Of a stretch of DNA of 64,000 nt, positions 1 through 64,000 are shown piece by piece. Position 1 is the first letter of the stretch, and each line of letters begins with the position of its first letter. The notes beneath the pieces are model-generated. The model saw nothing but the letters and a program-made list of their open reading frames with translations, was not told where the DNA came from and searched no databases. Where the stretch lies: positions 1,984,001-2,048,000 of the forward strand of contig CBDCOX010000002.1 in NCBI GenBank assembly GCA_965219995.1. The letters run 5' to 3'. The DNA is from Candidatus Latescibacterota bacterium. Its GTDB lineage: Bacteria > Latescibacterota > UBA2968 > GCA-2709665. A program made the position numbers and the translations under genes.

Positions 1-480
1 TACGCGCCCCGGAATGGACAGGCTGCCTCCGGCGAAGCCCAGTTCGTCCAGAACGCGAAACGTGGCGTCACTCGCCGAAAAGTAGCCCGCCCTGAAGTAT
101 CGAGGCCGGCCGCCCAGCGCGGATTCCCATGCCAGCATCGCTTCGCTGATTATTCCCGACTGTTCCGCGGCCGTGTACGCCCCGAGGTCATGTTTGTATT
201 TCCCGCCCTTGAGCTTGTACGGATGCAAATGCAACCCCAGACACGCGCCGCGCTCCCGCAGGTCGAGAAGCAGGTCCGCATTTCCGGACGCGACTTCCGG
301 ATGCGTGAAGAGCGTTACCGGAAAGTCGTACGAGGCCGCCGTTTCGACATAGGCACGGATCGACCGTTCGCTTTCCCGATAGTCTGAAGGACCGCTGCCC
401 GACATCCGGATTGCGCAGGGCGTCAGGTCTGACCTGGCGGTCTCGCAGTCCATCGTCAGCAGCACGTAGACCGTCCTCAA
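1..480 (-). CDS. Polysaccharide deacetylase-like (CE4/NodB superfamily) protein, truncated by the window edge
   Basis: Hand translation from TTG at 480: MRTVYVLLTMDCE...FPVTLFTHP...LGLHLHP...YFRAGYF. Open to position 1, GAGG upstream. Not in the ORF track. Confidence 0.7.
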   Translation of the reverse strand, partial: MRTVYVLLTMDCETARSDLTPCAIRMSGSGPSDYRESERSIRAYVETAASYDFPVTLFTHPEVASGNADLLLDLRERGACLGLHLHPYKLKGGKYKHDLGAYTAAEQSGIISEAMLAWESALGGRPRYFRAGYFSASDATFRVLDELGFAGGSLSIPGRV

Positions 481-543
481 TTCACGCCTCTGCGAGACGG
501 GACACAAACGTCAGCCCTCTTGCGAAATCGAGCCGGTTTCGCG

Positions 544-1413
544 TTATCCGCGCCAATCCGTGTCGATGCTCGTATAGCCATGGGTATATTTCTTCAAGTG
601 CTCCGGCAGATTCTGCAGAAACCATCGACCCGACTGCGGAATCTCCCACGGAACGTCGATTCGGTGCCCGCGGTCTCTGAACCCGATGGCACACGACAGT
701 CTCGTCTCCCCTGTCCGATTGGGAAACGCGCCATGGTACGTCCGGTGTGCGAAAACGATCATATCGCCACCATGCGTAAACAACGGCACAAGCCCTGGAA
801 TGTCAAACCCGGCGTAGGGTCGCTCTTCCCCGCCTTGGGGGTAAAACGACCGCCTGTCCGCCGTCATGCTGAACCCCTCCGGCCCTTCCCAACCGTCCAC
901 GTGGGAGTCTTCGATGACACACAATCCGCCATGTACCGGGCGGGATCCCGTCAGGTAGAACCACTTGCCCGACGGCCAGAGACCACGGTTCAAAACATCG
1001 CCGGAATTCCTGATTTCCGTTGAAAACCCGCCCCAGTCCGTATGCCACGTCACAGGTTGAGACCCCGGCTTCCTGATGATTGCGGCCGACCGGTGTACTG
1101 TCAACTCGTCGGTACCGATCAGATGGCGATGAATGGCCAGGAACGGTTCGTATTCAAGGAGCGACCAGGCTCCGGGCCCGGATTCGATCCACGCGTGGCG
1201 TGTACGGCTCTCACCCGGGCCTAGATTGCCCTCGGGATCGGTGCCGTCATACACGGCCTGTTTCAGCCGCTCAACCCTGTCATGAGGCAGCACGTCCTTG
1301 ATGACCGCGAACCCGTGCGCCTCCAGGCATTCGCTCATCGCGTCCAGATCCTCAATGCCGAATTCGTACTGATATTCAATGTCGGGCTTCTGCACGTGTG
1401 AATAGTCTTCCAT
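544..1413 (-). CDS. Phytanoyl-CoA dioxygenase (PhyH) family Fe(II)/2OG oxygenase
   Basis: GFAVIKDVL N-terminal motif, WHTD (HxD), GDMIVF...YHGAFPN...RL. Start moved to ATG 1413. Confidence 0.85.
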   Translation of the reverse strand: MEDYSHVQKPDIEYQYEFGIEDLDAMSECLEAHGFAVIKDVLPHDRVERLKQAVYDGTDPEGNLGPGESRTRHAWIESGPGAWSLLEYEPFLAIHRHLIGTDELTVHRSAAIIRKPGSQPVTWHTDWGGFSTEIRNSGDVLNRGLWPSGKWFYLTGSRPVHGGLCVIEDSHVDGWEGPEGFSMTADRRSFYPQGGEERPYAGFDIPGLVPLFTHGGDMIVFAHRTYHGAFPNRTGETRLSCAIGFRDRGHRIDVPWEIPQSGRWFLQNLPEHLKKYTHGYTSIDTDWRG

Positions 1414-1464
1414 CGCACTCTCGCTTTGGTTCAACCGCGTTGTGTGACTGGAAATGGCAGCCTC

Positions 1465-2274
1465 TCAATCCCCAATGGCCGTGCGCATCGTTGGATCCGA
1501 CGAACTCAGGTAGTGGTCCAACGTATTCCGGGTTGCCGGCCGGGTACGAAAATCGGCAATCCACGGTTCTCGGAAATAGGCTTGTTTCTCCCGCGGCAGA
1601 CCGTTCAGTACTTCGGGAGGCACGTTCAGCCGGTGCCAGTGCGTTGCCAGGTGCGAATAGGCGTGCAACACGGCAATACGCGGCGTATCACGGGTCCACT
1701 CGGGGCCGACGTGGCAGACGTTCTCAGTGAAAAACACGGCGCTTCCAGCGGGGCAGGCATATCCCATCAGGAACGGGCTCCGCTTTCCCGGCTCCATGGA
1801 AAGGTGATCGGGATGCATTTCGAAATTCGCCTTATGGCTGCCGACGATGAAATGCGTGCCTCCATCTTCCGGCTCCACTTCCGTCAACTCGAAGACCACG
1901 CGCACCATCCCCGCGTGAATCCGCCCGTTCTGACACCGGTATCCGAATATGGGATCGATCTGGCTCGGACCGCCTCCGTGAAGCCCCCCGCCGTGAGACT
2001 CCCCCTTTTTTCTGATTACGCAGTAGCACCCTTCCATCCGGATCTCGGGCCCGATAATTTCGTGCAATACCTCCACGACTTTCGGATGATCGATCAGAAC
2101 ACTGGACGGCCCCCCGGGAACGGTACGGTGCTCGGGCGGCAGCGAGTCCGGATTGTGGACGATGCGATCGATCTGCTCGACGATGGATACAATCTCACCC
2201 TGATTCAGAATGGCGGGACGCACCAGAAAACCCGTCAGATCGAACCGAAACCTCTCTTCATCGGTCATGGCCAT
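1465..2274 (-). CDS. PhyH family Fe(II)/2OG enzyme with HxG motif
   Basis: RFRFDLTGFLV, LHGGG, DGGTHFIVGSHK, AGSAVFFTE..CH...W...R. GGAGG RBS before ATG 2274. Confidence 0.85.
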   Translation of the reverse strand: MAMTDEERFRFDLTGFLVRPAILNQGEIVSIVEQIDRIVHNPDSLPPEHRTVPGGPSSVLIDHPKVVEVLHEIIGPEIRMEGCYCVIRKKGESHGGGLHGGGPSQIDPIFGYRCQNGRIHAGMVRVVFELTEVEPEDGGTHFIVGSHKANFEMHPDHLSMEPGKRSPFLMGYACPAGSAVFFTENVCHVGPEWTRDTPRIAVLHAYSHLATHWHRLNVPPEVLNGLPREKQAYFREPWIADFRTRPATRNTLDHYLSSSDPTMRTAIGD

Positions 2275-2467
2275 CTCGATTCCTCCAAAGCAGAGTTCGC
2301 TATTGACAGAAACTACCGCAATATATCCAAACGCCCTTCGCTTGCAAACTCCCTTCAAGGGGTCCCGGCCCGGGACCGAAAACAGCTTTCAACAGGGCAC
2401 CAGGATATTATCTTGTCTGCGTTCTGCACAACCGCAAAGGATGTTGGAAAGCAAGGGAGACGAACGG

Positions 2468-4984
2468 ATGGGCGACGACAGACGTCAATGGGTACACCCG
2501 GCCGGATTCGTGGACGTGGCGACCCTGGAAGAGATCGGACCGAAGATCCGGACCCACGACTGGGCAAAGACAGCGCTGGATGAACTGAGGGAGAGTGTCC
2601 AACCCTGGCTGGCGCAGCCGCTCGAACGCATCGAGTCGCTGATGCCGAAACGGAAGATGCAGGTGTACTGGCTGCTGATGTGCCCGCGATGTCGCGAGAG
2701 AATGAGGTTTTATCCGTTCAACGACCGTGAAGTCACATGCCTGAATTGCGACGAAACCTATCCGCTGAGCCAGCAATCGACGGCGGTACATCTGACCGGC
2801 AAGTATTACGGCACGCTGTACGAAGGCTGGGGTTGCTCCTTCATCCAGGCCATGGCAAACACGGCACAGCAACTTGCATTCCTGTACGCTCTGGGCGCGG
2901 AACGCAGGTACGCGGAAAAGAGCGCCGGGATCCTGAGACTATTCGCGAAACATATCCAATCCCTGCCCGTTCAGGGAAGCGGTACCCAGCATGTCATCTG
3001 GACCTATAACATGGAAGGCGACTGCGTCATCGTGCTCGCGTTGGCGGAAGCCTACGAACTTCTGAGATCGTCGCCCGGCCTGTTCACCACACAGGAACAC
3101 CGTCAGATCCGGGAAGACCTGCTCCAACACTGGGCAGACGCTGTCTTCCGCGTTGAGGAGGACAGCAGCCCGCGCCACAACGGGATGTTCGCCTATCTGA
3201 GTTCCGTGGCGATGGTTGGCTGCGCGATCGAAAACACGGATTACGTCGACTGGGCGTTCGGTCACCGAAAATACGCCTCTGAGCGGCGCCCTCACCACCG
3301 CGGTATCCGCTGGCTCACCCGGAACAACTATCTGGCAGACGGGGCGTTCTGGGGTCTGTGCAGCGCCTACCACCTGTATGCCCTGGGTCCGAACTGCCGC
3401 GCATTGGTACTCGGCCACAGGCTCTCACGCCAGATGCCGGACCTGTTCCCGCCCGAAGTCTACGACGAATTACACCCCGCCAACAGCAGCTACCGATCCG
3501 TGCGCCGAGCCATCAAATGGTTCACCGCCCAGGCGTTTCCTGACCTGACCGTTGCGCCGACGGGAGACATGGGAGGGCGCGCGAGTCTTGCCAGTTATCC
3601 GCTCACGGCCGAAATCGGATACCGCTACCTGGACATAGGCGAAACAGGTTCGTACCGCGAACTGCGGGAAGGCGACAGAGGACTGACCGGACTCCTGTTC
3701 GGCGCGGACACGATTGAGAAGCAACCCGTGCCCTATCGGAGCGCCAACCTTTCCAGCGGGTACGTGGCATTGAAGCGGGAGGCAGGCGGCAACCGTCTGT
3801 TTGCCGGTCTGAACGCGCTCCGGCCCGGGTCCGGTCACGCGCACGGGGATCGACTGAATCTCATCACCTACTCGCATGACCGGATGCTGACCGGCGAGAA
3901 ACGCACGCGCTACGAAGACCCGGATCAGCGCATCTACAGCGGGGCGTCGTACGCGCACAACACGGTAACCGTCGACGAAACGTCGCAGGTTCACGGCGAC
4001 GCGCTAACGGGAGAACAGGTCCCGCACATCCGTACCTTCGTCGACCTTCCCGCGGGCCAGGTGGCCGAGGCCCACGGTGACCGGGTGTACGGACAGACGG
4101 ATATCTACCGCCGCATACTGATCCAGTTCGACGCATACCTGCTGGATATCTTCCGGGTGGAGGGCGGAGCGACACACGACTGGTTCTATCACGGCATCGG
4201 AGAAGAACCGGAGATCGGTCTGTCGATGAAGGAAGGAAGCGGATTCGAACCGGCCCTCTACGTCATGAGGGGCGAACCGCAATATATGGAAGGTCTGACG
4301 GAGGAGTCGTTCGCGGCAATCTGGCGCGTGCCGGCCGACCCTGAAACGGGCAACGGCGCTGCCGGAGTCGACGTATTCAACCGGGTGACGGTGTCCGGCT
4401 CGCCGGGACAGGCTGCCTACATGCTGAACACCTTTCCGGACCCGGGACGGCACAGTCTGATGGTCCGCCACCGGGAGACTGCCGCGCCCTTTGTGGCCGT
4501 CCACGAGGCCTACGTTGAGAGACCCGTGGCCACGAACGTTCGGATGCTGCCGGGTAACGCGGCGGCGGTGGTCCACGTCGAACACGCCGACGGCGGAAGC
4601 AGGCAGGCGATTTACGAGACCGGCTCGGGTCCCGAAGGTCTGAGCCTGTCGGGACGTTTCGCCTCGATTTCCCGGGAGGCCTCCGGGCGTGTTACGAGCG
4701 TCATCCTGGTGCATGCGACGGATTTCCGCTCCGGCGGAATCCGAATACGGTCGCGGACACCCGTCACGCTCTCGGCCGCCTTCAAGGACGAATCGATCCT
4801 GCTGGTATCCAGTCCGGCCGTGGCCTATGAAACGCTGGAGGGCCGGCCTGTGTACGACACCGGCCGCGACGCGGACGTCTGGTTCGAACTCCCGCCGGAG
4901 GGGGCGCTGGCAGGAAGAACAATCAAAGCCCGGTTGCCGGCACAGACCGCGAGCGGACCGGTCTGCATTGAGGTGTCGAGATAA
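2468..4984 (+). CDS. Heparinase II/III-like (alginate/oligosaccharide lyase fold) protein
   Basis: Helical N-terminal half with HN motif, GHAHGDRLNL and AHNTVTVD motifs, LLDIFRV..G...HDW.YH. Start at ATG 2468. Confidence 0.75.
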   Translation: MGDDRRQWVHPAGFVDVATLEEIGPKIRTHDWAKTALDELRESVQPWLAQPLERIESLMPKRKMQVYWLLMCPRCRERMRFYPFNDREVTCLNCDETYPLSQQSTAVHLTGKYYGTLYEGWGCSFIQAMANTAQQLAFLYALGAERRYAEKSAGILRLFAKHIQSLPVQGSGTQHVIWTYNMEGDCVIVLALAEAYELLRSSPGLFTTQEHRQIREDLLQHWADAVFRVEEDSSPRHNGMFAYLSSVAMVGCAIENTDYVDWAFGHRKYASERRPHHRGIRWLTRNNYLADGAFWGLCSAYHLYALGPNCRALVLGHRLSRQMPDLFPPEVYDELHPANSSYRSVRRAIKWFTAQAFPDLTVAPTGDMGGRASLASYPLTAEIGYRYLDIGETGSYRELREGDRGLTGLLFGADTIEKQPVPYRSANLSSGYVALKREAGGNRLFAGLNALRPGSGHAHGDRLNLITYSHDRMLTGEKRTRYEDPDQRIYSGASYAHNTVTVDETSQVHGDALTGEQVPHIRTFVDLPAGQVAEAHGDRVYGQTDIYRRILIQFDAYLLDIFRVEGGATHDWFYHGIGEEPEIGLSMKEGSGFEPALYVMRGEPQYMEGLTEESFAAIWRVPADPETGNGAAGVDVFNRVTVSGSPGQAAYMLNTFPDPGRHSLMVRHRETAAPFVAVHEAYVERPVATNVRMLPGNAAAVVHVEHADGGSRQAIYETGSGPEGLSLSGRFASISREASGRVTSVILVHATDFRSGGIRIRSRTPVTLSAAFKDESILLVSSPAVAYETLEGRPVYDTGRDADVWFELPPEGALAGRTIKARLPAQTASGPVCIEVSR

Positions 4985-5056
4985 CGCCGGTCCGGCAGGC
5001 TTATTCTCCTCGTCACGCACCCGATCGGGCGATACCCCCCGCTTCGCCCGACGCGT

Positions 5057-6025
5057 TCACTTCCGACTGCCGCTGGCGTCCTGGATTTTCGGACTGCCCG
5101 GCCCCACCGTATTTCGAACCGCGAAACAGTCTTCGCGTGACAGGCACTTCCCGGCGGCGCCGACGGCCTCGGCGACCTGGTCGAGCGTCTTGATTCCGCA
5201 GACAGCCACGTGAATCGCCGGATGCATCAGCGTGGCGGACAACGCCAATTGGTAGATGGTGAGGTTGTTGCGCTCCGCGATCGGTTTCAGGCTTTGCACC
5301 TTCGCGCACAGTTCCCTGAACCGGTCTCCCCGGAAATCGGGATGATTCATCCTGAAATCGTCAAACGTCTCGTCTCCGGAGTACTTTCCGCTGAGCAGTC
5401 CCTTGTGCATGGGTGAATAGATCATCACCCCGATATTCTCCGATTGGCACCAGGGCAGCAGGTCGTTCTCCCCGGCAGGTTCAATCAGGCTGTACGGAGG
5501 CTGTACAACGTCGTACGCGCCGAAGCGGCGCTGGGCTCGACACTGCTCGACGGAATGGTTGCTCACCCCGTATGACCGGATTTTTCCCTGATCGCGAAGT
5601 CTATCCAGAGTCCCCGCGATATCGGCGAGCGGCGTCATCGGATCGTACATGTGAAGCAGATAGAGGTCGATTGTCTCGATTCCCATCCGTCCAAGCGATA
5701 CGTCGCAGCGCGCCATGATGTGTTCGGGTGAAAGATCCGGATACCGGGAACCGTCCGGGTTGAAGTGGTTGAACACTTTGGTCGCCAGCACGAGTTCGTC
5801 CCTCGGCAGATCCCTCACGACCTCGCCCAGCACGGTCTCGGCATACCCATCGCCGTAGGCCTCCGCCGTATCGAAAAAGTTGATTCCGCGATCGAACGCG
5901 AACTTCATCGCGGCCATCGCGTCGTCCTTCGACTGCGGCCCCCAGAACCGGGGACTGAGCTGCCACGTGCCGACGGCGATCGGGGATACCGAAAGGCCGC
6001 TCTCGCCAAGCACGATACGGTCCAT
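5057..6025 (-). CDS. Aldo/keto reductase
   Basis: GINFFDTAEAYG, LATK, IDLYLLH, GKIRSYGVSN, YSPMHKGLLSGK. GGAGG RBS before ATG 6025. Confidence 0.92.
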   Translation of the reverse strand: MDRIVLGESGLSVSPIAVGTWQLSPRFWGPQSKDDAMAAMKFAFDRGINFFDTAEAYGDGYAETVLGEVVRDLPRDELVLATKVFNHFNPDGSRYPDLSPEHIMARCDVSLGRMGIETIDLYLLHMYDPMTPLADIAGTLDRLRDQGKIRSYGVSNHSVEQCRAQRRFGAYDVVQPPYSLIEPAGENDLLPWCQSENIGVMIYSPMHKGLLSGKYSGDETFDDFRMNHPDFRGDRFRELCAKVQSLKPIAERNNLTIYQLALSATLMHPAIHVAVCGIKTLDQVAEAVGAAGKCLSREDCFAVRNTVGPGSPKIQDASGSRK

Positions 6026-6096
6026 TGTCGTTCCTCCCATCATCGACCGATGTACTGATTCTCTCTCGTCGAACCCGTACAGCGCGGGCACCATCG

Positions 6097-7173
6097 CTAA
6101 TCGGCTGCGCGCACGCCTGCTTCGTCCATCGTACCGAGGCCCAGCCCCCTCAGGTCGGCAACCGTGTCCGTTTCCTCCGCCTCGTACAGTTTCCAGATCA
6201 CCTTGAGCCCTTCAAGGCTGGATACAGGGTCGGTCAACGGCTTCCGGCCGGTCTCGATACAATCAATAAAGTGCGCCATTTCCACTTCCGTCGGTTTGGC
6301 GTGTTTTTCTTCCATCAACACGATCTCGCGCTGACCGGGGTCGTGCTCGCCGGGTACGTGTTTCTCGACATCGCCCAGGTACACGACCCGTCCCGTGCGC
6401 AGATGCAGTTCCACCATGCCCTTCTCGCAGTGCGCGTGAAAGGAATATCCGAGCCGGGTGCCGCGGGCCCCCCAGGTGCCGAAGTGATATCCAAGGATGC
6501 CGCCCTCGAACTCGATGCTGACGTTACTGGTTCCCTCTCTCTCCATCCACGGCGTACCTCGATTGGTGCCCAGGTGCACGCCCTTGACCGGCCTGCCAAG
6601 CATCCACAACATCAGATCGATATAGTGGCAGCCATGGCTGAAGAATTGCCCGCCTCCAAGGGTTCCTGCCGTGCAGTGCCAGCTCTCGGGCTCGCGCTGG
6701 GTATGCTGCTCGGTCCAGATCGATAACTGGAAGACCTCGCCGAACGTCTTGCTGTCCACCACTTCCTTGAACTTCAGCACAAGGGGATGAAACCGCATGC
6801 AGTAGGCTACCATCAGGACGCGATCGTTCCTCTGCGCGGCCTCGATCATCTCCAGGCATGCCCGTTCACTGTTGGCCATCGGCTTTTCCACGAGCACGTG
6901 CTTGCCAGCATCCAGGCACCGGACCGTTACGGGATGGTGGAGATGATGGGGCAGCACGACGAGTACGGCATCGACGTGATCCAGTACCTCCTCATAGTCG
7001 GCGGCAACCACGGGGTCATTGGGAAAGTGTTCGGCCACCGCCCGTGCCCGTTCGAGGTCGACGTCGACCACCGCCGAAATCTCCACCCTGTGAAGTACCT
7101 CGCTCATCCGGCTGGCGTGGGACCGGGCCATACCGCCACATCCGATGATTCCAACCCGTGTTCTCCGTGTCAT
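6097..7173 (-). CDS. Gfo/Idh/MocA family oxidoreductase
   Basis: GIIGCGGMA Rossmann motif, GKHVLVEKPM, GGG..SHGCHYID. Confidence 0.92.
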   Translation of the reverse strand: MTRRTRVGIIGCGGMARSHASRMSEVLHRVEISAVVDVDLERARAVAEHFPNDPVVAADYEEVLDHVDAVLVVLPHHLHHPVTVRCLDAGKHVLVEKPMANSERACLEMIEAAQRNDRVLMVAYCMRFHPLVLKFKEVVDSKTFGEVFQLSIWTEQHTQREPESWHCTAGTLGGGQFFSHGCHYIDLMLWMLGRPVKGVHLGTNRGTPWMEREGTSNVSIEFEGGILGYHFGTWGARGTRLGYSFHAHCEKGMVELHLRTGRVVYLGDVEKHVPGEHDPGQREIVLMEEKHAKPTEVEMAHFIDCIETGRKPLTDPVSSLEGLKVIWKLYEAEETDTVADLRGLGLGTMDEAGVRAAD

Positions 7174-7204
7174 TTCCCTTTCCTCCGTTTCACCTCGATC
7201 AGAT

Positions 7205-8242
7205 TCAATTCCCTTCTCCGTCCTCCCATTCGAAGATCACCTTACCCGTCTCCCCCCTATCGAAGACTGCAAAGGCTTCACTCGCCTGTTCAATTTGAAA
7301 GCGATGCGTCACGATTTCATCCAGAGGCACCCTGTGGTCCTGCAGAAAGGCGACGGCATCGTAATAGGCCCCCATCGAATACACGGAATTGCCCCTGAGC
7401 GTCAGTTCCTTTCTAAGGATGTCCGTAAATTCGATCTCGAGAGACGCGGCGCCGGCGCCCACGTACACCACCGTCCCGTGCAGCCCCGCAACCGCCGCAG
7501 CCTGTGTCCGCGCAACGCCACTTCCCGAGCACTCCACAACGCCGGCCGCTCCGCGTCCGCCTGTCATCGCCTCAATCGTTTCAAGCGGGTCGTTCTCCTT
7601 CGCGTTAATGACAACCCCGCCTCCGACGCGGTGTGCGAGATCAACCCTGAAGGGGCTGATATCCACGCCGAACGTCCTGTATCCCATCGCCTCACCCATT
7701 AAAAGCGTCGTCAGTCCCACCGGACCCAGTCCAAACACCACCAGCGGATCGCCATGACGTTTCGAGACCTTGTTCACGGCGGAAAACGCCGTCCCCGCGG
7801 TACACGCCAGTTGCGTCCCGACTGCAAATGAGACGTTGGCCGGCAGCGGCATGCAGTACCGTGCGTCGGTGAGCATGTAATCCGCGTGGGATCCGTCACG
7901 AGTCCTGCCGAACGCGCCCTGGTTCGAACAGAATACCGGCGTTCCCGACACACAGACCGCACAATGACCGCACCCGACCGTGTGATAGACACAGACCCTG
8001 TCGCCTTCGGACACGTTCTCCACGTCCTTGCCGACGTCGGCCACAACCCCTGCCGGTTCGTGTCCGGAAATCATTCCGTTCCGTTCCCTTGCCCACTCCC
8101 GGCTGCTATGGTATTTGTGCAGATCGCTCCCGCACAGCCCCGCGACCCTCATTTCGATGACCACCTGTCCGGGCCCCGGATCCGGGCGATCGAAATCCCT
8201 GACCTCCACCTCGCTGTCGCCGAGGTAGACAACGCCCCTCAT
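7205..8242 (-). CDS. Zinc-dependent alcohol/sugar dehydrogenase (MDR family)
   Basis: GLCGSDLH, GHEPAG, CGHCAVC...C structural Zn site, GLGPVG. Start ATG 8242. Confidence 0.92.
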   Translation of the reverse strand: MRGVVYLGDSEVEVRDFDRPDPGPGQVVIEMRVAGLCGSDLHKYHSSREWARERNGMISGHEPAGVVADVGKDVENVSEGDRVCVYHTVGCGHCAVCVSGTPVFCSNQGAFGRTRDGSHADYMLTDARYCMPLPANVSFAVGTQLACTAGTAFSAVNKVSKRHGDPLVVFGLGPVGLTTLLMGEAMGYRTFGVDISPFRVDLAHRVGGGVVINAKENDPLETIEAMTGGRGAAGVVECSGSGVARTQAAAVAGLHGTVVYVGAGAASLEIEFTDILRKELTLRGNSVYSMGAYYDAVAFLQDHRVPLDEIVTHRFQIEQASEAFAVFDRGETGKVIFEWEDGEGN

Positions 8243-8427
8243 ACCCTCATCTCCCAGGAATTGAATTCCCCGGTTTGATTGGCTATCTTTGTACCCTGTT
8301 GACGGGAGCGGGTCCGCCCCGAATCTGCAAGGCCATGATACTGCGAACCAGGATGCCACGCAAGGAGACATTGCGAGGGAAAACCGATCGGGCGGCCGAA
8401 CCCGTCCTGTCTCGACCTGAATACACC

Positions 8428-9591
8428 ATGCGACCCATCCCTCTTGCCTCTACCCTTTCCAACGTCGCGCCATCGCGCATACGGGAACTGGCCGACGTCG
8501 CTTTCGGCATGGAAGGCGTCTACAAGCTGCATTTCGGCGAATCCGACATGCCCACGCCCCTATATATCAAGGACGCGGCGGTCCGGGCGCTGGACGAAGG
8601 ATATACTTACTACACCGAAAACGCCGGCCTACCCGGCCTCCGGGAGGCCCTGGCCGCGAAATATGCCGACGTTCACGGTGCAACCCTCGCCCCGGGCGAA
8701 ATCCTCATTACCGCTTCGGGCGTCCAGGCCCTCAACGTATCGATCCGCTGCGTGATCGATCCCGGTGACGAAGCCATCGTTCTCACGCCGAACTGGCCCA
8801 ATGCGGCGGCCATTGTCAACCTCTTCGGCGGCAACTCGGTTGAGATTCCGCTTGTCAGAGCGAGGGATCGCTACAGGATCGACTTCAACGCCCTGGAATC
8901 CGCACGAAACGGGAAGACAAAGCTGCTCGCATACACGTCGCCTTCCAACCCGCTGGGCTGGGTCGCCTCGACGGACGAACAGCGGAAGCTTCTGGACTTC
9001 TGCCGCCGCCATAACCTCTGGCTCCTTGCCGACGAAGTCTACGAGCACATCTGCTACAACAGATCGGTCGCGCCTTCCATTCTGCGGCTGTGCGACCGAA
9101 ACGACGCCGTAATCGTCGTGCAGTCCTTCTCCAAGACGTATCGCATGACCGGGTGGCGCCTGGGCTGGGTGGCATCGCGCCGGGACCTGGTTGACAAGGC
9201 TGCTCAGCTCAATGAATTCATCGTATCGCACGCCCCGGCGATGGTTCAGAGAGCCGGTGAGATTGCACTTCGCCATGGCGATTCCAGTATCCGCACGATG
9301 GTCGAAGCCTATCGCGAGAGGCTCTCCTACTGTTTCGATGCCCTGAATTCGACAAACGGCGTGTCGATCAGCCGTCCGGAAGGGGCTTTCTATCTCTTTC
9401 CACGCATTGAAGGCGTCAGTGATTCGTACGCGTTCGCACTCGAACTGCTCGATCGGCAAAGCGTTTCGGTTGCCCCGGGCGTCGCTTTCGGCGCAGGCGG
9501 CGAAGGCTCGGTACGGCTTTGCTGTGCGTCCGACCCCTCGGTACTGGAACCCGCCATGGAACGCTTCTGTCAATTTGTCGAACAACGATGA
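8428..9591 (+). CDS. PLP-dependent aminotransferase class I/II (aspartate aminotransferase-like)
   Basis: SPSNPLG, LLADEVY, SFSKTYRMTGWRLG, GAFYLF, VAPG..FG..GEG.VR. Confidence 0.92.
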   Translation: MRPIPLASTLSNVAPSRIRELADVAFGMEGVYKLHFGESDMPTPLYIKDAAVRALDEGYTYYTENAGLPGLREALAAKYADVHGATLAPGEILITASGVQALNVSIRCVIDPGDEAIVLTPNWPNAAAIVNLFGGNSVEIPLVRARDRYRIDFNALESARNGKTKLLAYTSPSNPLGWVASTDEQRKLLDFCRRHNLWLLADEVYEHICYNRSVAPSILRLCDRNDAVIVVQSFSKTYRMTGWRLGWVASRRDLVDKAAQLNEFIVSHAPAMVQRAGEIALRHGDSSIRTMVEAYRERLSYCFDALNSTNGVSISRPEGAFYLFPRIEGVSDSYAFALELLDRQSVSVAPGVAFGAGGEGSVRLCCASDPSVLEPAMERFCQFVEQR

Positions 9592-9716
9592 CAAAACGAT
9601 ACGCTGACAGCGGGCGTCAAGGGTTGTTGAAGGATGTTGCGACAGAGAATCAAACGCCGAACGGGAGACCCGCCGGGTGGTAACGCAGTGAAATATGTAT
9701 AGAACAGGAGAATCTC

Positions 9717-11447
9717 ATGCCGGAAACGGTCCTGTCCGAACCCCGACATAAAGTACGAGTGGAACGAAGTATACCCATAAGGATGCGAGACGGCGTCGTC
9801 CTTCGAGCCGACGTCTACCGTCCGGAAACTGACGGGAGATACCCGGTCATCGTTGAACGGGTTGCGTACGAATTGGTTGGACGCTGCACCTCCAATGGCG
9901 AATTCTACGCGAGCCGGGGGTACGTCTTCGTTGGCCAGAACGTACGGGGGACCTTTGCCTCTGAGGGCGAATGGCGACCCTTCCGGGACGACGGCTGGGG
10001 CGCCAACCGCGACGGGTACGATACCATCGAATGGGCGGGAGTACAGCCCTGGTCCGACGGCCGCGTAGGCATGGCCGACGGCTCCTACTCCGGATTCTCT
10101 CAGTACATGGTCGCGCCTACCCGGCCGCAGCACCTGAAGGCGCTCTACGTGCGGCAGGGCGGTGCAGATTACTACAGCGGCTTCTGGTACCGTTACGGCG
10201 CCTATTCGCTACCCTTCCAGAAATGGGCGATGCAGACGCTGCTGGCGCAACTGAACCACGAAAGCGCGCCTCCGGGTCTGGAAGCCGCGACGGCGCGCCT
10301 CGCAGCTGCATTGAATGAATACGAAGACTGGGAGCGGCACCTTCCACTGAAGTCTTTCCCTCCCCTGGAAGGACTGATCGACTGGTACTTCGAATACCTG
10401 GACCACCCCGAAGACGGACCCTACTGGTGGCACACCAATATCACATCGAAATTCGGCGAAATCGACACACCCATGCTTCATTTCGGCGCCTGGTTCGACG
10501 TCTTCCTGGACGGTACGCTGCAGTCTTTTCAGGGAATCCGGAAACACGGTCGAACCCGGGCCTGCCGGGAAGGGCAGCGCCTGCTCATCGGACCCTGGAT
10601 TCACGGTCCGGGAAACGCCGCGAAACGCGTCGTCGGCGAACTCGACTTCGGCCCGGAGGCGGCGTTCGACATGAATGCGCACCGCCTGCAATGGTATGAT
10701 TACTGGCTGAAGGGAATAGACAACGGAACCATGGACGGCCCGCCCGTACGAATCTTCCTGATGGGAAAGAACGATTGGCTGGGCCTGGATGACTGGCCGC
10801 CGCCGGGCGTCACTTACCGGTCTGCATTCTTCCGGGAGGGTTCCGGGAAGAATGAGAACTCGCTCAACAACGGCGGCCTGACTTTCGACGCTCCCGATAC
10901 CGCAGAACATCCGGACAGCTTTTCGTACGATCCGAACGACCCCATGCCCGGGCTGCGATTCTATCCCACGCTGGGGCCGGTGGACCATCTGGCATTGGAA
11001 AGCGGCATGCTCACCTATACGTCTGCCGTGCTGAAGCGCGAGCTGACCGTCATTGGGCCCGTCAAGGCGATCGTACACGGCCTGTCGTCGGCCCCGGATA
11101 CGGATTGGGTGGTCAGACTTTGCGACGTCTGGCCGGATGGCCGGTCCATGCCCGTGTGCGACGGGATCCTGAGGGCGCGATTCCGCAATTCGCTGCAGCG
11201 CCCCGAACTCCTGACGCCGGGCAGGATCTACCGGTTCGAAATCGACATGTCCGCCACGGCGCAGGTGTTCCAGTCCGGGCACCGCCTGCGGGTGGAAATC
11301 ACAAGCAGCGATTTCCCCCGATACGATCGAAACCTGAACACGGGCGGTCCATTCGGCGAAGAAGCCACCGGACGGGTCGCCCTCAACACGGTCTTTCACG
11401 ACGCGGACCGACCGTCATGCGTCGTCCTGCCCGTTATGGAAGACTGA
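9717..11447 (+). CDS. CocE/NonD family serine hydrolase
   Basis: MRDGVVLRADVY, DGYDTIEWA..QPWSDGRVGM, GSYSG nucleophile, GAWFD, IGPWIH, SSDFPRYDRNLNTG. AGGAG RBS. Confidence 0.93.
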   Translation: MPETVLSEPRHKVRVERSIPIRMRDGVVLRADVYRPETDGRYPVIVERVAYELVGRCTSNGEFYASRGYVFVGQNVRGTFASEGEWRPFRDDGWGANRDGYDTIEWAGVQPWSDGRVGMADGSYSGFSQYMVAPTRPQHLKALYVRQGGADYYSGFWYRYGAYSLPFQKWAMQTLLAQLNHESAPPGLEAATARLAAALNEYEDWERHLPLKSFPPLEGLIDWYFEYLDHPEDGPYWWHTNITSKFGEIDTPMLHFGAWFDVFLDGTLQSFQGIRKHGRTRACREGQRLLIGPWIHGPGNAAKRVVGELDFGPEAAFDMNAHRLQWYDYWLKGIDNGTMDGPPVRIFLMGKNDWLGLDDWPPPGVTYRSAFFREGSGKNENSLNNGGLTFDAPDTAEHPDSFSYDPNDPMPGLRFYPTLGPVDHLALESGMLTYTSAVLKRELTVIGPVKAIVHGLSSAPDTDWVVRLCDVWPDGRSMPVCDGILRARFRNSLQRPELLTPGRIYRFEIDMSATAQVFQSGHRLRVEITSSDFPRYDRNLNTGGPFGEEATGRVALNTVFHDADRPSCVVLPVMED

Positions 11448-11611
11448 CAGGGCGTTTCCGGACCCGGGCCGGAAACCGCGGCAATCACCGGCCCGACATG
11501 CCGTCAGAAAATCGCCCTGCCCGGGTACGCTGCAATCCATCGAAACAGCCACCGGGCAGGGCCCGCACGTCCGACCGAAATTCAAGTGACCGCCTTAAAA
11601 CCCCTGGCGGC

Positions 11612-13075
11612 CTATTCTTCGGGAAATACATTACAACCTGCCGGCGCCCTCCAGAAGTCCGCGAGGTCGTGTTCCACTGCGCCAGCCCACCTGCGCAACA
11701 CACGCCTACCGCCGGCCCGACGTTGCAGCTCAGGCCCGATCGCACCCCCGTCCCAGCCCTCCCGGACCCTGGCCAGAAGCGCCTCCCTCACCTCCGCGCA
11801 ATCCGGATCGCCCGCACGATCGGCGAACTCTCCAGGGTCTTCGGCGAGATTGAACAGCTGCGGTTCATCGTACCCGTGATAGCTGTTCAGTTTCCACGGA
11901 CCCTGCCGGACCATCCGTCCGGGCGGCTCGTCGGCGCCGCTGTAATTTTCGGAAAAAACCTCGTTCGACCAACCGTGCGCCCGTCCACCGCCCTCGAGGA
12001 AACACCTCAGGCTCCTGCCCGCGACCTCCGGCAGCGGATCTCCGCCGGCCAGGTCGATCAGCGTGGGGCCGACGTCCAGCAGACTTGTCAAGGCATCCAC
12101 GCGCCGTCCTTCATTGAATCGCCCCGGAAACGATGCGATCATCGGCACGCCGGAAGACCCGTCGTAAAAGCTGCTCTTCCACCACATCCCGTGCTCACCG
12201 GCCATCTCCCCGTGGTCCGAAAGATAGATCACAGCCGTGTTGTCCGCGAACGACGTCGAGGCCAGCGTCTCGAGAAGCCGGCCGATCAGACCGTCCATAA
12301 ACGTGACCAGGCCATAGTAGGCCGCGCGGGCCCGGCGCACCGCGTCATCGCTCAATCCGTTTACGCCGCGCTTCTCGCGCCAAAGCTTTATCGCCGGATG
12401 GAGCCGGTCCAGATAGCCCTCCGGCACGGCCGGAACCTCCACGCGATGGTAGTACTCTTCGTAAAGGTCCCTGGGACAGATAAAAGGGCAATGCGGCAGC
12501 ACATAGCCCGTCACGAGACAAAATGGACGCTCGGCGCCGGCCCGGTCGCGTCTTGCGAGAAACTCACAGCACGCGTCCGTGACCGCCACGTCGTACGCCT
12601 GGTATGCCGTGCGCCCGGGTCCGGAAATTTCCACCGAGTTGCGGGATTGGCCCGTTGTCCCCGTGGGGATATGCCCCAGATCGGGACCCGGGCCGCCCGG
12701 AAATGGACCGGAGACATCCCCTATAATACGCTTTTCGAAACCGTGTCGCTGGTCAGGCCCAACGAAATGCATCCTGCCGCCCAGCACCGTTTCGTATCCC
12801 GCCATCCCCAGACCGTGCGCGAAGGTAGGGACGTCGGACCGAAGAAAACAGGCATTGGACCACACTTCGATGTCTGAGGAATGACGGCCCGTGAGGAAGG
12901 TCATGCGGGAAGGCACGCAGAGCGGTGACGCGCAATAGGTGTTTTCGAACAACACGCCGCGTTCCGCCAGGGCGTCCAGGTGCGGGGTACGGACGATTGG
13001 ATCCCCGGCACAACCCATATACCGGCGGTTGTGCTGGTCTGACATAATGACCAGAAAATTGGGTTGGTCCGGCAA
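11612..13075 (-). CDS. Sulfatase (choline-sulfatase-like, S1)
   Basis: PNFLVIMSDQH, CVPSR (CxPxR), GRMHF, SDHGEMAGEHG.WWK. No signal peptide. Confidence 0.92.
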   Translation of the reverse strand: MPDQPNFLVIMSDQHNRRYMGCAGDPIVRTPHLDALAERGVLFENTYCASPLCVPSRMTFLTGRHSSDIEVWSNACFLRSDVPTFAHGLGMAGYETVLGGRMHFVGPDQRHGFEKRIIGDVSGPFPGGPGPDLGHIPTGTTGQSRNSVEISGPGRTAYQAYDVAVTDACCEFLARRDRAGAERPFCLVTGYVLPHCPFICPRDLYEEYYHRVEVPAVPEGYLDRLHPAIKLWREKRGVNGLSDDAVRRARAAYYGLVTFMDGLIGRLLETLASTSFADNTAVIYLSDHGEMAGEHGMWWKSSFYDGSSGVPMIASFPGRFNEGRRVDALTSLLDVGPTLIDLAGGDPLPEVAGRSLRCFLEGGGRAHGWSNEVFSENYSGADEPPGRMVRQGPWKLNSYHGYDEPQLFNLAEDPGEFADRAGDPDCAEVREALLARVREGWDGGAIGPELQRRAGGRRVLRRWAGAVEHDLADFWRAPAGCNVFPEE

Positions 13076-13137
13076 GACAGGCCCCCCTCGTCTTCAGGCC
13101 AATTGACCTCGCTTCGTATTCTTCGACATACGGTGCG

Positions 13138-14379
13138 TCAGGGAGTTCCCGAACCTGGAAGCATTACGATCCGGACACGATGATTGTACGTATCGGCAAT
13201 GTAAAGGAGTCCGTTTGCCTCATCGAACCCGACGCCTGCCGGCCGGTTCAGTGCGGCCGACGTGGCGGGGCCTCCATCACCGCTGAATCCCGGCTGTCCG
13301 GTTCCGGCCACCGTTGCAATCGTCCCTGACGCCAGATCGATTGCCCTGATGCGATGGTTCATCTCATCGGCGACGTAAAGCCGCCCATCCGGCCCGAACT
13401 GAATATCGCGCGGGTTGTTCAGGTTCGCCTCCACGGCCGGACCTCCGTCGCCGCTGAACCCCGCGGCGCCCGTGCCCGCCACGGTATCGATCCGGTCCCT
13501 CTCAAAGTCCACTCGTCGAATCCGCTGATTGAGCGTATCGGAGATATAGAGCTTTCCATCCGGACCCAGGGCCAATCCGCCCGCCGGCGGAGGATTGTTG
13601 CCCGCCGGGAGGTTCAATTGCGCCATCAGGGGAGGACCGCCGTCGCCTCCGGATCCGGCCGTGCCCGTGCCTACCACTGTCCTGATGACGCTGTTTGTAT
13701 CGATCTTTCGCACCCGCAGATTTCGCTGATCCAGGACATAGAGCGTATTTCCCGGTGCGAGCACCGTCTGCGAAGGATAGTTCAACAGCGCGTCCTCCGC
13801 GGGACCGCCGTCTCCAGAAAAGCCCGGTGCGTCTCCCAGGAATACCCGCACCCTGCCACTGCCAGGATCGAAGAGCCGCAGCTTGTGGTTCCGCCAGGCC
13901 GTCAGCAGAAAGGCCCCGCCTGAGAGCTGAGACAGGTGCGTCGGATGGCTCAGATTGACGGATCTCCCGGGCGCGCCCGGCGGGATCCGCTCGGACTGCG
14001 CGTAGGAACCGTCGCCCATAAAGCCGCTGCCGATCGCTGTCTCCAGCGTGCTGTCGCCGATCGCGGCCCGCCGCACGCGATGATTGTTCCAGTCCAGAAC
14101 ATAAACCCGGCCTTCTGGCGTGACCATCACATCCACAGGCCAGTAGAACGTGGACAGCAAATACACGTTGCCGTCTCCGTCCCAGCCCGCATCGCCGGTT
14201 CCCGCCCAGGTGCAGATCGTTCCGGGCGTGTCCGAACACAGCGACGGCGGCGCAATGGGTTCTTCGTCGTCATCGGATTCGATCGGATTGTCGTCTCCAC
14301 AGGCCGCCAGAAAACAGGCCAGCATCCCGACACAGAACCAGAACATGCCCCGCCGTAGTCTATCCGCAATGAGATGCAT
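13138..14379 (-). CDS. NHL-repeat beta-propeller lipoprotein
   Basis: Lipobox LAAC, repeated G(F)SGDGGPA..A.LN.P and LYIADT.NHR units. Confidence 0.85.
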   Translation of the reverse strand: MHLIADRLRRGMFWFCVGMLACFLAACGDDNPIESDDDEEPIAPPSLCSDTPGTICTWAGTGDAGWDGDGNVYLLSTFYWPVDVMVTPEGRVYVLDWNNHRVRRAAIGDSTLETAIGSGFMGDGSYAQSERIPPGAPGRSVNLSHPTHLSQLSGGAFLLTAWRNHKLRLFDPGSGRVRVFLGDAPGFSGDGGPAEDALLNYPSQTVLAPGNTLYVLDQRNLRVRKIDTNSVIRTVVGTGTAGSGGDGGPPLMAQLNLPAGNNPPPAGGLALGPDGKLYISDTLNQRIRRVDFERDRIDTVAGTGAAGFSGDGGPAVEANLNNPRDIQFGPDGRLYVADEMNHRIRAIDLASGTIATVAGTGQPGFSGDGGPATSAALNRPAGVGFDEANGLLYIADTYNHRVRIVMLPGSGTP

Positions 14380-14467
14380 CTTTACTTCCCTTCACATCTT
14401 CTCCCTATTGACAGGCCCGGCCGGTTGCCTCCTCTCGTCAAACACATCCTTGCAGGCTGGAGGACCT

Positions 14468-15610
14468 TCAGAAATCGCTCGCACACCGGAATCCGATCTG
14501 TTCATCCGTAGCAAATGGCGCATCGAACCACCGCGTGGTCGTGTCGGCCAGATCCCGAAACTTCCATGAACCGCCCCGCATCACGCGGTTGAGTCCGATT
14601 TCCGGCCCTTTTGGATTTTCCTTTGGCGTATCATGATAATAATCGGGGTTGAACCAGTCCTCACACCACTCCCATGCGTTGCCGGACATATCGTGCACCC
14701 CGTACGGGCTTACGCCAATTGGGTGGCTGCCCACGTCTACCGTACGGCCAACAAGATCGGCGATATTCGCGTGTTCAGGGGTAGGCGTCGCCGTTCCCCA
14801 TGGGTAGGGTCGCTTATCGGTGCCACGAGCCGCCTTTTCCCACTCCGCTTCGGTCGGGAGGCGCATTCCCGCCCATTCGCAGTAGGCTTTGGCGCCAAAC
14901 CAGGTCACGTTCGTCACGGCCCGGTTGGCGAGATAAAACGCCTTCAGCACGTACTCATCCTTTATGGTGCGCCCCAGTTCCTCGCTTTCCTCATCATCGT
15001 CCCCTTGCCGTCCCGCCAATACGTCAATCGAAATCCGGATATCTGCCCTTCTCGAATCCAGATTGTAGAGCACGTTATCTTCCGAGTCCAGGTTCCGGTT
15101 CGCCGCATTCTGGTATGCGATGTCCTCGTCCGTCTGCCATGGCGCCGTTCGGCCTACGGTTTTGGTGTTCCGGTTTCTGTCGTTCAGGAAAGCGATAAAC
15201 TGGACGTTGTTCACTTCAAACTTATCTATCTTGAAGGCGTCCAGGTACACGACGTGTTCGGGGCCATCGGGCGGCAGCCCGCCCCGATCGGTCCCCATGA
15301 TGAATTCTCCAGCCGGTACCTCGAGCAGTTCATGTTTAAGGATCGGCACGACCTGTCCATCGACCACCTGCCGACCGAAGAAAGTTGCGAAAATTACGAA
15401 GTCGGGCAAGTCCACCGCGCGGCTGCCGTCCAGGTCGTATATCGGATCGTCCGACTGAAAGGCACGCGCAAACAGGACGAAGTCGGTCAGATCGATGGTT
15501 CCGTTGCCGTCGAAGTCCACGTCTTCTATGGTCACCCTTTCCGCCCACGCACGTGCCGGACACAGTGCGAGCAAGAAAGCCAGACAAACAGAATAAAACA
15601 CACGCGACAT
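14468..15610 (-). CDS. Secreted FGE-sulfatase/SUMF1-domain protein with N-terminal dockerin/EF-hand-like domain
   Basis: Signal peptide, DFDGNGTIDLTDF...DLDGSRAVDLPDF, RLPTEAEWEKAARG, DMSGNAWEW, RGGSW, GFRC. Confidence 0.88.
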   Translation of the reverse strand: MSRVFYSVCLAFLLALCPARAWAERVTIEDVDFDGNGTIDLTDFVLFARAFQSDDPIYDLDGSRAVDLPDFVIFATFFGRQVVDGQVVPILKHELLEVPAGEFIMGTDRGGLPPDGPEHVVYLDAFKIDKFEVNNVQFIAFLNDRNRNTKTVGRTAPWQTDEDIAYQNAANRNLDSEDNVLYNLDSRRADIRISIDVLAGRQGDDDEESEELGRTIKDEYVLKAFYLANRAVTNVTWFGAKAYCEWAGMRLPTEAEWEKAARGTDKRPYPWGTATPTPEHANIADLVGRTVDVGSHPIGVSPYGVHDMSGNAWEWCEDWFNPDYYHDTPKENPKGPEIGLNRVMRGGSWKFRDLADTTTRWFDAPFATDEQIGFRCASDF

Positions 15611-15782
15611 GTGCGAAATCTCCTTCACCGGCGTTTCTTATCAGACGACAGACATCATCTCCGGCGTTTCCCGTCGCGCGCCAACTTATTGTACGCACTT
15701 ACGTTACGTCGTTAGTCGAGTGGTCTGGGAGAACTGACGAAGGATACCTGCCGGCGCCGTCCATGAGCGTTTGCGAAACGTC

Positions 15783-18700
15783 TCACTTCTGCACCACGAA
15801 CGTGGTCTCCTTTGAAAAGGACTTGCCGCTGTTTAAATCCGTAACCTCCACCGTCAGGTAGTATTTCCCGGACCGCGCTTCCCCCAATTCCAGTTCCGTA
15901 TACGCCACTTCCGAGTCCAGGAAGCCGAGTTGCTCATAACCCACCGCCACTTCCCTTTTGTTCGACCGCCCCCTGAGCGTTTGCGCCAGCGTGGACAATA
16001 CGCCGCCCGCCTTCGGTCCCATCGTGTACTCCACACGGTACTGGGTCTGTCCGAATTCATCCTTTTTCAGGTTGTATATTTCGTAATACACGAATACGTT
16101 CTGGCCCATTCCATAGGTTCGAGACGGCATCGGTACCACGTTCAACCCATGTTTTCCGAATTTGCCGGCATCCGTATCGGCCTCGCTGACTCTGTATGCC
16201 AATTCCAGGTCGCTGACGCGGAGACCCTCCCGATGGTAAGACTCCACGTCGACCTGCTGCCGGTATATTCCCAGCCGACCCGTCATCCGGTCCCGAGCCT
16301 TAACCTCCAGCCGGTAAGTGCCCGGCGGCACTTCCAGCCTGACCACGTCCGGGAGGACCACGTCGGGACCCGTTCGATTGCCCGGCTGCTTGTAAAACAC
16401 CTCCGCCGTCTTCCGGTAGACCTTGCCGGAAAGGGACGAGAGCAACGCCAACTGCCGCCGGACCGCCACCTGTGTGACGTTATGTTCGGGAAGGTAATTC
16501 GGTACCGTGCACGGTATGCCGTAATAGATCTCCAGCACGCTCTTGCCGTCTCGCCCTTTGAAGTCTGCCAGCGCATAATAGAAGTCGAACGGCGCTTCCG
16601 CGTATTCCGGCGTGAAGGTGTCCGGGGTCAGCGCAACCGCCTGCTTGTACACCTGCTCCGGCGAAAAACGCCGGAACCTTGAAACCTGATCGACATTCAA
16701 ATCGGGCGCACTCGGAACCGGCGCGAAATCAAAGACCTGCGAGTTGAACTCGTCCGTGAACGTTATCTCTACACCCCCGTCGATATCGAGATAGACCCAC
16801 GACTCCCAGGGCGTGGACCCAAGGTCGGCGCCGGCGCTGAGTACCGGACTGAAGCCCGACCCCGCAAAGATGTCCGTGTTGATGTTGGACGGGACCGGTC
16901 GCATAACTGTGCTCGCGAGTTCACTCTGTCCGATGTCTCCTCCCGCGCCGATCGTACCGGCGGTGCTGCGGCGCTCCGTGTTATTCCGGTCGGTGGACGA
17001 GCCCCCATCCCGGCTTCCTTCCGACGTTGTCATCTGCCTCAGATTCGAGTCCGCGCCATCCGGGTCCCCGCCCGTGAACGCGTCCCGCTCGCCTTCGATA
17101 CCGAGATCGGCCGCCGCGCTTTCGAAACCGAGAATATCGCGCTCCAGAGAGAAATTGCGGATGGGGAACACGGGACCCATAAACGACGCGCCGATGGACT
17201 CGGTACCGTAGAGTTGCCTGGCCAGCCGCTCCTTCACGCGCAGCACGGGCAGGTTCTGCCGGAAATTCACCTTCCGCGAGCTCGTCACGTGATCCGGCTC
17301 GCCGAACCGGATGTACACCTCGCCGCGCCGGTCCCACGGTTCCTTGCCCTTGGAAAACTCCAATAGCGCGTACCAGACTCTGCGGTAGTGTTCCAGAAGC
17401 CTTTCGTTTACAGGTGTGCCAATGTCGGGGTCGCGAACGCTCCAGAAACTCTCCAGATACGCCTCACGGGCAGCGCCGGAGGTCTGTTCGAATTCCGCCA
17501 TTTCCTCAGGGTAAGCAATCAGACCGATATCGTAATAGTGGGCCCGCTGCTCCGGTTCCAACCGCGAAATGTACGTAGAGAAAAACCCCATCGCCATATC
17601 GTACTTGCTGCGTTTCGCGCATGCCTGAGCCAGGATCGGCATCAGTTCGATTGCGTCGGGGTATTCGTGTGTAAACGCCCTTACCTTTTCCAGAATCCGG
17701 TCGTAGTCCTTCACTTTCAGGTACGCGTGGCCCAGCCGTCTGCCCACTTTCCGGTCCGTCGGCCGCATGGCCAGATACCGGGTGTACCAGACGATGGCTT
17801 CCTCGTAATCCTCCATGAAATTGGCGTACCAATCTCCCATCAGCAGATAGGCGTCGGCGTACTCCGGATCCGTCTTCAGCACGCGGTCCAACTCCGGCTT
17901 CACGTCGTGCTCATTGAGCATATATCGCACAAGCGCGATCTTGTATTGGGCATCCACGAAGTCCCGATCGCGCATCAAAGCCTTTCTGAAATAGCTGATC
18001 GCCTGGTAGCGTTCGTTGTGGAGTTCCATCAACACGAGGCCCAGACCATAATAGGGCTCCGGGTCGTTGCTTGTGTGGGCGGCCGCCCTCCTGAACGCCC
18101 ACTTGGCGCCCCGGTAGTATTTGTCCTCGAGGAATGCGTAACCCAGCTTCAGATGCGAGTCTTTATCCCGTGGGCGCTGGTGGGCAACCACGCGGAGCGG
18201 AAAGATCGCCGCTTCCACGTCATGCCTGTCGAGCCGCGCCACGCCCAGGTCGAAAAGCGAATCGACCCTGGCGCGCGGCAAGTCACGCGACTCCACCGCG
18301 TATCCGCCGGGACCTCCCAGGAGGTACTGCACCCGACCCCGGTGCCAGTAACAGGTCAGTACGGGACCGCCGGCGCGAACATTCGGCCGGAAGAAATACC
18401 CGACTTCAGGCATATGCGGTTCGTCCGTTGCCGGACATTGGAAAAGACGCCTGAGTTGCGCCAGGTCCCGCGCTCTCGCGGATGCGTCCGACTGCCGCTT
18501 TTCCAATTCAGCGGACGCCCATGACAGGAGCCCGCTCAACCCTGCCGCTGATTCATCGCTGCGCGCGGCGTTGAACTCCGAAATCAGATCGCCCACCACC
18601 AGCAGGCGTTCCGAGCAAACCGCTTCCTTCAATGCGTCGTCGTTACTGATCCGGCTTCGAATTCCATCGATGTAACCCTGGCAGCTTCCACGCGACAGCC

Positions 18701-19532
18701 CCAGCGGCGCATACGCCTTTCGAAGTTCCCTGAAACCCCTCACGGCCTCCCGGTAGGCATCCCTGGCGCCGCGGTACTCGCCCCGATGCATCGCGTGGTG
18801 ACCCCGCACCCACCAGTTCAATGCCTGGTGAACCATCAGCATGGCCGCGTCAATTTCCGATTCCAGCGCCGGTTCCGGAGGTCTGCCGTCACCTGAATGA
18901 TCCGAACCGGCCCATGCCTCCACGCTGCCTCCGTCCATTCCGACAAAGGAAACCTCGCCGTCGACCACAGCGGTCACGGCGTCCGCGCCTGCAGACCACG
19001 CCAACGGGCCTCGCACGCGTCCGGCCGCGAGCAGCCTGCCACGTCCGAATGCATCGACGGTCCACAATCCGCGGCGGTCCGTTACGGCCAGCCGGCTTCC
19101 GTCGGGCGCCACGGCCATTTCGACGGGTTCCATTCCCTCAGGCAATCGCCAGAGAGACTCTCCGGATGCATCTATCCGCCAGATGCGGTTACGGATGAGG
19201 GCAAGCCGCCGCTGTTTGCGCGTGTCGGACGTCAGCCTTCCCAGGGGTGTCGTGCCGAACGCGACGTGGTCCAGCCCCCGTTCCAGATAAACCAGCCCAC
19301 CGCCGGGCAAAAAGCCCACGTCTCCAGGCGGGCCCAGGAAGACTCCCGCCCTTGCGGGCGGCGTCCCGTCGATTCGCCCCTCCCAGATCTGGGTGAACAG
19401 GACCATCGGTTTCCCGGACGGCACCAGCCACACCACTCGCTCGCCGTCGGGAGAATAAACCGCGGACGGGACGGAATCAGCCCGGGTCGCAAGCGCCAGC
19501 AGGGCGACTGCGACAGTGAGAAATCTCAACAA
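15783..19532 (-). CDS. Large secreted TPR + GWxTD-domain protein
   Basis: Signal peptide, TolB-like (SPDG) N-terminus, TPR run, FW...DPD..TPVNERLLEHYRRV.Y and PWDRRGEVYIRFGEPD, C-terminal Ig-like domains. Confidence 0.8.
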   Translation of the reverse strand: MLRFLTVAVALLALATRADSVPSAVYSPDGERVVWLVPSGKPMVLFTQIWEGRIDGTPPARAGVFLGPPGDVGFLPGGGLVYLERGLDHVAFGTTPLGRLTSDTRKQRRLALIRNRIWRIDASGESLWRLPEGMEPVEMAVAPDGSRLAVTDRRGLWTVDAFGRGRLLAAGRVRGPLAWSAGADAVTAVVDGEVSFVGMDGGSVEAWAGSDHSGDGRPPEPALESEIDAAMLMVHQALNWWVRGHHAMHRGEYRGARDAYREAVRGFRELRKAYAPLGLSRGSCQGYIDGIRSRISNDDALKEAVCSERLLVVGDLISEFNAARSDESAAGLSGLLSWASAELEKRQSDASARARDLAQLRRLFQCPATDEPHMPEVGYFFRPNVRAGGPVLTCYWHRGRVQYLLGGPGGYAVESRDLPRARVDSLFDLGVARLDRHDVEAAIFPLRVVAHQRPRDKDSHLKLGYAFLEDKYYRGAKWAFRRAAAHTSNDPEPYYGLGLVLMELHNERYQAISYFRKALMRDRDFVDAQYKIALVRYMLNEHDVKPELDRVLKTDPEYADAYLLMGDWYANFMEDYEEAIVWYTRYLAMRPTDRKVGRRLGHAYLKVKDYDRILEKVRAFTHEYPDAIELMPILAQACAKRSKYDMAMGFFSTYISRLEPEQRAHYYDIGLIAYPEEMAEFEQTSGAAREAYLESFWSVRDPDIGTPVNERLLEHYRRVWYALLEFSKGKEPWDRRGEVYIRFGEPDHVTSSRKVNFRQNLPVLRVKERLARQLYGTESIGASFMGPVFPIRNFSLERDILGFESAAADLGIEGERDAFTGGDPDGADSNLRQMTTSEGSRDGGSSTDRNNTERRSTAGTIGAGGDIGQSELASTVMRPVPSNINTDIFAGSGFSPVLSAGADLGSTPWESWVYLDIDGGVEITFTDEFNSQVFDFAPVPSAPDLNVDQVSRFRRFSPEQVYKQAVALTPDTFTPEYAEAPFDFYYALADFKGRDGKSVLEIYYGIPCTVPNYLPEHNVTQVAVRRQLALLSSLSGKVYRKTAEVFYKQPGNRTGPDVVLPDVVRLEVPPGTYRLEVKARDRMTGRLGIYRQQVDVESYHREGLRVSDLELAYRVSEADTDAGKFGKHGLNVVPMPSRTYGMGQNVFVYYEIYNLKKDEFGQTQYRVEYTMGPKAGGVLSTLAQTLRGRSNKREVAVGYEQLGFLDSEVAYTELELGEARSGKYYLTVEVTDLNSGKSFSKETTFVVQK

Positions 19533-19612
19533 GCGCTCCTCCAGACCTCACAAATGGCCGCGAAGGATAGGCAACGAGCAATGCCTATAAGATAAGGAAG
19601 TTATCCCCCGTT

Positions 19613-20830
19613 TTACAACCCTTCTGTCGCGATGACTTCCAGCGCCTCGCCCATCGCACGGACGGCCTGGTCGATATCCGCCTCCGTGTGTGAGAAATTC
19701 GTATAACAGACGGAATAGATGATGATCCCTCGCTTCAGGACTTCCTCGTTGAACCTGAGAAACAACCGGCCCGAGTCGGGATGGTCGAACACCAGTTGTC
19801 CGACGGGCGGCGCCCCCGCGAAGCGCACCGGCAGACCCAATCTCTCGCTGCACGCATTGAAGCCTTCGTGAAGCTGTTCGCCGCGCTTCCACAACGTGCC
19901 GATCACATCCTCACGTTCATAGACATCCAGCACGGCACGTGCTGCGGCCAGACCAAGGGTGTCTCCTCCGAACGTGGACGACACCACGCAGTCCTTCACC
20001 GTCTCCATCACCGCCGCATTTCCCGCAAAACAGGATAGCGGCACGCCGTTCGACAACCCCTTGGCAAATACCGCCAGATCGGGAATCACTCCGAAATACT
20101 CCTGTGCGCCGGCACGCCGCAGGCGGAACCCCGTGACGATCTCGTCGAAAATGAGGACGGCCCCGCGCTGTTCGGTTAACTTCCGCAATTCCTTCAGAAA
20201 AGAACGCCCCTGTTCAACTTCCGCATACGCGCAGGCCACGCTGACGGCCGCAATCTCATCCGGCGCGGCTTCGAACGCCGCCGCATACGGACCGATATCG
20301 CCCCACGGCAACGCCATGTAAGTATTTCGAGTCGCCTCCGGCACCCCGCCTCGAGCCATCGTGTTGACCCAGCCGTGATATCCGCAGGTCAGGATGAGTT
20401 CCCGTTCCGTAAACGCCCTCGAAAGGCGGTGGGCGGCCGCCATCGCCTCGCCGCCCGTCTTCAGGAATCGGACCCGTTCCGCGCATGGCAACACCTCGAC
20501 CAGCCGCTCTGCGACCTCAACCTCCAGCGGGTGGGCATAGCTGAACACGATCCCACGCTCCAGCTGCTCTTTGACGGCCTCATCCACCGCGGGGAAACGA
20601 TAGCCCAGGGTAATCGGCCCCAATCCGTTCCTGAAATCGATGTATTCGTTGCCGTCGGCGTCCCACACCCGGCATCCGTCACCCCGAACCAGGTAGCAAG
20701 GCTCCACGCCCCGCAACGCCTCTCTCGGGGCCTTGGAATGGGTCTGGGTACCCAGCGGGATCACCTGCTGCGCCCGGTCATACAGCTCCCACGAACGCGC
20801 AACCGATCGCTCGACCTCCGTTGTCATCAT
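19613..20830 (-). CDS. Class III PLP aminotransferase (glutamate-1-semialdehyde aminomutase-like)
   Basis: DADGNEYID, KTGGEA, GYHGW, LIFDEIVTGFR, FAKGLSNG. AGGAGGT RBS before ATG 20830. Confidence 0.9.
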   Translation of the reverse strand: MMTTEVERSVARSWELYDRAQQVIPLGTQTHSKAPREALRGVEPCYLVRGDGCRVWDADGNEYIDFRNGLGPITLGYRFPAVDEAVKEQLERGIVFSYAHPLEVEVAERLVEVLPCAERVRFLKTGGEAMAAAHRLSRAFTERELILTCGYHGWVNTMARGGVPEATRNTYMALPWGDIGPYAAAFEAAPDEIAAVSVACAYAEVEQGRSFLKELRKLTEQRGAVLIFDEIVTGFRLRRAGAQEYFGVIPDLAVFAKGLSNGVPLSCFAGNAAVMETVKDCVVSSTFGGDTLGLAAARAVLDVYEREDVIGTLWKRGEQLHEGFNACSERLGLPVRFAGAPPVGQLVFDHPDSGRLFLRFNEEVLKRGIIIYSVCYTNFSHTEADIDQAVRAMGEALEVIATEGL

Positions 20831-20909
20831 CGACCTCCTGAGGAATCCTGTAAAGGGGCCTCGATCGAAAGTGGGATCCAACCCTTGCCATGTGCCCGCA
20901 ACCAGCGGG

Positions 20910-22877
20910 TCAATACCCGTGGATCGAATGCCCGCCGCCCGGAAACCAGACCATGTCCACAATCAACGAAACCCCCACGCCCGTCGAATAACCCACCAGA
21001 ACGCCAAGGAAAAACGGCACGTAGCGACGGTAGAGCGCGGCCCCGCCGATTCGTAATATGAGGAATTTGATAGCCCATGCCAGAAAGACCGAAAACACGG
21101 TATACCGTACCGAGGTTCCCGTACCGGCCAGCGCGAACCCCACGGGGTGGAAAGGCCACCAGGGAAACCGGTACTTGAGAAACGTCAACAACGACATCAC
21201 CGCCGCGCCAATGCCAAACAGACTCAGCTGCAAACGATGGGGCGGCTCCGGGTTGTTCATCTGGGTCAGTACACGTCCAAAACCGGATTTGCTGTACCTC
21301 GTGAACGGCCAATCGTTGAAATTATAGGCCCCGTACGTATATCCCAGATACAACGTAAACACAACCGAGAATATACACCCCAAACCGAAGGCCAGCAGTA
21401 GAGCAGCCAGCACACGCCGCCGCCCGTCTCGGGGGCAAACATCCGCCAATTTCGTGCCGTGGATTACCGACGGCATGAACAGTCCCTTGCCGTAGGACGC
21501 GACGCCGTTCGTGAATGCCAGCGTTGTCAGACTGGAACCCGACAGATTTCGCGACCCGAACAGCGACGTAACGAACCGTTGCGGCCCAACGGGCATGCTG
21601 ATGAATACCAGTCCCACGTCTGACACGATGCGCGCAACGCCCAGATACAGGACGAATGCCGCCAGAACGAACGCACAGGCCAGTACAAGACTCATCCCCG
21701 CCTGCCACCACCAGAAAACGGCGAAGAGCACGCACGCAGCCAGCCCGAACACCGCCGTCCGGAACGACATCATCTCGTCTTTCTCGTCCAGCGGCGCTGC
21801 CTTCCCGATCGCTTTCCTGAAGACCAGCCTCAAATGGTTCCTGGAAGTCCAGAATCCCCAACCCACCATCGCGAAAAACGCGCCCAGAGGCAGCCACTGA
21901 AAATCGCCCGACGCGTGGGACCACGAACTGGCGTTGTATCCCAGACGGTTCAGGATTCCGCTCCGAATGATGAACAGCAGATCGAAGAACCAGAGGCTGA
22001 ACAGGACGTCGATATTGGCGAAATAGCAGAAAGATATCGTGAACATGTTGATCCGTGTCCACAGACCAGGGAAGTAGCGTTCGAACCTGATCCAGGGACC
22101 CCAGCGGATATTCGGAATTTGCGGAAAGCCGGGAACGAAGTAGTTGATCATATTCCACGCCAGAATGCCGAACGCGACGGCGAAGCCAATCCAGAAAAGC
22201 CGTGGGAACTCCAATGACCGGGCACGTTCCGTAAGCTCCGTGACCGGGCGCAGAATCGGAAACGAAATGCGTTCGCTCTCCACCCACTGCTTGCGCAGAA
22301 TCACCGCGAGGCAGACGGAACCGAAGAAAAGAGCGGTAATCAGCCCCATCCAGCAAACCACCGGCACGAACCAGGCATTCCAGGGAATGGCGTCGCCGGG
22401 CGGCAGTCCTTCGAACAGGTGATTGAGCGTGCCGTTCGTGTTCCTCGGCGCCAGCCAGTGCGGAATATAGGGATGGAAGAATTCTCCCCACTGGTTCTCC
22501 GGCGTCGCGAAGTAGAAAGGCGCCGCGATCGCACCCAGGAAATACCCCGTCAGGCCCACAGACGGAATGGCCCCGCCGACCAGACCGCCCGCGAGCACGA
22601 CCAGGAGTTCCGTCGACGATAGCGCGTACCGATGCGAGAGTAACCGGCACAGCGGGTTCAGTCCCAGGGCAAGCAGGAGGTACAACAGCAGCGTACCCAT
22701 CGGAAAATGACTCAACGTCATGCGCGACGCGTGGACGACGTACTCCACGTAATTCACGACGACGTTCACCCCGACGGCCAGCAATCCGGCCAGCAAAACG
22801 CTGCGCAGCGTCACCGCCTTCCTGTCAAGTCCACCCTCGACTTCGGCCGGTACGGCAACGGCGGATGCTTCTGCCAT
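20910..22877 (-). CDS. DUF6785/DUF6784-type polytopic membrane protein (putative OPT-related transporter)
   Basis: Many hydrophobic segments, KQWVESERISFP, WWPFHPVGF, PFFLGVLVG motifs. Confidence 0.75.
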   Translation of the reverse strand: MAEASAVAVPAEVEGGLDRKAVTLRSVLLAGLLAVGVNVVVNYVEYVVHASRMTLSHFPMGTLLLYLLLALGLNPLCRLLSHRYALSSTELLVVLAGGLVGGAIPSVGLTGYFLGAIAAPFYFATPENQWGEFFHPYIPHWLAPRNTNGTLNHLFEGLPPGDAIPWNAWFVPVVCWMGLITALFFGSVCLAVILRKQWVESERISFPILRPVTELTERARSLEFPRLFWIGFAVAFGILAWNMINYFVPGFPQIPNIRWGPWIRFERYFPGLWTRINMFTISFCYFANIDVLFSLWFFDLLFIIRSGILNRLGYNASSWSHASGDFQWLPLGAFFAMVGWGFWTSRNHLRLVFRKAIGKAAPLDEKDEMMSFRTAVFGLAACVLFAVFWWWQAGMSLVLACAFVLAAFVLYLGVARIVSDVGLVFISMPVGPQRFVTSLFGSRNLSGSSLTTLAFTNGVASYGKGLFMPSVIHGTKLADVCPRDGRRRVLAALLLAFGLGCIFSVVFTLYLGYTYGAYNFNDWPFTRYSKSGFGRVLTQMNNPEPPHRLQLSLFGIGAAVMSLLTFLKYRFPWWPFHPVGFALAGTGTSVRYTVFSVFLAWAIKFLILRIGGAALYRRYVPFFLGVLVGYSTGVGVSLIVDMVWFPGGGHSIHGY

Positions 22878-23137
22878 CGTAACTATCCTCTTATCCTGTG
22901 ACACCCACAATGGCGAGCCGCCGGATCACCTGCGGATCCAGGACCAATGAGATCGGGATCAGCGATAAACACACTAATTCTGAGGCATTCTCCGGGACAC
23001 AGCAATATACAAAACCAACTTAATAAACACAAAAAGACCGGGCTCCAGCGTTCGAGCCCAGTATGTGAATCGTTGCAATCGAATCTGAATCCCCATCGGG
23101 TACGGCTTTCCTCGTGGGAACGGTATTTGCTATCAAA

Positions 23138-23166
23138 TTGACTTAAGGGCGATGGTTGTTTACTTT
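23138..23166 (+). promoter_or_regulatory. Sigma70-type promoter for the DUF4160/DUF2442 pair
   Basis: TTGACT-N17-TACTTT, about 35 nt upstream of ATG 23200. Confidence 0.55.
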
Positions 23167-23199
23167 AATTCAACGGACGCAGGCGGAGCGAATTCCAGG

Positions 23200-23432
23200 A
23201 TGCCGACGACTTCGATCGAAGGGTACAAACTTCGGTTCTATTCTTCAGACCGGTTTGAACCCCGCACGTCCATGTGTTAAAGGGCGGCAACGAAGCCAAA
23301 ATCTGGCTTCAGCCGATAGAGGTAGAACGTAACTACGGTTTCAACCCGGTGGAATTGAATCGCATTGTCAGATTAACACATCGGAATCAGCCAATGCTAC
23401 TGGAGACGTGGAATGTCTATTTTGCCCGATGA
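23200..23432 (+). pseudogene. DUF4160 family protein (putative TA toxin), frameshifted
   Basis: MPTTSIEGYKLRFYSSDRFEP, then a frame change at gaaCCCCg (~23260). Adding one C gives EPPHVHVLKGGNEAKIWLQPIEVERNYGF...WNVYFAR*. Confidence 0.75.
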
Positions 23433-23679
23433 AACCACCAGTCAGGTCAAAGCAACCGGGGTTCGATTCGTCGACAACAGGCTTCATATTTCGTTGGACG
23501 ACGGCCGGGACATCAGCCTCTCCATACACAGGGTCGATTGGCTGGGCTGGCTTGCAAAAGCAACCCCTGAGCAACGAGACAACTGGTCGATTGAGCCCGG
23601 AGGCTTCGCGGTGTATTGGGAAGACCTCGACGACGGCATCGAAATCAGACATCTGTTGAAACTGCAGCCCCTTTCATAG
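23413..23679 (+). CDS. DUF2442 family protein (putative antitoxin)
   Basis: LHISLDDGRDIS...WLAKATPEQRDNW.I..GG..VYWEDLDDGI. Overlaps the DUF4160 stop. Confidence 0.85.
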   Translation: MSILPDETTSQVKATGVRFVDNRLHISLDDGRDISLSIHRVDWLGWLAKATPEQRDNWSIEPGGFAVYWEDLDDGIEIRHLLKLQPLS

Positions 23680-23820
23680 TCACGCGGACGCCTTACGGCA
23701 TTCAATCAGACTACGTAAATTGAACGTTCCGTACCCTTAAACAAAAGCGGAAGACCTGCATCCAGTCCCTGCAATGCCGTCCGAAAGGGCAATACCGCCA
23801 TCTGCAAAGACTCGTGTCTA

Positions 23821-25434
23821 CTATACACCAGCAGCCCACATGTTTCCGCCCGCCCGCACCTTCCCCTCCGTCTTCAGGAATTCCGCGCAATGCGCGCCGC
23901 CCGCGACGCCTCCGACCACGTCCAGATCGTGGCCCATTTCGAGCAGCCCGTCCCGAATGGCTTCGTCCAGCGATCTCGTTACCATCAGGGGCTCCTCCAT
24001 CTGGACGTGCATCCGGGGGCCGGACACGGCCTCGAACGATGTCGCGCCGAAATCCACGATTTTCTGCGCGACCCGCGCGTTCACGCTCACAAGCCTTCGC
24101 CCTCCCGGCAACCCCGTCGCGACGTCCCGGTCCGGGAGGCGAATGATCAGCGGCGCCGTGTTGTTCAGCGGGCGTTTTCCGGGTCCCACCGAGTTTCGGC
24201 GTCCCGGCCGAGGATCCAGCCGGCACATCCCGTGCCCCAGTATCAACCCCGTACCGGGCACCGTGACCAGGGACCCGAATGCGCCGCCCTGAGAGATTGT
24301 CACGGACGCCACGTTGCCTTCCACGTCCGCCGTGGAAACATGGAGTGTCCCCTCCGACGAATCCCCCTCCGGCCCCGGGGACCGCCGATCCACAAGCTGC
24401 GGAAACTGCCGTACGGACTCTGCGCGTCCCGCCGCGTAGTCTTTACTCAACAGCCGCTCAACCCGGACCTCCACGTGATCCGGATCCGCCAGATACAGGA
24501 GCCGGTCCCGCCACGCCAGTTTCAGCACTTCGGCCAGCAGGTGCCAGTACGTCACCGTATCGTCCGGCACCGGATCGAAGCACTCCAGCATATTGAGCAC
24601 CTGGAGGGCCGTCAGCCCACCGTTCGGCAAGATCGCCGCATAGACGGTAGCGTCGCGGTAGCCGGTCTCGTAAGGCGCCGTTACGCGGGGCTCAAAGGCG
24701 GCCATATCCTTCCGCGTTAGCGCCCCGCCCGCGCTGCCGACGTGATCCGCGATCTTCCACCCGATCTCTCCATCGTAGAAGTCGCGCCACCCCGCCTCGC
24801 ACGCTCGCGTCAACGATTTTTCCATATCACGCCTGTGCCATCTGTCGTCCTCCTTCGGCAGACGCCCTTCCGGCATCAGATGCTTCTCTGTTTCCGGGAA
24901 CCGCCGGATCACCTTCGCCAGGTGCCGAACCGCGGCGGCCGTGGAGCCGAACGGGAATCCGTTCTCCAGCAGCGTCAGCGACGGCGCCACGATATCCGAC
25001 CACTTCAGCCGGCCCCAGCGCTCCCACAGCAGCCCCATCCCCGCCATCATGCCCGGCGGGCCCACCGCCTGCGGGCCGTGCACATTGGCGTTGTCCCTCA
25101 CGGAACAGAGGTACTCGTTCTCGTTGATCCCCTTCGGCCCGTCCCGCATCGGCACCACGTCGTACATCGTCTCACGCGCCGATGCGGGCGCAATGGAGTT
25201 GGCATCCAGAGACCACACCTTCCCGGTCCGCCCGTCCAGCACGAGGGCGCACAGCACATATCCCATCACGCCAGTGGACTGAGGCTGCAGCATACAGCAG
25301 GCCATACTTGCCGCGGCGGCCGCGTCCATCGCGTTCCCGCCCAGGTCCAATACGCGCGCGCCCACACGGGCCGCTTCCTCCGGGCCGGCGGCAACAGCGC
25401 CCCGAGACGTGAGAATTTCCTTGCCTTCAATCAT
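23821..25434 (-). CDS. Gamma-glutamyltransferase family (Ntn hydrolase)
   Basis: GGNAMDAA, FYDGEIG, YLADPD, GTLHVSTAD (catalytic Thr), GPGKRPL. No signal peptide. Confidence 0.9.
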   Translation of the reverse strand: MIEGKEILTSRGAVAAGPEEAARVGARVLDLGGNAMDAAAAASMACCMLQPQSTGVMGYVLCALVLDGRTGKVWSLDANSIAPASARETMYDVVPMRDGPKGINENEYLCSVRDNANVHGPQAVGPPGMMAGMGLLWERWGRLKWSDIVAPSLTLLENGFPFGSTAAAVRHLAKVIRRFPETEKHLMPEGRLPKEDDRWHRRDMEKSLTRACEAGWRDFYDGEIGWKIADHVGSAGGALTRKDMAAFEPRVTAPYETGYRDATVYAAILPNGGLTALQVLNMLECFDPVPDDTVTYWHLLAEVLKLAWRDRLLYLADPDHVEVRVERLLSKDYAAGRAESVRQFPQLVDRRSPGPEGDSSEGTLHVSTADVEGNVASVTISQGGAFGSLVTVPGTGLILGHGMCRLDPRPGRRNSVGPGKRPLNNTAPLIIRLPDRDVATGLPGGRRLVSVNARVAQKIVDFGATSFEAVSGPRMHVQMEEPLMVTRSLDEAIRDGLLEMGHDLDVVGGVAGGAHCAEFLKTEGKVRAGGNMWAAGV

Positions 25435-25538
25435 CCGATTCCTTGCTCGGGATCGCAAACCGCCGCTTCCGACGGCGCCACGGGTTTCCTGTGTTTTCGG
25501 CAGAACGGCTCGCATGCGAGAGACCGCATGGACGATGC

Positions 25539-26756
25539 CTACAATCCGGCTGCGACCTTGTTGATTGCGGCCGCGATATCCCGAATGTCGGAGGCTTCCA
25601 TCTGCTCATGGATGCCCCGTACGGCGACGGTCCGCAAACCGGCTACGGCCTGAGGGGTTGTGTCCGGGCCATAATGGTATTCCCGGTCCGTCGCCCCGCA
25701 GGTGAACGGACAACCGCTTTTTCCGTACGTTTTCTTCTCAGTGAGGAACTTTCCGCGCATGAATATCGGATCGCCAATATAGTGGGCGCCTGTAGGCACG
25801 CCCTCGGCGGACAGCGCTTTGCAGAACCGATCCGGGTCGTGACCCGTCACGTGAAATATGAAATTCCACCACGATACCTCCCTGTCCGCCTCCCCGGGCA
25901 CGGGTTCGATTCCCGGTGCGTGCGCAATCAACTCGCACAACGTCCGGCCCAGGTAAATCCGGCGCTTGACCACGGAGCGCACCTTTTCCAACTGCGCCAG
26001 GCCCACCGCTCCCTGCATTTCCGTCATCCGATACGTCGGCGCCAGAAACCCGTGATCCCGCTCGCCCATGTATTGATAGTCCCATCCCTTATCTGAAAAC
26101 AGCTTCAGGCGGATGTACGTCTTTTCGTCATTGGTGACCGTCATTCCGCCGTCGCCGGTGGTCATGTGTTTGGATTGCTGAAGGCTGAAACACCCCATGT
26201 GCCCGAACGTCCCCACGTACCGACCCTTGAATCTGGTCGCGTGCGCCTGGCTGCAATCCTCGATCAGGATCAGGTTGTATCGATCGGCGACGTCCACGAC
26301 CCCTTCGACGTCGCACGGCCTCCCGAAGAGATGCACCAGAATGATCGCCCGCGTCCGGCCCGTAATGACAGCTTCGATGGACTCGGGCGTCATGTTCAAC
26401 GTCCTCGGTTCCACGTCGGCGAAGACCGGGACCGCGTTCTGCTGCAGGATCGGCATCACGCTGCCCGGATCGGTCACGGGCGCGGTAATGATCTCGTCTC
26501 CCGGCTCCGGGTTCACGGCCCCCACCGCAACGTGAATAGCGGCCGATCCGCCCGTGGAACTCTGTGCGTACCTGACACCGTAAAAGTCGGCAAAGGCTCT
26601 TTCGAAATCCTTTACGAACCGTCCGCTCTTGCCGAACAGATTCTGGCTGCGCACGGCATCAATCAGCAACTCTTCCTCCCGTTGCCCGAACGGCGTCCTC
26701 TCGGGAAACGGTCGCGTTCGAACCTTCGGCCCTCCATGGATTGCCAGCCTTGCCAT
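25539..26756 (-). CDS. DegT/DnrJ/EryC1/StrS family aminotransferase
   Basis: LAIHGG, VHLFG, IEDCSQAH, FSLQQSKHMTTGDGG. GGAGGG RBS before ATG 26756. Confidence 0.92.
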   Translation of the reverse strand: MARLAIHGGPKVRTRPFPERTPFGQREEELLIDAVRSQNLFGKSGRFVKDFERAFADFYGVRYAQSSTGGSAAIHVAVGAVNPEPGDEIITAPVTDPGSVMPILQQNAVPVFADVEPRTLNMTPESIEAVITGRTRAIILVHLFGRPCDVEGVVDVADRYNLILIEDCSQAHATRFKGRYVGTFGHMGCFSLQQSKHMTTGDGGMTVTNDEKTYIRLKLFSDKGWDYQYMGERDHGFLAPTYRMTEMQGAVGLAQLEKVRSVVKRRIYLGRTLCELIAHAPGIEPVPGEADREVSWWNFIFHVTGHDPDRFCKALSAEGVPTGAHYIGDPIFMRGKFLTEKKTYGKSGCPFTCGATDREYHYGPDTTPQAVAGLRTVAVRGIHEQMEASDIRDIAAAINKVAAGL

Positions 26757-26782
26757 TTTCCCTCCGAAACACAAAACGATTT

Positions 26783-27100
26783 TGGATAGGCGTGATCCAC
26801 TCCTGACAAATCGAAAACTTGGAACAAACATGGATGGACAGGATGAGCAGGATAAAAGCTGGAAAAGCGGAGAACCCTTGTCGATCCGGCATATCATCCA
26901 GGCAAATGACAACGTCACTGCCGTCCAACACTCAAACCGACTATGGATAGACGTGATCCACTCCTGACAAATTCAAAACCCGGAACAAACAAGGATGGAC
27001 AGGATGAACAGGATAAAAACTGGAAAAGCGGAGAACCCTTGTCGATCCGGCATATCATCCAGGCAAATGACAACGTCACTGCCGTCCAACACTCGAACCG
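26783..27100 (+). repeat. Two tandem ~161-bp direct repeats, each carrying the ACA(T/A)GGATGGACAGGATGA(G/A)CAGGAT motif
   Basis: Copies start at 26783 and 26944, with a long identical block ctggaaaagcggagaacccttgtcgatccggcatatcatccaggcaaatgacaacgtcactgccgtccaacactc. Confidence 0.95.
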
Positions 27101-27128
27101 TCTTGGGCACACGTGACTTCCAAAAAAT

Positions 27129-27206
27129 AAGAATCCAGAAGCTGGAAGTCAGAATCCGGTAGTGAAACCGGCAATTATTCTGATTCTGACCCTCAACTCC
27201 TGGATT
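27129..27206. repeat. Imperfect inverted repeat built of ~7-bp units (CAGAAKY / RTTCTGA)
   Basis: agaatccagaagctggaagtcagaat ... attctgattctgac...tcctggatt. Confidence 0.55.
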
Positions 27207-27261
27207 TCTCAAATGGCACTCCGCCCAATGCCCCTCCATCCCGATCCCCTTTTGTTGCCGT

Positions 27262-29730
27262 TTACCGCTCCAACCGGAACAGGACCTCCTTCTCCGCTTC
27301 CACGTCGCCGTTCTGGTCCACAACGCGAACCGTCAGCCGGTTCACGCCGGACTTGGCGTTTCTGAGGTCCATCTCGAAATACTCCTGAAGGTCCGTTTCA
27401 TCCCGGATTTGCTCCGTGGATACGGAAACCTCCGGGGTGCGTTCACCCCTGCGGAACAGCGTGCCTACACCCGCCCACAAGCGCCCGAACGTGCCGCCCT
27501 TCTCCGGCATCGAATGGATCGTGTAATGCAGCGTAAACCGGCTCTGGCCGAACGTGTCCGGCTTCAGCCCATAAGCTTCGTAATAGACAAACGGGTGCTG
27601 GTTCATCCGATAGGTCTTGGTGGTCATCGGAATTACCCAGATTCCGCCCCCCTTTGCGTATTTTTCCAGCCCGCCATCCGTCGATATCTGGAATCCCAGT
27701 TCCAGGCCGCTCAGCTTCAACGTATCCAGGGAATAGTCCTCGACCTCGAGTCGTTCCTTATAGATGCCCGAATGGCCGGAAACAAGGTCTTTGACCTGTA
27801 CACGCATATCGTAAGCGCCCGGCGTCACGTCCAGCGCGAGCTGATTCGGAATAAAGGTCCCCTTGCCCGTATAGAGCTCCTTCGACGTGCGCAACGCCAG
27901 TTCCTCGCTGTCCTGCAGCGTCTGTCCCGATACCGGATCGTACAACGCGATCGCACACCCCAGTTGGAAAACGGTCTGTTCGTCCGATTCCGACCCGCTC
28001 AGGCTGCGGGGCGGAATTCCATAATAGACTTCAACTCGCGTCTTGCCATTGGATCCCCGGAACGTCGCGCGATCGTAGTAGAAATCCAGAAATGCCTCGC
28101 GGCCGCCGGGAAGATAGTGTTCCGGCATCTGCCGTATGCTCCGGTTCATTACCATCGCGGGCGAATACTTCACCATCCGGCTGGTCCGCCGTAGCGCGCC
28201 TTCGTCGAATTCCGCCGCGGGCACGGGCGCGAAGTCGAACCTCCCACCCCCCAGTTCGTTGGTAAACACCACCTCGATGCCCCCCGCGACACCCGTATAT
28301 ACCCAGGACTCCCACTTGATGAAGGACATGAAGTCCCCTCCCGCCACCTGCGCGCGGTTTTGGGACAGGGTGACCACGTAATTGTCTCCATCCAGCGCCG
28401 ACATATCCGCGGGGGCCAGGGGTTCGTCGGCCAGAGCAGGCGCCCCCAGTTCCACCTCCAGAGGGTCCGGCGCCTCGCCCTGATCGGTACCCGGCGGCAA
28501 TTCAGCCGGGAAATCCAGGCCCACCTCGTGCATCCTGCGAACCGGGAATACAGGCCCACGTCCCACGTCCGCCATGCCCAGCGGCCCGTAGATATCGTGG
28601 GCGACGCGCTCCTTGATCCGCTCGACGGAAACCGGCATTGGCGGCGCCACGCTGCCGGACGTCGACCGGTATTCCGGTTCGCCGTATCGGATATAGACCT
28701 CCCCGCGCCGGTCCCACGGATACGCCAATTCGGAAAAAGAGGTTCGCGAATACCACACGCGCCGATAGTGCTCCAGCTTCCGCTCGTTCACCGAAGTCAT
28801 CAGGTCCGGGTCTCTTACCGACCAGAACCGCACGAGGTACTCCCTCCGTACGGCCGCATCATCCGCGGTCTCCCGATAGGCGTGGAGCTCTTCCCTGGAT
28901 GCAATCAGGCTAACGTCCTGGTACAACCGGCGTTCTTCGGACGGCATCCGTGAAAAACCGCGGCCGTAATACTGCATGGCCAGATCCAGGGCCTCCCGGC
29001 TCGCGCAGGCCTGCGCCACGACCGGCAGCAGCAAAGCCTCGTCCGCGGTTACCTCCAGGGAGTCCAGCGCTTCCGATGGCAAGTCCTCAAAAACACCCGT
29101 CCGGACAAAGGCCCCGACCACCGCCTGGACCACCGCCGGCTCCCTCGTCGGATCCACCGACAGAGAGCGCACGTAGGCGTCGACAGACTTGTCATAATCC
29201 TCGATATCGGAATACAGGCGCCCGAGGAGTCTGTGGGCCAGTTCGAAACGCGGCGACAGCGCCGCTGCCCGCGACGCGTGGTAAATCGTCTGCTCCGTAA
29301 ACCTGCCCTTTTCGCCCTCAGCGGTCCCGGACCGGTAGGACGCCAGCGCCATCCCGAAGTGGGCCGGCGCGAACCCGTCGTTCTGCGCAAGGGCCGACTG
29401 GAACGCCTCCCGCGCCCTCGTCAGGTCCGACTTCAGCAACCTCGTGTATCCAATGCGGGTATTGTGACCGGCCGGATCAGTCGTCAATTGCGGCCAGTAC
29501 GCCTTTACGGCCCGCTGCACCTCCCGGTCCGGGTCGAAAGGCAGGTTGCCAAAGACAGCCGGCATCTCGTACCCCTCAGCGACCCGCTGCCCCTCCGGGT
29601 CCGGTACGGCGGTTGAAGACCCTGCCGCTTCCGGTTTTGTCTGTTCGGCACGGGTAGGGAGACCGTTCGTCAGCACAAAGGTCAAAGCGGCGAACCAGAT
29701 AACCGTCCTCAATGATTGAATCCGGTACAT
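27262..29730 (-). CDS. Secreted TPR + GWxTD-domain protein
   Basis: Signal peptide, TPRs, FWSVRDPDLMTSVNERKLEHYRRVWY, PWDRRGEVYIRYGEP. Paralogous to the C-terminal part of 15783..19532. Confidence 0.85.
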   Translation of the reverse strand: MYRIQSLRTVIWFAALTFVLTNGLPTRAEQTKPEAAGSSTAVPDPEGQRVAEGYEMPAVFGNLPFDPDREVQRAVKAYWPQLTTDPAGHNTRIGYTRLLKSDLTRAREAFQSALAQNDGFAPAHFGMALASYRSGTAEGEKGRFTEQTIYHASRAAALSPRFELAHRLLGRLYSDIEDYDKSVDAYVRSLSVDPTREPAVVQAVVGAFVRTGVFEDLPSEALDSLEVTADEALLLPVVAQACASREALDLAMQYYGRGFSRMPSEERRLYQDVSLIASREELHAYRETADDAAVRREYLVRFWSVRDPDLMTSVNERKLEHYRRVWYSRTSFSELAYPWDRRGEVYIRYGEPEYRSTSGSVAPPMPVSVERIKERVAHDIYGPLGMADVGRGPVFPVRRMHEVGLDFPAELPPGTDQGEAPDPLEVELGAPALADEPLAPADMSALDGDNYVVTLSQNRAQVAGGDFMSFIKWESWVYTGVAGGIEVVFTNELGGGRFDFAPVPAAEFDEGALRRTSRMVKYSPAMVMNRSIRQMPEHYLPGGREAFLDFYYDRATFRGSNGKTRVEVYYGIPPRSLSGSESDEQTVFQLGCAIALYDPVSGQTLQDSEELALRTSKELYTGKGTFIPNQLALDVTPGAYDMRVQVKDLVSGHSGIYKERLEVEDYSLDTLKLSGLELGFQISTDGGLEKYAKGGGIWVIPMTTKTYRMNQHPFVYYEAYGLKPDTFGQSRFTLHYTIHSMPEKGGTFGRLWAGVGTLFRRGERTPEVSVSTEQIRDETDLQEYFEMDLRNAKSGVNRLTVRVVDQNGDVEAEKEVLFRLER

Positions 29731-29860
29731 CGTTTTCGTCCTCGTTTCAGGTTGGCGCCATCAGATCAGACCGCAACAGCAATCCTCGATACACGACGGG
29801 CGAAACGCGCACACTGTTCCCGATAACTATAGGATGCTCACGGGAGAAAATGGTTGCAAA

Positions 29861-30141
29861 AAACCGGTGAGACGCAAGACGGTAGACGGGAGATGACGTC
29901 CTTGCCCGATTGGCTCGTCCTTAATGCCTCTGGCAAGAGATGCAACCGCACAGGGCAATAAAACCGGTGAGACGCAAGACGGTAGACGGTAGATGACATC
30001 CTTGCCCGATTGGTCCTTCCACTATGCCTGCGGCAAGAGATGATACCGAACAGGCACTCACATCATCTCCCGTCTTACGTCTCCCGTCTACCCTCTTTTT
30101 GGCACTGATATCCTCTCACGTCTTACGTCTCCCGTCTCACC
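29861..30141. repeat. Composite repeat: two tandem 100-bp units plus two inverted copies of the 7-bp-period GGTGAGACG...AGATGA head
   Basis: aaaccggtgagacgcaagacggtagacgg at both 29861 and 29961. Reverse-complement heads at 30063-30092 and 30111-30141. Confidence 0.92.
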
Positions 30142-30164
30142 GCCTCTTTATGCCTGGAAACAAG

Positions 30165-30197
30165 AAAGGAGGACGGTCCCGCGGACCGCCCCCCTTT
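30165..30197 (-). terminator. Intrinsic terminator after the PorV-family gene
   Basis: Minus strand aaaggggggcggtcc-gcg-ggaccgtcctccttt-cttg, 22 nt after the stop. Confidence 0.7.
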
Positions 30198-30218
30198 GTG
30201 TTTACCGCCCGTCAGCCC

Positions 30219-31265
30219 TTAGAACGTTCCGCCCACCGACAGACGCATCGGCGGATCGAAGATTCCCAGATCCGCGTTATGGTAAGAGAGGTCCACGGTG
30301 ATCAGCTGACCGCCCGGGAGTTCGTGCTTCAGGCCGGCGCCGACGCTCCAGCTTTCGAGGGCCGTATGCGTCCGGTATCCGGCGCGAAGCGCCAGCGTGT
30401 TCTCCAGCCAGAGTTCCCCGCCCATGCGGGTGATCGGCCGGAAGTCCGTTACGAACTCGTGCTCGAGCGAGAGCGTGAAGTATCCCGGGTCGCCCTTCTG
30501 CCCGAAAATCTCCATCGCTCCACCGAGGGAGTACGTGGTGGGCATCACCGCCGTGAAACCGCCTTCCGTTGCCTTGACGTTCGGGCCCAGGTTCCGGAAA
30601 CTCATGGCGATCCTGCTGCTCCGGTACCCGGTGTAGAAGTGGGTGCCGATGCTGTAGTCCAGCGTGGACACCTTCTCCAGGTGAAGATCTTCCTGGATCC
30701 AGCGAATCTGACCGCCCAGCATGAATTTATCGGTCATCTTCTTCGCAAATACCGCACCCAGAGCGATATCACCTGCCCGAAACATGGTTCCCGTGCCCCA
30801 CGGCGCCGTCGGGGTGGTGACCTCCATCTCCTCCGTTGTAAAGCTGTTTACGGTAAACCCGATGACCCCGAAGCCGGCGTTGAACGCCAGCGCCCCGGAA
30901 ATCGTTGAGGAATTGGTCAACCAGCGGGTGTAATTCAGGGAATAGGCCACGTTTTCGATGTGCCCCAGGCCCGCGGCGTTCCAGAACGCGGACGAGATGT
31001 CGTCCGATATTGCCGTGTAAGCCCCGCCCATGGCCTCGGCGCGGGCGCTCTGGCCGATTTTCAGAAACGGGAACTCGGAGAGTCCCACGCGCTCGACCCA
31101 GAGACCCCAGGCCTTGTCGACGTTCTCCATCTTCGGATCGATCAACGCCCCGTCGCGCGACCCGGTGCCGGGCGCCGGCTGCTCAACCGCCCCCGCCGGC
31201 GTCACGGACAGGAGAGCGACGGTCACGAGGGCCAATCCCAAGATGATCCATCCTTTTTTCATCAC
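30219..31265 (-). CDS. PorV/PorQ family outer-membrane barrel
   Basis: Signal peptide, FLKIGQSARAEAMGGAYTAISDD..S.FWNAAGL, LALRAGY, terminal Phe. Confidence 0.88.
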   Translation of the reverse strand: MMKKGWIILGLALVTVALLSVTPAGAVEQPAPGTGSRDGALIDPKMENVDKAWGLWVERVGLSEFPFLKIGQSARAEAMGGAYTAISDDISSAFWNAAGLGHIENVAYSLNYTRWLTNSSTISGALAFNAGFGVIGFTVNSFTTEEMEVTTPTAPWGTGTMFRAGDIALGAVFAKKMTDKFMLGGQIRWIQEDLHLEKVSTLDYSIGTHFYTGYRSSRIAMSFRNLGPNVKATEGGFTAVMPTTYSLGGAMEIFGQKGDPGYFTLSLEHEFVTDFRPITRMGGELWLENTLALRAGYRTHTALESWSVGAGLKHELPGGQLITVDLSYHNADLGIFDPPMRLSVGGTF

Positions 31266-31292
31266 TAATCTCCTTAATCGTCGCGAGGTCCG

Positions 31293-33680
31293 TTAACGGA
31301 TCACCACAAACGTACCGGTCTTGATCTTACCGGCGGCCGCCGAACCTTCAACGCCATGCACGGCATAGAAATAGATTCCCGGGCCCACAAGCGCCCGGAT
31401 CGTGGAATAAGGACGGCCGGTCCAGCTTGTCTCGCTGGATGAAATGGCCTTCTGTCGCAATACCTGGATCAACTGTCCGGCGGTATTGAAGATATAGATG
31501 AACGAGTTTGACGGCACGTTCACAAACCGGATTTTCAGACCGCCGCCGTACTCGTTGGTGCCGTTGGCCATATAGGGGTTCGGCACCACCACGATGTCCC
31601 GTTCCAGCGCGTCGGCTGCCGCCACGTAGGGCAGCACGGGAGACCCGCGGTTTACCTGCAGGAAGTTGGAAAAAGGCCCCTCCTGCCCGTTCTGCAGGAA
31701 CTTCTGCGCCCTGGGCGGGAGATCCGCAAACGTCATGTTTCCGTCGTTGTTCGCCCAGTCGTTATGCGGTTCCTGGTAAGCCCGAATACTGTAGTAATAG
31801 AAGAATCCGGCGTTGGAACTCGCATCGGACCAGCCGTACATCCCAGGCCGTGCGGCGCGGCGGCCGTCATTCGCCTGGTTCGCCAGCCCAACCGCCGTAT
31901 TCTCGTTTCCTTCCGCCGCCGCCACGGGCCAGTCGGCGCCCGCGTCGTACGTGACACCCGCCGGCAGAGGCCCGCCAACCGGAATGTCGCCGACCAGCGA
32001 GAACGGACCCGTAGCCGTGAGCGTTCCCCGCAGTCCGCGGTATATACGGAACCCTGCAATGTCGGCGGAGCCGTAATCGGGATGAACGGCGCCCTGGGAC
32101 TCGGCCGCCCAGAACAGCTTCACCTTGGCGTTTTCGTCACTCTTGACGTAGACGTCGACGTCCGGAGGGCCGTCCGGAATGTCAAACCCGCTCTGATAGG
32201 CGAACAGAGCGTGCTCGAGGTGCTCGACAATGGCCTGCTCGCCCTGCAGGAAGCTGGCCTTGTCCGCCGTAAGCGACCACTGCCAGATGTCGATGGGGCT
32301 CTTGCCGGGGCCGGCATACTCGGCGCCGGAGCCGGCCACGTAGGCCACGATAACCTTGGCCTTGTCGCCGGGGCCGAGCGCCCACGGACCGTACACCTGC
32401 GCGTTCGTGAATCCGCCCACGGCCGTGGGATTGTCCTGTGCGGTCGCGGCGGTCAACTTGGAGAATGCCTCGGAAGGGGTCTCACCCTCGAGGACGGGCT
32501 CGTCATAGTCAGCCGTTGTGCGTACATTCCACCAGCCCTGGTAGGACGGCTGGTCTCCCGCGGGCTGCACGTACTGACCGGCGTCGTGCATGTTGAACGC
32601 GTGACGGGGGTCGTCCGGACTGTCCGCGAAAGCGATCGGCGCCATGCCCACGAATGAATGGGACGCCAGCTTGCCGTCGGGGAAGGCCATCTCCTTCAGG
32701 TCGGAGGTCTCGATATCCTTGATCCACGGGTCACCGGTATCCTCCCACGCCTTGAACGGGCTGTCGCCGTCCCACTGATAGCTCAGCTTGAGTCCCTGCG
32801 CCCTGGCCGCACTGATAAATGCCGGGCCGCCGGCGCCGCCGTCCACGTAGTTTCCGGCTTCCGTGTAGCGGAAGTTATCGTCTAGACCGTCGTCCAGCCA
32901 CCGCCACCAGCGTCCGCCGCCGGTGTTGTTGTCTGAGGTCTCATTGATCTTCCAGGTGGCCACCAGCGGCAGGTACACCTCGTTGTGACGGTCGCTGCCG
33001 GTGTTCTCCAGGGTGAATTCCGCGATCACGAAATCGTCGAACATCTGGTGGGACCAGTTGTGGACCTTGCGGGTGATCGTGATGTCGAACTTGTTGGTCC
33101 ACTTGGCAACCAGAATCTCCTCGGCAAACGAATCATCCGGCGTGTATTCGCCCGGAGAGTAGTTGCGGATGAGTCTGGGCGGCGCGCTGACGTCATTCTC
33201 GTCGGGCACGACCGCGCCCGGCCAGTAGTTGCTGGCCGGCGAGAACGACCCGGAACGCCCCTGCTCCCATTCCGTGGCCGCGCCCAGGTGCGCTTCAGGT
33301 CCGCTCGACGGGTCATAGACGAGCGGCGTGATATCGACGCTCTTGCCCCGCGGTCCGGTCCAGGCCGCATCCACGCCGCCGGGTCCCACGACCATGATCC
33401 ACGTGCCGAAGCCGACGGCGTTTCCGCCCCGGCGGGTATAGTTGGAACTGGCGTTGCTGCTGGGGATGTTCGCCCAGCCGGGATACCAGAACATATCCGG
33501 CTCGCCGGTCTGCCCGCTACCGAGGTTCCACCCGCCCATGGTGCCATCCGAGTTCCAGCTGATCTGGACGTGGCTCCGGCTGGTGGACAGCCGCGGGGTG
33601 TCGCTCTGGTCTACGGCCCAGGCGCCCACTGGCAGGAGCAAGCCGCAGACAAGCGCCATAAGCTTGATGCCTGGTTTCAT
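31293..33680 (-). CDS. Secreted protein with Fn3-like domain and T9SS-type C-terminal sorting domain
   Basis: Signal peptide, GFRIYR...YYYSIRAY, then IVVVPNPY...IRFVNVP...IYIFNTAGQLI...W...GIYFYAV...TFVVIR. Confidence 0.75.
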   Translation of the reverse strand: MKPGIKLMALVCGLLLPVGAWAVDQSDTPRLSTSRSHVQISWNSDGTMGGWNLGSGQTGEPDMFWYPGWANIPSSNASSNYTRRGGNAVGFGTWIMVVGPGGVDAAWTGPRGKSVDITPLVYDPSSGPEAHLGAATEWEQGRSGSFSPASNYWPGAVVPDENDVSAPPRLIRNYSPGEYTPDDSFAEEILVAKWTNKFDITITRKVHNWSHQMFDDFVIAEFTLENTGSDRHNEVYLPLVATWKINETSDNNTGGGRWWRWLDDGLDDNFRYTEAGNYVDGGAGGPAFISAARAQGLKLSYQWDGDSPFKAWEDTGDPWIKDIETSDLKEMAFPDGKLASHSFVGMAPIAFADSPDDPRHAFNMHDAGQYVQPAGDQPSYQGWWNVRTTADYDEPVLEGETPSEAFSKLTAATAQDNPTAVGGFTNAQVYGPWALGPGDKAKVIVAYVAGSGAEYAGPGKSPIDIWQWSLTADKASFLQGEQAIVEHLEHALFAYQSGFDIPDGPPDVDVYVKSDENAKVKLFWAAESQGAVHPDYGSADIAGFRIYRGLRGTLTATGPFSLVGDIPVGGPLPAGVTYDAGADWPVAAAEGNENTAVGLANQANDGRRAARPGMYGWSDASSNAGFFYYYSIRAYQEPHNDWANNDGNMTFADLPPRAQKFLQNGQEGPFSNFLQVNRGSPVLPYVAAADALERDIVVVPNPYMANGTNEYGGGLKIRFVNVPSNSFIYIFNTAGQLIQVLRQKAISSSETSWTGRPYSTIRALVGPGIYFYAVHGVEGSAAAGKIKTGTFVVIR

Positions 33681-33703
33681 ACTTGCTTCTCCCTTTCTTT
33701 AAT

Positions 33704-33735
33704 AACGGGGGGCGGGAAAACAATCGCCCCCCGTT
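33704..33735 (-). promoter_or_regulatory. Intercistronic stem-loop between the TBDR and CTD-protein genes (mRNA stabiliser or partial terminator)
   Basis: aacggggggcg...cgccccccgtt perfect stem with no long U tract. Confidence 0.6.
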
Positions 33736-33749
33736 GAATGTTACCGGGT

Positions 33750-36700
33750 TTAGAAGTTGACTTTCAGGCCCACGCCCACCTCGCGCGGCTTCCCGTAGTA
33801 CCGGGTCAACTCGTTGTAATCCCCGTACGTCAGGTAGTCCTGGTCGTTCGGCCGCGGCACGTTCAGACCCCAGCGGACGAAGTCCGGATAGGAACCGCCC
33901 ACGGGGCTGTCCTGCTGGTTGAACAGGTTGAAGATCTCCAGGTAGGCAACGGCGTTCCTGTGCCCGCCCTCCACGAGGGTCTTCTCAACCTGCAGGTCGG
34001 TCCAGGTGCGGATGGGTCTGTGACGCAGCTCCGGCTGCTTTCCGGGCGGCGTGTACCAGATTGGACTGCCGCTCTGGATGCGCCAGACCATATTGGCGCG
34101 CAGGCCGCCCACCGCGTGGAACTGGCGCAGCCCGGGGCCGAAGTCCATGGGCGTGTCCAGGTACAGCGAGAGGCTGGACTGGACGCGCAGGTCGGACCCC
34201 TTGGGGTTGAACAGACGGCCGCCGCCGTAGGTGGGCTGCCACACGCCGTTCATATTGGCCGGCGCATCGTAGGCCTTCTGGATGTCCATGAACTCGAAGA
34301 TCACGAACTGATAGCTGTTGGTGATCCCTCTTGCCCTGCCGCGCCACCAGCTGGCCACCCTCGTGGCGAGTTTCATCCGCTCTTCCAGTGAGAAATCCTT
34401 ACGCACGTACGCCGAGCCGTTCCATTCCCAGTCGTGGTACTGGTCCGGATTCATCACGTACGAGGAATCCGGGTAGAACATGGTGGCGTTGGAGCCCACG
34501 CGCGCCGTAGACGCCCAGCCGAAGTTGACGGCCGCGTTGAACGAGAAGTAGTGGCTGAAGCCCTTGCGCACGTGCAGCTCGAGACCTCGCATGTCCTGGT
34601 AGGTGCTGGGCTTGCGGCCCCAGACCCACGTTGTGCGCTGCGGCTCGTACCAGTAGCGGCTGCCGGAGGAAATCTTCCCGATAGCACTCTTGTAGTATGC
34701 CGCAATACCCGCCGTGTAGTCGGCCACGAAGTTCCAGTCGGCGCCCGCCTCGTAAGCCCGGGTACGCGTGAGGGACACGTAGGGGTTCGCCATCCGGACC
34801 TGACCGTGCAGACCCCGGAACGCGTCCCACGCCACGTGGGCGTCGGGGCCGTTCGCGCGCCACTGTTCGCGGAAGTACTCGAACAGGTCGGGCACCTTCG
34901 CGTACAGCCCGGCCGTAAAGTGGAAGGCGGACCGTTGCGTGATGGGATGGGAAATCCCGAAGCGCGGGCTGAACTGGGTCGCCCACTGCGGGTCGACCGT
35001 GACCATGTCCACGTGCTTGATGAGCCAGCGGTTCTGTGGCGTCTGAAGCTGCGAGACGTTGTAGAACCGGTGGTTGGTGTACAGCGCGTCGAACCGGATG
35101 CCCGCGTTCATCACCATCCCCTCGAACTCCATCTTGTCCTGCAGGTAGAACCCGATCTGAATGGGGTTGATGGGGGCCTTCACGTCGGGGAGATTGCCCG
35201 AGTGGGTAATGAAGTCCACGATGCGCTGGCTCGGGTTGGGCGAGTTGTAGTTCAGGTAATAGATGCTGAACCGGGTGAGATCCACGCCCCCCTTTACGAA
35301 ATGGCCCTTGGTGACCTGAGAAGACACGTCCAGCTTGAGGTTCAGCCGGCTGCGGTCCGCGATGGTGTAATTCGCGACGTTATTGGGCTTCACGTTGAAC
35401 CAGCCGTCCAGGTCTTTCTCGCCGAATACCGTTACCGGGAAACCGAAGCTGTCCTTCGGCCAGCCGGTTTCCTGGGTGTCTTCCAGCGTCGTGTAGAACG
35501 ACACCCTGGCTTCGTAAAACGTTTTCGGCGACACCGTGTGGGTCAGGGACGCGTAGGTGACCCGGTCGGTTACCTTGCGCCCGCCCGCGCCCGACCCCTC
35601 CGGCAGGAACACGTTCTGGCCGTTGGAGGCCCGGTCGCGCTGGGTGTTCGTTCCCCTGTTGTAATATTCCGCCACCGAGTAAATCTGCCCGATGCTCACC
35701 TTCGCGTCGGCGCCCGGGCGGAACGTCAGCTTGGCGTTACCCCTGAAATCCAGCGGCGTTTCCAGCGTGGGAAACCCGCCCGACATCACGCTGGTCAGGC
35801 TGGTGGCGCCGAGGCTCGGGTCGAACGTGGCATTGCGTACGGACGTGTTCAACACATCCGTGGGCTGCCTGGTCCACCGGGCGCTCGCAAAGAAGCTGGC
35901 CTGGTCGCCCAGCGGGCCCGAAACGCCGCCCTCGATATATGAACCCTTTATGTCTGTATAGTCCACGGCCCTGTGCGCCAGACCGACCTCGTCGTCGGGC
36001 GTTCCCGGAACGCCATCCTCGCCGTTGCTCAGGATCACCGTTTCGGCGCGCCATTCCCGATCGTCCCACTTGAGCTTGTCACGGTGATACGCGCTTTCGT
36101 AGAGGTTTGACCCCCAGTGCTTCTGGCTCGGCGGAGTATAGCGGAAATCGCCCCAGCCCCGGAAGTCCCGCCCGCCGTCTTTCGTAATGATGGAGACCGC
36201 GCCGGACTCCAGGTTTCCGTATTCGGCGCTCGCGCCTCCCGAAATCACCGTGATTTCCTGCACGGCGGTCTTGGAGGGACCGGTGAACTGCCGGCCGTAC
36301 CCGTCATTGTTCGGCAGGACAATGCCGTCCACCATCAGGATGCCGTCTTTCGAGTCCCCGCCCCGGATGACGTTGGCGTTGGTGAGCTGCACGCCCGGAT
36401 TCAGCGTGACCAGATCCGTGACCGACCGCGCCATCGGCAGCGACTCCAGCTGCTCGGCGCCCATGACGTAATGGCTGGTGGTCTTGTCGGGCTCCACCGG
36501 CGGGCGTTCCGCCGTAACCACGAGTTCCTCGGCTTCCAGCGCCGTTTCTTTCAGCTGGAAATCCACGGTCGTGGTGAAGTCCGCCTGTATACGCACGTCC
36601 GTCTTGGTAACGGCGTTGTACCCGACCATAGAGGCCACGAGAGTCAGGTTGCCCGGGTCGACCGAAAGGAGCAGATAGTATCCGTCCGCATCCGATTGGG

Positions 36701-36875
36701 CGCCCCTTCGCGTGCCCTCGATCACGACGTTCACGCCGGGCAGCGGTTCGCCGGACGCCGCGTCCATCACGCGCCCGGTCAGTTTGCCGGTCTGGCCCGC
36801 GAACACGCCGGCGGTGAGGCCGACGAGCACAAAGACCGCAACCGGCAAAGCCACAAACAACTTCCATCTGTTCAT
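33750..36875 (-). CDS. TonB-dependent receptor with N-terminal carboxypeptidase-regulatory-like domain
   Basis: Signal peptide, GKLTGRV.D..SGEPLPGVNV, plug IRGG...VDG...GGASAEYGN..SG, FSPRFGISHPIT, C-terminal GLKVNF. Confidence 0.92.
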   Translation of the reverse strand: MNRWKLFVALPVAVFVLVGLTAGVFAGQTGKLTGRVMDAASGEPLPGVNVVIEGTRRGAQSDADGYYLLLSVDPGNLTLVASMVGYNAVTKTDVRIQADFTTTVDFQLKETALEAEELVVTAERPPVEPDKTTSHYVMGAEQLESLPMARSVTDLVTLNPGVQLTNANVIRGGDSKDGILMVDGIVLPNNDGYGRQFTGPSKTAVQEITVISGGASAEYGNLESGAVSIITKDGGRDFRGWGDFRYTPPSQKHWGSNLYESAYHRDKLKWDDREWRAETVILSNGEDGVPGTPDDEVGLAHRAVDYTDIKGSYIEGGVSGPLGDQASFFASARWTRQPTDVLNTSVRNATFDPSLGATSLTSVMSGGFPTLETPLDFRGNAKLTFRPGADAKVSIGQIYSVAEYYNRGTNTQRDRASNGQNVFLPEGSGAGGRKVTDRVTYASLTHTVSPKTFYEARVSFYTTLEDTQETGWPKDSFGFPVTVFGEKDLDGWFNVKPNNVANYTIADRSRLNLKLDVSSQVTKGHFVKGGVDLTRFSIYYLNYNSPNPSQRIVDFITHSGNLPDVKAPINPIQIGFYLQDKMEFEGMVMNAGIRFDALYTNHRFYNVSQLQTPQNRWLIKHVDMVTVDPQWATQFSPRFGISHPITQRSAFHFTAGLYAKVPDLFEYFREQWRANGPDAHVAWDAFRGLHGQVRMANPYVSLTRTRAYEAGADWNFVADYTAGIAAYYKSAIGKISSGSRYWYEPQRTTWVWGRKPSTYQDMRGLELHVRKGFSHYFSFNAAVNFGWASTARVGSNATMFYPDSSYVMNPDQYHDWEWNGSAYVRKDFSLEERMKLATRVASWWRGRARGITNSYQFVIFEFMDIQKAYDAPANMNGVWQPTYGGGRLFNPKGSDLRVQSSLSLYLDTPMDFGPGLRQFHAVGGLRANMVWRIQSGSPIWYTPPGKQPELRHRPIRTWTDLQVEKTLVEGGHRNAVAYLEIFNLFNQQDSPVGGSYPDFVRWGLNVPRPNDQDYLTYGDYNELTRYYGKPREVGVGLKVNF

Positions 36876-36905
36876 CTGAAAACCTCCTTCGAGAATACTC
36901 AGCGG

Positions 36906-37604
36906 CTATTTACCGCTGAAGTAGAACTTAATCCCGGCTCCGAAGTCCAGCATCTGCAGAGGGAAGGTCTCGGAAAGCTCCCAGTCTTCAAGACCCCGAA
37001 GGTCCCCGATCATTATATTGTATCGTCCGCGGAGGTCCACCGCCACGTTTTCGATCACGAACGCTTCGACGCCCAGTCCGGCGTTAATCCCCAGCGCGAA
37101 CCGCTGGTCGGTGAACGGTTCCAGTTCGAGGACCAGGTCTCCCGTCTGCCCGGGCCACAGCAGCCCGCTGACGTCGTTCTTGTACCGGTAGAATCCGCCG
37201 CCCACCGCGACGTACGGGGCGAAACTGCTGGCCGCAAACGGCTGGCCGACCTGCCGCAGGCGGACGAGCGCGTTTACCAGCAGGCTGTTCAGGCTCATGT
37301 TGCTTGACGCGTTCGGGCTGGTATAGGCTTGACCGTCCGTCCAGGTGAACGTGCGTGTCAGCAGGCTCCCGTCTGTGAAATTCCCGTGGTGAAACTCCAG
37401 CTCCACGGTAACGTTCGACGCCGGCACGTACGCCGCGTTCAATCCGAACTTGGAATCGTTGTCGTACCACTCGCCCAGACCGAAGACCGGCACGTTGTAA
37501 TTCGCGAACACGCCGACCCCCCAACTTCCTTCCTGGGCAACGGCAGGCCAGGTTGAAACCGCCAACACAAGAATCAACAGGCCAACAACCCTGAACACCT
37601 TCAT
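36906..37604 (-). CDS. Small outer-membrane beta-barrel protein (OmpA-like/porin family)
   Basis: Signal peptide, PYVAVGGGFY, GINAGLGVE, amphipathic C-terminal strand. AAGGAGGT RBS before ATG 37604. Confidence 0.8.
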   Translation of the reverse strand: MKVFRVVGLLILVLAVSTWPAVAQEGSWGVGVFANYNVPVFGLGEWYDNDSKFGLNAAYVPASNVTVELEFHHGNFTDGSLLTRTFTWTDGQAYTSPNASSNMSLNSLLVNALVRLRQVGQPFAASSFAPYVAVGGGFYRYKNDVSGLLWPGQTGDLVLELEPFTDQRFALGINAGLGVEAFVIENVAVDLRGRYNIMIGDLRGLEDWELSETFPLQMLDFGAGIKFYFSGK

Positions 37605-37745
37605 ACACACCTCCTTACTTTGGAAGATGACTTATCCCCACCACCCTGCCAAACGTTTGCAATCTGCTGCGAAACAACTAACGACGTGCGAATCATGCTC
37701 TGCAAAAATACTCGCGGTCTGCTCGACTTTCCACCCCCTCTCGGA

Positions 37746-37787
37746 CAAAAAAAGGGGCATCACTGTCCGGAAACCGGCAGCGCCCCG
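37746..37787 (-). terminator. Intrinsic terminator inside the 5' leader of the OMP-TBDR operon
   Basis: Minus strand ggggc-gctgccgg-ttt-ccggacagtgat-gcccc-ttttttt. Confidence 0.7.
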
Positions 37788-37914
37788 TTAATACACTCCT
37801 GCTTCATGCGTATGGAATTTATGATAAACGACTACGCAGTAGCAATTTAGCATAAGCCGACCATTTGACGCGTTGAATCGCTGTTGTTGAGCATAACCGC
37901 AGGTTAATCGACAG

Positions 37915-37943
37915 AAGATATACAACATTTTCAGAGTTGTCAA
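37915..37943 (-). promoter_or_regulatory. Sigma70 promoter upstream of the OMP-TBDR operon
   Basis: TTGACA-N17-TATCTT on the minus strand. Confidence 0.7.
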
Positions 37944-38073
37944 CCCTTTTTCTCGTGTTATTTTCGAAGACTTACCGTTCGGCCCTGACCCGCGCGCAGC
38001 GGGCCGGATCGCCTGTTCGCACACGTTGAAACGCGACAGCCGAATCGGCAGACCTGTACCGTCTTTCGGAACG

Positions 38074-38946
38074 CTACGGGGCCAGGGCCTCGAGCACCGT
38101 TTCGCCGATGTCGGCCGGGCTGTTGCAGACCCGTATTCCCGCGGCGCTCAGGGCCGCCACCTTCTCCTCTGCCGTGCCCTTTCCGCCTGAAATAATGGCG
38201 CCGGCGTGACCCATGCGCCTGCCCGAAGGCGCGGTCTGGCCCGCTATAAAGCCGACCACGGGCTTCGGGAAGGCGTGTTTCACGTATTCCGCAGCCTGCT
38301 CTTCGGCGCCGCCTCCGATCTCTCCGATCATCACGACGCATTCGGTATCGGGATCCTTCGCGAAGGCATCGAGACAGTCGATAAAGCTCGTTCCGGTTAC
38401 GGGATCGCCGCCGATACCCACGCACGTGGTCTGCCCGAGATCCAGGGCGGTCAGCTGGGCGACCGCCTCGTAGGTCAGGGTTCCGCTGCGTGAAATGACA
38501 CCCACGTTCCCGCTCCTGTGGATCTCCGCGGGCATAATCCCGATCTTACACTTGCCGGGAGATATGACTCCCGGACAGTTCGGACCGATCAGCCGGGTGG
38601 AACGCGAGCCGAGAAAGTGTTTTACCTTCACCATGTCCAGCACCGGGATGCCTTCGCTGATGCACACAATCAGGCTCAGACCGGCATCCGCGGCTTCAAT
38701 GACTGCGTCCGCCGAAAAGGCCGCCGGCACAAACACGATCGAGGCGTCGGCGCCGGTAGCGGCGACCGCGTCCGATACCGTGTTGAAGACCGGTACGCCT
38801 TCGACGCGATCGCCGGCCTTGCCCGGCGTGACTCCCGCGACGATCCGCGTGCCGTAGTCCAGCATCTGTCGGGTGTGGAACGAGCCTTCGCTGCCGGTGA
38901 TGGCCTGCACTACCACTCGGGTTTCGCTGTCTATAAATATGCTCAT
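38074..38946 (-). CDS. sucD: Succinyl-CoA ligase alpha subunit
   Basis: [47 protein letters not shown] (phospho-His). Confidence 0.97.
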
Positions 38947-38990
38947 TGAAAATCCGTTCTTCATACCCTTCGCGTATTGCTTCCCAAAGC

Positions 38991-39321
38991 GGTGAGACGG
39001 GAGACGTAAGAGGTGAGATGATGACATCGCGTCCAAAGCATGACGATACGGGCTGGCGGTGTCAATTCATCAATTCGCGAAGACCTGTCTCCTGCGTGAA
39101 AGCAAATATCGAGTGGGTTGTCCGCCGACAGGCGTTCAGTCAGGTGCGATGGATAAACCACATGCGGACCAATTCGTCTACCGTCTCCCGGCTCACCTCT
39201 CCCCGGTCTTTTTGTCTCACCGCCTTTATTGCCCGGTGCGGTTTCATTTCTTGCCGAAGGCATAACGGAAGAACCAATCGGGCAAGGATGTCATCTACCC
39301 TCTTGCGTCTTACGTCTCACC
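38991..39321. repeat. Second composite repeat of the 7-bp-period/100-bp-unit family
   Basis: Forward head at 38991-39021. A full unit on the minus strand at ~39222-39321 matches the 29861 unit (gatgacatccttgcccgattgg...tgccttcggcaagaaatg..accgcaccgggcaata). Confidence 0.9.
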
Positions 39322-39332
39322 TTTTCAAGCAG

Positions 39333-40019
39333 TTACTGTAGCCCCGGGTTGACCCGTTCTTCGACGGTGCCGTCGGCCCTGCCGATAACGACCTGGTGGG
39401 CAAGTCCGACAAAGAGGCCGGATTCAACGACGCCGCAGATCGCCGCGAGGCGTCGTTCGAGGTCGGCGGGATCGTTGATGACGCCAAAAGCGCAGTCCAG
39501 GATGTGGTTCCCGTTATCCGTAAAGAAAGCCCGGTTTTCCTGAACACGGAGACTGGCCCGGCACCCAAGGGCTTCGACCTGCAACCGAACGAACTGCCAC
39601 CCGAAGGGCGCCACTTCGACCGGCAGAGGGAATCCGCCGAGGCGATTCTTGAGTTTCGATTCGTCGGCGACGATGATTTCGCGGCGGCTGGCGGTGGCCA
39701 CAAGCTTCTCGCGCAGCAGCGCGCCTCCCCCGCCCTTGATCAGATTGAAGGCGGGATCGATCTCGTCCGCGCCGTCGATGGTCAGGTCGATCGTGGCGGC
39801 CAGGGCGAAATCCGTAAGCGGGATTCCCTCGCGTTCCGCCTGAATCCGGGACTGTTCCGACGTGGGAATACCGTGAATCCGAAGGCCCTCCCGAACCCGC
39901 TCGCCCAGCCTTCTGATAGCAAAGTGCGCGGTGGATCCGGTCCCCAGACCGACGATCATCCCGTCGTCCGCCAGGTTGGCGGCCCATTCGCCTGCAAGTT
40001 GTTTCGGATTGGCCGCCAC
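39333..40019 (-). CDS. rpiA: Ribose-5-phosphate isomerase A
   Basis: GLGTGST, DGADE, IKGGGGALLREK, TDNGN, GVVESGLF. Start uncertain (GTG 40019 or TTG 40034). Confidence 0.96.
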   Translation of the reverse strand: MAANPKQLAGEWAANLADDGMIVGLGTGSTAHFAIRRLGERVREGLRIHGIPTSEQSRIQAEREGIPLTDFALAATIDLTIDGADEIDPAFNLIKGGGGALLREKLVATASRREIIVADESKLKNRLGGFPLPVEVAPFGWQFVRLQVEALGCRASLRVQENRAFFTDNGNHILDCAFGVINDPADLERRLAAICGVVESGLFVGLAHQVVIGRADGTVEERVNPGLQ

Positions 40020-40279
40020 GTTATATATTCGCAACGTCGTGCGATCTCACATGCGACTCCTGAGAATCTCGAGGCCAGGTACGATTCGCGGTGAATTTAT
40101 CATTCCCCGGTCCGAATTGCAACGATAAATGATGGTGACAACACACCCGCTGCGGCATTTGTTCCCGGATTGAGGCATGAATTCAATTGACATTCTCGCC
40201 CGTATATAACATATATATTACCGAGGCCGTTTGCAGGCGGCCGCACCCATTCAGTCGAGCAACTGACGCGGGAGGACGC

Positions 40280-41125
40280 GTGGCGTACACCACACTTGAA
40301 GATTTTTTCGGTGATATCGTCGGAAAGGCCAGGCGCGGGCGGGGTCTGTCGGAAGCGGCGCTTGCGAGCGCGGCGGGGCTGACCGCCGCGGACGTCGGCA
40401 GGATCGAAGCCTACGAACTCACGCCCGACGACGGCGGGATCCGGACGCTGGCGGGCGCGCTGGATCTGGACGGCGACAAGCTCGCCGCGGTTGCAAAGGG
40501 ATGGGTGCCGGCGCACGGAAATGCGTCTCACGACGACGCGCGACTGTCCGTCGAGAGGACGATTCTGGACGTGGGTATGGAAGTGAACGCCTATACGTTG
40601 AAGTGCAAGGCTTCAGGAGAAGGCGCGATCGTGGATGCGGGCGGGCAGGCCGGGCGGATTCTTGCACAGGTTGAGCGCCTGAACCTGAAGGTGACCCACG
40701 TGCTGCTTACGCACGGACATGGCGACCACGTGGGCGCGCTTGCCGAGGTCGCCGAGGCAACCGCCGCAAGGGTATATTGCTGCGAACGGGACTTCGGACT
40801 TCTGGGAAGTTTGAAGGAATTCGTGACCGACGTTGTGGACGACGGCTGGCGCACGAACGTGGGGGGAATCGCCATCGACGCGGTCAGTCTTCCCGGGCAC
40901 ACTGCGGGCGGAATCGGGTATGGTGGGGACGGGATATTCTTTTCGGGAGACGCGCTTTTCGCCGGATCCATGGGCGGCGCGCCGGGTCCGGCCTATGCCG
41001 GTCAGATCGCGGCGGTAACGAAAAAGGTCCTGTCAAGGGACGGGAATACCCGCGTATTTCCGGGGCACGGGCCCATCACGTCGGTCGCCGAGGAACTGGC
41101 GCACAATCCGTTCTTTTCGTGCTGA
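40280..41125 (+). CDS. XRE-type HTH fused to MBL-fold metallo-hydrolase (glyoxalase II-like)
   Basis: N-terminal RRGRGLSEAALASAAGL..DVGRIE HTH, THGHGDH, PGHT.G, SGDALFAGS, PGHGP...NPF. GGAGG RBS before GTG 40280. Confidence 0.85.
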   Translation: MAYTTLEDFFGDIVGKARRGRGLSEAALASAAGLTAADVGRIEAYELTPDDGGIRTLAGALDLDGDKLAAVAKGWVPAHGNASHDDARLSVERTILDVGMEVNAYTLKCKASGEGAIVDAGGQAGRILAQVERLNLKVTHVLLTHGHGDHVGALAEVAEATAARVYCCERDFGLLGSLKEFVTDVVDDGWRTNVGGIAIDAVSLPGHTAGGIGYGGDGIFFSGDALFAGSMGGAPGPAYAGQIAAVTKKVLSRDGNTRVFPGHGPITSVAEELAHNPFFSC

Positions 41126-41269
41126 GCCGCTGCTGAAGCTCCTGACGTGAAGGCATCTCTGAACTCGAGTAGTTCACGAGAATTACCCGATTTCTTGAAT
41201 AACCTGTTGTTTTTCTGAATATTCAGTGGTTGACACAAGGAAAGCCATTAGGGTTCAGGGATTGATGTG

Positions 41270-41390
41270 GTCGACGTGATGAGTTGCGGTCAATGGTGAT
41301 TCGATTCACTGCCGTTACTCGTTTTCTCGTGCATTTGTCGCGCTTTTTTTGGTTTTTGTCCTGTCCATCCTGTCCATCCATGTAAGTTCC
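41270..41390 (-). repeat. ACAGGAT-family dispersed repeat (minus orientation)
   Basis: Minus strand acatggatggacaggatggacaggac-aaaaaccaaaaaaagcgcgacaaatgcacgagaaaacga..., matching the copies at 44711, 47408 and 47547. Confidence 0.88.
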
Positions 41391-41431
41391 GTCTGATGAA
41401 ATAATGAACGTAGAGACCAAGGAGCCTGGAT

Positions 41432-44400
41432 ATGGCCCGGTGGCCCCTTCTATTCGGCATCTTCCTGTTCACGTGCGGCAGTGCTGTGGGCCAGGAGTAT
41501 TTCGGCAAGAACAAGGTGACGTATGACGATTACGACTGGCACTATCTGGAGACGGAGCATTTCAAGATCTATTTCGACAAGGCGTCTCAGCCTGCGGCGG
41601 AGTTTGCGGCGAAGGAGGCGGAGCGTGCGCTGGTGCGTCTGGAGAAGGATCTGAAGTATACGTTGAAGGATCGATATCCGATTGTGATCTACAATTCTCA
41701 CAACGGGTTTTCGGTGACGAACATCACGCCGACGGAGCAGTCGGAGTTCACGGGGGGTTTTACGGAGTTTGCACAGGGTCGTGTGGTGATCCCGTATACG
41801 GGGTCGTATAGCGATTTCCGTCACGTGATCCACCATGAGCTGGTGCACGTGGTGACGCTGGAGATGTGGACGGGCGGCGGTTGGCTGGGTGCGATGATGA
41901 CGCAGACGGCGTCGTTGCCGCCGTTGTGGATTGCGGAGGGAGTGGCGGAGTATTTGTCACAGGGTGGATGGGACGGCGAGGCGGACAATTTCATGCGTCA
42001 TGCGACGATCACGGGGTATGTGCCGGGGATGATGTCGCTGAGCGGTGCGTTTGCGTATAAGGGGGGTCAGTCGGTCTTCGTGATGATCGAGGAGGAGTAT
42101 GGCAAGGACAAGGTGGCGGAGTTCATATCGTCGTTCCGTTCCGCGCGATCGGTGGACAAGGCGCTGAAGGCGTCGGTGGGTGAGGGTGTGGAGGAGCTGG
42201 ACGAGAAGTGGCAGTTGTGGTTGAAGCGTCAGTATTGGAACGAGATCAACCTGCACCATCCGTCGGAGGAGGTGGCGAAGCAGTTGACGGAGGCGGGCGC
42301 GGGTCGCGGTTTTTACAATATCGCGCCGTCGTTTTCGCCGCAGGGGGACAAGATCGCGTATGTGACGGAGCGTGAGGGTACGTTCGACATCTATCTGATG
42401 TCGGCGATCGACGGACAGGATCTGGGCCGGTTGGTGGAGGGGGAGCGATCGTCGGATTTCGAGGGGTTGTTCGTGCTGCGGCCCGGGATCACGTGGTCGC
42501 CGGACGGGAAGCAGATCGCGTTTGCGGCGAAGTCGCGCAACAAGAACACGTTGTATACGCTGGACGTGCGGAAGAAGCGGGTGACGAAGCGATTCGAGTT
42601 CGATCTGGACGGGTTGTTCGAGCCGACGTGGTCGCCGGACGGGAAGCAGATCGCGATCGTGGGGTTGAAGGACGGGTGGTCGGACGTGTATATCGTAAAC
42701 GTGGAGGACGAGGGTCTGCGTCGGATGACGCGGGACCCGTATGACGAGAAGCACCTGGACTGGTCGCCGGACGGGGAGTGGATCGCGATCAGTTCGGACC
42801 GTCCCGGCGCGGATCTGGAATACGACGGGTCGAAGGACTTTGTGTTCGGCACGTATAACGTGTTCGTGCTGCGTGCCGACGGCAGCGAGATCCGGCAGGT
42901 GGTGGAGAGCGAGGTGAACGACAGTCATCCCACGTGGGGACCGGACTCCCAGACGCTGGCGTTCGTGTCGGACAGGACGGGGGTGGGCAACATCTACATT
43001 GCGCACGTGGACGGGTCGCAGATGTATCCGATCAGCAATCTGCTGTCGGGAGCGCGGTATATCGACTGGAGCGCGGACGGCAAGAAGCTGGCGTTCACGA
43101 CGTTTCACCGCGGGGGCTATGACATCTTCGTGATGAAGGACCCGCGGCAGAAGAAGCGCGGGATGGAGGACCTGCCGCTGACGCGGTATGCGAAGCGGCT
43201 GGCGGGCATCGAAGACCGCCCGTTCGTGGAGTTGCAGAAGGAACGCAGGCAGGAAGCCGCACACGGCGGCGCGGAACCCGACAGTTCGGTGGCGGCCGCA
43301 GACGCTGACACGGCGGTGGCGACAGCGGCGGCGGACAGGAAGGTGGAGACGTGGATGTCGGACCAGATGGCGCTGGCGGCCGCCGAAGCGCGCGGAGACG
43401 ACGACGGGGCGGCTGCCGACGGCGACAGCCTGGAGACCGACGGCGACAGGGAACTGACGCTGCGAGACTGGAACAAGGCGTTCACGATCAACAAATACCG
43501 CGTGAAACTCAAACCCGAATTCTTCGGGGCCAACGCGGGCTTCGACACCTTCTACGGTGTCAGCAGCCTGCTTCAGTTGTCGCTGACCGACGTGATGGGC
43601 GATCACCGCGTCGTCATTCAGACCGGGTTGAGCTTCTCCCTCAAAGACAGCGATCTCTTCCTCGGATACCAGAACCTCAAGAACCAGACCAACTACTACC
43701 TCAGCGCCATCCACACGCGCCTGTTCTTCTTCGACAGCGGTCAGTTGAACGCGGATCGCTATATCGGGGCCGAAGCCAGCCTGGTTCGGCCGTTCAGCCG
43801 ATTCAGCAGGATGGAACTGGGCACGCGCGGCATCAGGATTTCCCGTGAACGCCTGGAACGGGAACGCTATGACAATCGCTGGGTACGGCGCGGCTTCACC
43901 GGCAGCAGCCTGCGCGGGCTTTCGGGCACCGAAGTCGATTCACGGGGAGCCGTGGTTTCCTACCTGGCCCTCGTCGACGACAACTCGCTGATGGGCGGTT
44001 TCGGCGCCGTGGACGGTCACCGGATGCGCTTTGGCGTTGAGGGAAGCTGGGCGGGAATGCGCTTTGCGGCGTTGAACGCGGATCTGCGACAGTATCTGTT
44101 CACGCTTGGCGAATACACCTTCGCCCTGCGTCTGTCCGGAGGCACCAGCTTCGGCCCGAACAAGAGGATCTATTTCGTGGGGGGCGTCAACAACCCCGTG
44201 AACCCCAATTTCTCCACGTTTGCCAACGTGGACCAGGACCGGATATTCTTCTCCAGTTTCGTCTGGCCGCTTCGGGGCGTGGAATTGTTCGAGCTGGCGG
44301 GCGACTCATACGTACTGGCCAATGCGGCGTTCCGCTTCCCGCTCATCCGGGAACTGGCCATGGGCTGGCCCCTGCCGCTCTTCTTCCAGCACGTTCAGGG

Positions 44401-44683
44401 TGAATTGTTCATGGATATCGGCGGCGCCTTCGAACGGGCCAGATGGAGAGACGGCTGGATCGCCCGCGACGGCGGCTTCGAACTCAACGTGCCGCAGCAC
44501 TTCCGCGACGGAAGGTCCAAACACGGATTCGAGAAACCGCAGATGGCCGCGGGCTACGGATTCGGCGTACGGGTGAATCTGGGCTATTTCCTTTTCCGGT
44601 ACGATCTTGCCTGGCCCACCGACTTTGCGCAGACCTACCATCCTCACCAGTATTTCTCAATTGACCTGACGGGGCATTTCTAA
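41432..44683 (+). CDS. Omp85/BamA-TamA family barrel with N-terminal zinc-peptidase (HExxH) and PD40/TolB propeller domains
   Basis: Signal peptide, FGKNKV.Y, HHELVH...WIAEGVAEY, repeated WSPDGKQIA, C-terminal barrel AGYGFGVR...RYDLAWP...F. AAGGAG RBS. Confidence 0.85.
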   Translation: MARWPLLFGIFLFTCGSAVGQEYFGKNKVTYDDYDWHYLETEHFKIYFDKASQPAAEFAAKEAERALVRLEKDLKYTLKDRYPIVIYNSHNGFSVTNITPTEQSEFTGGFTEFAQGRVVIPYTGSYSDFRHVIHHELVHVVTLEMWTGGGWLGAMMTQTASLPPLWIAEGVAEYLSQGGWDGEADNFMRHATITGYVPGMMSLSGAFAYKGGQSVFVMIEEEYGKDKVAEFISSFRSARSVDKALKASVGEGVEELDEKWQLWLKRQYWNEINLHHPSEEVAKQLTEAGAGRGFYNIAPSFSPQGDKIAYVTEREGTFDIYLMSAIDGQDLGRLVEGERSSDFEGLFVLRPGITWSPDGKQIAFAAKSRNKNTLYTLDVRKKRVTKRFEFDLDGLFEPTWSPDGKQIAIVGLKDGWSDVYIVNVEDEGLRRMTRDPYDEKHLDWSPDGEWIAISSDRPGADLEYDGSKDFVFGTYNVFVLRADGSEIRQVVESEVNDSHPTWGPDSQTLAFVSDRTGVGNIYIAHVDGSQMYPISNLLSGARYIDWSADGKKLAFTTFHRGGYDIFVMKDPRQKKRGMEDLPLTRYAKRLAGIEDRPFVELQKERRQEAAHGGAEPDSSVAAADADTAVATAAADRKVETWMSDQMALAAAEARGDDDGAAADGDSLETDGDRELTLRDWNKAFTINKYRVKLKPEFFGANAGFDTFYGVSSLLQLSLTDVMGDHRVVIQTGLSFSLKDSDLFLGYQNLKNQTNYYLSAIHTRLFFFDSGQLNADRYIGAEASLVRPFSRFSRMELGTRGIRISRERLERERYDNRWVRRGFTGSSLRGLSGTEVDSRGAVVSYLALVDDNSLMGGFGAVDGHRMRFGVEGSWAGMRFAALNADLRQYLFTLGEYTFALRLSGGTSFGPNKRIYFVGGVNNPVNPNFSTFANVDQDRIFFSSFVWPLRGVELFELAGDSYVLANAAFRFPLIRELAMGWPLPLFFQHVQGELFMDIGGAFERARWRDGWIARDGGFELNVPQHFRDGRSKHGFEKPQMAAGYGFGVRVNLGYFLFRYDLAWPTDFAQTYHPHQYFSIDLTGHF

Positions 44684-44710
44684 ACCTGTTCATTCATGAA
44701 AACGGAACAA

Positions 44711-44890
44711 ACATGGATGGACAGGATTGACAGGATGAAAACCAAAAAGCGCGACAAAGGCACGATAAAACCAACATCAGAAACTACGAGACACGCGAAA
44801 AAACGAAAAATGCGTGACTGACCCCATTAACCTAAATTCGAAAAAAGACAACCGCTGAATTGGCCACAAAAAGCACAAAGGGCACAAAAG
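44711..44890 (+). repeat. ACAGGAT-family repeat (~120 bp) followed by a CACAAAAAG-type 9-bp periodic motif
   Basis: 44711-44830 is closely similar to 47408-47530. gccacaaaaagcacaaagggcacaaaag at ~44863-44890. Confidence 0.88.
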
Positions 44891-45006
44891 GGTTCGGCGC
44901 CAAACGGCATGTGTCGTAACGCCTTGACCTTGCAGGTCATTCCTTTGAAGACCGAGCCGGATCGTATGGTGGCGTCTGAATACAGTGTTGCGGGAGAAGA
45001 TGCAGA

Positions 45007-45315
45007 ATGGCGGCGAAGGTCCACTATCGGGAAGGATTGAAACTGATTTCAGCCGGCGACCTGCATGGTGCTCTTGAGATGTTTCACAGGTCGCTTGAGG
45101 AAGACCCGGACTTCTACCTGGGTCACCTCGGTCTGGCGCAGGTACTGGACCGGCAGGGCAAAGTCGATGATGCGATTCTGCACGCGCGGGAAGCGATTCG
45201 AATCGCGCCGGAGGAACCGCTTGCCCACACGAGTCTTTCCAGGCTGTACCAGCAAAAGGGCCTTATCGACGAAGCCGAGGCGGCGATGGAGACCTCCCGG
45301 CGGCTGCAGTCCTGA
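45007..45315 (+). CDS. Small TPR protein
   Basis: TPR pattern A...F..SL..DP.F..GH.GLA...G..D.A...A..A....P. Confidence 0.8.
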   Translation: MAAKVHYREGLKLISAGDLHGALEMFHRSLEEDPDFYLGHLGLAQVLDRQGKVDDAILHAREAIRIAPEEPLAHTSLSRLYQQKGLIDEAEAAMETSRRLQS

Positions 45316-45443
45316 TCGAGGCGGGAAGCCGGCGACTCGACGCCTGCCTGCCGCGACGCACGCGGCGCAGGCGGGGCCGAATTCAGGCAACGTATTTCCG
45401 ATTCGGAACACAAACCGGGTGCGGGCGCAGGGTCCGCGCCCGG

Positions 45444-46478
45444 TTAATTATTCCCTTTGAGACCGGTAGAATCAGCGGAGCTCAACCGGCGGGAAACCAG
45501 GAGGCGCATCAAACCGGGGCCGCCTGCAACCAGATAGGTCGCGAAAGCGAGGCCATGCATCGTGGTCGCGTAGGCGAGGGCATCCGTAAGCGGCACGTCG
45601 TATACCGCGTTGAGCGTCTGACTGCAGAAATAATGGTAGGTGCCGGTTCCGCCGGGGGTCGGGATGATTACGCCGATGGTCGAGATGACCAGGACGACGA
45701 CGGCGTCGTAAACGCCGAGGTCGTACCGGGAGGGGAAACCGAATGCGAAGAAGGTGACATACGACGTCAGGATATATGCCAGATTGAGAAAGATGCTGTA
45801 CACGAGGATGCCGACGTAGCCCGAGGCTGCATGAACACCGCCCAGTCCCTGAAACAACGATCGGAGAATCCCGATCAGCCGGTCCGCGAACGACGGGGAG
45901 ACCCATCGGACGGGGCGACGCATTACGTTCAGTGCTCGGTCACCGTAGACAGACAGAAGCGCGAAGAGCACGAGAATGCCTACCGTGGACGCCAGTGCGA
46001 GGAGCGCGACCCCCTCCATCCATGGGAAGGCTGAAACGACTTTGTTTCTGGAAAAATAGAGTACGCCACCCATGAATATGAGGAGGGCAAGCATGTCGAT
46101 TGCCCGTTCCACGAGGATGGTGGCGAGAATACCGCTCAGCGGCAGGCGCTCATCCTTCTTCAGCGCGACCCCCCGCGCGATCTCCCCGGCACGGGAAATG
46201 ACGTTGGTGGCCGCGTAACCCACAAGGATGGCATGGCTGGCTCTTTGGAAGGAAATCCTGCGGCTGACGGGCTTCAACAGGATCTGCCAGCGCCAGGCGC
46301 GAGGCGGAATGGAAAGGACGAGGAGAAAAACACTCAACGCCAGCCAGGAAACCCTCGCCTGGCTCAAGGCAGACCACAGGCCCGCCGGGTCGACGCCCTG
46401 AAAGGCCAACCACAGAAACCCCGCGGCAAGCGCCACGCCAATGGCGAACTTGATCAGTGTTCTTATCGTCCGAGGCAC
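45444..46478 (-). CDS. Lysylphosphatidylglycerol-synthase TM-domain (flippase-like) membrane protein
   Basis: RAWRWQILL, SRAGEIAR, VERAID, IPTPGGTGTYH. Confidence 0.85.
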   Translation of the reverse strand: MPRTIRTLIKFAIGVALAAGFLWLAFQGVDPAGLWSALSQARVSWLALSVFLLVLSIPPRAWRWQILLKPVSRRISFQRASHAILVGYAATNVISRAGEIARGVALKKDERLPLSGILATILVERAIDMLALLIFMGGVLYFSRNKVVSAFPWMEGVALLALASTVGILVLFALLSVYGDRALNVMRRPVRWVSPSFADRLIGILRSLFQGLGGVHAASGYVGILVYSIFLNLAYILTSYVTFFAFGFPSRYDLGVYDAVVVLVISTIGVIIPTPGGTGTYHYFCSQTLNAVYDVPLTDALAYATTMHGLAFATYLVAGGPGLMRLLVSRRLSSADSTGLKGNN

Positions 46479-46492
46479 AAGGGCTCTCGTTG

Positions 46493-47386
46493 TCAGTATC
46501 CGAATCTGCGCAGGACCAGTTCCTTTTTCCGCCAGTTCCGGTGAACTCTCACGCGAAGGTCCAGATAGATCGGTGCGTTCAGAAACGCCTCTATCTTGCC
46601 TCGTGCGTTCTTGCCGATGGATTTGAGCGTTTTTCCATTTGCGCCGATGACTATACCCTTCTGGGACTCTCGTTCAACGACGATGCTGGCGCAGATAAAG
46701 GTACGGGGACCGCCCTCGCGAAATGTCTCTACATTGACCGCCGCGGCGTAGGGCAATTCCTGCCGGAGTTGCAGAAAAATCTCCTCCCGGATGAGTTCGG
46801 CAACGAAGAATCGCTCGGGGTGCTCGGTGAGCATGTCTTCCGGGAAATATTCGGGTCCTGCCGGCAGCGCCTGCTCGAGACTGGCATTGAGCCGTTCGAC
46901 ATTGTACCCGGTCCGGGCGGAAACCGGCAGGATTTCCTGAACCGCGGCTTCTTTCCCGACGATGTCGACGCACTGTTGCGCCCGGACGGTGGAAACCAGG
47001 TCGGATTTGTTCACCGCGACGATGCGCGGGCTCCGCACCCTGCGCAGGATGTCACGAACCTCCCCGTCGAAAGTGGCACTGAAGTTGGAAGCGTCGATCA
47101 CACAGAGAAATACATCCGCGTCGCTAATCGAACGCCTTATTTGTTCGCTCATTCGTTCGTGAAGGCCGCGGCCGGGCCGGAGCAGTCCCGGCGTATCCAG
47201 AAAGATCATCTGAGAGGTACGTGAGGTAAGGATGCCCAAAATCCGATGGCGCGTGGTCTGAGGTTTTTCGGTCACAATGGACAGGCGTTCGCCTACGAGC
47301 AGGTTGAACAGCGTGGATTTGCCCACGTTGGGCTTGCCGGAGATGACGATGTATCCGGATTTGAAATCGGACGTGATGCGCATCAC
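46493..47386 (-). CDS. era: GTPase Era
   Basis: GKPNVGKST, PQTTR, DTPG, NKSD, ELPY, KH domain SQKGIVIG. Confidence 0.97.
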   Translation of the reverse strand: MMRITSDFKSGYIVISGKPNVGKSTLFNLLVGERLSIVTEKPQTTRHRILGILTSRTSQMIFLDTPGLLRPGRGLHERMSEQIRRSISDADVFLCVIDASNFSATFDGEVRDILRRVRSPRIVAVNKSDLVSTVRAQQCVDIVGKEAAVQEILPVSARTGYNVERLNASLEQALPAGPEYFPEDMLTEHPERFFVAELIREEIFLQLRQELPYAAAVNVETFREGGPRTFICASIVVERESQKGIVIGANGKTLKSIGKNARGKIEAFLNAPIYLDLRVRVHRNWRKKELVLRRFGY

Positions 47387-47407
47387 CCCTCTACGTAAAA
47401 AAAACTC

Positions 47408-47905
47408 ACATGGATGGACAGGATGAACAGGATAAAGACCGAAAAGCGCGACAAAGGCACGAGAAAACGAACATCAGAAACTACGAAACACGCGAAAAAA
47501 ACGAAACATCCGTGATTGATCCCATTAACTCAAAACACCAGAACTTACATGGATGAACAGGATGAAAACCAAGAAGCGCGAGAAGACGATTAACAGCGGT
47601 GAGTCGATTCTCCATGGACCGCGCGTCGTCACTCCGTCCACACTGAAACCCAAATGTCAACTTGCCAAACCGATTCCGGACGCTTCAAGGTTTTCGATAT
47701 ATTCTCCGCTAATGTTGTTGAAAATCAACCGATTATGCAACTAACCCACCGGTTTTCATGGACATTTGAGGATTTGGTTTTTTCCGAATTTTGCTTTTCA
47801 TCCTGCCTATCCTGTGTATCCATGTTTGGCGTCGTTTGCAGCCATACGGCGAAGGTCACCAACTGCAATTGACAGGACGGACAGGATGAAAACCGAAAAG
47901 CGCGA
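47408..47905. repeat. Cluster of four ACAGGAT-family motifs (+ at 47408, + at 47547, - at 47800-47825, + at 47869)
   Basis: Direct reading of the motif copies and their shared tail aaaacc(g/a)aaaagcgcga. Confidence 0.88.
47723..47735 (+). promoter_or_regulatory. IHF-consensus site inside the repeat cluster
   Basis: AATCAA-ccga-TTA matches WATCAANNNNTTR. Confidence 0.35.
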
Positions 47906-47937
47906 GAAATCGGAGCGTCTTCGTCAATGATTCAGTT

Positions 47938-48885
47938 TCAGAAATACAATGAACCCGAGATGCGGTAGGTATTGTCCAATTCGCCGTGCTCGAGAAAGGC
48001 GAGGTCGAAAGCAACCCGCCCACGAAGCCGGACGCCCGCGCCCGCGGTAAAGTGACTTCCCCTTGCGCCAAGGCGGAAAGCCAGCTTGTTCCGGTACAGG
48101 TATTCCACGCCAATCCGCACACCCTGGAAACTGTCTGCCTCGGATTCATCCTCACCGATGTTCAAACTCCCGCTGCAGGTGATCCGTCCGTCAATCGCCG
48201 GGACCGACCGGGCGAGCGCCAGGCCGATGACAAGAACCGTGGGAACCCGGTCCGTAGAGCCCGTGTCGAAGGTGATCTTCATGGGGATGAGATTGCGAAT
48301 CTTCATGCCGGCCGTCAGGCCGGGCCGCGGCACATACAGCATCCCGAAATCAAACCCGAAACCCGATCCCGTACCGGTGCCCAGCCTTCGGGACACAAGC
48401 TTCACGCCAGTGCCGGCGAACAGATTCGGCCTCAGGCCTCGGCCGAAGCCAAGGTGAAGGTGGTATTCGGTTGTACCGACGACACGAGTGACGACGGGTC
48501 TGTTGTCCGGACCCGGCGAAAGTGCGGGGTCCTCAAGGGTCGTGAGCTTGACGTTGTCGACACCGAGGCGTGTCAGACCGATGCCGAAGCCGCCGTGCGG
48601 AGACGGGCCGCACACCGTGAAGACGTCATGTTTGACCGTGCCGCCAAACTGTTCGGCATGCTGGATCTGCAATTCTCTCTGCCGGAGTCTGTGAAGGCCC
48701 GCCGGATTCCAGTAAATGGCGGTTGCATCGTCACTGACGGCCACAAACGCGCTTCCCATCCCAAGCGGTCTCGCGCCCGTGCCCAGCAGCAGAGGGTCTT
48801 CCGAGTATCGCGTTTCGTTCTGCGCGGAAACGGGTGCGGGCCTCGACAGAGCCAGCATCAGTGTCATGAGGAGAAACGGCTTCAC
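47938..48885 (-). CDS. PorV/PorQ family outer-membrane barrel
   Basis: Signal peptide, GTGARPLGMGSAFVAVSDDATAIYWNPAGL, terminal YF. Confidence 0.88.
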   Translation of the reverse strand: MKPFLLMTLMLALSRPAPVSAQNETRYSEDPLLLGTGARPLGMGSAFVAVSDDATAIYWNPAGLHRLRQRELQIQHAEQFGGTVKHDVFTVCGPSPHGGFGIGLTRLGVDNVKLTTLEDPALSPGPDNRPVVTRVVGTTEYHLHLGFGRGLRPNLFAGTGVKLVSRRLGTGTGSGFGFDFGMLYVPRPGLTAGMKIRNLIPMKITFDTGSTDRVPTVLVIGLALARSVPAIDGRITCSGSLNIGEDESEADSFQGVRIGVEYLYRNKLAFRLGARGSHFTAGAGVRLRGRVAFDLAFLEHGELDNTYRISGSLYF

Positions 48886-49469
48886 GGCGAGGGCTCCCGG
48901 GGCGTGGTTTCGGCGACGGGAACGAGTATGGCGGTGCCTCCCGGCTGAAGTGCGGATCCCAGGGCTTTGATGTGCGATGAATCGAGGACGATGACGCCGG
49001 ACTTTGCAGGATGGGGAAATTCGGCAGGCTGAATAAGCAGGGAAGGAGAAAAATAGAGCCTGGAACGAGCCCGGGGACCCTCGATCAGCCGGCCGCTGAA
49101 GTCGAGCGGTAAACGGCGGCCACGAAGCCTGAGTCCGGAATTCCCGGGTTCGACGCTTACCGGATCGAGCCGGGCGATCATCCGGAGTCGGGAAGACGAT
49201 CGGGGCAATGCTCCTGTAAGTCGATATTCCTTAATGGCGCAGGCCCTGAGGATGTGGGCGCCGGCTTTCAGATAGACTTTGCGGGACGGAAGATCGATGA
49301 CGAGATAATAGGCGCTCGGGTTCTTTCGCGCGAACTCAAGCTCAAGTTCCAGGGCCTGTTTTCTGTGCCGGAGCGCCTGCTCGAGTGAGTCGGGCACGCT
49401 CTCGCCGTCTGTCGCCGCGGCCGGTATGGATACGGCGAAATGGGTGGCAATGAGAACAGAGAGGATCAA
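48882..49469 (-). CDS. Secreted degenerate L,D-transpeptidase-like protein
   Basis: TTG start overlaps the upstream TGA. YLVIDLPSRKVYLK YkuD-type strand present, but KSGVIVL sits where SHGCIRL is expected. Confidence 0.55.
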   Translation of the reverse strand: MILSVLIATHFAVSIPAAATDGESVPDSLEQALRHRKQALELELEFARKNPSAYYLVIDLPSRKVYLKAGAHILRACAIKEYRLTGALPRSSSRLRMIARLDPVSVEPGNSGLRLRGRRLPLDFSGRLIEGPRARSRLYFSPSLLIQPAEFPHPAKSGVIVLDSSHIKALGSALQPGGTAILVPVAETTPREPSP

Positions 49470-50089
49470 TAGATGTAGACACGGCTTCCCTTTTGCGCCC
49501 GGACGAACGTGGCTTCGAGGTCCCCGTCGTTCAGACGGATGCACCCGTGCGTGATGTTTCGTCCTATGAGGTTCGGATAGAGGTTGCCGTGAATCTCGTA
49601 CCCGTCGCCCAACTCGAGGGCAAATTTGCCAAGTGTGACCGGATCCAGACGCTCGAAATCCCATGGCAGTACCGGAGCCGTCCGACCTGCCTCCACAAAG
49701 GCCCATTCCGGTTTCTTCCATATTGGATTCACCACTTTTCGCCGGACTTCGAATCGCCCTTTCGGTGTGTCGAACCGCCAGGATTTCCGATTGTCGCTCA
49801 ACAGAATCTTGCCGCTGCCGCTTGCACAGACCGCTTCATCCAGGAGACGGTTTCGGCGCCAGACCTGCAGCCGATTGTGTACCGTGTCGATGACAAACCG
49901 CGGTTTTTCATCCAGCATACCGTCCAGGGCGGCCTCCAGCCTTTCTATTTCCACGGCAAGACGCTTTGCCGTGGAGGAGGTGGACGCGCCCGGCTGCCCG
50001 GAACCCTGGCTGCGCACGTCCGGCGTGCTATTTCGGCAGGCGGCGACGAAGACCAGAGGCAGGAGCAGAAAAACAGGAAACCGGCGCAT
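49466..50089 (-). CDS. L,D-transpeptidase (YkuD family) lipoprotein
   Basis: Lipobox VAAC, TPKGRF.V, P.W..P.W, IHG...IG..ITHGCIRL. Confidence 0.9.
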   Translation of the reverse strand: MRRFPVFLLLPLVFVAACRNSTPDVRSQGSGQPGASTSSTAKRLAVEIERLEAALDGMLDEKPRFVIDTVHNRLQVWRRNRLLDEAVCASGSGKILLSDNRKSWRFDTPKGRFEVRRKVVNPIWKKPEWAFVEAGRTAPVLPWDFERLDPVTLGKFALELGDGYEIHGNLYPNLIGRNITHGCIRLNDGDLEATFVRAQKGSRVYIY

Positions 50090-50176
50090 TCCTACAGTCC
50101 CTAAAACCGGAAAACCGAGAAGAGTGCGCACTTCTCGGTTTTCCATTGTCAAACAACTATTGAACATTGCGATGGA

Positions 50177-50779
50177 CTAACGCAGGTACCAGGCTTTGTT
50201 CTCCTCTTTCCAATCTTCGATTTTCTGCATTGCGGTACTGACCGCGTCCTGTACCCCACCCAACTTGCTCTCTCCGGCCTGTGCCTGGGCAAGGGCATCC
50301 TTGAACATGCCGTTTTCCAGGCTGCCCTTTGCGCTGTTCAACGACGCTTCGGCCTCGCCAAGATCCGCATCGAGCTGGTCCAGGTCTTCGTCTGCACCCT
50401 TGCCGCGGGGCGCCGCGTTCAGCGCTTCCCGGGCATCCGCCAGGCCGGAAGAGGCCGAATCGATGATCGCCTGAGCGTCGTCGCGGGTCTTGGCCTTGTT
50501 GGTTTCCGCCTGAGTCACGGACTGGTTCGCGCGTTCCTCCGCCTCGATGGCGGCGGCTCTGGCCTCCGTGTATTCGCCCTGTTCAACTTTGTCTTTGGCA
50601 TCTTTCAGGGTATTCGTTGCCGAACGGAAAATCTCCTCGGCATAGACGTCGGCCTCGGCGGCCTTGGCTTTACTGAGGGCGCCTTCGGCGGCCTTGATTT
50701 CCTCCTCGGGAGGTTGTTCGCAGGCCACAAAGGCGGCGGCAAAACAGACAACAAGACCGATTCTCAGGACAGATCGCAT
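50177..50779 (-). CDS. DUF4398-type coiled-coil lipoprotein
   Basis: Lipobox FVAC, PP.EE...A..A...A..A.A..YA pattern, AGGAGG RBS. Confidence 0.7.
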   Translation of the reverse strand: MRSVLRIGLVVCFAAAFVACEQPPEEEIKAAEGALSKAKAAEADVYAEEIFRSATNTLKDAKDKVEQGEYTEARAAAIEAEERANQSVTQAETNKAKTRDDAQAIIDSASSGLADAREALNAAPRGKGADEDLDQLDADLGEAEASLNSAKGSLENGMFKDALAQAQAGESKLGGVQDAVSTAMQKIEDWKEENKAWYLR

Positions 50780-50878
50780 CTCCCCTCCTTGGTTGATAAG
50801 ACGTCGAATGATGGCAACAAGTCTAACAGAAATAACTATTTCCGAAACAAATCACAGTGAATGCACCGATACAGGAAG

Positions 50879-50907
50879 AAGATACATCCAACGTATGACA
50901 ATGTCAA
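50879..50907 (-). promoter_or_regulatory. Sigma70 promoter of the lipoprotein-LDT-PorV operon
   Basis: TTGACA-N17-TATCTT, with the same hexamers as the promoter at 37915. Confidence 0.7.
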
Positions 50908-51021
50908 GCGATTTCTCCAGAAATTTCGCGGCTGCAGGCGCCGGATGAATTCAACTCCCAACCGCAGAAAACAGCAGGAATTCCTCCCGTTGTCCGGCGC
51001 TGGCGGAGCAGTCCTTTACGG

Positions 51022-51050
51022 TTGCGTGCCCTTGGCGCAATCGCTATATT
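51022..51050 (+). promoter_or_regulatory. Possible promoter for the small membrane gene
   Basis: TTGCGT-N17-TATATT. Confidence 0.4.
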
Positions 51051-51249
51051 TCGCGCACTGCAACTCACGGGTGCGCCCGGGCCGCAATGCAGTCCGGACC
51101 CGCTGCTGATCCGCTTCCGAAATCGGAGGCAGAGATCGGAAACCCGCCGGTTCCGGCAGTCGTGGTTTCTCTGCCGGATCATTCATCAGGCCCCCGAACT
51201 CGTCAACATAACGGTTTCGTGGTACTGGCAAAGTCCACAGGAGGAATCC

Positions 51250-51486
51250 GTGGGTTTCGAGAATCTGCTGGGTGTGGCCGCGCTTTCGGTTCTGGGAGCG
51301 CTGCTGCTTCGATGGCTTGGGGTTCCCAATCGTTGGACGCCGGTGTCGCCGCTGGTTCTGTCGACCCTCATCGTCGCGTTCTTCGGAGAGCTTGACTCGG
51401 CTGGCGACGTGTTCAGGAGCGCGCTGGTCAGCGGGCTCTTCGCCAATGGGTTCTTATTCCTTCTTCTTGGCACCCGGAATGGATGA
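51250..51486 (+). CDS. Small 78-aa membrane protein, holin-like
   Basis: AGGAGG RBS before GTG 51250. Three hydrophobic segments; LRWLGVPNRWTP...L...ALVSGLFA.G pattern. Confidence 0.55.
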   Translation: MGFENLLGVAALSVLGALLLRWLGVPNRWTPVSPLVLSTLIVAFFGELDSAGDVFRSALVSGLFANGFLFLLLGTRNG

Positions 51487-52623
51487 TCTGATCCGAAGGC
51501 GATTCAGGTCGTCAAGAAGTTGCTTGGCGTCGAACACAACCGAATTTTTCGAAATGCGTTTCTCCTTGCGCACGTAGGTTTCAAGCGCTTCGCGGGCGTT
51601 TTCATAACGACCGTCGCGAAAGCAGGCCAATCCCAGGTAGTAGTAGCCGTCTGTCTGCAGGGAATCGATCCTGACCGCGTTCGCCAGGTGCGTGATGGCA
51701 CTGTCGTAGTCGCGATGGTTGAAATGCGACACCCCCAATTTGAGATGGACCGAGGCATCGTCGGCCCCCGCCGCAATCGCTTTCCGGTAGGTGTTTACCG
51801 CTGCCTTGTAGTCCCCCCGATTGAACGCCAGGTTGCCAAGGCTGACAAACGCTTCGCCGTATTCCGGATCGATCTCCAGTGCCTTCAGGTACGCGGCCCT
51901 CGCCTTCCCGAGTTTCCCTTCCTGGGCGTAGGCCATTCCAAGATTTCTATAGATATAGCGGCGTTCCGTGGCGTCGTACTGGAACCGGAGCGCCTGTTCG
52001 TAGATCTCAATGGCCTTGTCGGTTTTTCCCGTGTATATATAGGTAAGGCCGAGGTTGAGATACGCATCCGTGAACTTGTCGTTAAGCGTAATCGCCCGCC
52101 GGTATTCCGCAATGGCCTGATCGGCGTATCCTTTGTGGTAATAGGCCAGACCCATCAGATTTCGCACGAATGCAGACCCCGGCTTAAGTTCCAGGGCGGT
52201 CTTGTATTGCGCCAGGGCCGAGTCGTAATTCCCCTGGTGATAGTGTGTTCTGCCCAGGTCGACCCGTGCGTGAAAAATTCGTGGATTGACACGAATTGAC
52301 CGTTTCAGGTATTCAATCCGTTCATCCGGACGGGCCAGCAGCCGACCGTAAAGGTAGAGGCCGACGGCCGACCCGGGTCTGGCCTGCAGGCGCCTCAGGT
52401 ATTCGGCAAGCACCTCCCGCCGGCGTTTCGACTTGAGCATCAGGTCCTGGTAGTGCATATTCGCCTGGATGTCCTCGGGCCTGACCTTGACCAGACGCCG
52501 AAAATGAGCCAGTTCGGCTTCGCTCCCCTCGCCTTCAGCGCCCTCGACCTGGCATCCGAACCATCCGGTGCCAAGAAGCAATAGTAAAATCAGACTCGAC
52601 AACACTTGCTCTCCGCGAGACAA
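51454..52623 (-). CDS. TPR-repeat lipoprotein
   Basis: Hydrophobic N-terminus ending WFGC, about 8 canonical TPRs. Start uncertain. Confidence 0.85.
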   Translation of the reverse strand: MSRGEQVLSSLILLLLLGTGWFGCQVEGAEGEGSEAELAHFRRLVKVRPEDIQANMHYQDLMLKSKRRREVLAEYLRRLQARPGSAVGLYLYGRLLARPDERIEYLKRSIRVNPRIFHARVDLGRTHYHQGNYDSALAQYKTALELKPGSAFVRNLMGLAYYHKGYADQAIAEYRRAITLNDKFTDAYLNLGLTYIYTGKTDKAIEIYEQALRFQYDATERRYIYRNLGMAYAQEGKLGKARAAYLKALEIDPEYGEAFVSLGNLAFNRGDYKAAVNTYRKAIAAGADDASVHLKLGVSHFNHRDYDSAITHLANAVRIDSLQTDGYYYLGLACFRDGRYENAREALETYVRKEKRISKNSVVFDAKQLLDDLNRLRIRSSIPGAKKKE

Positions 52624-52913
52624 TAGTCAACGTAGGGATGTCACTGACACCGGCCCTGTACGCACCTCGCGTATGGACGGCCACGCGAATATTTCCGCCA
52701 GACGGCAATATTGGCCACAAGAGGCCGGCAGTTATCAGTCCGTTTAAAAAGTCGCTCTGCAGGCGAGGCCGAGTCATTGTGGCCGAAGACAAGGCGCGTG
52801 ACCGACGCGAATCCCTGGATTCGGGGAGGGAGCGCAACGCCGTATTTCGGTCACAAGGGCCGGACGTAGCCCGGATGGACTTTTTCAACGGGCTGTTATG
52901 GACCCGGCTACGA

Positions 52914-52948
52914 AAAGGGGGTGATAGCATCGTCTCTATCGCCCCTTT
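52914..52948. terminator. Bidirectional terminator-like hairpin
   Basis: aaagggggtgatag...ctatcgccccttt. Confidence 0.6.
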
Positions 52949-53204
52949 ATTGCTGCATGCGGATGCTGAGCCGCAGTTCCATACAAATTGTTAAAATCCA
53001 ACAGCTTATATCAAGTTAATTCCGTCGGGGCAGTCGGGGGGCCGGAGTCGACGCGGAATGCCCGGTTTCCGGAATGCGAAGTGGCGTGAACCGACGGCGC
53101 TGGTCGGTGAATCCGGCAATATCCGACGGCATGGGCCGTTCGACCGCGGCTGCGGCAACCGCACCGGCCGGCGCGGCGGGAAGGACGGGCTCGCCGACGT
53201 GCTC

Positions 53205-54056
53205 CTATCTGTCTTTCTTCAGGAGGATATTCAACGGTCGTTTGGGCTTGTAGAGGTAAATTACGTCGGCCGGGTCGAGCATGGTGTTGAAGATGGCGAT
53301 TTCGTCGATCTTGCCGGAGTAGGCGGTCTTGTAATTGTTGAATCGAATGGCCATTTCGTCCAGGTTCCAGGAAATGTCTCGCCGGATGTCCTTCTTGCGA
53401 CCGATTTCTTCGCCGTCGACGAAGAGTGCGTATTCGGCATCGGTCTTCCCGCTGTTGATATTGGACCACGTGACGACGATATGGTGCCACTGATCGGATT
53501 TCCAATTCAGCCTCTCAAACCGGATCGTCCACTGTTTAACCAGTTCCTCCCCGACATTCTCCGTTTTGTCGGGGTAACAGCCGAATCGGAGGGCGCTGGG
53601 GGGACGATCCGTCCGGCTCTTGTCGAAGTCGACGAAGATGACCGCGTCGTCCCACTTCTTTCCGATGGAGAAGGGCTCGGGAAACTTTTCCTTGAAGTCG
53701 CTGTTGGGATCCACGCTCAACCAGAAAGAAACCCCCCCGGACCATGGGCCGCCGTCCCGATACGGAAAGTTGTCCTTGGCCTGATAGCTGAGGTAGGTTG
53801 CTCCGTTCGCGAACGATACGAACCCGTCTTCTTTGCCGCCGGTAAACTCATGCCGGGGCGGGCTGCTCGTTTCCATTGCCGCGACTGTGCCCTTCTTTTT
53901 CGTCATCGCTTCGAAACGGGATCTGTCGTCGAAGTTGGCAAAAAATAGGACATTCGCCGCGAGCTTTTCCTCGATTTTCTTTTCGGGACCACCGCAGGAG
54001 ATACAGCAGAGAATGGCAACCGGAATTGCGATCAGGCGGGGAGGGCACCGCAACAT
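53205..54056 (-). CDS. LamG/concanavalin-like jelly-roll lipoprotein
   Basis: Lipobox CISC, VSFWL, QWHHIVVTW, LFVDG, GKIDEIAIFN..L. Confidence 0.82.
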   Translation of the reverse strand: MLRCPPRLIAIPVAILCCISCGGPEKKIEEKLAANVLFFANFDDRSRFEAMTKKKGTVAAMETSSPPRHEFTGGKEDGFVSFANGATYLSYQAKDNFPYRDGGPWSGGVSFWLSVDPNSDFKEKFPEPFSIGKKWDDAVIFVDFDKSRTDRPPSALRFGCYPDKTENVGEELVKQWTIRFERLNWKSDQWHHIVVTWSNINSGKTDAEYALFVDGEEIGRKKDIRRDISWNLDEMAIRFNNYKTAYSGKIDEIAIFNTMLDPADVIYLYKPKRPLNILLKKDR

Positions 54057-54242
54057 AGGGCACTTCTCCTTTCGGGGGACGGTACGTTCGATGAACCGGT
54101 TTTACTTGCGGTTGCAGCGATTCACCAATATAAAGAATGTGTGTTGGGGCGCAAGCGTTTTTCTTGTTTCCGCCCTTCGGACGCGACCGGCGGGTGCCGC
54201 GAAGGTCAGAAAAATCAGATGATTAGAGCAAAGGAAAATGCC

Positions 54243-54271
54243 TTGACAACGGTATTCTTATTTATTATATC
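54243..54271 (+). promoter_or_regulatory. Sigma70 promoter upstream of the M28/FtsX gene
   Basis: TTGACA-N17-TATATC in an AT-rich patch. Confidence 0.5.
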
Positions 54272-54417
54272 CAAATTTTGCCGATCGCCGGGAACGGCCC
54301 GGATTTCGAACGATACATTCGATGACCGGCGACCGTGCGGAATGCTTTTTGTGTTCGGCTGACGGGGTTGATCCGACCGGAACGAAACTTGCGTTTCACA
54401 AGGTTCAGGAGTTCACA

Positions 54418-57400
54418 ATGCTGCGCAAACTCGGCGGCGCGATTCTGTGGTTGATCGCGATTTTCATGCTTTCGTCGGTTACCGTGTTCAATCCGGGACA
54501 GGTAACCGACTTTTTTATTCGTGTTTTCAATATCAAGCCGAGCGTTCCACAGATGCGTGAGGAGAAACCCTCCGAACGGGACGAACGCATCCAGGACTTC
54601 GCCGATCGGATCTCGGAGGCCAGTCTCCGGGAAACCGTTTCGGCTCTGGCCGGTATGGGATCCCGCGTACCGGGGTATCCGGGACACAGGAAGGCCTTCG
54701 AATACGTAAAAAACCGCTTCGAGACGCTGGGCCTGGAGGATATCACGGTTGAGGAACACCACGTCACGGTGCCCATCGACATGGGAGCGACTCTGGAGGA
54801 TCCGGAAACGGGACTCGCGATCCGGCTGTACGGGCTTTGGCCCAATCACGTTCAAACGCCTTCGCTGCCGGAAGGCGGGGTTTCCGGAGCACTGATCGAC
54901 GCCGGGGACGGTTCCTTCAAAGCGCTGAATTCAAAGCAGGTGGAGAACAGCATCGCTCTGATGCAATTCGATTGCGGCCAGAACTACCTCAACCCCCGCA
55001 TGCTGGGCGCGCAGGCCATCATCTTCTACGACAACGGCGGCGTAAGCAGAGGACAGGCCCTGGAGAAAATCCTCCAGGTACCGGTCGACGTGCCCAGGTT
55101 CTGGGTGGAGAAAGCCGACGCTGTCCGTCTCGCGGCACTCGCGCAGTCCGGTGCCACGCTCGTGAGGGTGACGTCCAGAATGTCCTGGGAAAAGGTCCCC
55201 ACGTGGAATATCTACGCCACCCTGCCCGGCTCCGACACTTTCGTCACGGAACGTGAAGAACGGAAGTGGAAGGACGAGATGGTTGTCCTGAGCTCATTTT
55301 ACGACGCCGTCTCCGTCGTGCCCGCATTGGCGCCGGGCGCGGAGAATGCCACCGGGCTGGCTGCCCTGCTGGAAGTCGCGGCAGCGCTGAAAGACGAATC
55401 GTGGCTCGACGGTTCCTCGCGTCTTGCACAACTCCCGCGGTACACGGTGAAATTCCTGGTAACGGGCGCTCACTTCCAGGGGTTGGCCGGGGTCAATGAC
55501 TTTCTCTTCAGGCATTCCAGGGAAAGCGACCACTTCCGGGAAAAGATTCCTGAGGATCAGAAGATCGACTTCCGGCTCTTCGTCGGCTTCGACCTGTCGA
55601 GCGAGACGGACCAGATCGCCAGCTTCTCTCACGGTACGTTTATCAACCCGAACTGGTCGACCAACAACTACGAAAACAACCTGCTTGCGCCCTACGCGAA
55701 GAAATTCAATAAATACCTGGCCAAGGTCTATCCTGGCGAAGCGCGTCACGTGGACGCCGTCGCGCCGCCGAAACGAACCTGGAAGAACTACATGCCCGTC
55801 CGGCTGGGATTCGACAGCGAGGCGGTCAAATTCGTCGGCAAGGAAGGCATTACCCTTGCCAGCCCGTCCACAACGCGCGAAAAGGTGGACACACCCGTCG
55901 ACCGGGTGGAATTCGTCAACTTCCCCAACCTGACCCTGCAAACCCGCACGGCAACCGGCATGCTGCTGAAAGCTCTGGAAGATCCTGAATTCTTCCGGGT
56001 GTCCAAACTCAAACTTCAAGACCTCGGACACAGTATGAAGGGGCGCATCCTCTGGTTCGAACGGGATGCGGATTTTGCGATTCCACGCGTACCCGTACCT
56101 GGGGCCATCGTCACGTATCAGCAGCCGGGGCCGGTTGCCAGCTGCGGCGGTGTCCGAACGCTCATTGTGGACAAGACCACGGAGGGTCCGAGATACGTGG
56201 GCGAACGCTCCCAGGGGGCCATGGTCGGTACGAAGGAGGAAGTGGAGGCCACCGGCCGATTTCAGTTCAACATCATGCGCAACCGGTTTACGAATCAGAT
56301 ATTGGCGTATGAAATCGACGATAACGGCAGAATCATATCGGCGCCGGACCTCGGCACGGAAGGAGAGGAGAAGTTCCCCACCCGGCAGGGTTACGGCTGG
56401 TGGGAGAACGAGATGCTGGCGGTCCTTTTCAAGTGCCGTTCTCTCAGCGTGTTTGAAATCATCGATTCCAGCTATCTTTCGGCGCTCGATTTCATGACCG
56501 TGCTGAACGCCGGCGACTCCCTGCCGATGGAATACGGGTACTATTATATCGAGAACCAGAGCATCAAGGAAGGCGACGTCACGCGGGCGGCGGTCGCATT
56601 TACCGCGATGAACCCCACAACCGGCAGTCCCGATCCCATCAAGATTCTGATGAGCACGGGCCTTTTCGGTGTGAAGTACCTGCTGACGAACGCCCCGGAG
56701 GCGTTGCTGGAACAGCCGGTGGACAAGTGGGACGTGGACGACGAACTCCTGGAACTGTCCCGCGGCGCCGGATATCCTCCCGGGGTCATCCTCCATCCGT
56801 CGTACAAGGCCGCCAAGGATATGTGGGTGGTCGACGATATCCGGATGAAACAGCTTGCGCAGTACGGAATTACAAACGCCCGTCTGGAAAAGCTGCACAC
56901 CCATGCGGCGGACGCGCTGAAACGGGCGCGTGAACATCTGGCGAACCACGACTACGAAGGATTTATCGCAGCGTCCAGAGAGGCATGGGGTCTGGAAGCA
57001 CGCGGATATCCCGAGGTCATGTCCACGGCAAACGACACCGTCCGCGGCATTATCTTTTATTTCATTCTCCTGCTGCCGTTTTCCTTTTTCTGCGAGCGGC
57101 TGCTGTTCGGCTTTCCGGATATCACCCGGCGTCTGGTCGGCTTCGCGGGAATCTTCGTGCTGTTTTTCATCATCCTTCGATACGTCCATCCGGCATTCAA
57201 GCTGAGCAGCACCCCCTACATCATTTTTCTCGCTTTCGTGATCATGGCGCTGGGCGGCATTGCGATGTTCATTGTCGTTTCCAAATTCGGCGAAGAGGTC
57301 CGGAAGATGAAACAGGCCTCGGCGGGAACCTACGAGGCCGACGTGGGTCGGTTGAGCGCGACCGCCGCTTCCATCATACTTGGCATCTCCAATCTGCGAA

Positions 57401-59214
57401 AACGTCCTCTCCGTACCGGACTGACCGCCATCACCCTCACGTTGCTTACGTTTACGGCACTATCGTTCACTTCGGTACAGACGTCCATTAAGTTCTACCG
57501 GTTGCCACGGGACAACCAGCCGCCGTACCCTGGAGGCCTGGTGCGGGACCGATCCTGGAGGGGACTGCAGGAATCGGTGCTCCAGTACCTGACCAGCGCG
57601 TTCAAAGGCCGGGCGACCATTGTTCCCCGGGCGTGGTACCTCTCCCAGGTGCGGGGCGAACGGGCGTACGTCAATTTCTCGCGCATCACCGAGCAGACCT
57701 CCTACCTCGGCTCCAGGGACACCTACGTCGACTTCGACGTGGGCATCACCACCGGAAAAGACAGCTTTGTGAACGGATTACTGGGGCTCACCGCGGAAGA
57801 ACCCCAGATCACCGGGGTCGACCGGTACCTGATGAGCGGGCGATGGTTCGAGCCCGGAGAAACAAACGTGTGCATTCTGCCGAACGACCTGGCGGAGCTT
57901 GTGGGCATCTTCCCGGAAGACGCCGGAACCGCGCAGATCGAGATGCTGGGCGGGGCCTTCACCGTCATTGGAATCATAGACTCCGAAGGATTCAACAAGT
58001 ACAAGGATATGGACGACGAGAAGCTGACGCCGGTGGATACCGTAAAGGAAAAGGACGACCTGGCGGACGCCCAGGACCAGGATCCACGGGTTGTCGCAGC
58101 GGCTCCGATCGAGACGTTTACGCATCTGGAATCGACCAACGTGATGATATTGCCGTATGACTACGTGCGGAATATCGGAGGCACTCTCAACTCCGTCGCT
58201 CTGGCGAACTTCGTGGACTCCCAGGGCAACGCCAGGGCGAACTTCCTGCCGGACGTCGAAGAATTCATGACGCGCGTATCCCTGACGATGTTCGTAGGCC
58301 ACGAGAACAAAGTCACCGTATACAGTTCCATCGGCTCCACGTCTCTTTCCGGACTGGGCACGCTGTTCATTCCCATTCTGATCGCGGCGCTGATCGTGCT
58401 GAATACCATGATGGGTGCTGTGTACGAACGCTTCAACGAAATTGGCATTTATTCGGCGGTGGGTCTGGCGCCCAACCACATTGCGGCGCTGTTCCTGGCC
58501 GAGGCGACGGTTTTCGCCACGGTCGGCGCCGTCTTCGGGTATCTGATCGGACAGGTCCTGGTCCTTGTGTTGTTTACCCAGGCGCAGGCCCAGGGACAGC
58601 TGCTCAGCCTTGAATTGAATTATTCTTCGTTGTCGGCCATTTCCTCGACACTGATCGTCATGGCGACGGTTTTCCTCTCTACGCTGTACCCCGCGAAGAA
58701 GGCCGCCGATATGGCCGTCCCGGATGTGACGCGGAAGTGGGAGTTTCCGGAGCCGGAAGGCGACAGATGGGTGTTCGACTTTCCATTTACGGTTGGCGGC
58801 TCGGAAGTACTGGGAATGTACACGTACCTGACCCGCGTCTTCGAGTCATACGGCGAAGGATCCGTAGGCGACTTCGTGGCCGACTACGTCCGGTTCACGT
58901 CCCGGGACATGCAGGGGGAACCGCAGTACGAAATCAACCTCACGTGCTGGCTTGCGCCTTACGATCTGGGCATCAGCCAGGAGGTGGCGCTGCTGGCCAT
59001 ACCAACGAGAGAATACAACATTTACAAGATCGAGGTGGTTATCAACCGGCTCAGCGGCGACGTGGCGTCATGGAAGCGGATCAACCGGGGGTTCCTGAAC
59101 GTGCTCCGTAAAAGGTTCCTGGTCTGGCGTACCATTCCGCCCGAGTTGAAACACCAGTACGCCGACGAAGGCAAACGCATGCTCTCAGACACCGTGGAAG
59201 AAGCCGCAGTATAG
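54418..59214 (+). CDS. Giant membrane protein: degenerate M28-peptidase ectodomain + TM bundle + MacB/FtsX-like permease domain
   Basis: GSRVPGYPG, SFYD...APGAE, NLRKRPLRTGLT, AVYERFNEIGIYSAVGLAPNHI..LFLAEA, LYPAKKA. AGGAG RBS before ATG 54418. Confidence 0.85.
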   Translation: MLRKLGGAILWLIAIFMLSSVTVFNPGQVTDFFIRVFNIKPSVPQMREEKPSERDERIQDFADRISEASLRETVSALAGMGSRVPGYPGHRKAFEYVKNRFETLGLEDITVEEHHVTVPIDMGATLEDPETGLAIRLYGLWPNHVQTPSLPEGGVSGALIDAGDGSFKALNSKQVENSIALMQFDCGQNYLNPRMLGAQAIIFYDNGGVSRGQALEKILQVPVDVPRFWVEKADAVRLAALAQSGATLVRVTSRMSWEKVPTWNIYATLPGSDTFVTEREERKWKDEMVVLSSFYDAVSVVPALAPGAENATGLAALLEVAAALKDESWLDGSSRLAQLPRYTVKFLVTGAHFQGLAGVNDFLFRHSRESDHFREKIPEDQKIDFRLFVGFDLSSETDQIASFSHGTFINPNWSTNNYENNLLAPYAKKFNKYLAKVYPGEARHVDAVAPPKRTWKNYMPVRLGFDSEAVKFVGKEGITLASPSTTREKVDTPVDRVEFVNFPNLTLQTRTATGMLLKALEDPEFFRVSKLKLQDLGHSMKGRILWFERDADFAIPRVPVPGAIVTYQQPGPVASCGGVRTLIVDKTTEGPRYVGERSQGAMVGTKEEVEATGRFQFNIMRNRFTNQILAYEIDDNGRIISAPDLGTEGEEKFPTRQGYGWWENEMLAVLFKCRSLSVFEIIDSSYLSALDFMTVLNAGDSLPMEYGYYYIENQSIKEGDVTRAAVAFTAMNPTTGSPDPIKILMSTGLFGVKYLLTNAPEALLEQPVDKWDVDDELLELSRGAGYPPGVILHPSYKAAKDMWVVDDIRMKQLAQYGITNARLEKLHTHAADALKRAREHLANHDYEGFIAASREAWGLEARGYPEVMSTANDTVRGIIFYFILLLPFSFFCERLLFGFPDITRRLVGFAGIFVLFFIILRYVHPAFKLSSTPYIIFLAFVIMALGGIAMFIVVSKFGEEVRKMKQASAGTYEADVGRLSATAASIILGISNLRKRPLRTGLTAITLTLLTFTALSFTSVQTSIKFYRLPRDNQPPYPGGLVRDRSWRGLQESVLQYLTSAFKGRATIVPRAWYLSQVRGERAYVNFSRITEQTSYLGSRDTYVDFDVGITTGKDSFVNGLLGLTAEEPQITGVDRYLMSGRWFEPGETNVCILPNDLAELVGIFPEDAGTAQIEMLGGAFTVIGIIDSEGFNKYKDMDDEKLTPVDTVKEKDDLADAQDQDPRVVAAAPIETFTHLESTNVMILPYDYVRNIGGTLNSVALANFVDSQGNARANFLPDVEEFMTRVSLTMFVGHENKVTVYSSIGSTSLSGLGTLFIPILIAALIVLNTMMGAVYERFNEIGIYSAVGLAPNHIAALFLAEATVFATVGAVFGYLIGQVLVLVLFTQAQAQGQLLSLELNYSSLSAISSTLIVMATVFLSTLYPAKKAADMAVPDVTRKWEFPEPEGDRWVFDFPFTVGGSEVLGMYTYLTRVFESYGEGSVGDFVADYVRFTSRDMQGEPQYEINLTCWLAPYDLGISQEVALLAIPTREYNIYKIEVVINRLSGDVASWKRINRGFLNVLRKRFLVWRTIPPELKHQYADEGKRMLSDTVEEAAV

Positions 59215-59305
59215 GAAATACGTAACCGGTAAATCTGTCACCCGGCGGGTTGAGACGGGCAACCTGTTTTCGGGAGAGAAAACTCGCTGCTCCTAATGAG
59301 GAGGG

Positions 59306-61360
59306 GTGGTTTTGGCAATCGATCCCAAGGATCCCAGAGAAGAGCAGGAACAGTACGAACATATCATGCCGGCGGACGCGCCGTTTGAAGATGGCTTCAA
59401 TATGAAGACCCTGTGGGCGACGCTGTTCGTGGGGCTCGTGATGCTGCCCGGCGCGATCTACCTTGGGTTGGTTACCGGTCAGAATATGGCCGGCGCGTCC
59501 GAATGGGTGACCATCATCCTTTTCCTGGAGATCGCAAAGCGGTCCTTTGTGCGGCTGAAAACACAGGAGGTCCTGGTCATCTACTGGGTCGCCGGCGGGC
59601 TGCTTGGCGTGGGTGTGCGGCTGGGCAGCGCGGCGCTGGTGTACGGCGGTCCCTTCGGCGGATTGATCTGGGACCAGTACCTGATCCAATCTCCGGCGGC
59701 GAGAGGGCTTGCGGACTATATCCCGGACTGGGTGGTTCCCCGGATCAGCGAACACCCGGAGATTTACGCGGAACGGACGTTCCTGCACGCCGCGTGGTTG
59801 AAGCCCATTGGCATCCTCGTTGCATTGACGCTCCTGAGCAACACCGCAAGGCTGTCGCTTGGGTACGTGATGTTTCGTATTACGAGCGACATCGAACGGT
59901 TGCCGTTCCCACTGGCGCCGGTTCAGGCCCGCGGGGCCACTGCGCTTGCCGAGACATCGGCCAAGCAGGAGGGCTGGAGATGGCGGGTATTCAGTACCGG
60001 CGCGTGTATCGGACTGGTCTGGGGCCTGCTCTATGTTGTTGTCCCTACGCTTTCCAGCATCTTCCTGACCGATACGGTCCAGATTCTGCCCATTCCCTGG
60101 ATCGATTTTACGGAACAGATCAAAACGATTCTGCCTGCCGCGCTGTTTGGAATCGCAACCGACCTGGGACACCTTATTGTCGGATTCGTGCTGCCGTTCT
60201 GGGTGGTTATCGGGTCGTTTGCCGGCGCTGTCCTGGGCAACCTGGTTGTTAATCCGTTTCTCTACAAATACGAGATCCTGGACCGCTGGTCTGCCGGGAT
60301 GACGGCAATCCCGACGTCGATCTCCAACCAGTTCGACTTCTGGCTTAGTTTCGGAATCGGCACGTCGTTCGTCATCGCGTTCACGGGATTTTACCAGGTG
60401 TTTCGGGTGCTTGCGGAACAACGCCGTCAGAAACGGGAAACAGGACATCATACAACGGGCATCGACCTCGAGGACCTGCCGGAGGGCCGCTCGGATATGA
60501 AGATGATCTACCCGATTCTGGCCTGGGGCGCGGCCACGCTTGGCTTCATTGTGATGTGCCAGATGCTGGTTCCCGAATTTCACTGGGGCTGGGTTGTGTT
60601 CTTCGGACTCATCTACACGCCGATTTCTTCTTATATCGGCGCCCGAATGATCGGCCTGACCGGAAGTCCGTACGGGGCGAGTATTCCCTATCTGCGCGAG
60701 GCGGGGATTCTTCTGTCAGGGTACAAGGGCGTCGCGGTCTGGTTCGCGCCCCTTCCCCTGCATGACCACGGTCTCGCCGTGCCGACATACAAACAGATGG
60801 AGCTGACCAAAACGAAGTTTGTCAGTTACGTGAAACTGACCGCGGTGACCATGGTCGTCATCTTTATTTTCAGCTTCATCTTCTGGGAATTCATCTGGCG
60901 ACTCGGCCCCATCCCGTCGTCAAGCTATTACTATGTGCAAACCTTCTGGCCATACGACGCCACCATGACCACGATGTGGCTGAAGTCGACCATGCCGGAC
61001 CTCGAAGGTCAGGGGACCGTTGGCGTCGAACTCCTTAGAGACATCATCAAACCACACATCATCGGCGCCGGTTTCGCCGTCGGCGGCCTCATGTATCTGA
61101 TTCTGGCCGCGTTGAAAGCGCCAACGCTGTTCTTTTTCGGATTTGTGGGCTCGCTGGCCACGTGGCCGCATTTCGTGATTCTGCAGTTCGCCGGCGCGCT
61201 CCTCGGGCGTTACTACTTCGCCAGGCGATTCGGCGAATCCAAATGGAGGGCCTACGCGCCGATTCTGCTGGCCGGGTATTACTGCGGCATGGGGCTCATC
61301 GGGATGACGTCGGTTTCGGTCGTGCTGATTTCAAAGGCCGTCTCCCAGGTCGTCTTCTAG
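59306..61360 (+). CDS. OPT-family-like peptide transporter
   Basis: Many TM segments, FEDGFN, TSDIERLPFPLAPV.A.GA.ALAE, GPIPS..Y. Start GTG 59306 or TTG 59312. Confidence 0.75.
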   Translation: MVLAIDPKDPREEQEQYEHIMPADAPFEDGFNMKTLWATLFVGLVMLPGAIYLGLVTGQNMAGASEWVTIILFLEIAKRSFVRLKTQEVLVIYWVAGGLLGVGVRLGSAALVYGGPFGGLIWDQYLIQSPAARGLADYIPDWVVPRISEHPEIYAERTFLHAAWLKPIGILVALTLLSNTARLSLGYVMFRITSDIERLPFPLAPVQARGATALAETSAKQEGWRWRVFSTGACIGLVWGLLYVVVPTLSSIFLTDTVQILPIPWIDFTEQIKTILPAALFGIATDLGHLIVGFVLPFWVVIGSFAGAVLGNLVVNPFLYKYEILDRWSAGMTAIPTSISNQFDFWLSFGIGTSFVIAFTGFYQVFRVLAEQRRQKRETGHHTTGIDLEDLPEGRSDMKMIYPILAWGAATLGFIVMCQMLVPEFHWGWVVFFGLIYTPISSYIGARMIGLTGSPYGASIPYLREAGILLSGYKGVAVWFAPLPLHDHGLAVPTYKQMELTKTKFVSYVKLTAVTMVVIFIFSFIFWEFIWRLGPIPSSSYYYVQTFWPYDATMTTMWLKSTMPDLEGQGTVGVELLRDIIKPHIIGAGFAVGGLMYLILAALKAPTLFFFGFVGSLATWPHFVILQFAGALLGRYYFARRFGESKWRAYAPILLAGYYCGMGLIGMTSVSVVLISKAVSQVVF

Positions 61361-61476
61361 GCATTCCATAATGGAACGCCGCCCGGATTCCGGCTGTCTA
61401 AGGTTATTGCCGAAGAGGGGAATCCGGGCGGAATCACGTCCGGCCAACACGGAACACCAATTGCGGGGAGGCTTCG

Positions 61477-61950
61477 ATGAGAGTTGGTAACGGGATCGCG
61501 GGAATGACGCTCATTGCCTGTATGGTATTGGCGTTTGCCGTGGAGGCGACGGCACAACCGGACAGACGAGGCGGGCGTGGGCGCGGGGGGCGCGGCGGAG
61601 GCGCAAGGCTTCGGATGATGCTGCCCCTCGAACAAACGCTGGGTTTCCTGGCCTTCGACAAAACGCTCGCCTTAAAGGACGATCAGCTGATCAAGATCCG
61701 CAGTGAACTCAAGGATATCCACGAAAAGCGCGCCGAACTTGAAAAGGAAATGCGGGGCGGAGCCGACAGGCAGCAACTGATGCAGAAACTCGGCGGGATT
61801 CGAGGCGCCATGTTTGAAAAAATAAAGGCCGTACTGGACGACCGGCAGGACAAGATTCTTGACCGTTACCTGGAGAGAATACGACGGGGGTTTCAACGCG
61901 GACGCGGCGGCGGACGGCGGGGAGGCGGCCCTCCCGGCGGCGGCGTTTGA
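61477..61950 (+). CDS. Exported Spy/CpxP-like helical protein with RGG-rich termini
   Basis: Signal peptide, L.LKDDQ..KI and VLDDRQ (LTxxQ-like) motifs, GGAGG RBS. Confidence 0.65.
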   Translation: MRVGNGIAGMTLIACMVLAFAVEATAQPDRRGGRGRGGRGGGARLRMMLPLEQTLGFLAFDKTLALKDDQLIKIRSELKDIHEKRAELEKEMRGGADRQQLMQKLGGIRGAMFEKIKAVLDDRQDKILDRYLERIRRGFQRGRGGGRRGGGPPGGGV

Positions 61951-61980
61951 CACGATCACTCCCCTCCAGGATCGATGATG

Positions 61981-62010
61981 TGGCGGCCCCCGGCGGGGTC
62001 GCCATTTTTT
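61981..62010 (+). terminator. Intrinsic terminator
   Basis: tggcggcccc-cggc-ggggtcgcca-tttttt. Confidence 0.75.
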
Positions 62011-62132
62011 GACAGATTCCAGGATACGCTCATGCGCCACCGTACTGCTTCAAAACACGGTCGGAAACCGCCGTTGCCGCCGATACCTCACGAACCATCC
62101 TAAAGCAATACGGCCTTGAGGAAAGCATTCAG

Positions 62133-63518
62133 ATGAATCTCCAGGCGGTCGGAGAACGGCTCGGCAAGCCGTTCACGTTTGCGGTTGTGGGCGACACCCA
62201 TTTCCTGCATCCGAAGTTCCGCCGGCAGACAGACGGTTCCGGCGGTTCGTTTCGCCCGTTGCAGGTTGACCAGTATCTCGAAAGCGTCCAATACGTCCTC
62301 ATGCCGATGATGGCTGCGCTGAAGGAAGCGTCTCCGGCTTTTCTGGTGATCACCGGAGATGTGGTGGAGGGACACCAGGACGTCGAACTCGCCATCGACG
62401 AGATTGAGGAAGGGCTGGAATTTTTCGAGGGATACGGGATTCCGCTGCTGTTCGCGTGCGGAAACAGAGACCGCGTAGAGGCATTCGACGGGGTTGTTCG
62501 ACCATATCTTGGCCGCTGGCTGGGCAGCACGCCCCACGAGCGGTTTTTCTTTCTGGACATTGCCGGTTGCCGGCTGGTTTTCCTCGACACGCCCGCCTGG
62601 ACGCGGAACGGCACGCAGCGACAGTGGCTGGAACGCACGTTGAGTTCACGGGAGGATGCAGGAATCGACCGGACGTTTCTGTTCGGACACCATCCGGTCT
62701 GGCCGATGGCAAGGGCCTTTTTCACCAGCCTCGACCTCCATCTCGATATGCCGGAAATATTGCGCGAGCATCCCGTAGACGCCTTTTTCTGCGGGCATAC
62801 CCACAACCAGAGCGTGTTGCTCCACCGTACGGATGGACGTCCGGTTCTGCAATGCATGTGCGCTTCCATCGGCCTTTCCAGTGAGATGCCGACGCCGCTG
62901 GATCGTGTGCAGAACCTGTTGCCCTATCCCCGGGACGTGCTTGGCTGCTGGCCGGGATATCTCGAGAATACGGCGCCTGGATGGTTTATTGTCCACGTCG
63001 GCGAAACGTCCGTCGAAGCCGAATGGCATCACCTGAACCGGGGAGTTGAAACACGGCTCGTCTGGCATCGACCGGGGGATCTTTCGACATTCGAGAAAAT
63101 GGAACACCCCCCCGATGCACGTCTGATTTACGATGACCTGAACCATATCCGGCGCGCTTCCCTGCGGTTCTGCGGATGGCATGCCTTGCGCGAAGACAGG
63201 CAGGTTTTCCTCAATGGCGAGCCGGTCGGCAGCCTGCCTCCCGCAAACGACTATGCGCCGATCCGAATGGAGTTGCCGGCCGGGTGCCTTGAACATCTTC
63301 GCATGGAGAATCGGATCGAGATCCAGGTTGCCCGGAACGATGCATGTACGCTGGGAAATTTCGCGCTCGAAGCGGTCCTGCCCGGTGGACGATTCGTGAG
63401 AACCCGGCCCACTGGTGAAATATTCACCTGGTCCGACCGGTGGGGCGCGTGGAATTCGAACTGGCTGCTGAAAATGAAACCGGGACGGCCCGCCGCGACA
63501 CTATTGTGTTTTCAATGA
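62133..63518 (+). CDS. Calcineurin-like metallophosphoesterase with C-terminal beta domain
   Basis: GDTH, TGD, GNRD, GHHP, GHTH motifs. Confidence 0.82.
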   Translation: MNLQAVGERLGKPFTFAVVGDTHFLHPKFRRQTDGSGGSFRPLQVDQYLESVQYVLMPMMAALKEASPAFLVITGDVVEGHQDVELAIDEIEEGLEFFEGYGIPLLFACGNRDRVEAFDGVVRPYLGRWLGSTPHERFFFLDIAGCRLVFLDTPAWTRNGTQRQWLERTLSSREDAGIDRTFLFGHHPVWPMARAFFTSLDLHLDMPEILREHPVDAFFCGHTHNQSVLLHRTDGRPVLQCMCASIGLSSEMPTPLDRVQNLLPYPRDVLGCWPGYLENTAPGWFIVHVGETSVEAEWHHLNRGVETRLVWHRPGDLSTFEKMEHPPDARLIYDDLNHIRRASLRFCGWHALREDRQVFLNGEPVGSLPPANDYAPIRMELPAGCLEHLRMENRIEIQVARNDACTLGNFALEAVLPGGRFVRTRPTGEIFTWSDRWGAWNSNWLLKMKPGRPAATLLCFQ

Positions 63519-63608
63519 ATCCGCCTGTTTCCCGCCTGTGCCGATGCCCGGTCGATCACGCCCGGGTATGCGGTCAGTGTCTTCAAACCCAGGATATCGG
63601 AAGTTACC

Positions 63609-64000
<392 letters not shown>

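Follow-up and report, generated by a model that had tools for sequence, protein, structure and literature searches.

A conserved four-gene outer-membrane cassette of Latescibacterota that looks like a SusD-free system for nutrient capture

Genes and Features of the Locus

We analyzed a stretch of 64,000 nucleotides, referred to below as the window, from Candidatus Latescibacterota bacterium (assembly GCA_965219995.1, contig CBDCOX010000002.1, positions 1,984,001–2,048,000), in which the cassette region lies at positions 27,262–37,604. The original prediction had described five open reading frames (ORFs) in this region, and all of them were present on the minus strand. These ORFs and the other features considered here are listed below in window coordinates.

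36906..37604 (or 37610), minus strand: small outer-membrane beta-barrel of 232–234 aa, gene 1 of the cassette (OMP_b-brl, PF13505)
33750..36875, minus strand: TonB-dependent receptor (TBDR) of 1041 aa (CarbopepD_reg_2 and Plug)
31293..33680, minus strand: X795, a secreted protein of 795 aa with no family at threshold
30219..31265, minus strand: PorV/PorQ-family barrel of 348 aa (NF033709), one per cassette
27262..29730, minus strand: TPR-GWxTD protein of 822 aa (TPR and TIGR04514), a variable neighbor outside the core
20910..22910, minus strand: polytopic membrane protein with DUF6785 and DUF6784 (PF20581, PF20580)
37915..37943, minus strand: sigma-70-like promoter site, TTGACA-17-TATCTT, matching at 10 of 12 positions
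37747..37786, minus strand: hairpin and run of seven T in a leader of ~300 nt, found by sequence inspection and conserved in most of group A
30165..30197, minus strand: terminator-like hairpin of 15 pairs, 3' of the PorV-like gene
29860..30148, no strand: repeat block in a 488-nt spacer (95 nt twice and 48 nt twice, partly inverted)

Conservation and Inheritance of the Four-Gene Cassette

Sixty-eight related loci were recruited by similarity to X795 alone, and neighboring genes played no part in finding them. Among the checkable loci, the X795 gene had the TBDR gene upstream in 67 of 67 and the PorV-like gene downstream in 66 of 67, and the small-barrel gene lay upstream of the TBDR gene in 64 of 64; the four genes were adjacent and co-oriented in essentially all 68 loci. 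Because the loci were found through X795 alone, yet the same neighbors recurred, this arrangement is far beyond chance. The hosts belonged to the phylum Latescibacterota, with one further locus from KSB1, and two cassettes occurred in tandem at one locus. The median intergenic gaps within the cassette were 22–39 nt, with 39 nt between the TBDR and X795 genes, and so there is no room for a SusD gene inside it.

The genomes contained 1–5 diverged copies of the cassette each, and these copies fell into seven paralogue groups. The TBDR–X795–PorV triplet on which the original prediction was built was conserved across all seven diverged groups. Co-phylogeny of the paralogues was also found, in that every group with at least two members, five in all, recurred as a clade in all four gene trees; each copy of the cassette was inherited as a block. 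The branching order between the groups was not resolved, and the X795 tree and the PorV tree disagreed. The identity between paralogues was 24–34% for X795, 32–40% for the TBDR, and 36–46% for the PorV-like barrel, X795 being the most diverged. No fused forms of the cassette proteins were found, which is weak evidence. It is scarcely credible that the four genes are neighbors without a shared function, since their order and orientation were constant in essentially all checkable loci although the paralogues share only 24–49% identity, the gaps between them are tiny, and they are inherited together.

Transcription Signals and the GWxTD Gene

The five genes had been predicted to lie behind one strong promoter. 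The promoter site itself was upheld to the extent that its TTGACA was retained in 11 of 12 aligned group-A orthologous upstream regions. However, the hairpin and T-run at 37786–37747 intervene between this site and the first cassette gene, and the number of promoter-like sites in the whole region was not clearly above that in shuffled sequences (5 vs. 3.0 ± 1.7). Most group-A upstream regions share this hairpin, which is possibly an attenuator or the end of a small RNA; an Rfam search with it gave no match, and no covariation was shown.

The terminator and repeat that had been noted ahead of the GWxTD gene were both confirmed, the former as the 15-pair hairpin at 30197–30165 and the latter as two copies each of a 95-nt and a 48-nt repeat in the spacer. 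Because the hairpin and the repeat-containing spacer precede it, the GWxTD gene is probably its own transcription unit. The length of the spacer differed among orthologous loci. The GWxTD protein scored 49.7 bits on TIGR04514 (cut-off, 28), and a second copy was found in the window at 15783–19532 (57.6 bits). A GWxTD gene adjoined the cassette in only 30 of the 68 loci, on the same strand in 19 of 19 group-A loci, convergently in 11 of 12 group-E loci, and in none of the 37 others. The five-gene unit is thus better described as four genes plus one: the core of barrel, TBDR, X795, and PorV-like genes stands, and the GWxTD gene is separate. The proposal that the GWxTD protein is an assembly factor was not supported; the protein is not constant, and nothing pointed to such a role. 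Conversely, the original gene list had overlooked both the obligate status of the small barrel and the DUF6785/DUF6784 partner described below.

The TonB-Dependent Receptor and the Small Barrel

The small barrel scored 35.7 bits on PF13505 (cut-off, 28.7). The TBDR is composed of a signal peptide, a CarboxypepD_reg-like N-terminal domain (CarbopepD_reg_2, 78.6 bits), a TonB-box-like motif, EELVVTAERP, at residues ~116–125, a plug (PF07715, 36.4 bits; cut-off, 23.9), and a large C-terminal region ending in F. The pattern E-x-x-V-x-AERP was kept in all 18 aligned TBDRs, with A122, E123, R124, and P125 invariant, and the terminal residue was aromatic in 17 of the 18. From the consensus D/E-T-x-V-V-T-A, we take EELVVTAERP to be the TonB box. 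At 1e-14, the TBDR profile matched the FepA and PirA plugs, and residues ~260–1041, where a 22-strand C-terminal barrel would be expected, matched no model in Pfam, NCBIfam, or the PDB. Membership of the SusC/RagA family (TIGR04056) was rejected, because the TBDR scored 54.2 bits against a cut-off of 368.25 and matched model positions 2–191 only, at its N-terminus.

X795 as a Candidate Binding Partner

X795 was predicted to be a secreted non-lipoprotein, and this agrees with the presence of a hydrophobic N-terminal segment in 68 of 68 members and of a lipobox-like motif in none of them. The protein consists of a variable N-terminal part, of which the first 150 residues are the least conserved, a conserved core, a stretch at residues ~505–665 that appears to be fn3-like, and a type IX secretion system (T9SS)-type C-terminal domain (CTD) at residues ~697–795. 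One relative (P0089) gave an fn3 match below threshold, and one Atlas cluster had fn3 in 51% of its members. At E ≤ 1e-3, the family comprised 3890 cluster representatives, many of which probably match through the CTD alone. X795 had no sequence match in Pfam, NCBIfam, or the PDB, and a search of the Atlas gave no named-family cluster at a usable score; as had been expected, it is not recognizable as a stand-alone enzyme. The same family was present in cassettes with differing flanking enzymes. Because X795 is the most diverged of the proteins and yet constant beside differing enzymes, it behaves like a binding partner, as SusD does, and unlike a substrate-specific enzyme.

We nevertheless give some weight to a reading that we regard as unlikely, in which the operon still serves uptake but X795 is an enzyme of a new family, at the surface or released, or a free-standing glycan-binding protein similar to SusE/F rather than a lid. 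It would then ready the substrate or enrich it close to the TBDR, and the barrel would only secrete or hold it. Across the family, 53 positions are invariant, among them 12 Asp/Glu as well as H487, K205, and R35, and these residues would be compatible with an enzyme or a calcium-binding fold as well. G, W, Y, D, and N are abundant in its sequence, unlike in the helical SusD; the CTD comes after an fn3-like stretch, an order shared by many secreted proteins that act on glycans; and there are few obvious endo-acting extracellular enzymes at the loci. However, an enzyme would be expected to switch family with the catabolic flanks, whereas one X795 family spans the seven groups; no enzyme family in the databases named above matched it; and its strict place directly after the TBDR mirrors that of susD after susC.

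The C-Terminal Domain of X795 and the PorV-Like Barrel

Only the last ~100 residues of X795 resemble T9SS CTDs, most often the retained CTDs of PorZ and PorU. In the window protein, the last 115 aa scored 20.0 bits on the type A model TIGR04183/PF18962 (cut-off, 23), and the whole protein scored 15.0 bits. No type B CTD (PF13585 CHU_C/TIGR04131) was recognized, since the same 115 aa scored 19.6 bits on CHU_C (cut-off, 27), and the CHU_C matches in 6 of 44 relatives were all below the cut-off. Of 25 C-terminal slices from the loci, 23 matched the C-terminal ends of T9SS CTD-bearing models (PorZ, 17; TIGR04183, 11; PorU, 1), with every TIGR04183 match below its cut-off. This cut-off was passed by 8 of 48 database relatives, which had been picked for matching X795 through their C-terminus. 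All 68 members ended in this domain, which has the conserved motifs VVPNP, KIRF, GIYF, and GTF. A search of solved structures with the CTD profile found no solved CTD. The T9SS-type CTD of the original prediction is therefore supported at the family level by the slices and relatives, but the window protein itself falls below threshold. No T9SS core families (SprA/Sov, PorK–N, PorU) were detected among the window and flank ORFs scanned, which make up a minor fraction of each genome.

The PorV-like barrel of the window scored 159 bits on NF033709 (cut-off, 90), and its 14 paralogues scored 138–165 bits, so that all 15 passed. None of them is PorV proper (NF033710, cut-off 250; window protein, 68 bits; paralogues, ≤ 72) or PorQ proper (NF033711, cut-off 220; window protein, 73 bits; paralogues, ≤ 90). 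The only significant PDB relative of the barrel was PorV of F. johnsoniae (6h3i_F; 3e-5, or 6.6e-19 with a profile). Outside the cassettes, only two full-length PorV-like ORFs occurred in 1.46 Mb (the window and the loci), and one of these follows another protein, the C-terminal end of which is similar to the CTD in the PorU model. In Bacteroidota, CTD proteins are described as being held by cognate barrels (PMC10202324; PMC9143113), and PorZ and PorU are reported to retain their CTDs and to stay bound to PorQ and PorV (PMC10202324). Three findings favor the view that a dedicated PorV paralogue holds X795: the one-to-one pairing, the PorZ/PorU CTD matches, and the PorV/PorQ family membership of all 15 barrels, none of which is a PorV or PorQ equivalog.

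A different and rather improbable arrangement would involve no T9SS: X795 would be a periplasmic binding or processing protein with an Ig-like C-terminal module, and the PorV-like barrel would be a FadL-type channel that joins the TBDR and the small barrel in importing amphipathic or hydrophobic compounds. PorV is described as having the FadL fold (PMC12578637), and CTD proteins are said to be restricted to Bacteroidota (PMC10202324). The low CTD scores of the window protein and the lack of T9SS core genes in the regions scanned point the same way, as do PhyH dioxygenases, which are recurrent in the flanks, and a ceramidase-like gene at one locus. On the other hand, the constant terminal position and motifs of the domain, its matches to the PorZ, PorU, and TIGR04183 CTD ends, and the relatives that pass the type A cut-off argue against this arrangement. 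Moreover, the solved relative of the barrel is PorV and not FadL, and sugar and sulfatase genes dominate the flanks.

Inner-Membrane Candidate and Catabolic Genes in the Flanks

The DUF6785/DUF6784 protein scored 389.3 bits on PF20581 (cut-off, 25) and 83.2 bits on PF20580 (cut-off, 26.4) and contains 13 hydrophobic 19-residue segments, some of them overlapping. Its gene was on the cassette strand in 61 of the 68 loci and followed the PorV-like gene directly in groups B and C. The protein is a probable inner-membrane partner of the cassette, but because an SSF symporter gene adjoins DUF6785 in group-B loci, it need not be the permease. The flanks also encoded sulfatases, an FGE-sulfatase, GH4, GH130-like, and heparinase-like proteins, PhyH, GFO/IDH/MocA proteins, aldo-keto reductases, xylose-isomerase-like TIM barrels, and LacI/GntR regulators. 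No SusD families were found among 38 ORFs of the window or 156 flank ORFs from 18 loci. Together with the sugar and sulfatase genes, this is consistent with the original description of the locus as resembling a polysaccharide utilization locus (PUL) without SusD.

The catabolic genes, the sugar-use regulators, and the polytopic membrane protein beside the cassettes also bear on whether the cassette is an export or display device, in which three barrels place X795, as an adhesin or a surface-layer-like protein, at the cell surface. Three barrels for one cargo without a known ligand would fit such a device, and the TBDR has an N-terminal domain with a weak likeness to a portion of the S-layer glycoprotein model NF052345 (45 bits). 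We consider it very improbable, given this genomic context and the conserved plug and TonB-box-like motif, which are hallmarks of import. Furthermore, protein export is not known for any described TBDR.

Discussion

Based on these results, the cassette looks like a device for SusD-free nutrient capture. We tentatively propose, at somewhat less than an even chance, that its four genes encode an outer-membrane module for TonB-dependent uptake, in which X795 is a surface partner tethered by its cognate PorV-like barrel and not by a lipid. Latescibacterota would use this module where Bacteroidota use SusC/SusD. X795 would be exported by the Sec pathway and would then cross the outer membrane by means of its T9SS-type CTD. 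The CTD would remain uncleaved and bound to the PorV/PorQ-family barrel of the cassette, like PorZ on PorQ and PorU on PorV, so that X795 would be held at the cell surface with no lipid anchor. There, it would capture the substrate and deliver it to the TBDR beside it, serving either as a lid or as a binding protein nearby, and the TBDR, with its SusC-like N-terminal domain, TonB-box-like motif, and plug, would import it with energy from TonB. The DUF6785/DUF6784 protein probably carries the substrate onward through the inner membrane, to reach the catabolic enzymes whose genes lie nearby. The substrates may be glycan-derived or related organic nutrients, with the paralogous copies specific for different ones. 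From the genes, we infer that X795 is located at the surface, is tethered to the barrel, and contacts the TBDR, and that the small barrel and DUF6785 have roles in uptake; the action of X795 as a lid is conjectural.

The cassette resembles SusC/SusD (RagA/RagB) in several respects. Both have a TBDR of ~1000 aa in which a CarboxypepD_reg-like N-terminal domain comes ahead of the TonB box and plug, a partner gene directly downstream that diverges faster than the transporter, and multiple paralogues in a genome, placed in catabolic loci that have regulators of their own. In contrast, the cassette TBDR fails the SusC model (54 vs. 368 bits), X795 is a non-lipoprotein without homology to SusD and has a T9SS-type CTD at its end, and the cassette has two further obligate barrels and is hosted by Latescibacterota and, at one locus, KSB1. 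Lids other than SusD offer another parallel, and in a separate study of BtuB–BtuG, BtuG is reportedly paired with BtuB. Such lids of Bacteroides TonB-dependent transporters (TBDTs) are described as including BtuG, XusB, and DUF4625, DUF4876, and DUF4374 proteins (bioRxiv 10.1101/2023.03.17.533168). Like X795 in our reading, each is an extracellular partner encoded beside its TBDT and proposed to bind substrate on the outer face of the transporter. However, they are Bacteroidota lipoproteins for small substrates, whereas X795 has no lipid anchor and comes with a dedicated PorV-like barrel.

The pairing of a PorV-like barrel gene with an adjoining CTD-protein gene is shared with PorQ–PorZ, PorV–PorU, and the PorP/SprF–type B CTD pairs (PMC10202324; PMC9143113), and the proposed retention of the X795 CTD as an anchor on the barrel fits its matches to the PorZ and PorU CTD ends. 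These known pairs are secretion or attachment machinery or gliding adhesins and are not part of a TBDR operon; the cassette barrels are not orthologues of PorV, PorQ, or PorP/SprF, and their hosts are outside Bacteroidota, where a T9SS is putative. In BamG–BamH of the Bacteroidota BAM complex, the loops of a 14-stranded FadL/PorV-like barrel are similarly described as holding an extracellular protein within a multi-barrel complex (PMC12578637). This complex is barrel assembly machinery, without a TBDR or CTD.

To our knowledge, nearly all TBDTs described as having extracellular partners are from Bacteroidota. Other diderms, it has been guessed, are unable to bring lipoprotein lids out to their surface (bioRxiv 10.1101/2023.03.17.533168). 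If our reading is correct, a CTD with a private PorV-like barrel would be another route to partnered TonB-dependent uptake, and the roles of PorV-family barrels and T9SS-type CTDs would be widened beyond Bacteroidota. Three uncharacterized families, X795, DUF6785/DUF6784, and the small barrel, would gain working functions. A broader generalization, which is possible but doubtful, is that FCB bacteria outside Bacteroidota, in place of surface lipoproteins, dock a CTD-secreted partner of a new family on a private PorV/PorQ-like barrel, in an uptake complex of three barrels plus cargo that has been duplicated and retuned for different substrates. This complex would represent a second, independent architecture for lidded TonB-dependent uptake, in which the PorV–CTD interaction would have been put to a non-secretory, structural use. 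In practice, the cassette is a marker for nutrient-uptake loci in uncultured Latescibacterota, in which SusD-based PUL prediction finds nothing.

Organization of the Cassette in the Window

The original prediction described five co-oriented genes behind one strong promoter. All five open reading frames (ORFs) are present on the minus strand, and they are listed here with the neighboring sequence elements.

Features of the cassette and its surroundings in the window (coordinates, strand, description)
20910-22910, minus: DUF6785+DUF6784 protein; 13 hydrophobic 19-residue segments, some overlapping
27262-29730, minus: TPR-GWxTD protein, 822 aa; TIGR04514, 49.7 bits against 28
29731-30218: 488-nt spacer from the PorV-like gene to GWxTD; 95-nt repeat (×2) and 48-nt repeat (×2), partly mutually inverted
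30197-30165, minus: 15-pair hairpin after the PorV-like gene
30219-31265, minus: PorV/PorQ-family barrel, 348 aa; NF033709, 159 bits against 90
31293-33680, minus: X795, 795 aa; without a Pfam or NCBIfam family at threshold
33750-36875, minus: TonB-dependent receptor (TBDR), 1041 aa; CarbopepD_reg_2, 78.6 bits; Plug, 36.4 bits
36906-37610, minus: small barrel, 234 aa; OMP_b-brl, 35.7 bits against 28.7
37605-37943, minus: conserved leader of ∼300 nt between the promoter-like site and the first cassette gene
37786-37747, minus: hairpin and 7-T run within the leader
37943-37915, minus: promoter-like site TTGACA-17-TATCTT upstream of the small barrel

The gene set and its co-orientation stood, but the 15-pair hairpin and the repeat-bearing 488-nt spacer indicate that the GWxTD gene is probably a separate transcription unit. 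The several-fold variation of this spacer in length among orthologous loci (∼40 to ∼2800 nt) points to a small mobile or REP-like element. Of 12 orthologous upstream regions, 11 preserve the -35 element of the promoter-like site, and an AAGGAGG site precedes the small-barrel ATG at 37604. The leader contains a strongly conserved block, GGCTTATGYTAAATTGCTACYGCGTAG. Its RNA matched no Rfam family at E ≤ 0.1, and among the 12 pairs that RNAalifold predicted from unevenly trimmed slices, none showed a compensatory change; the leader may act as an attenuator or a riboswitch-like element, or it may encode a separate small RNA. The five proteins of the window were 91–100% identical to those of two Latescibacterota-labelled metagenome-assembled genomes (MAGs; loci L001 and L002); for L002, which comes from OZ241917.1, the range was 96–100%.

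Conservation of the Four-Gene Cassette

Related loci were sought with an X795 alignment in a genome set with a single representative of each species, which yielded 68 loci with 10-kb flanks. The neighboring genes were not used in finding the loci, and were then scored by tblastn with the proteins of the window. According to the depositors' labels, 54 loci were from Latescibacterota, 10 from Gemmatimonadota, 1 from a KSB1 MAG and 1 from a Gammaproteobacteria MAG, and 2 were unlabelled. The phylum labels disagree, because several Gemmatimonadota-labelled X795 sequences are 92–95% identical to those of Latescibacterota-labelled loci; the ten loci labelled Gemmatimonadota or Gemmatimonas are L006, L007, L012, L013, L017, L018, L044, L046, L055, and L057.

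A same-strand TBDR lay directly upstream of X795 in all 67 checkable loci (L015 starts inside X795), the small barrel preceded the TBDR in 64 of 64 (contig ends cut L015, L017, L038, and L040), and the PorV-like gene lay directly downstream of X795 in 66 of 67 (a contig end cuts L053). The predicted synteny of receptor, CTD (C-terminal domain) protein and PorV-like barrel is thus conserved, and the cassette unit is a strictly conserved set of four genes, with median intergenic gaps of 22, 39, and 30 nt. The sole locus without a PorV-like gene was L038 (1-3507, in the Gammaproteobacteria-labelled MAG), where the TBDR and X795 are frameshifted remnants in several frames and the X795 match ends at residue 571; the locus has either decayed or been poorly assembled. 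Two complete cassettes stand in tandem at L061, and the ends of further cassettes are visible in L018 and L064.

Paralogue Groups and Gene Trees

The X795 sequences form seven groups: the KSB1 locus and groups A–F, with the window in group A. All five multi-member groups were clades in all four FastTree gene trees (support 0.90–1.0); therefore, the cassettes were inherited as blocks without exchange of parts. Each genome carried 1–5 cassettes, typically A + D or B + E, and these counts are lower bounds from a scan with two peptide patterns only. In one group-C cassette, an IS4-family transposase gene splits the TBDR (L028, 7557-8681, minus strand).

The order between groups differed by tree: X795 joined D + E (SH-aLRT 96), and PorV joined D + A (74). 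The D + E clade of the X795 tree was not rejected by the PorV data (p-AU 0.135), and the D + A clade of PorV, which was named after the tree had been seen, was rejected by the X795 data (p-AU 0.0195). Between-group distances correlated at only 0.39–0.47 among TBDR, X795, and PorV, and at about 0 with the small barrel. Co-phylogeny of the paralogues, a check suggested with the original prediction, was clear at the level of the groups, and their deep order was not consistently recovered. The probability that the cassette genes are adjacent without any shared function is negligible, given the strict synteny of the loci.

Companion Genes of the Cassette

GWxTD, which had been proposed as a cassette member acting as an assembly factor, is not constant and adjoined the cassette in only 30 of the 68 loci. 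All 19 group-A loci carried it on the cassette strand, and 11 of 12 group-E loci carried it in convergent orientation; the examined flanks of the other 37 lacked it. These counts rule it out as a core part, and it is treated here as a frequent neighbor; no evidence for an assembly role was found in the window or in the loci. Downstream of the DUF6785 gene, the window encodes a second, larger TPR-GWxTD protein (1249 aa; 15783-19532, minus strand; TIGR04514, 57.6 bits), and GWxTD paralogues are frequent in the cassette loci.

The DUF6785+DUF6784 protein is a better-conserved companion than GWxTD, and its gene lay on the strand of the cassette in 61 of 68 loci. Among the seven misses, L011, L017, and L053 are cut by contig ends, and L019, L035, L038, and L057 lack the gene in the examined flank. 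In groups B and C, the gene directly follows the PorV-like gene. None of the relatives of this protein carried a functional name.

Receptor and Barrels

The N-terminal part of the TBDR consists, in order, of a signal peptide, a CarboxypepD_reg-like domain, a TonB-box-like motif (EELVVTAERP, of which AERP was invariant in 18 of 18 sequences) and a plug, which is the order in SusC proteins. In profile searches, the plug was homologous to those of FepA and PirA (1e-14), and the TBDR profile also matched N-terminal parts of the SusC homologues 9hfj and 8aa4. The large C-terminal region matched no model, and the last residue was aromatic in 17 of 18 sequences. The TBDR is SusC-like in layout and not a member of the family, because the SusC family model scored 54 bits against 368.

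The only significant solved relative of the PorV-like barrel was PorV of F. johnsoniae (6h3i_F; 3e-5 with the single sequence and 6.6e-19 with the profile). All 15 barrels tested passed the PorV/PorQ family cut-off. A sequence search of the PDB gave no match for the single-sequence TBDR, the small barrel or DUF6785. The window contains a second PorV/PorQ-family gene outside any TBDR cassette, with a partial likeness to the "PorV2" model (NF033709, 116 bits), and an overlapping 279-aa ORF of no family at its start (47938-48885 and 48882-49721, both on the minus strand).

X795 and Its C-Terminal Domain

X795 has a signal peptide, and a lipobox was found in none of the 68 sequences. A word-indexed search returned only 19 relatives; with the alignment, a full HMMER search returned 3890 cluster representatives at E ≤ 1e-3, of which 89 reached E ≤ 1e-30, and many of the weaker matches run through the last 100–190 residues. 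Some X795 relatives are shorter, at 600–750 aa. In a Pfam scan of 44 representatives, domains at threshold occurred only in the database relative P0098 (Ig-like, ASH/HYDIN type), and the matches below cut-off were 1 fn3, 6 CHU_C, and 2 FlgD_ig. In the PDB, X795 had no match by sequence, and the CTD profile matched only FlgD, at E 1.2. In the ESM Atlas, the clusters returned for P0001, a database relative 94% identical to X795, came from Gemmatimonadota, Ignavibacteriota, and Fidelibacterota and were all unnamed ("hypothetical"), and no usable named match was obtained when CTD and fn3 families were excluded. No pair of nine X795 segments exceeded 50% probability in pairwise hhalign comparisons for internal repeats, and a search among proteins of 1393–3975 aa containing the core found no fused form, which is weak evidence.

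The last ∼100 residues of X795 carry the conserved motifs VVPNP, KIRF, GIYF, and GTF. In 23 of 25 loci, the C-terminal region matched the C-terminal end of models of CTD-bearing type IX secretion system (T9SS) proteins at E ≤ 0.01. The models matched by the 25 sampled CTDs were PorZ (17), TIGR04183 (11), and PorU (1), and L015 and L035 matched none. All 11 TIGR04183 matches were below the 23-bit cut-off (maximum 21.4), and X795 of the window narrowly misses the type A CTD cut-off. Of 48 database relatives, selected for a match in their C-terminal part, 35 matched a T9SS CTD-bearing model and 8 passed the TIGR04183 cut-off. These matches point to a diverged T9SS-type CTD at the C-terminus of X795. 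No clear correlation was seen between the PorQ-versus-PorV leaning of the barrels and the PorZ-versus-type-A leaning of the CTDs.

The review PMC10202324 describes PorZ and PorU as the two T9SS proteins with a retained CTD, bound to PorQ and PorV, and states that genes of type B CTD proteins cluster with the genes of their PorP/SprF barrels; PorP-PG1035 and SprF-SprB complexes are reported in PMC9143113. That the cassette is an export and display device is very improbable, given the TonB-box-like motif and plug of its receptor. In the KSB1 locus L035 (14128-22018), a PorV/PorQ-like gene follows a 2249-aa cohesin/fn3/CarboxypepD_reg protein, the last 120 residues of which match the PorU model at its CTD end (E 1.3e-6). 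This locus offers a second type of pairing between a CTD cargo and a private barrel.

Genomic Context

The flanks of the cassette are catabolic. They contain sulfatases, FGE-sulfatase, heparinase II/III-like, GH4, GH130-like, BNR, DUF4838/GH67N, Rha78A-type Ig, and pectate-lyase-like genes; other flank genes encode PhyH dioxygenases, GFO/IDH/MocA proteins, aldo-keto reductases, Zn-ADH, xylose-isomerase-like TIM barrels, and an SSF symporter. Just upstream of the cassette, LacI-type regulators occur in group E (5 of 12 loci) and group A (1 of 17), GntR/FCD regulators in group D (6 of 15), and response regulators in group C (2 of 3); one of these two group-C loci has a sigma-54 activator as well. 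In group A, the genes after the cassette encode GWxTD, a DegT-type aminotransferase, gamma-glutamyltransferase, DUF6785, and a class-III aminotransferase.

Elsewhere in the window, an unusual fusion protein of 1083 aa (41432-44683, plus strand) combines Peptidase_MA_2, PD40/TolB-like propeller repeats and an Omp85-type C-terminal match, and a 1630-aa protein (54322-59214, plus strand) has Peptidase_M28 and FtsX-like permease matches.

Neither a SusD family nor a T9SS core family was detected in the 38 ORFs of the window or in the 72 + 84 flank ORFs of 18 loci. An organism without T9SS, in which X795 would be periplasmic and the PorV-like barrel a FadL-type channel, accords with the latter result; given the T9SS-type likeness of the CTD, we consider this improbable.

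Proposed Function of the Cassette

The original prediction was that the CTD protein replaces SusD as the lid of the TBDR and is held by its own PorV paralogue. The cassette would work like SusC/SusD, but its receptor falls short of the SusC model and SusD was not found; it would likewise resemble the alternate lipoprotein lids of Bacteroides TBDTs, as described in bioRxiv 10.1101/2023.03.17.533168. From T9SS, it would borrow the principle of a CTD held by a cognate PorV-like barrel, but none of the barrels reached the PorV or PorQ equivalog cut-off. By sequence, therefore, the cassette appears to belong to neither the SusC/SusD nor the T9SS barrel–CTD systems. In the literature searched, which covers a minority of subscription journals, no publication was found that describes a TBDR operon encoding a CTD protein together with a PorV-like barrel of its own, or T9SS in Latescibacterota, and there was no paper on GWxTD and no mention of DUF6785; PMC5317091 and PMC12993501 held nothing relevant to the cassette.

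In Bacteroidota, a single PorV serves many cargoes of type A. X795 and a private PorV-family barrel are instead paired one to one, which speaks for a stable and specific partnership more than for a general shuttle in secretion. The same conclusion is favored by the X795 CTDs, which resemble the CTDs that PorZ and PorU retain. X795 belongs to a single family across all cassettes, although the enzymes around it differ, it diverges fastest between paralogues (24–34% identity, compared with 32–40% for TBDR and 36–46% for PorV), and its least conserved part is the N-terminal 150 residues. This is the pattern of a substrate-binding partner and not of a substrate-specific enzyme. That X795, which falls in no named family, is instead a new surface enzyme or a free-standing binding protein is unlikely, but carries some weight.

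We infer the lid role and surface location of X795, as well as the roles of the small barrel and DUF6785, and the weakest points of the uptake model are the putative lid and the putative T9SS. As a whole, the model is tentative, and we hold it to be slightly short of an even call: the cassette would be a TonB-dependent nutrient-uptake module, the surface partner of which, X795, would be tethered by a protein and not by a lipid. The window also carries a run of glycan and sulfate catabolic genes at 544-15628 (PhyH, a 924-aa heparinase II/III-like protein, aldo-keto reductase, GFO/IDH/MocA, Zn-ADH, sulfatase, an NHL-repeat protein, and FGE-sulfatase), which would fit a sulfated-glycan lifestyle.
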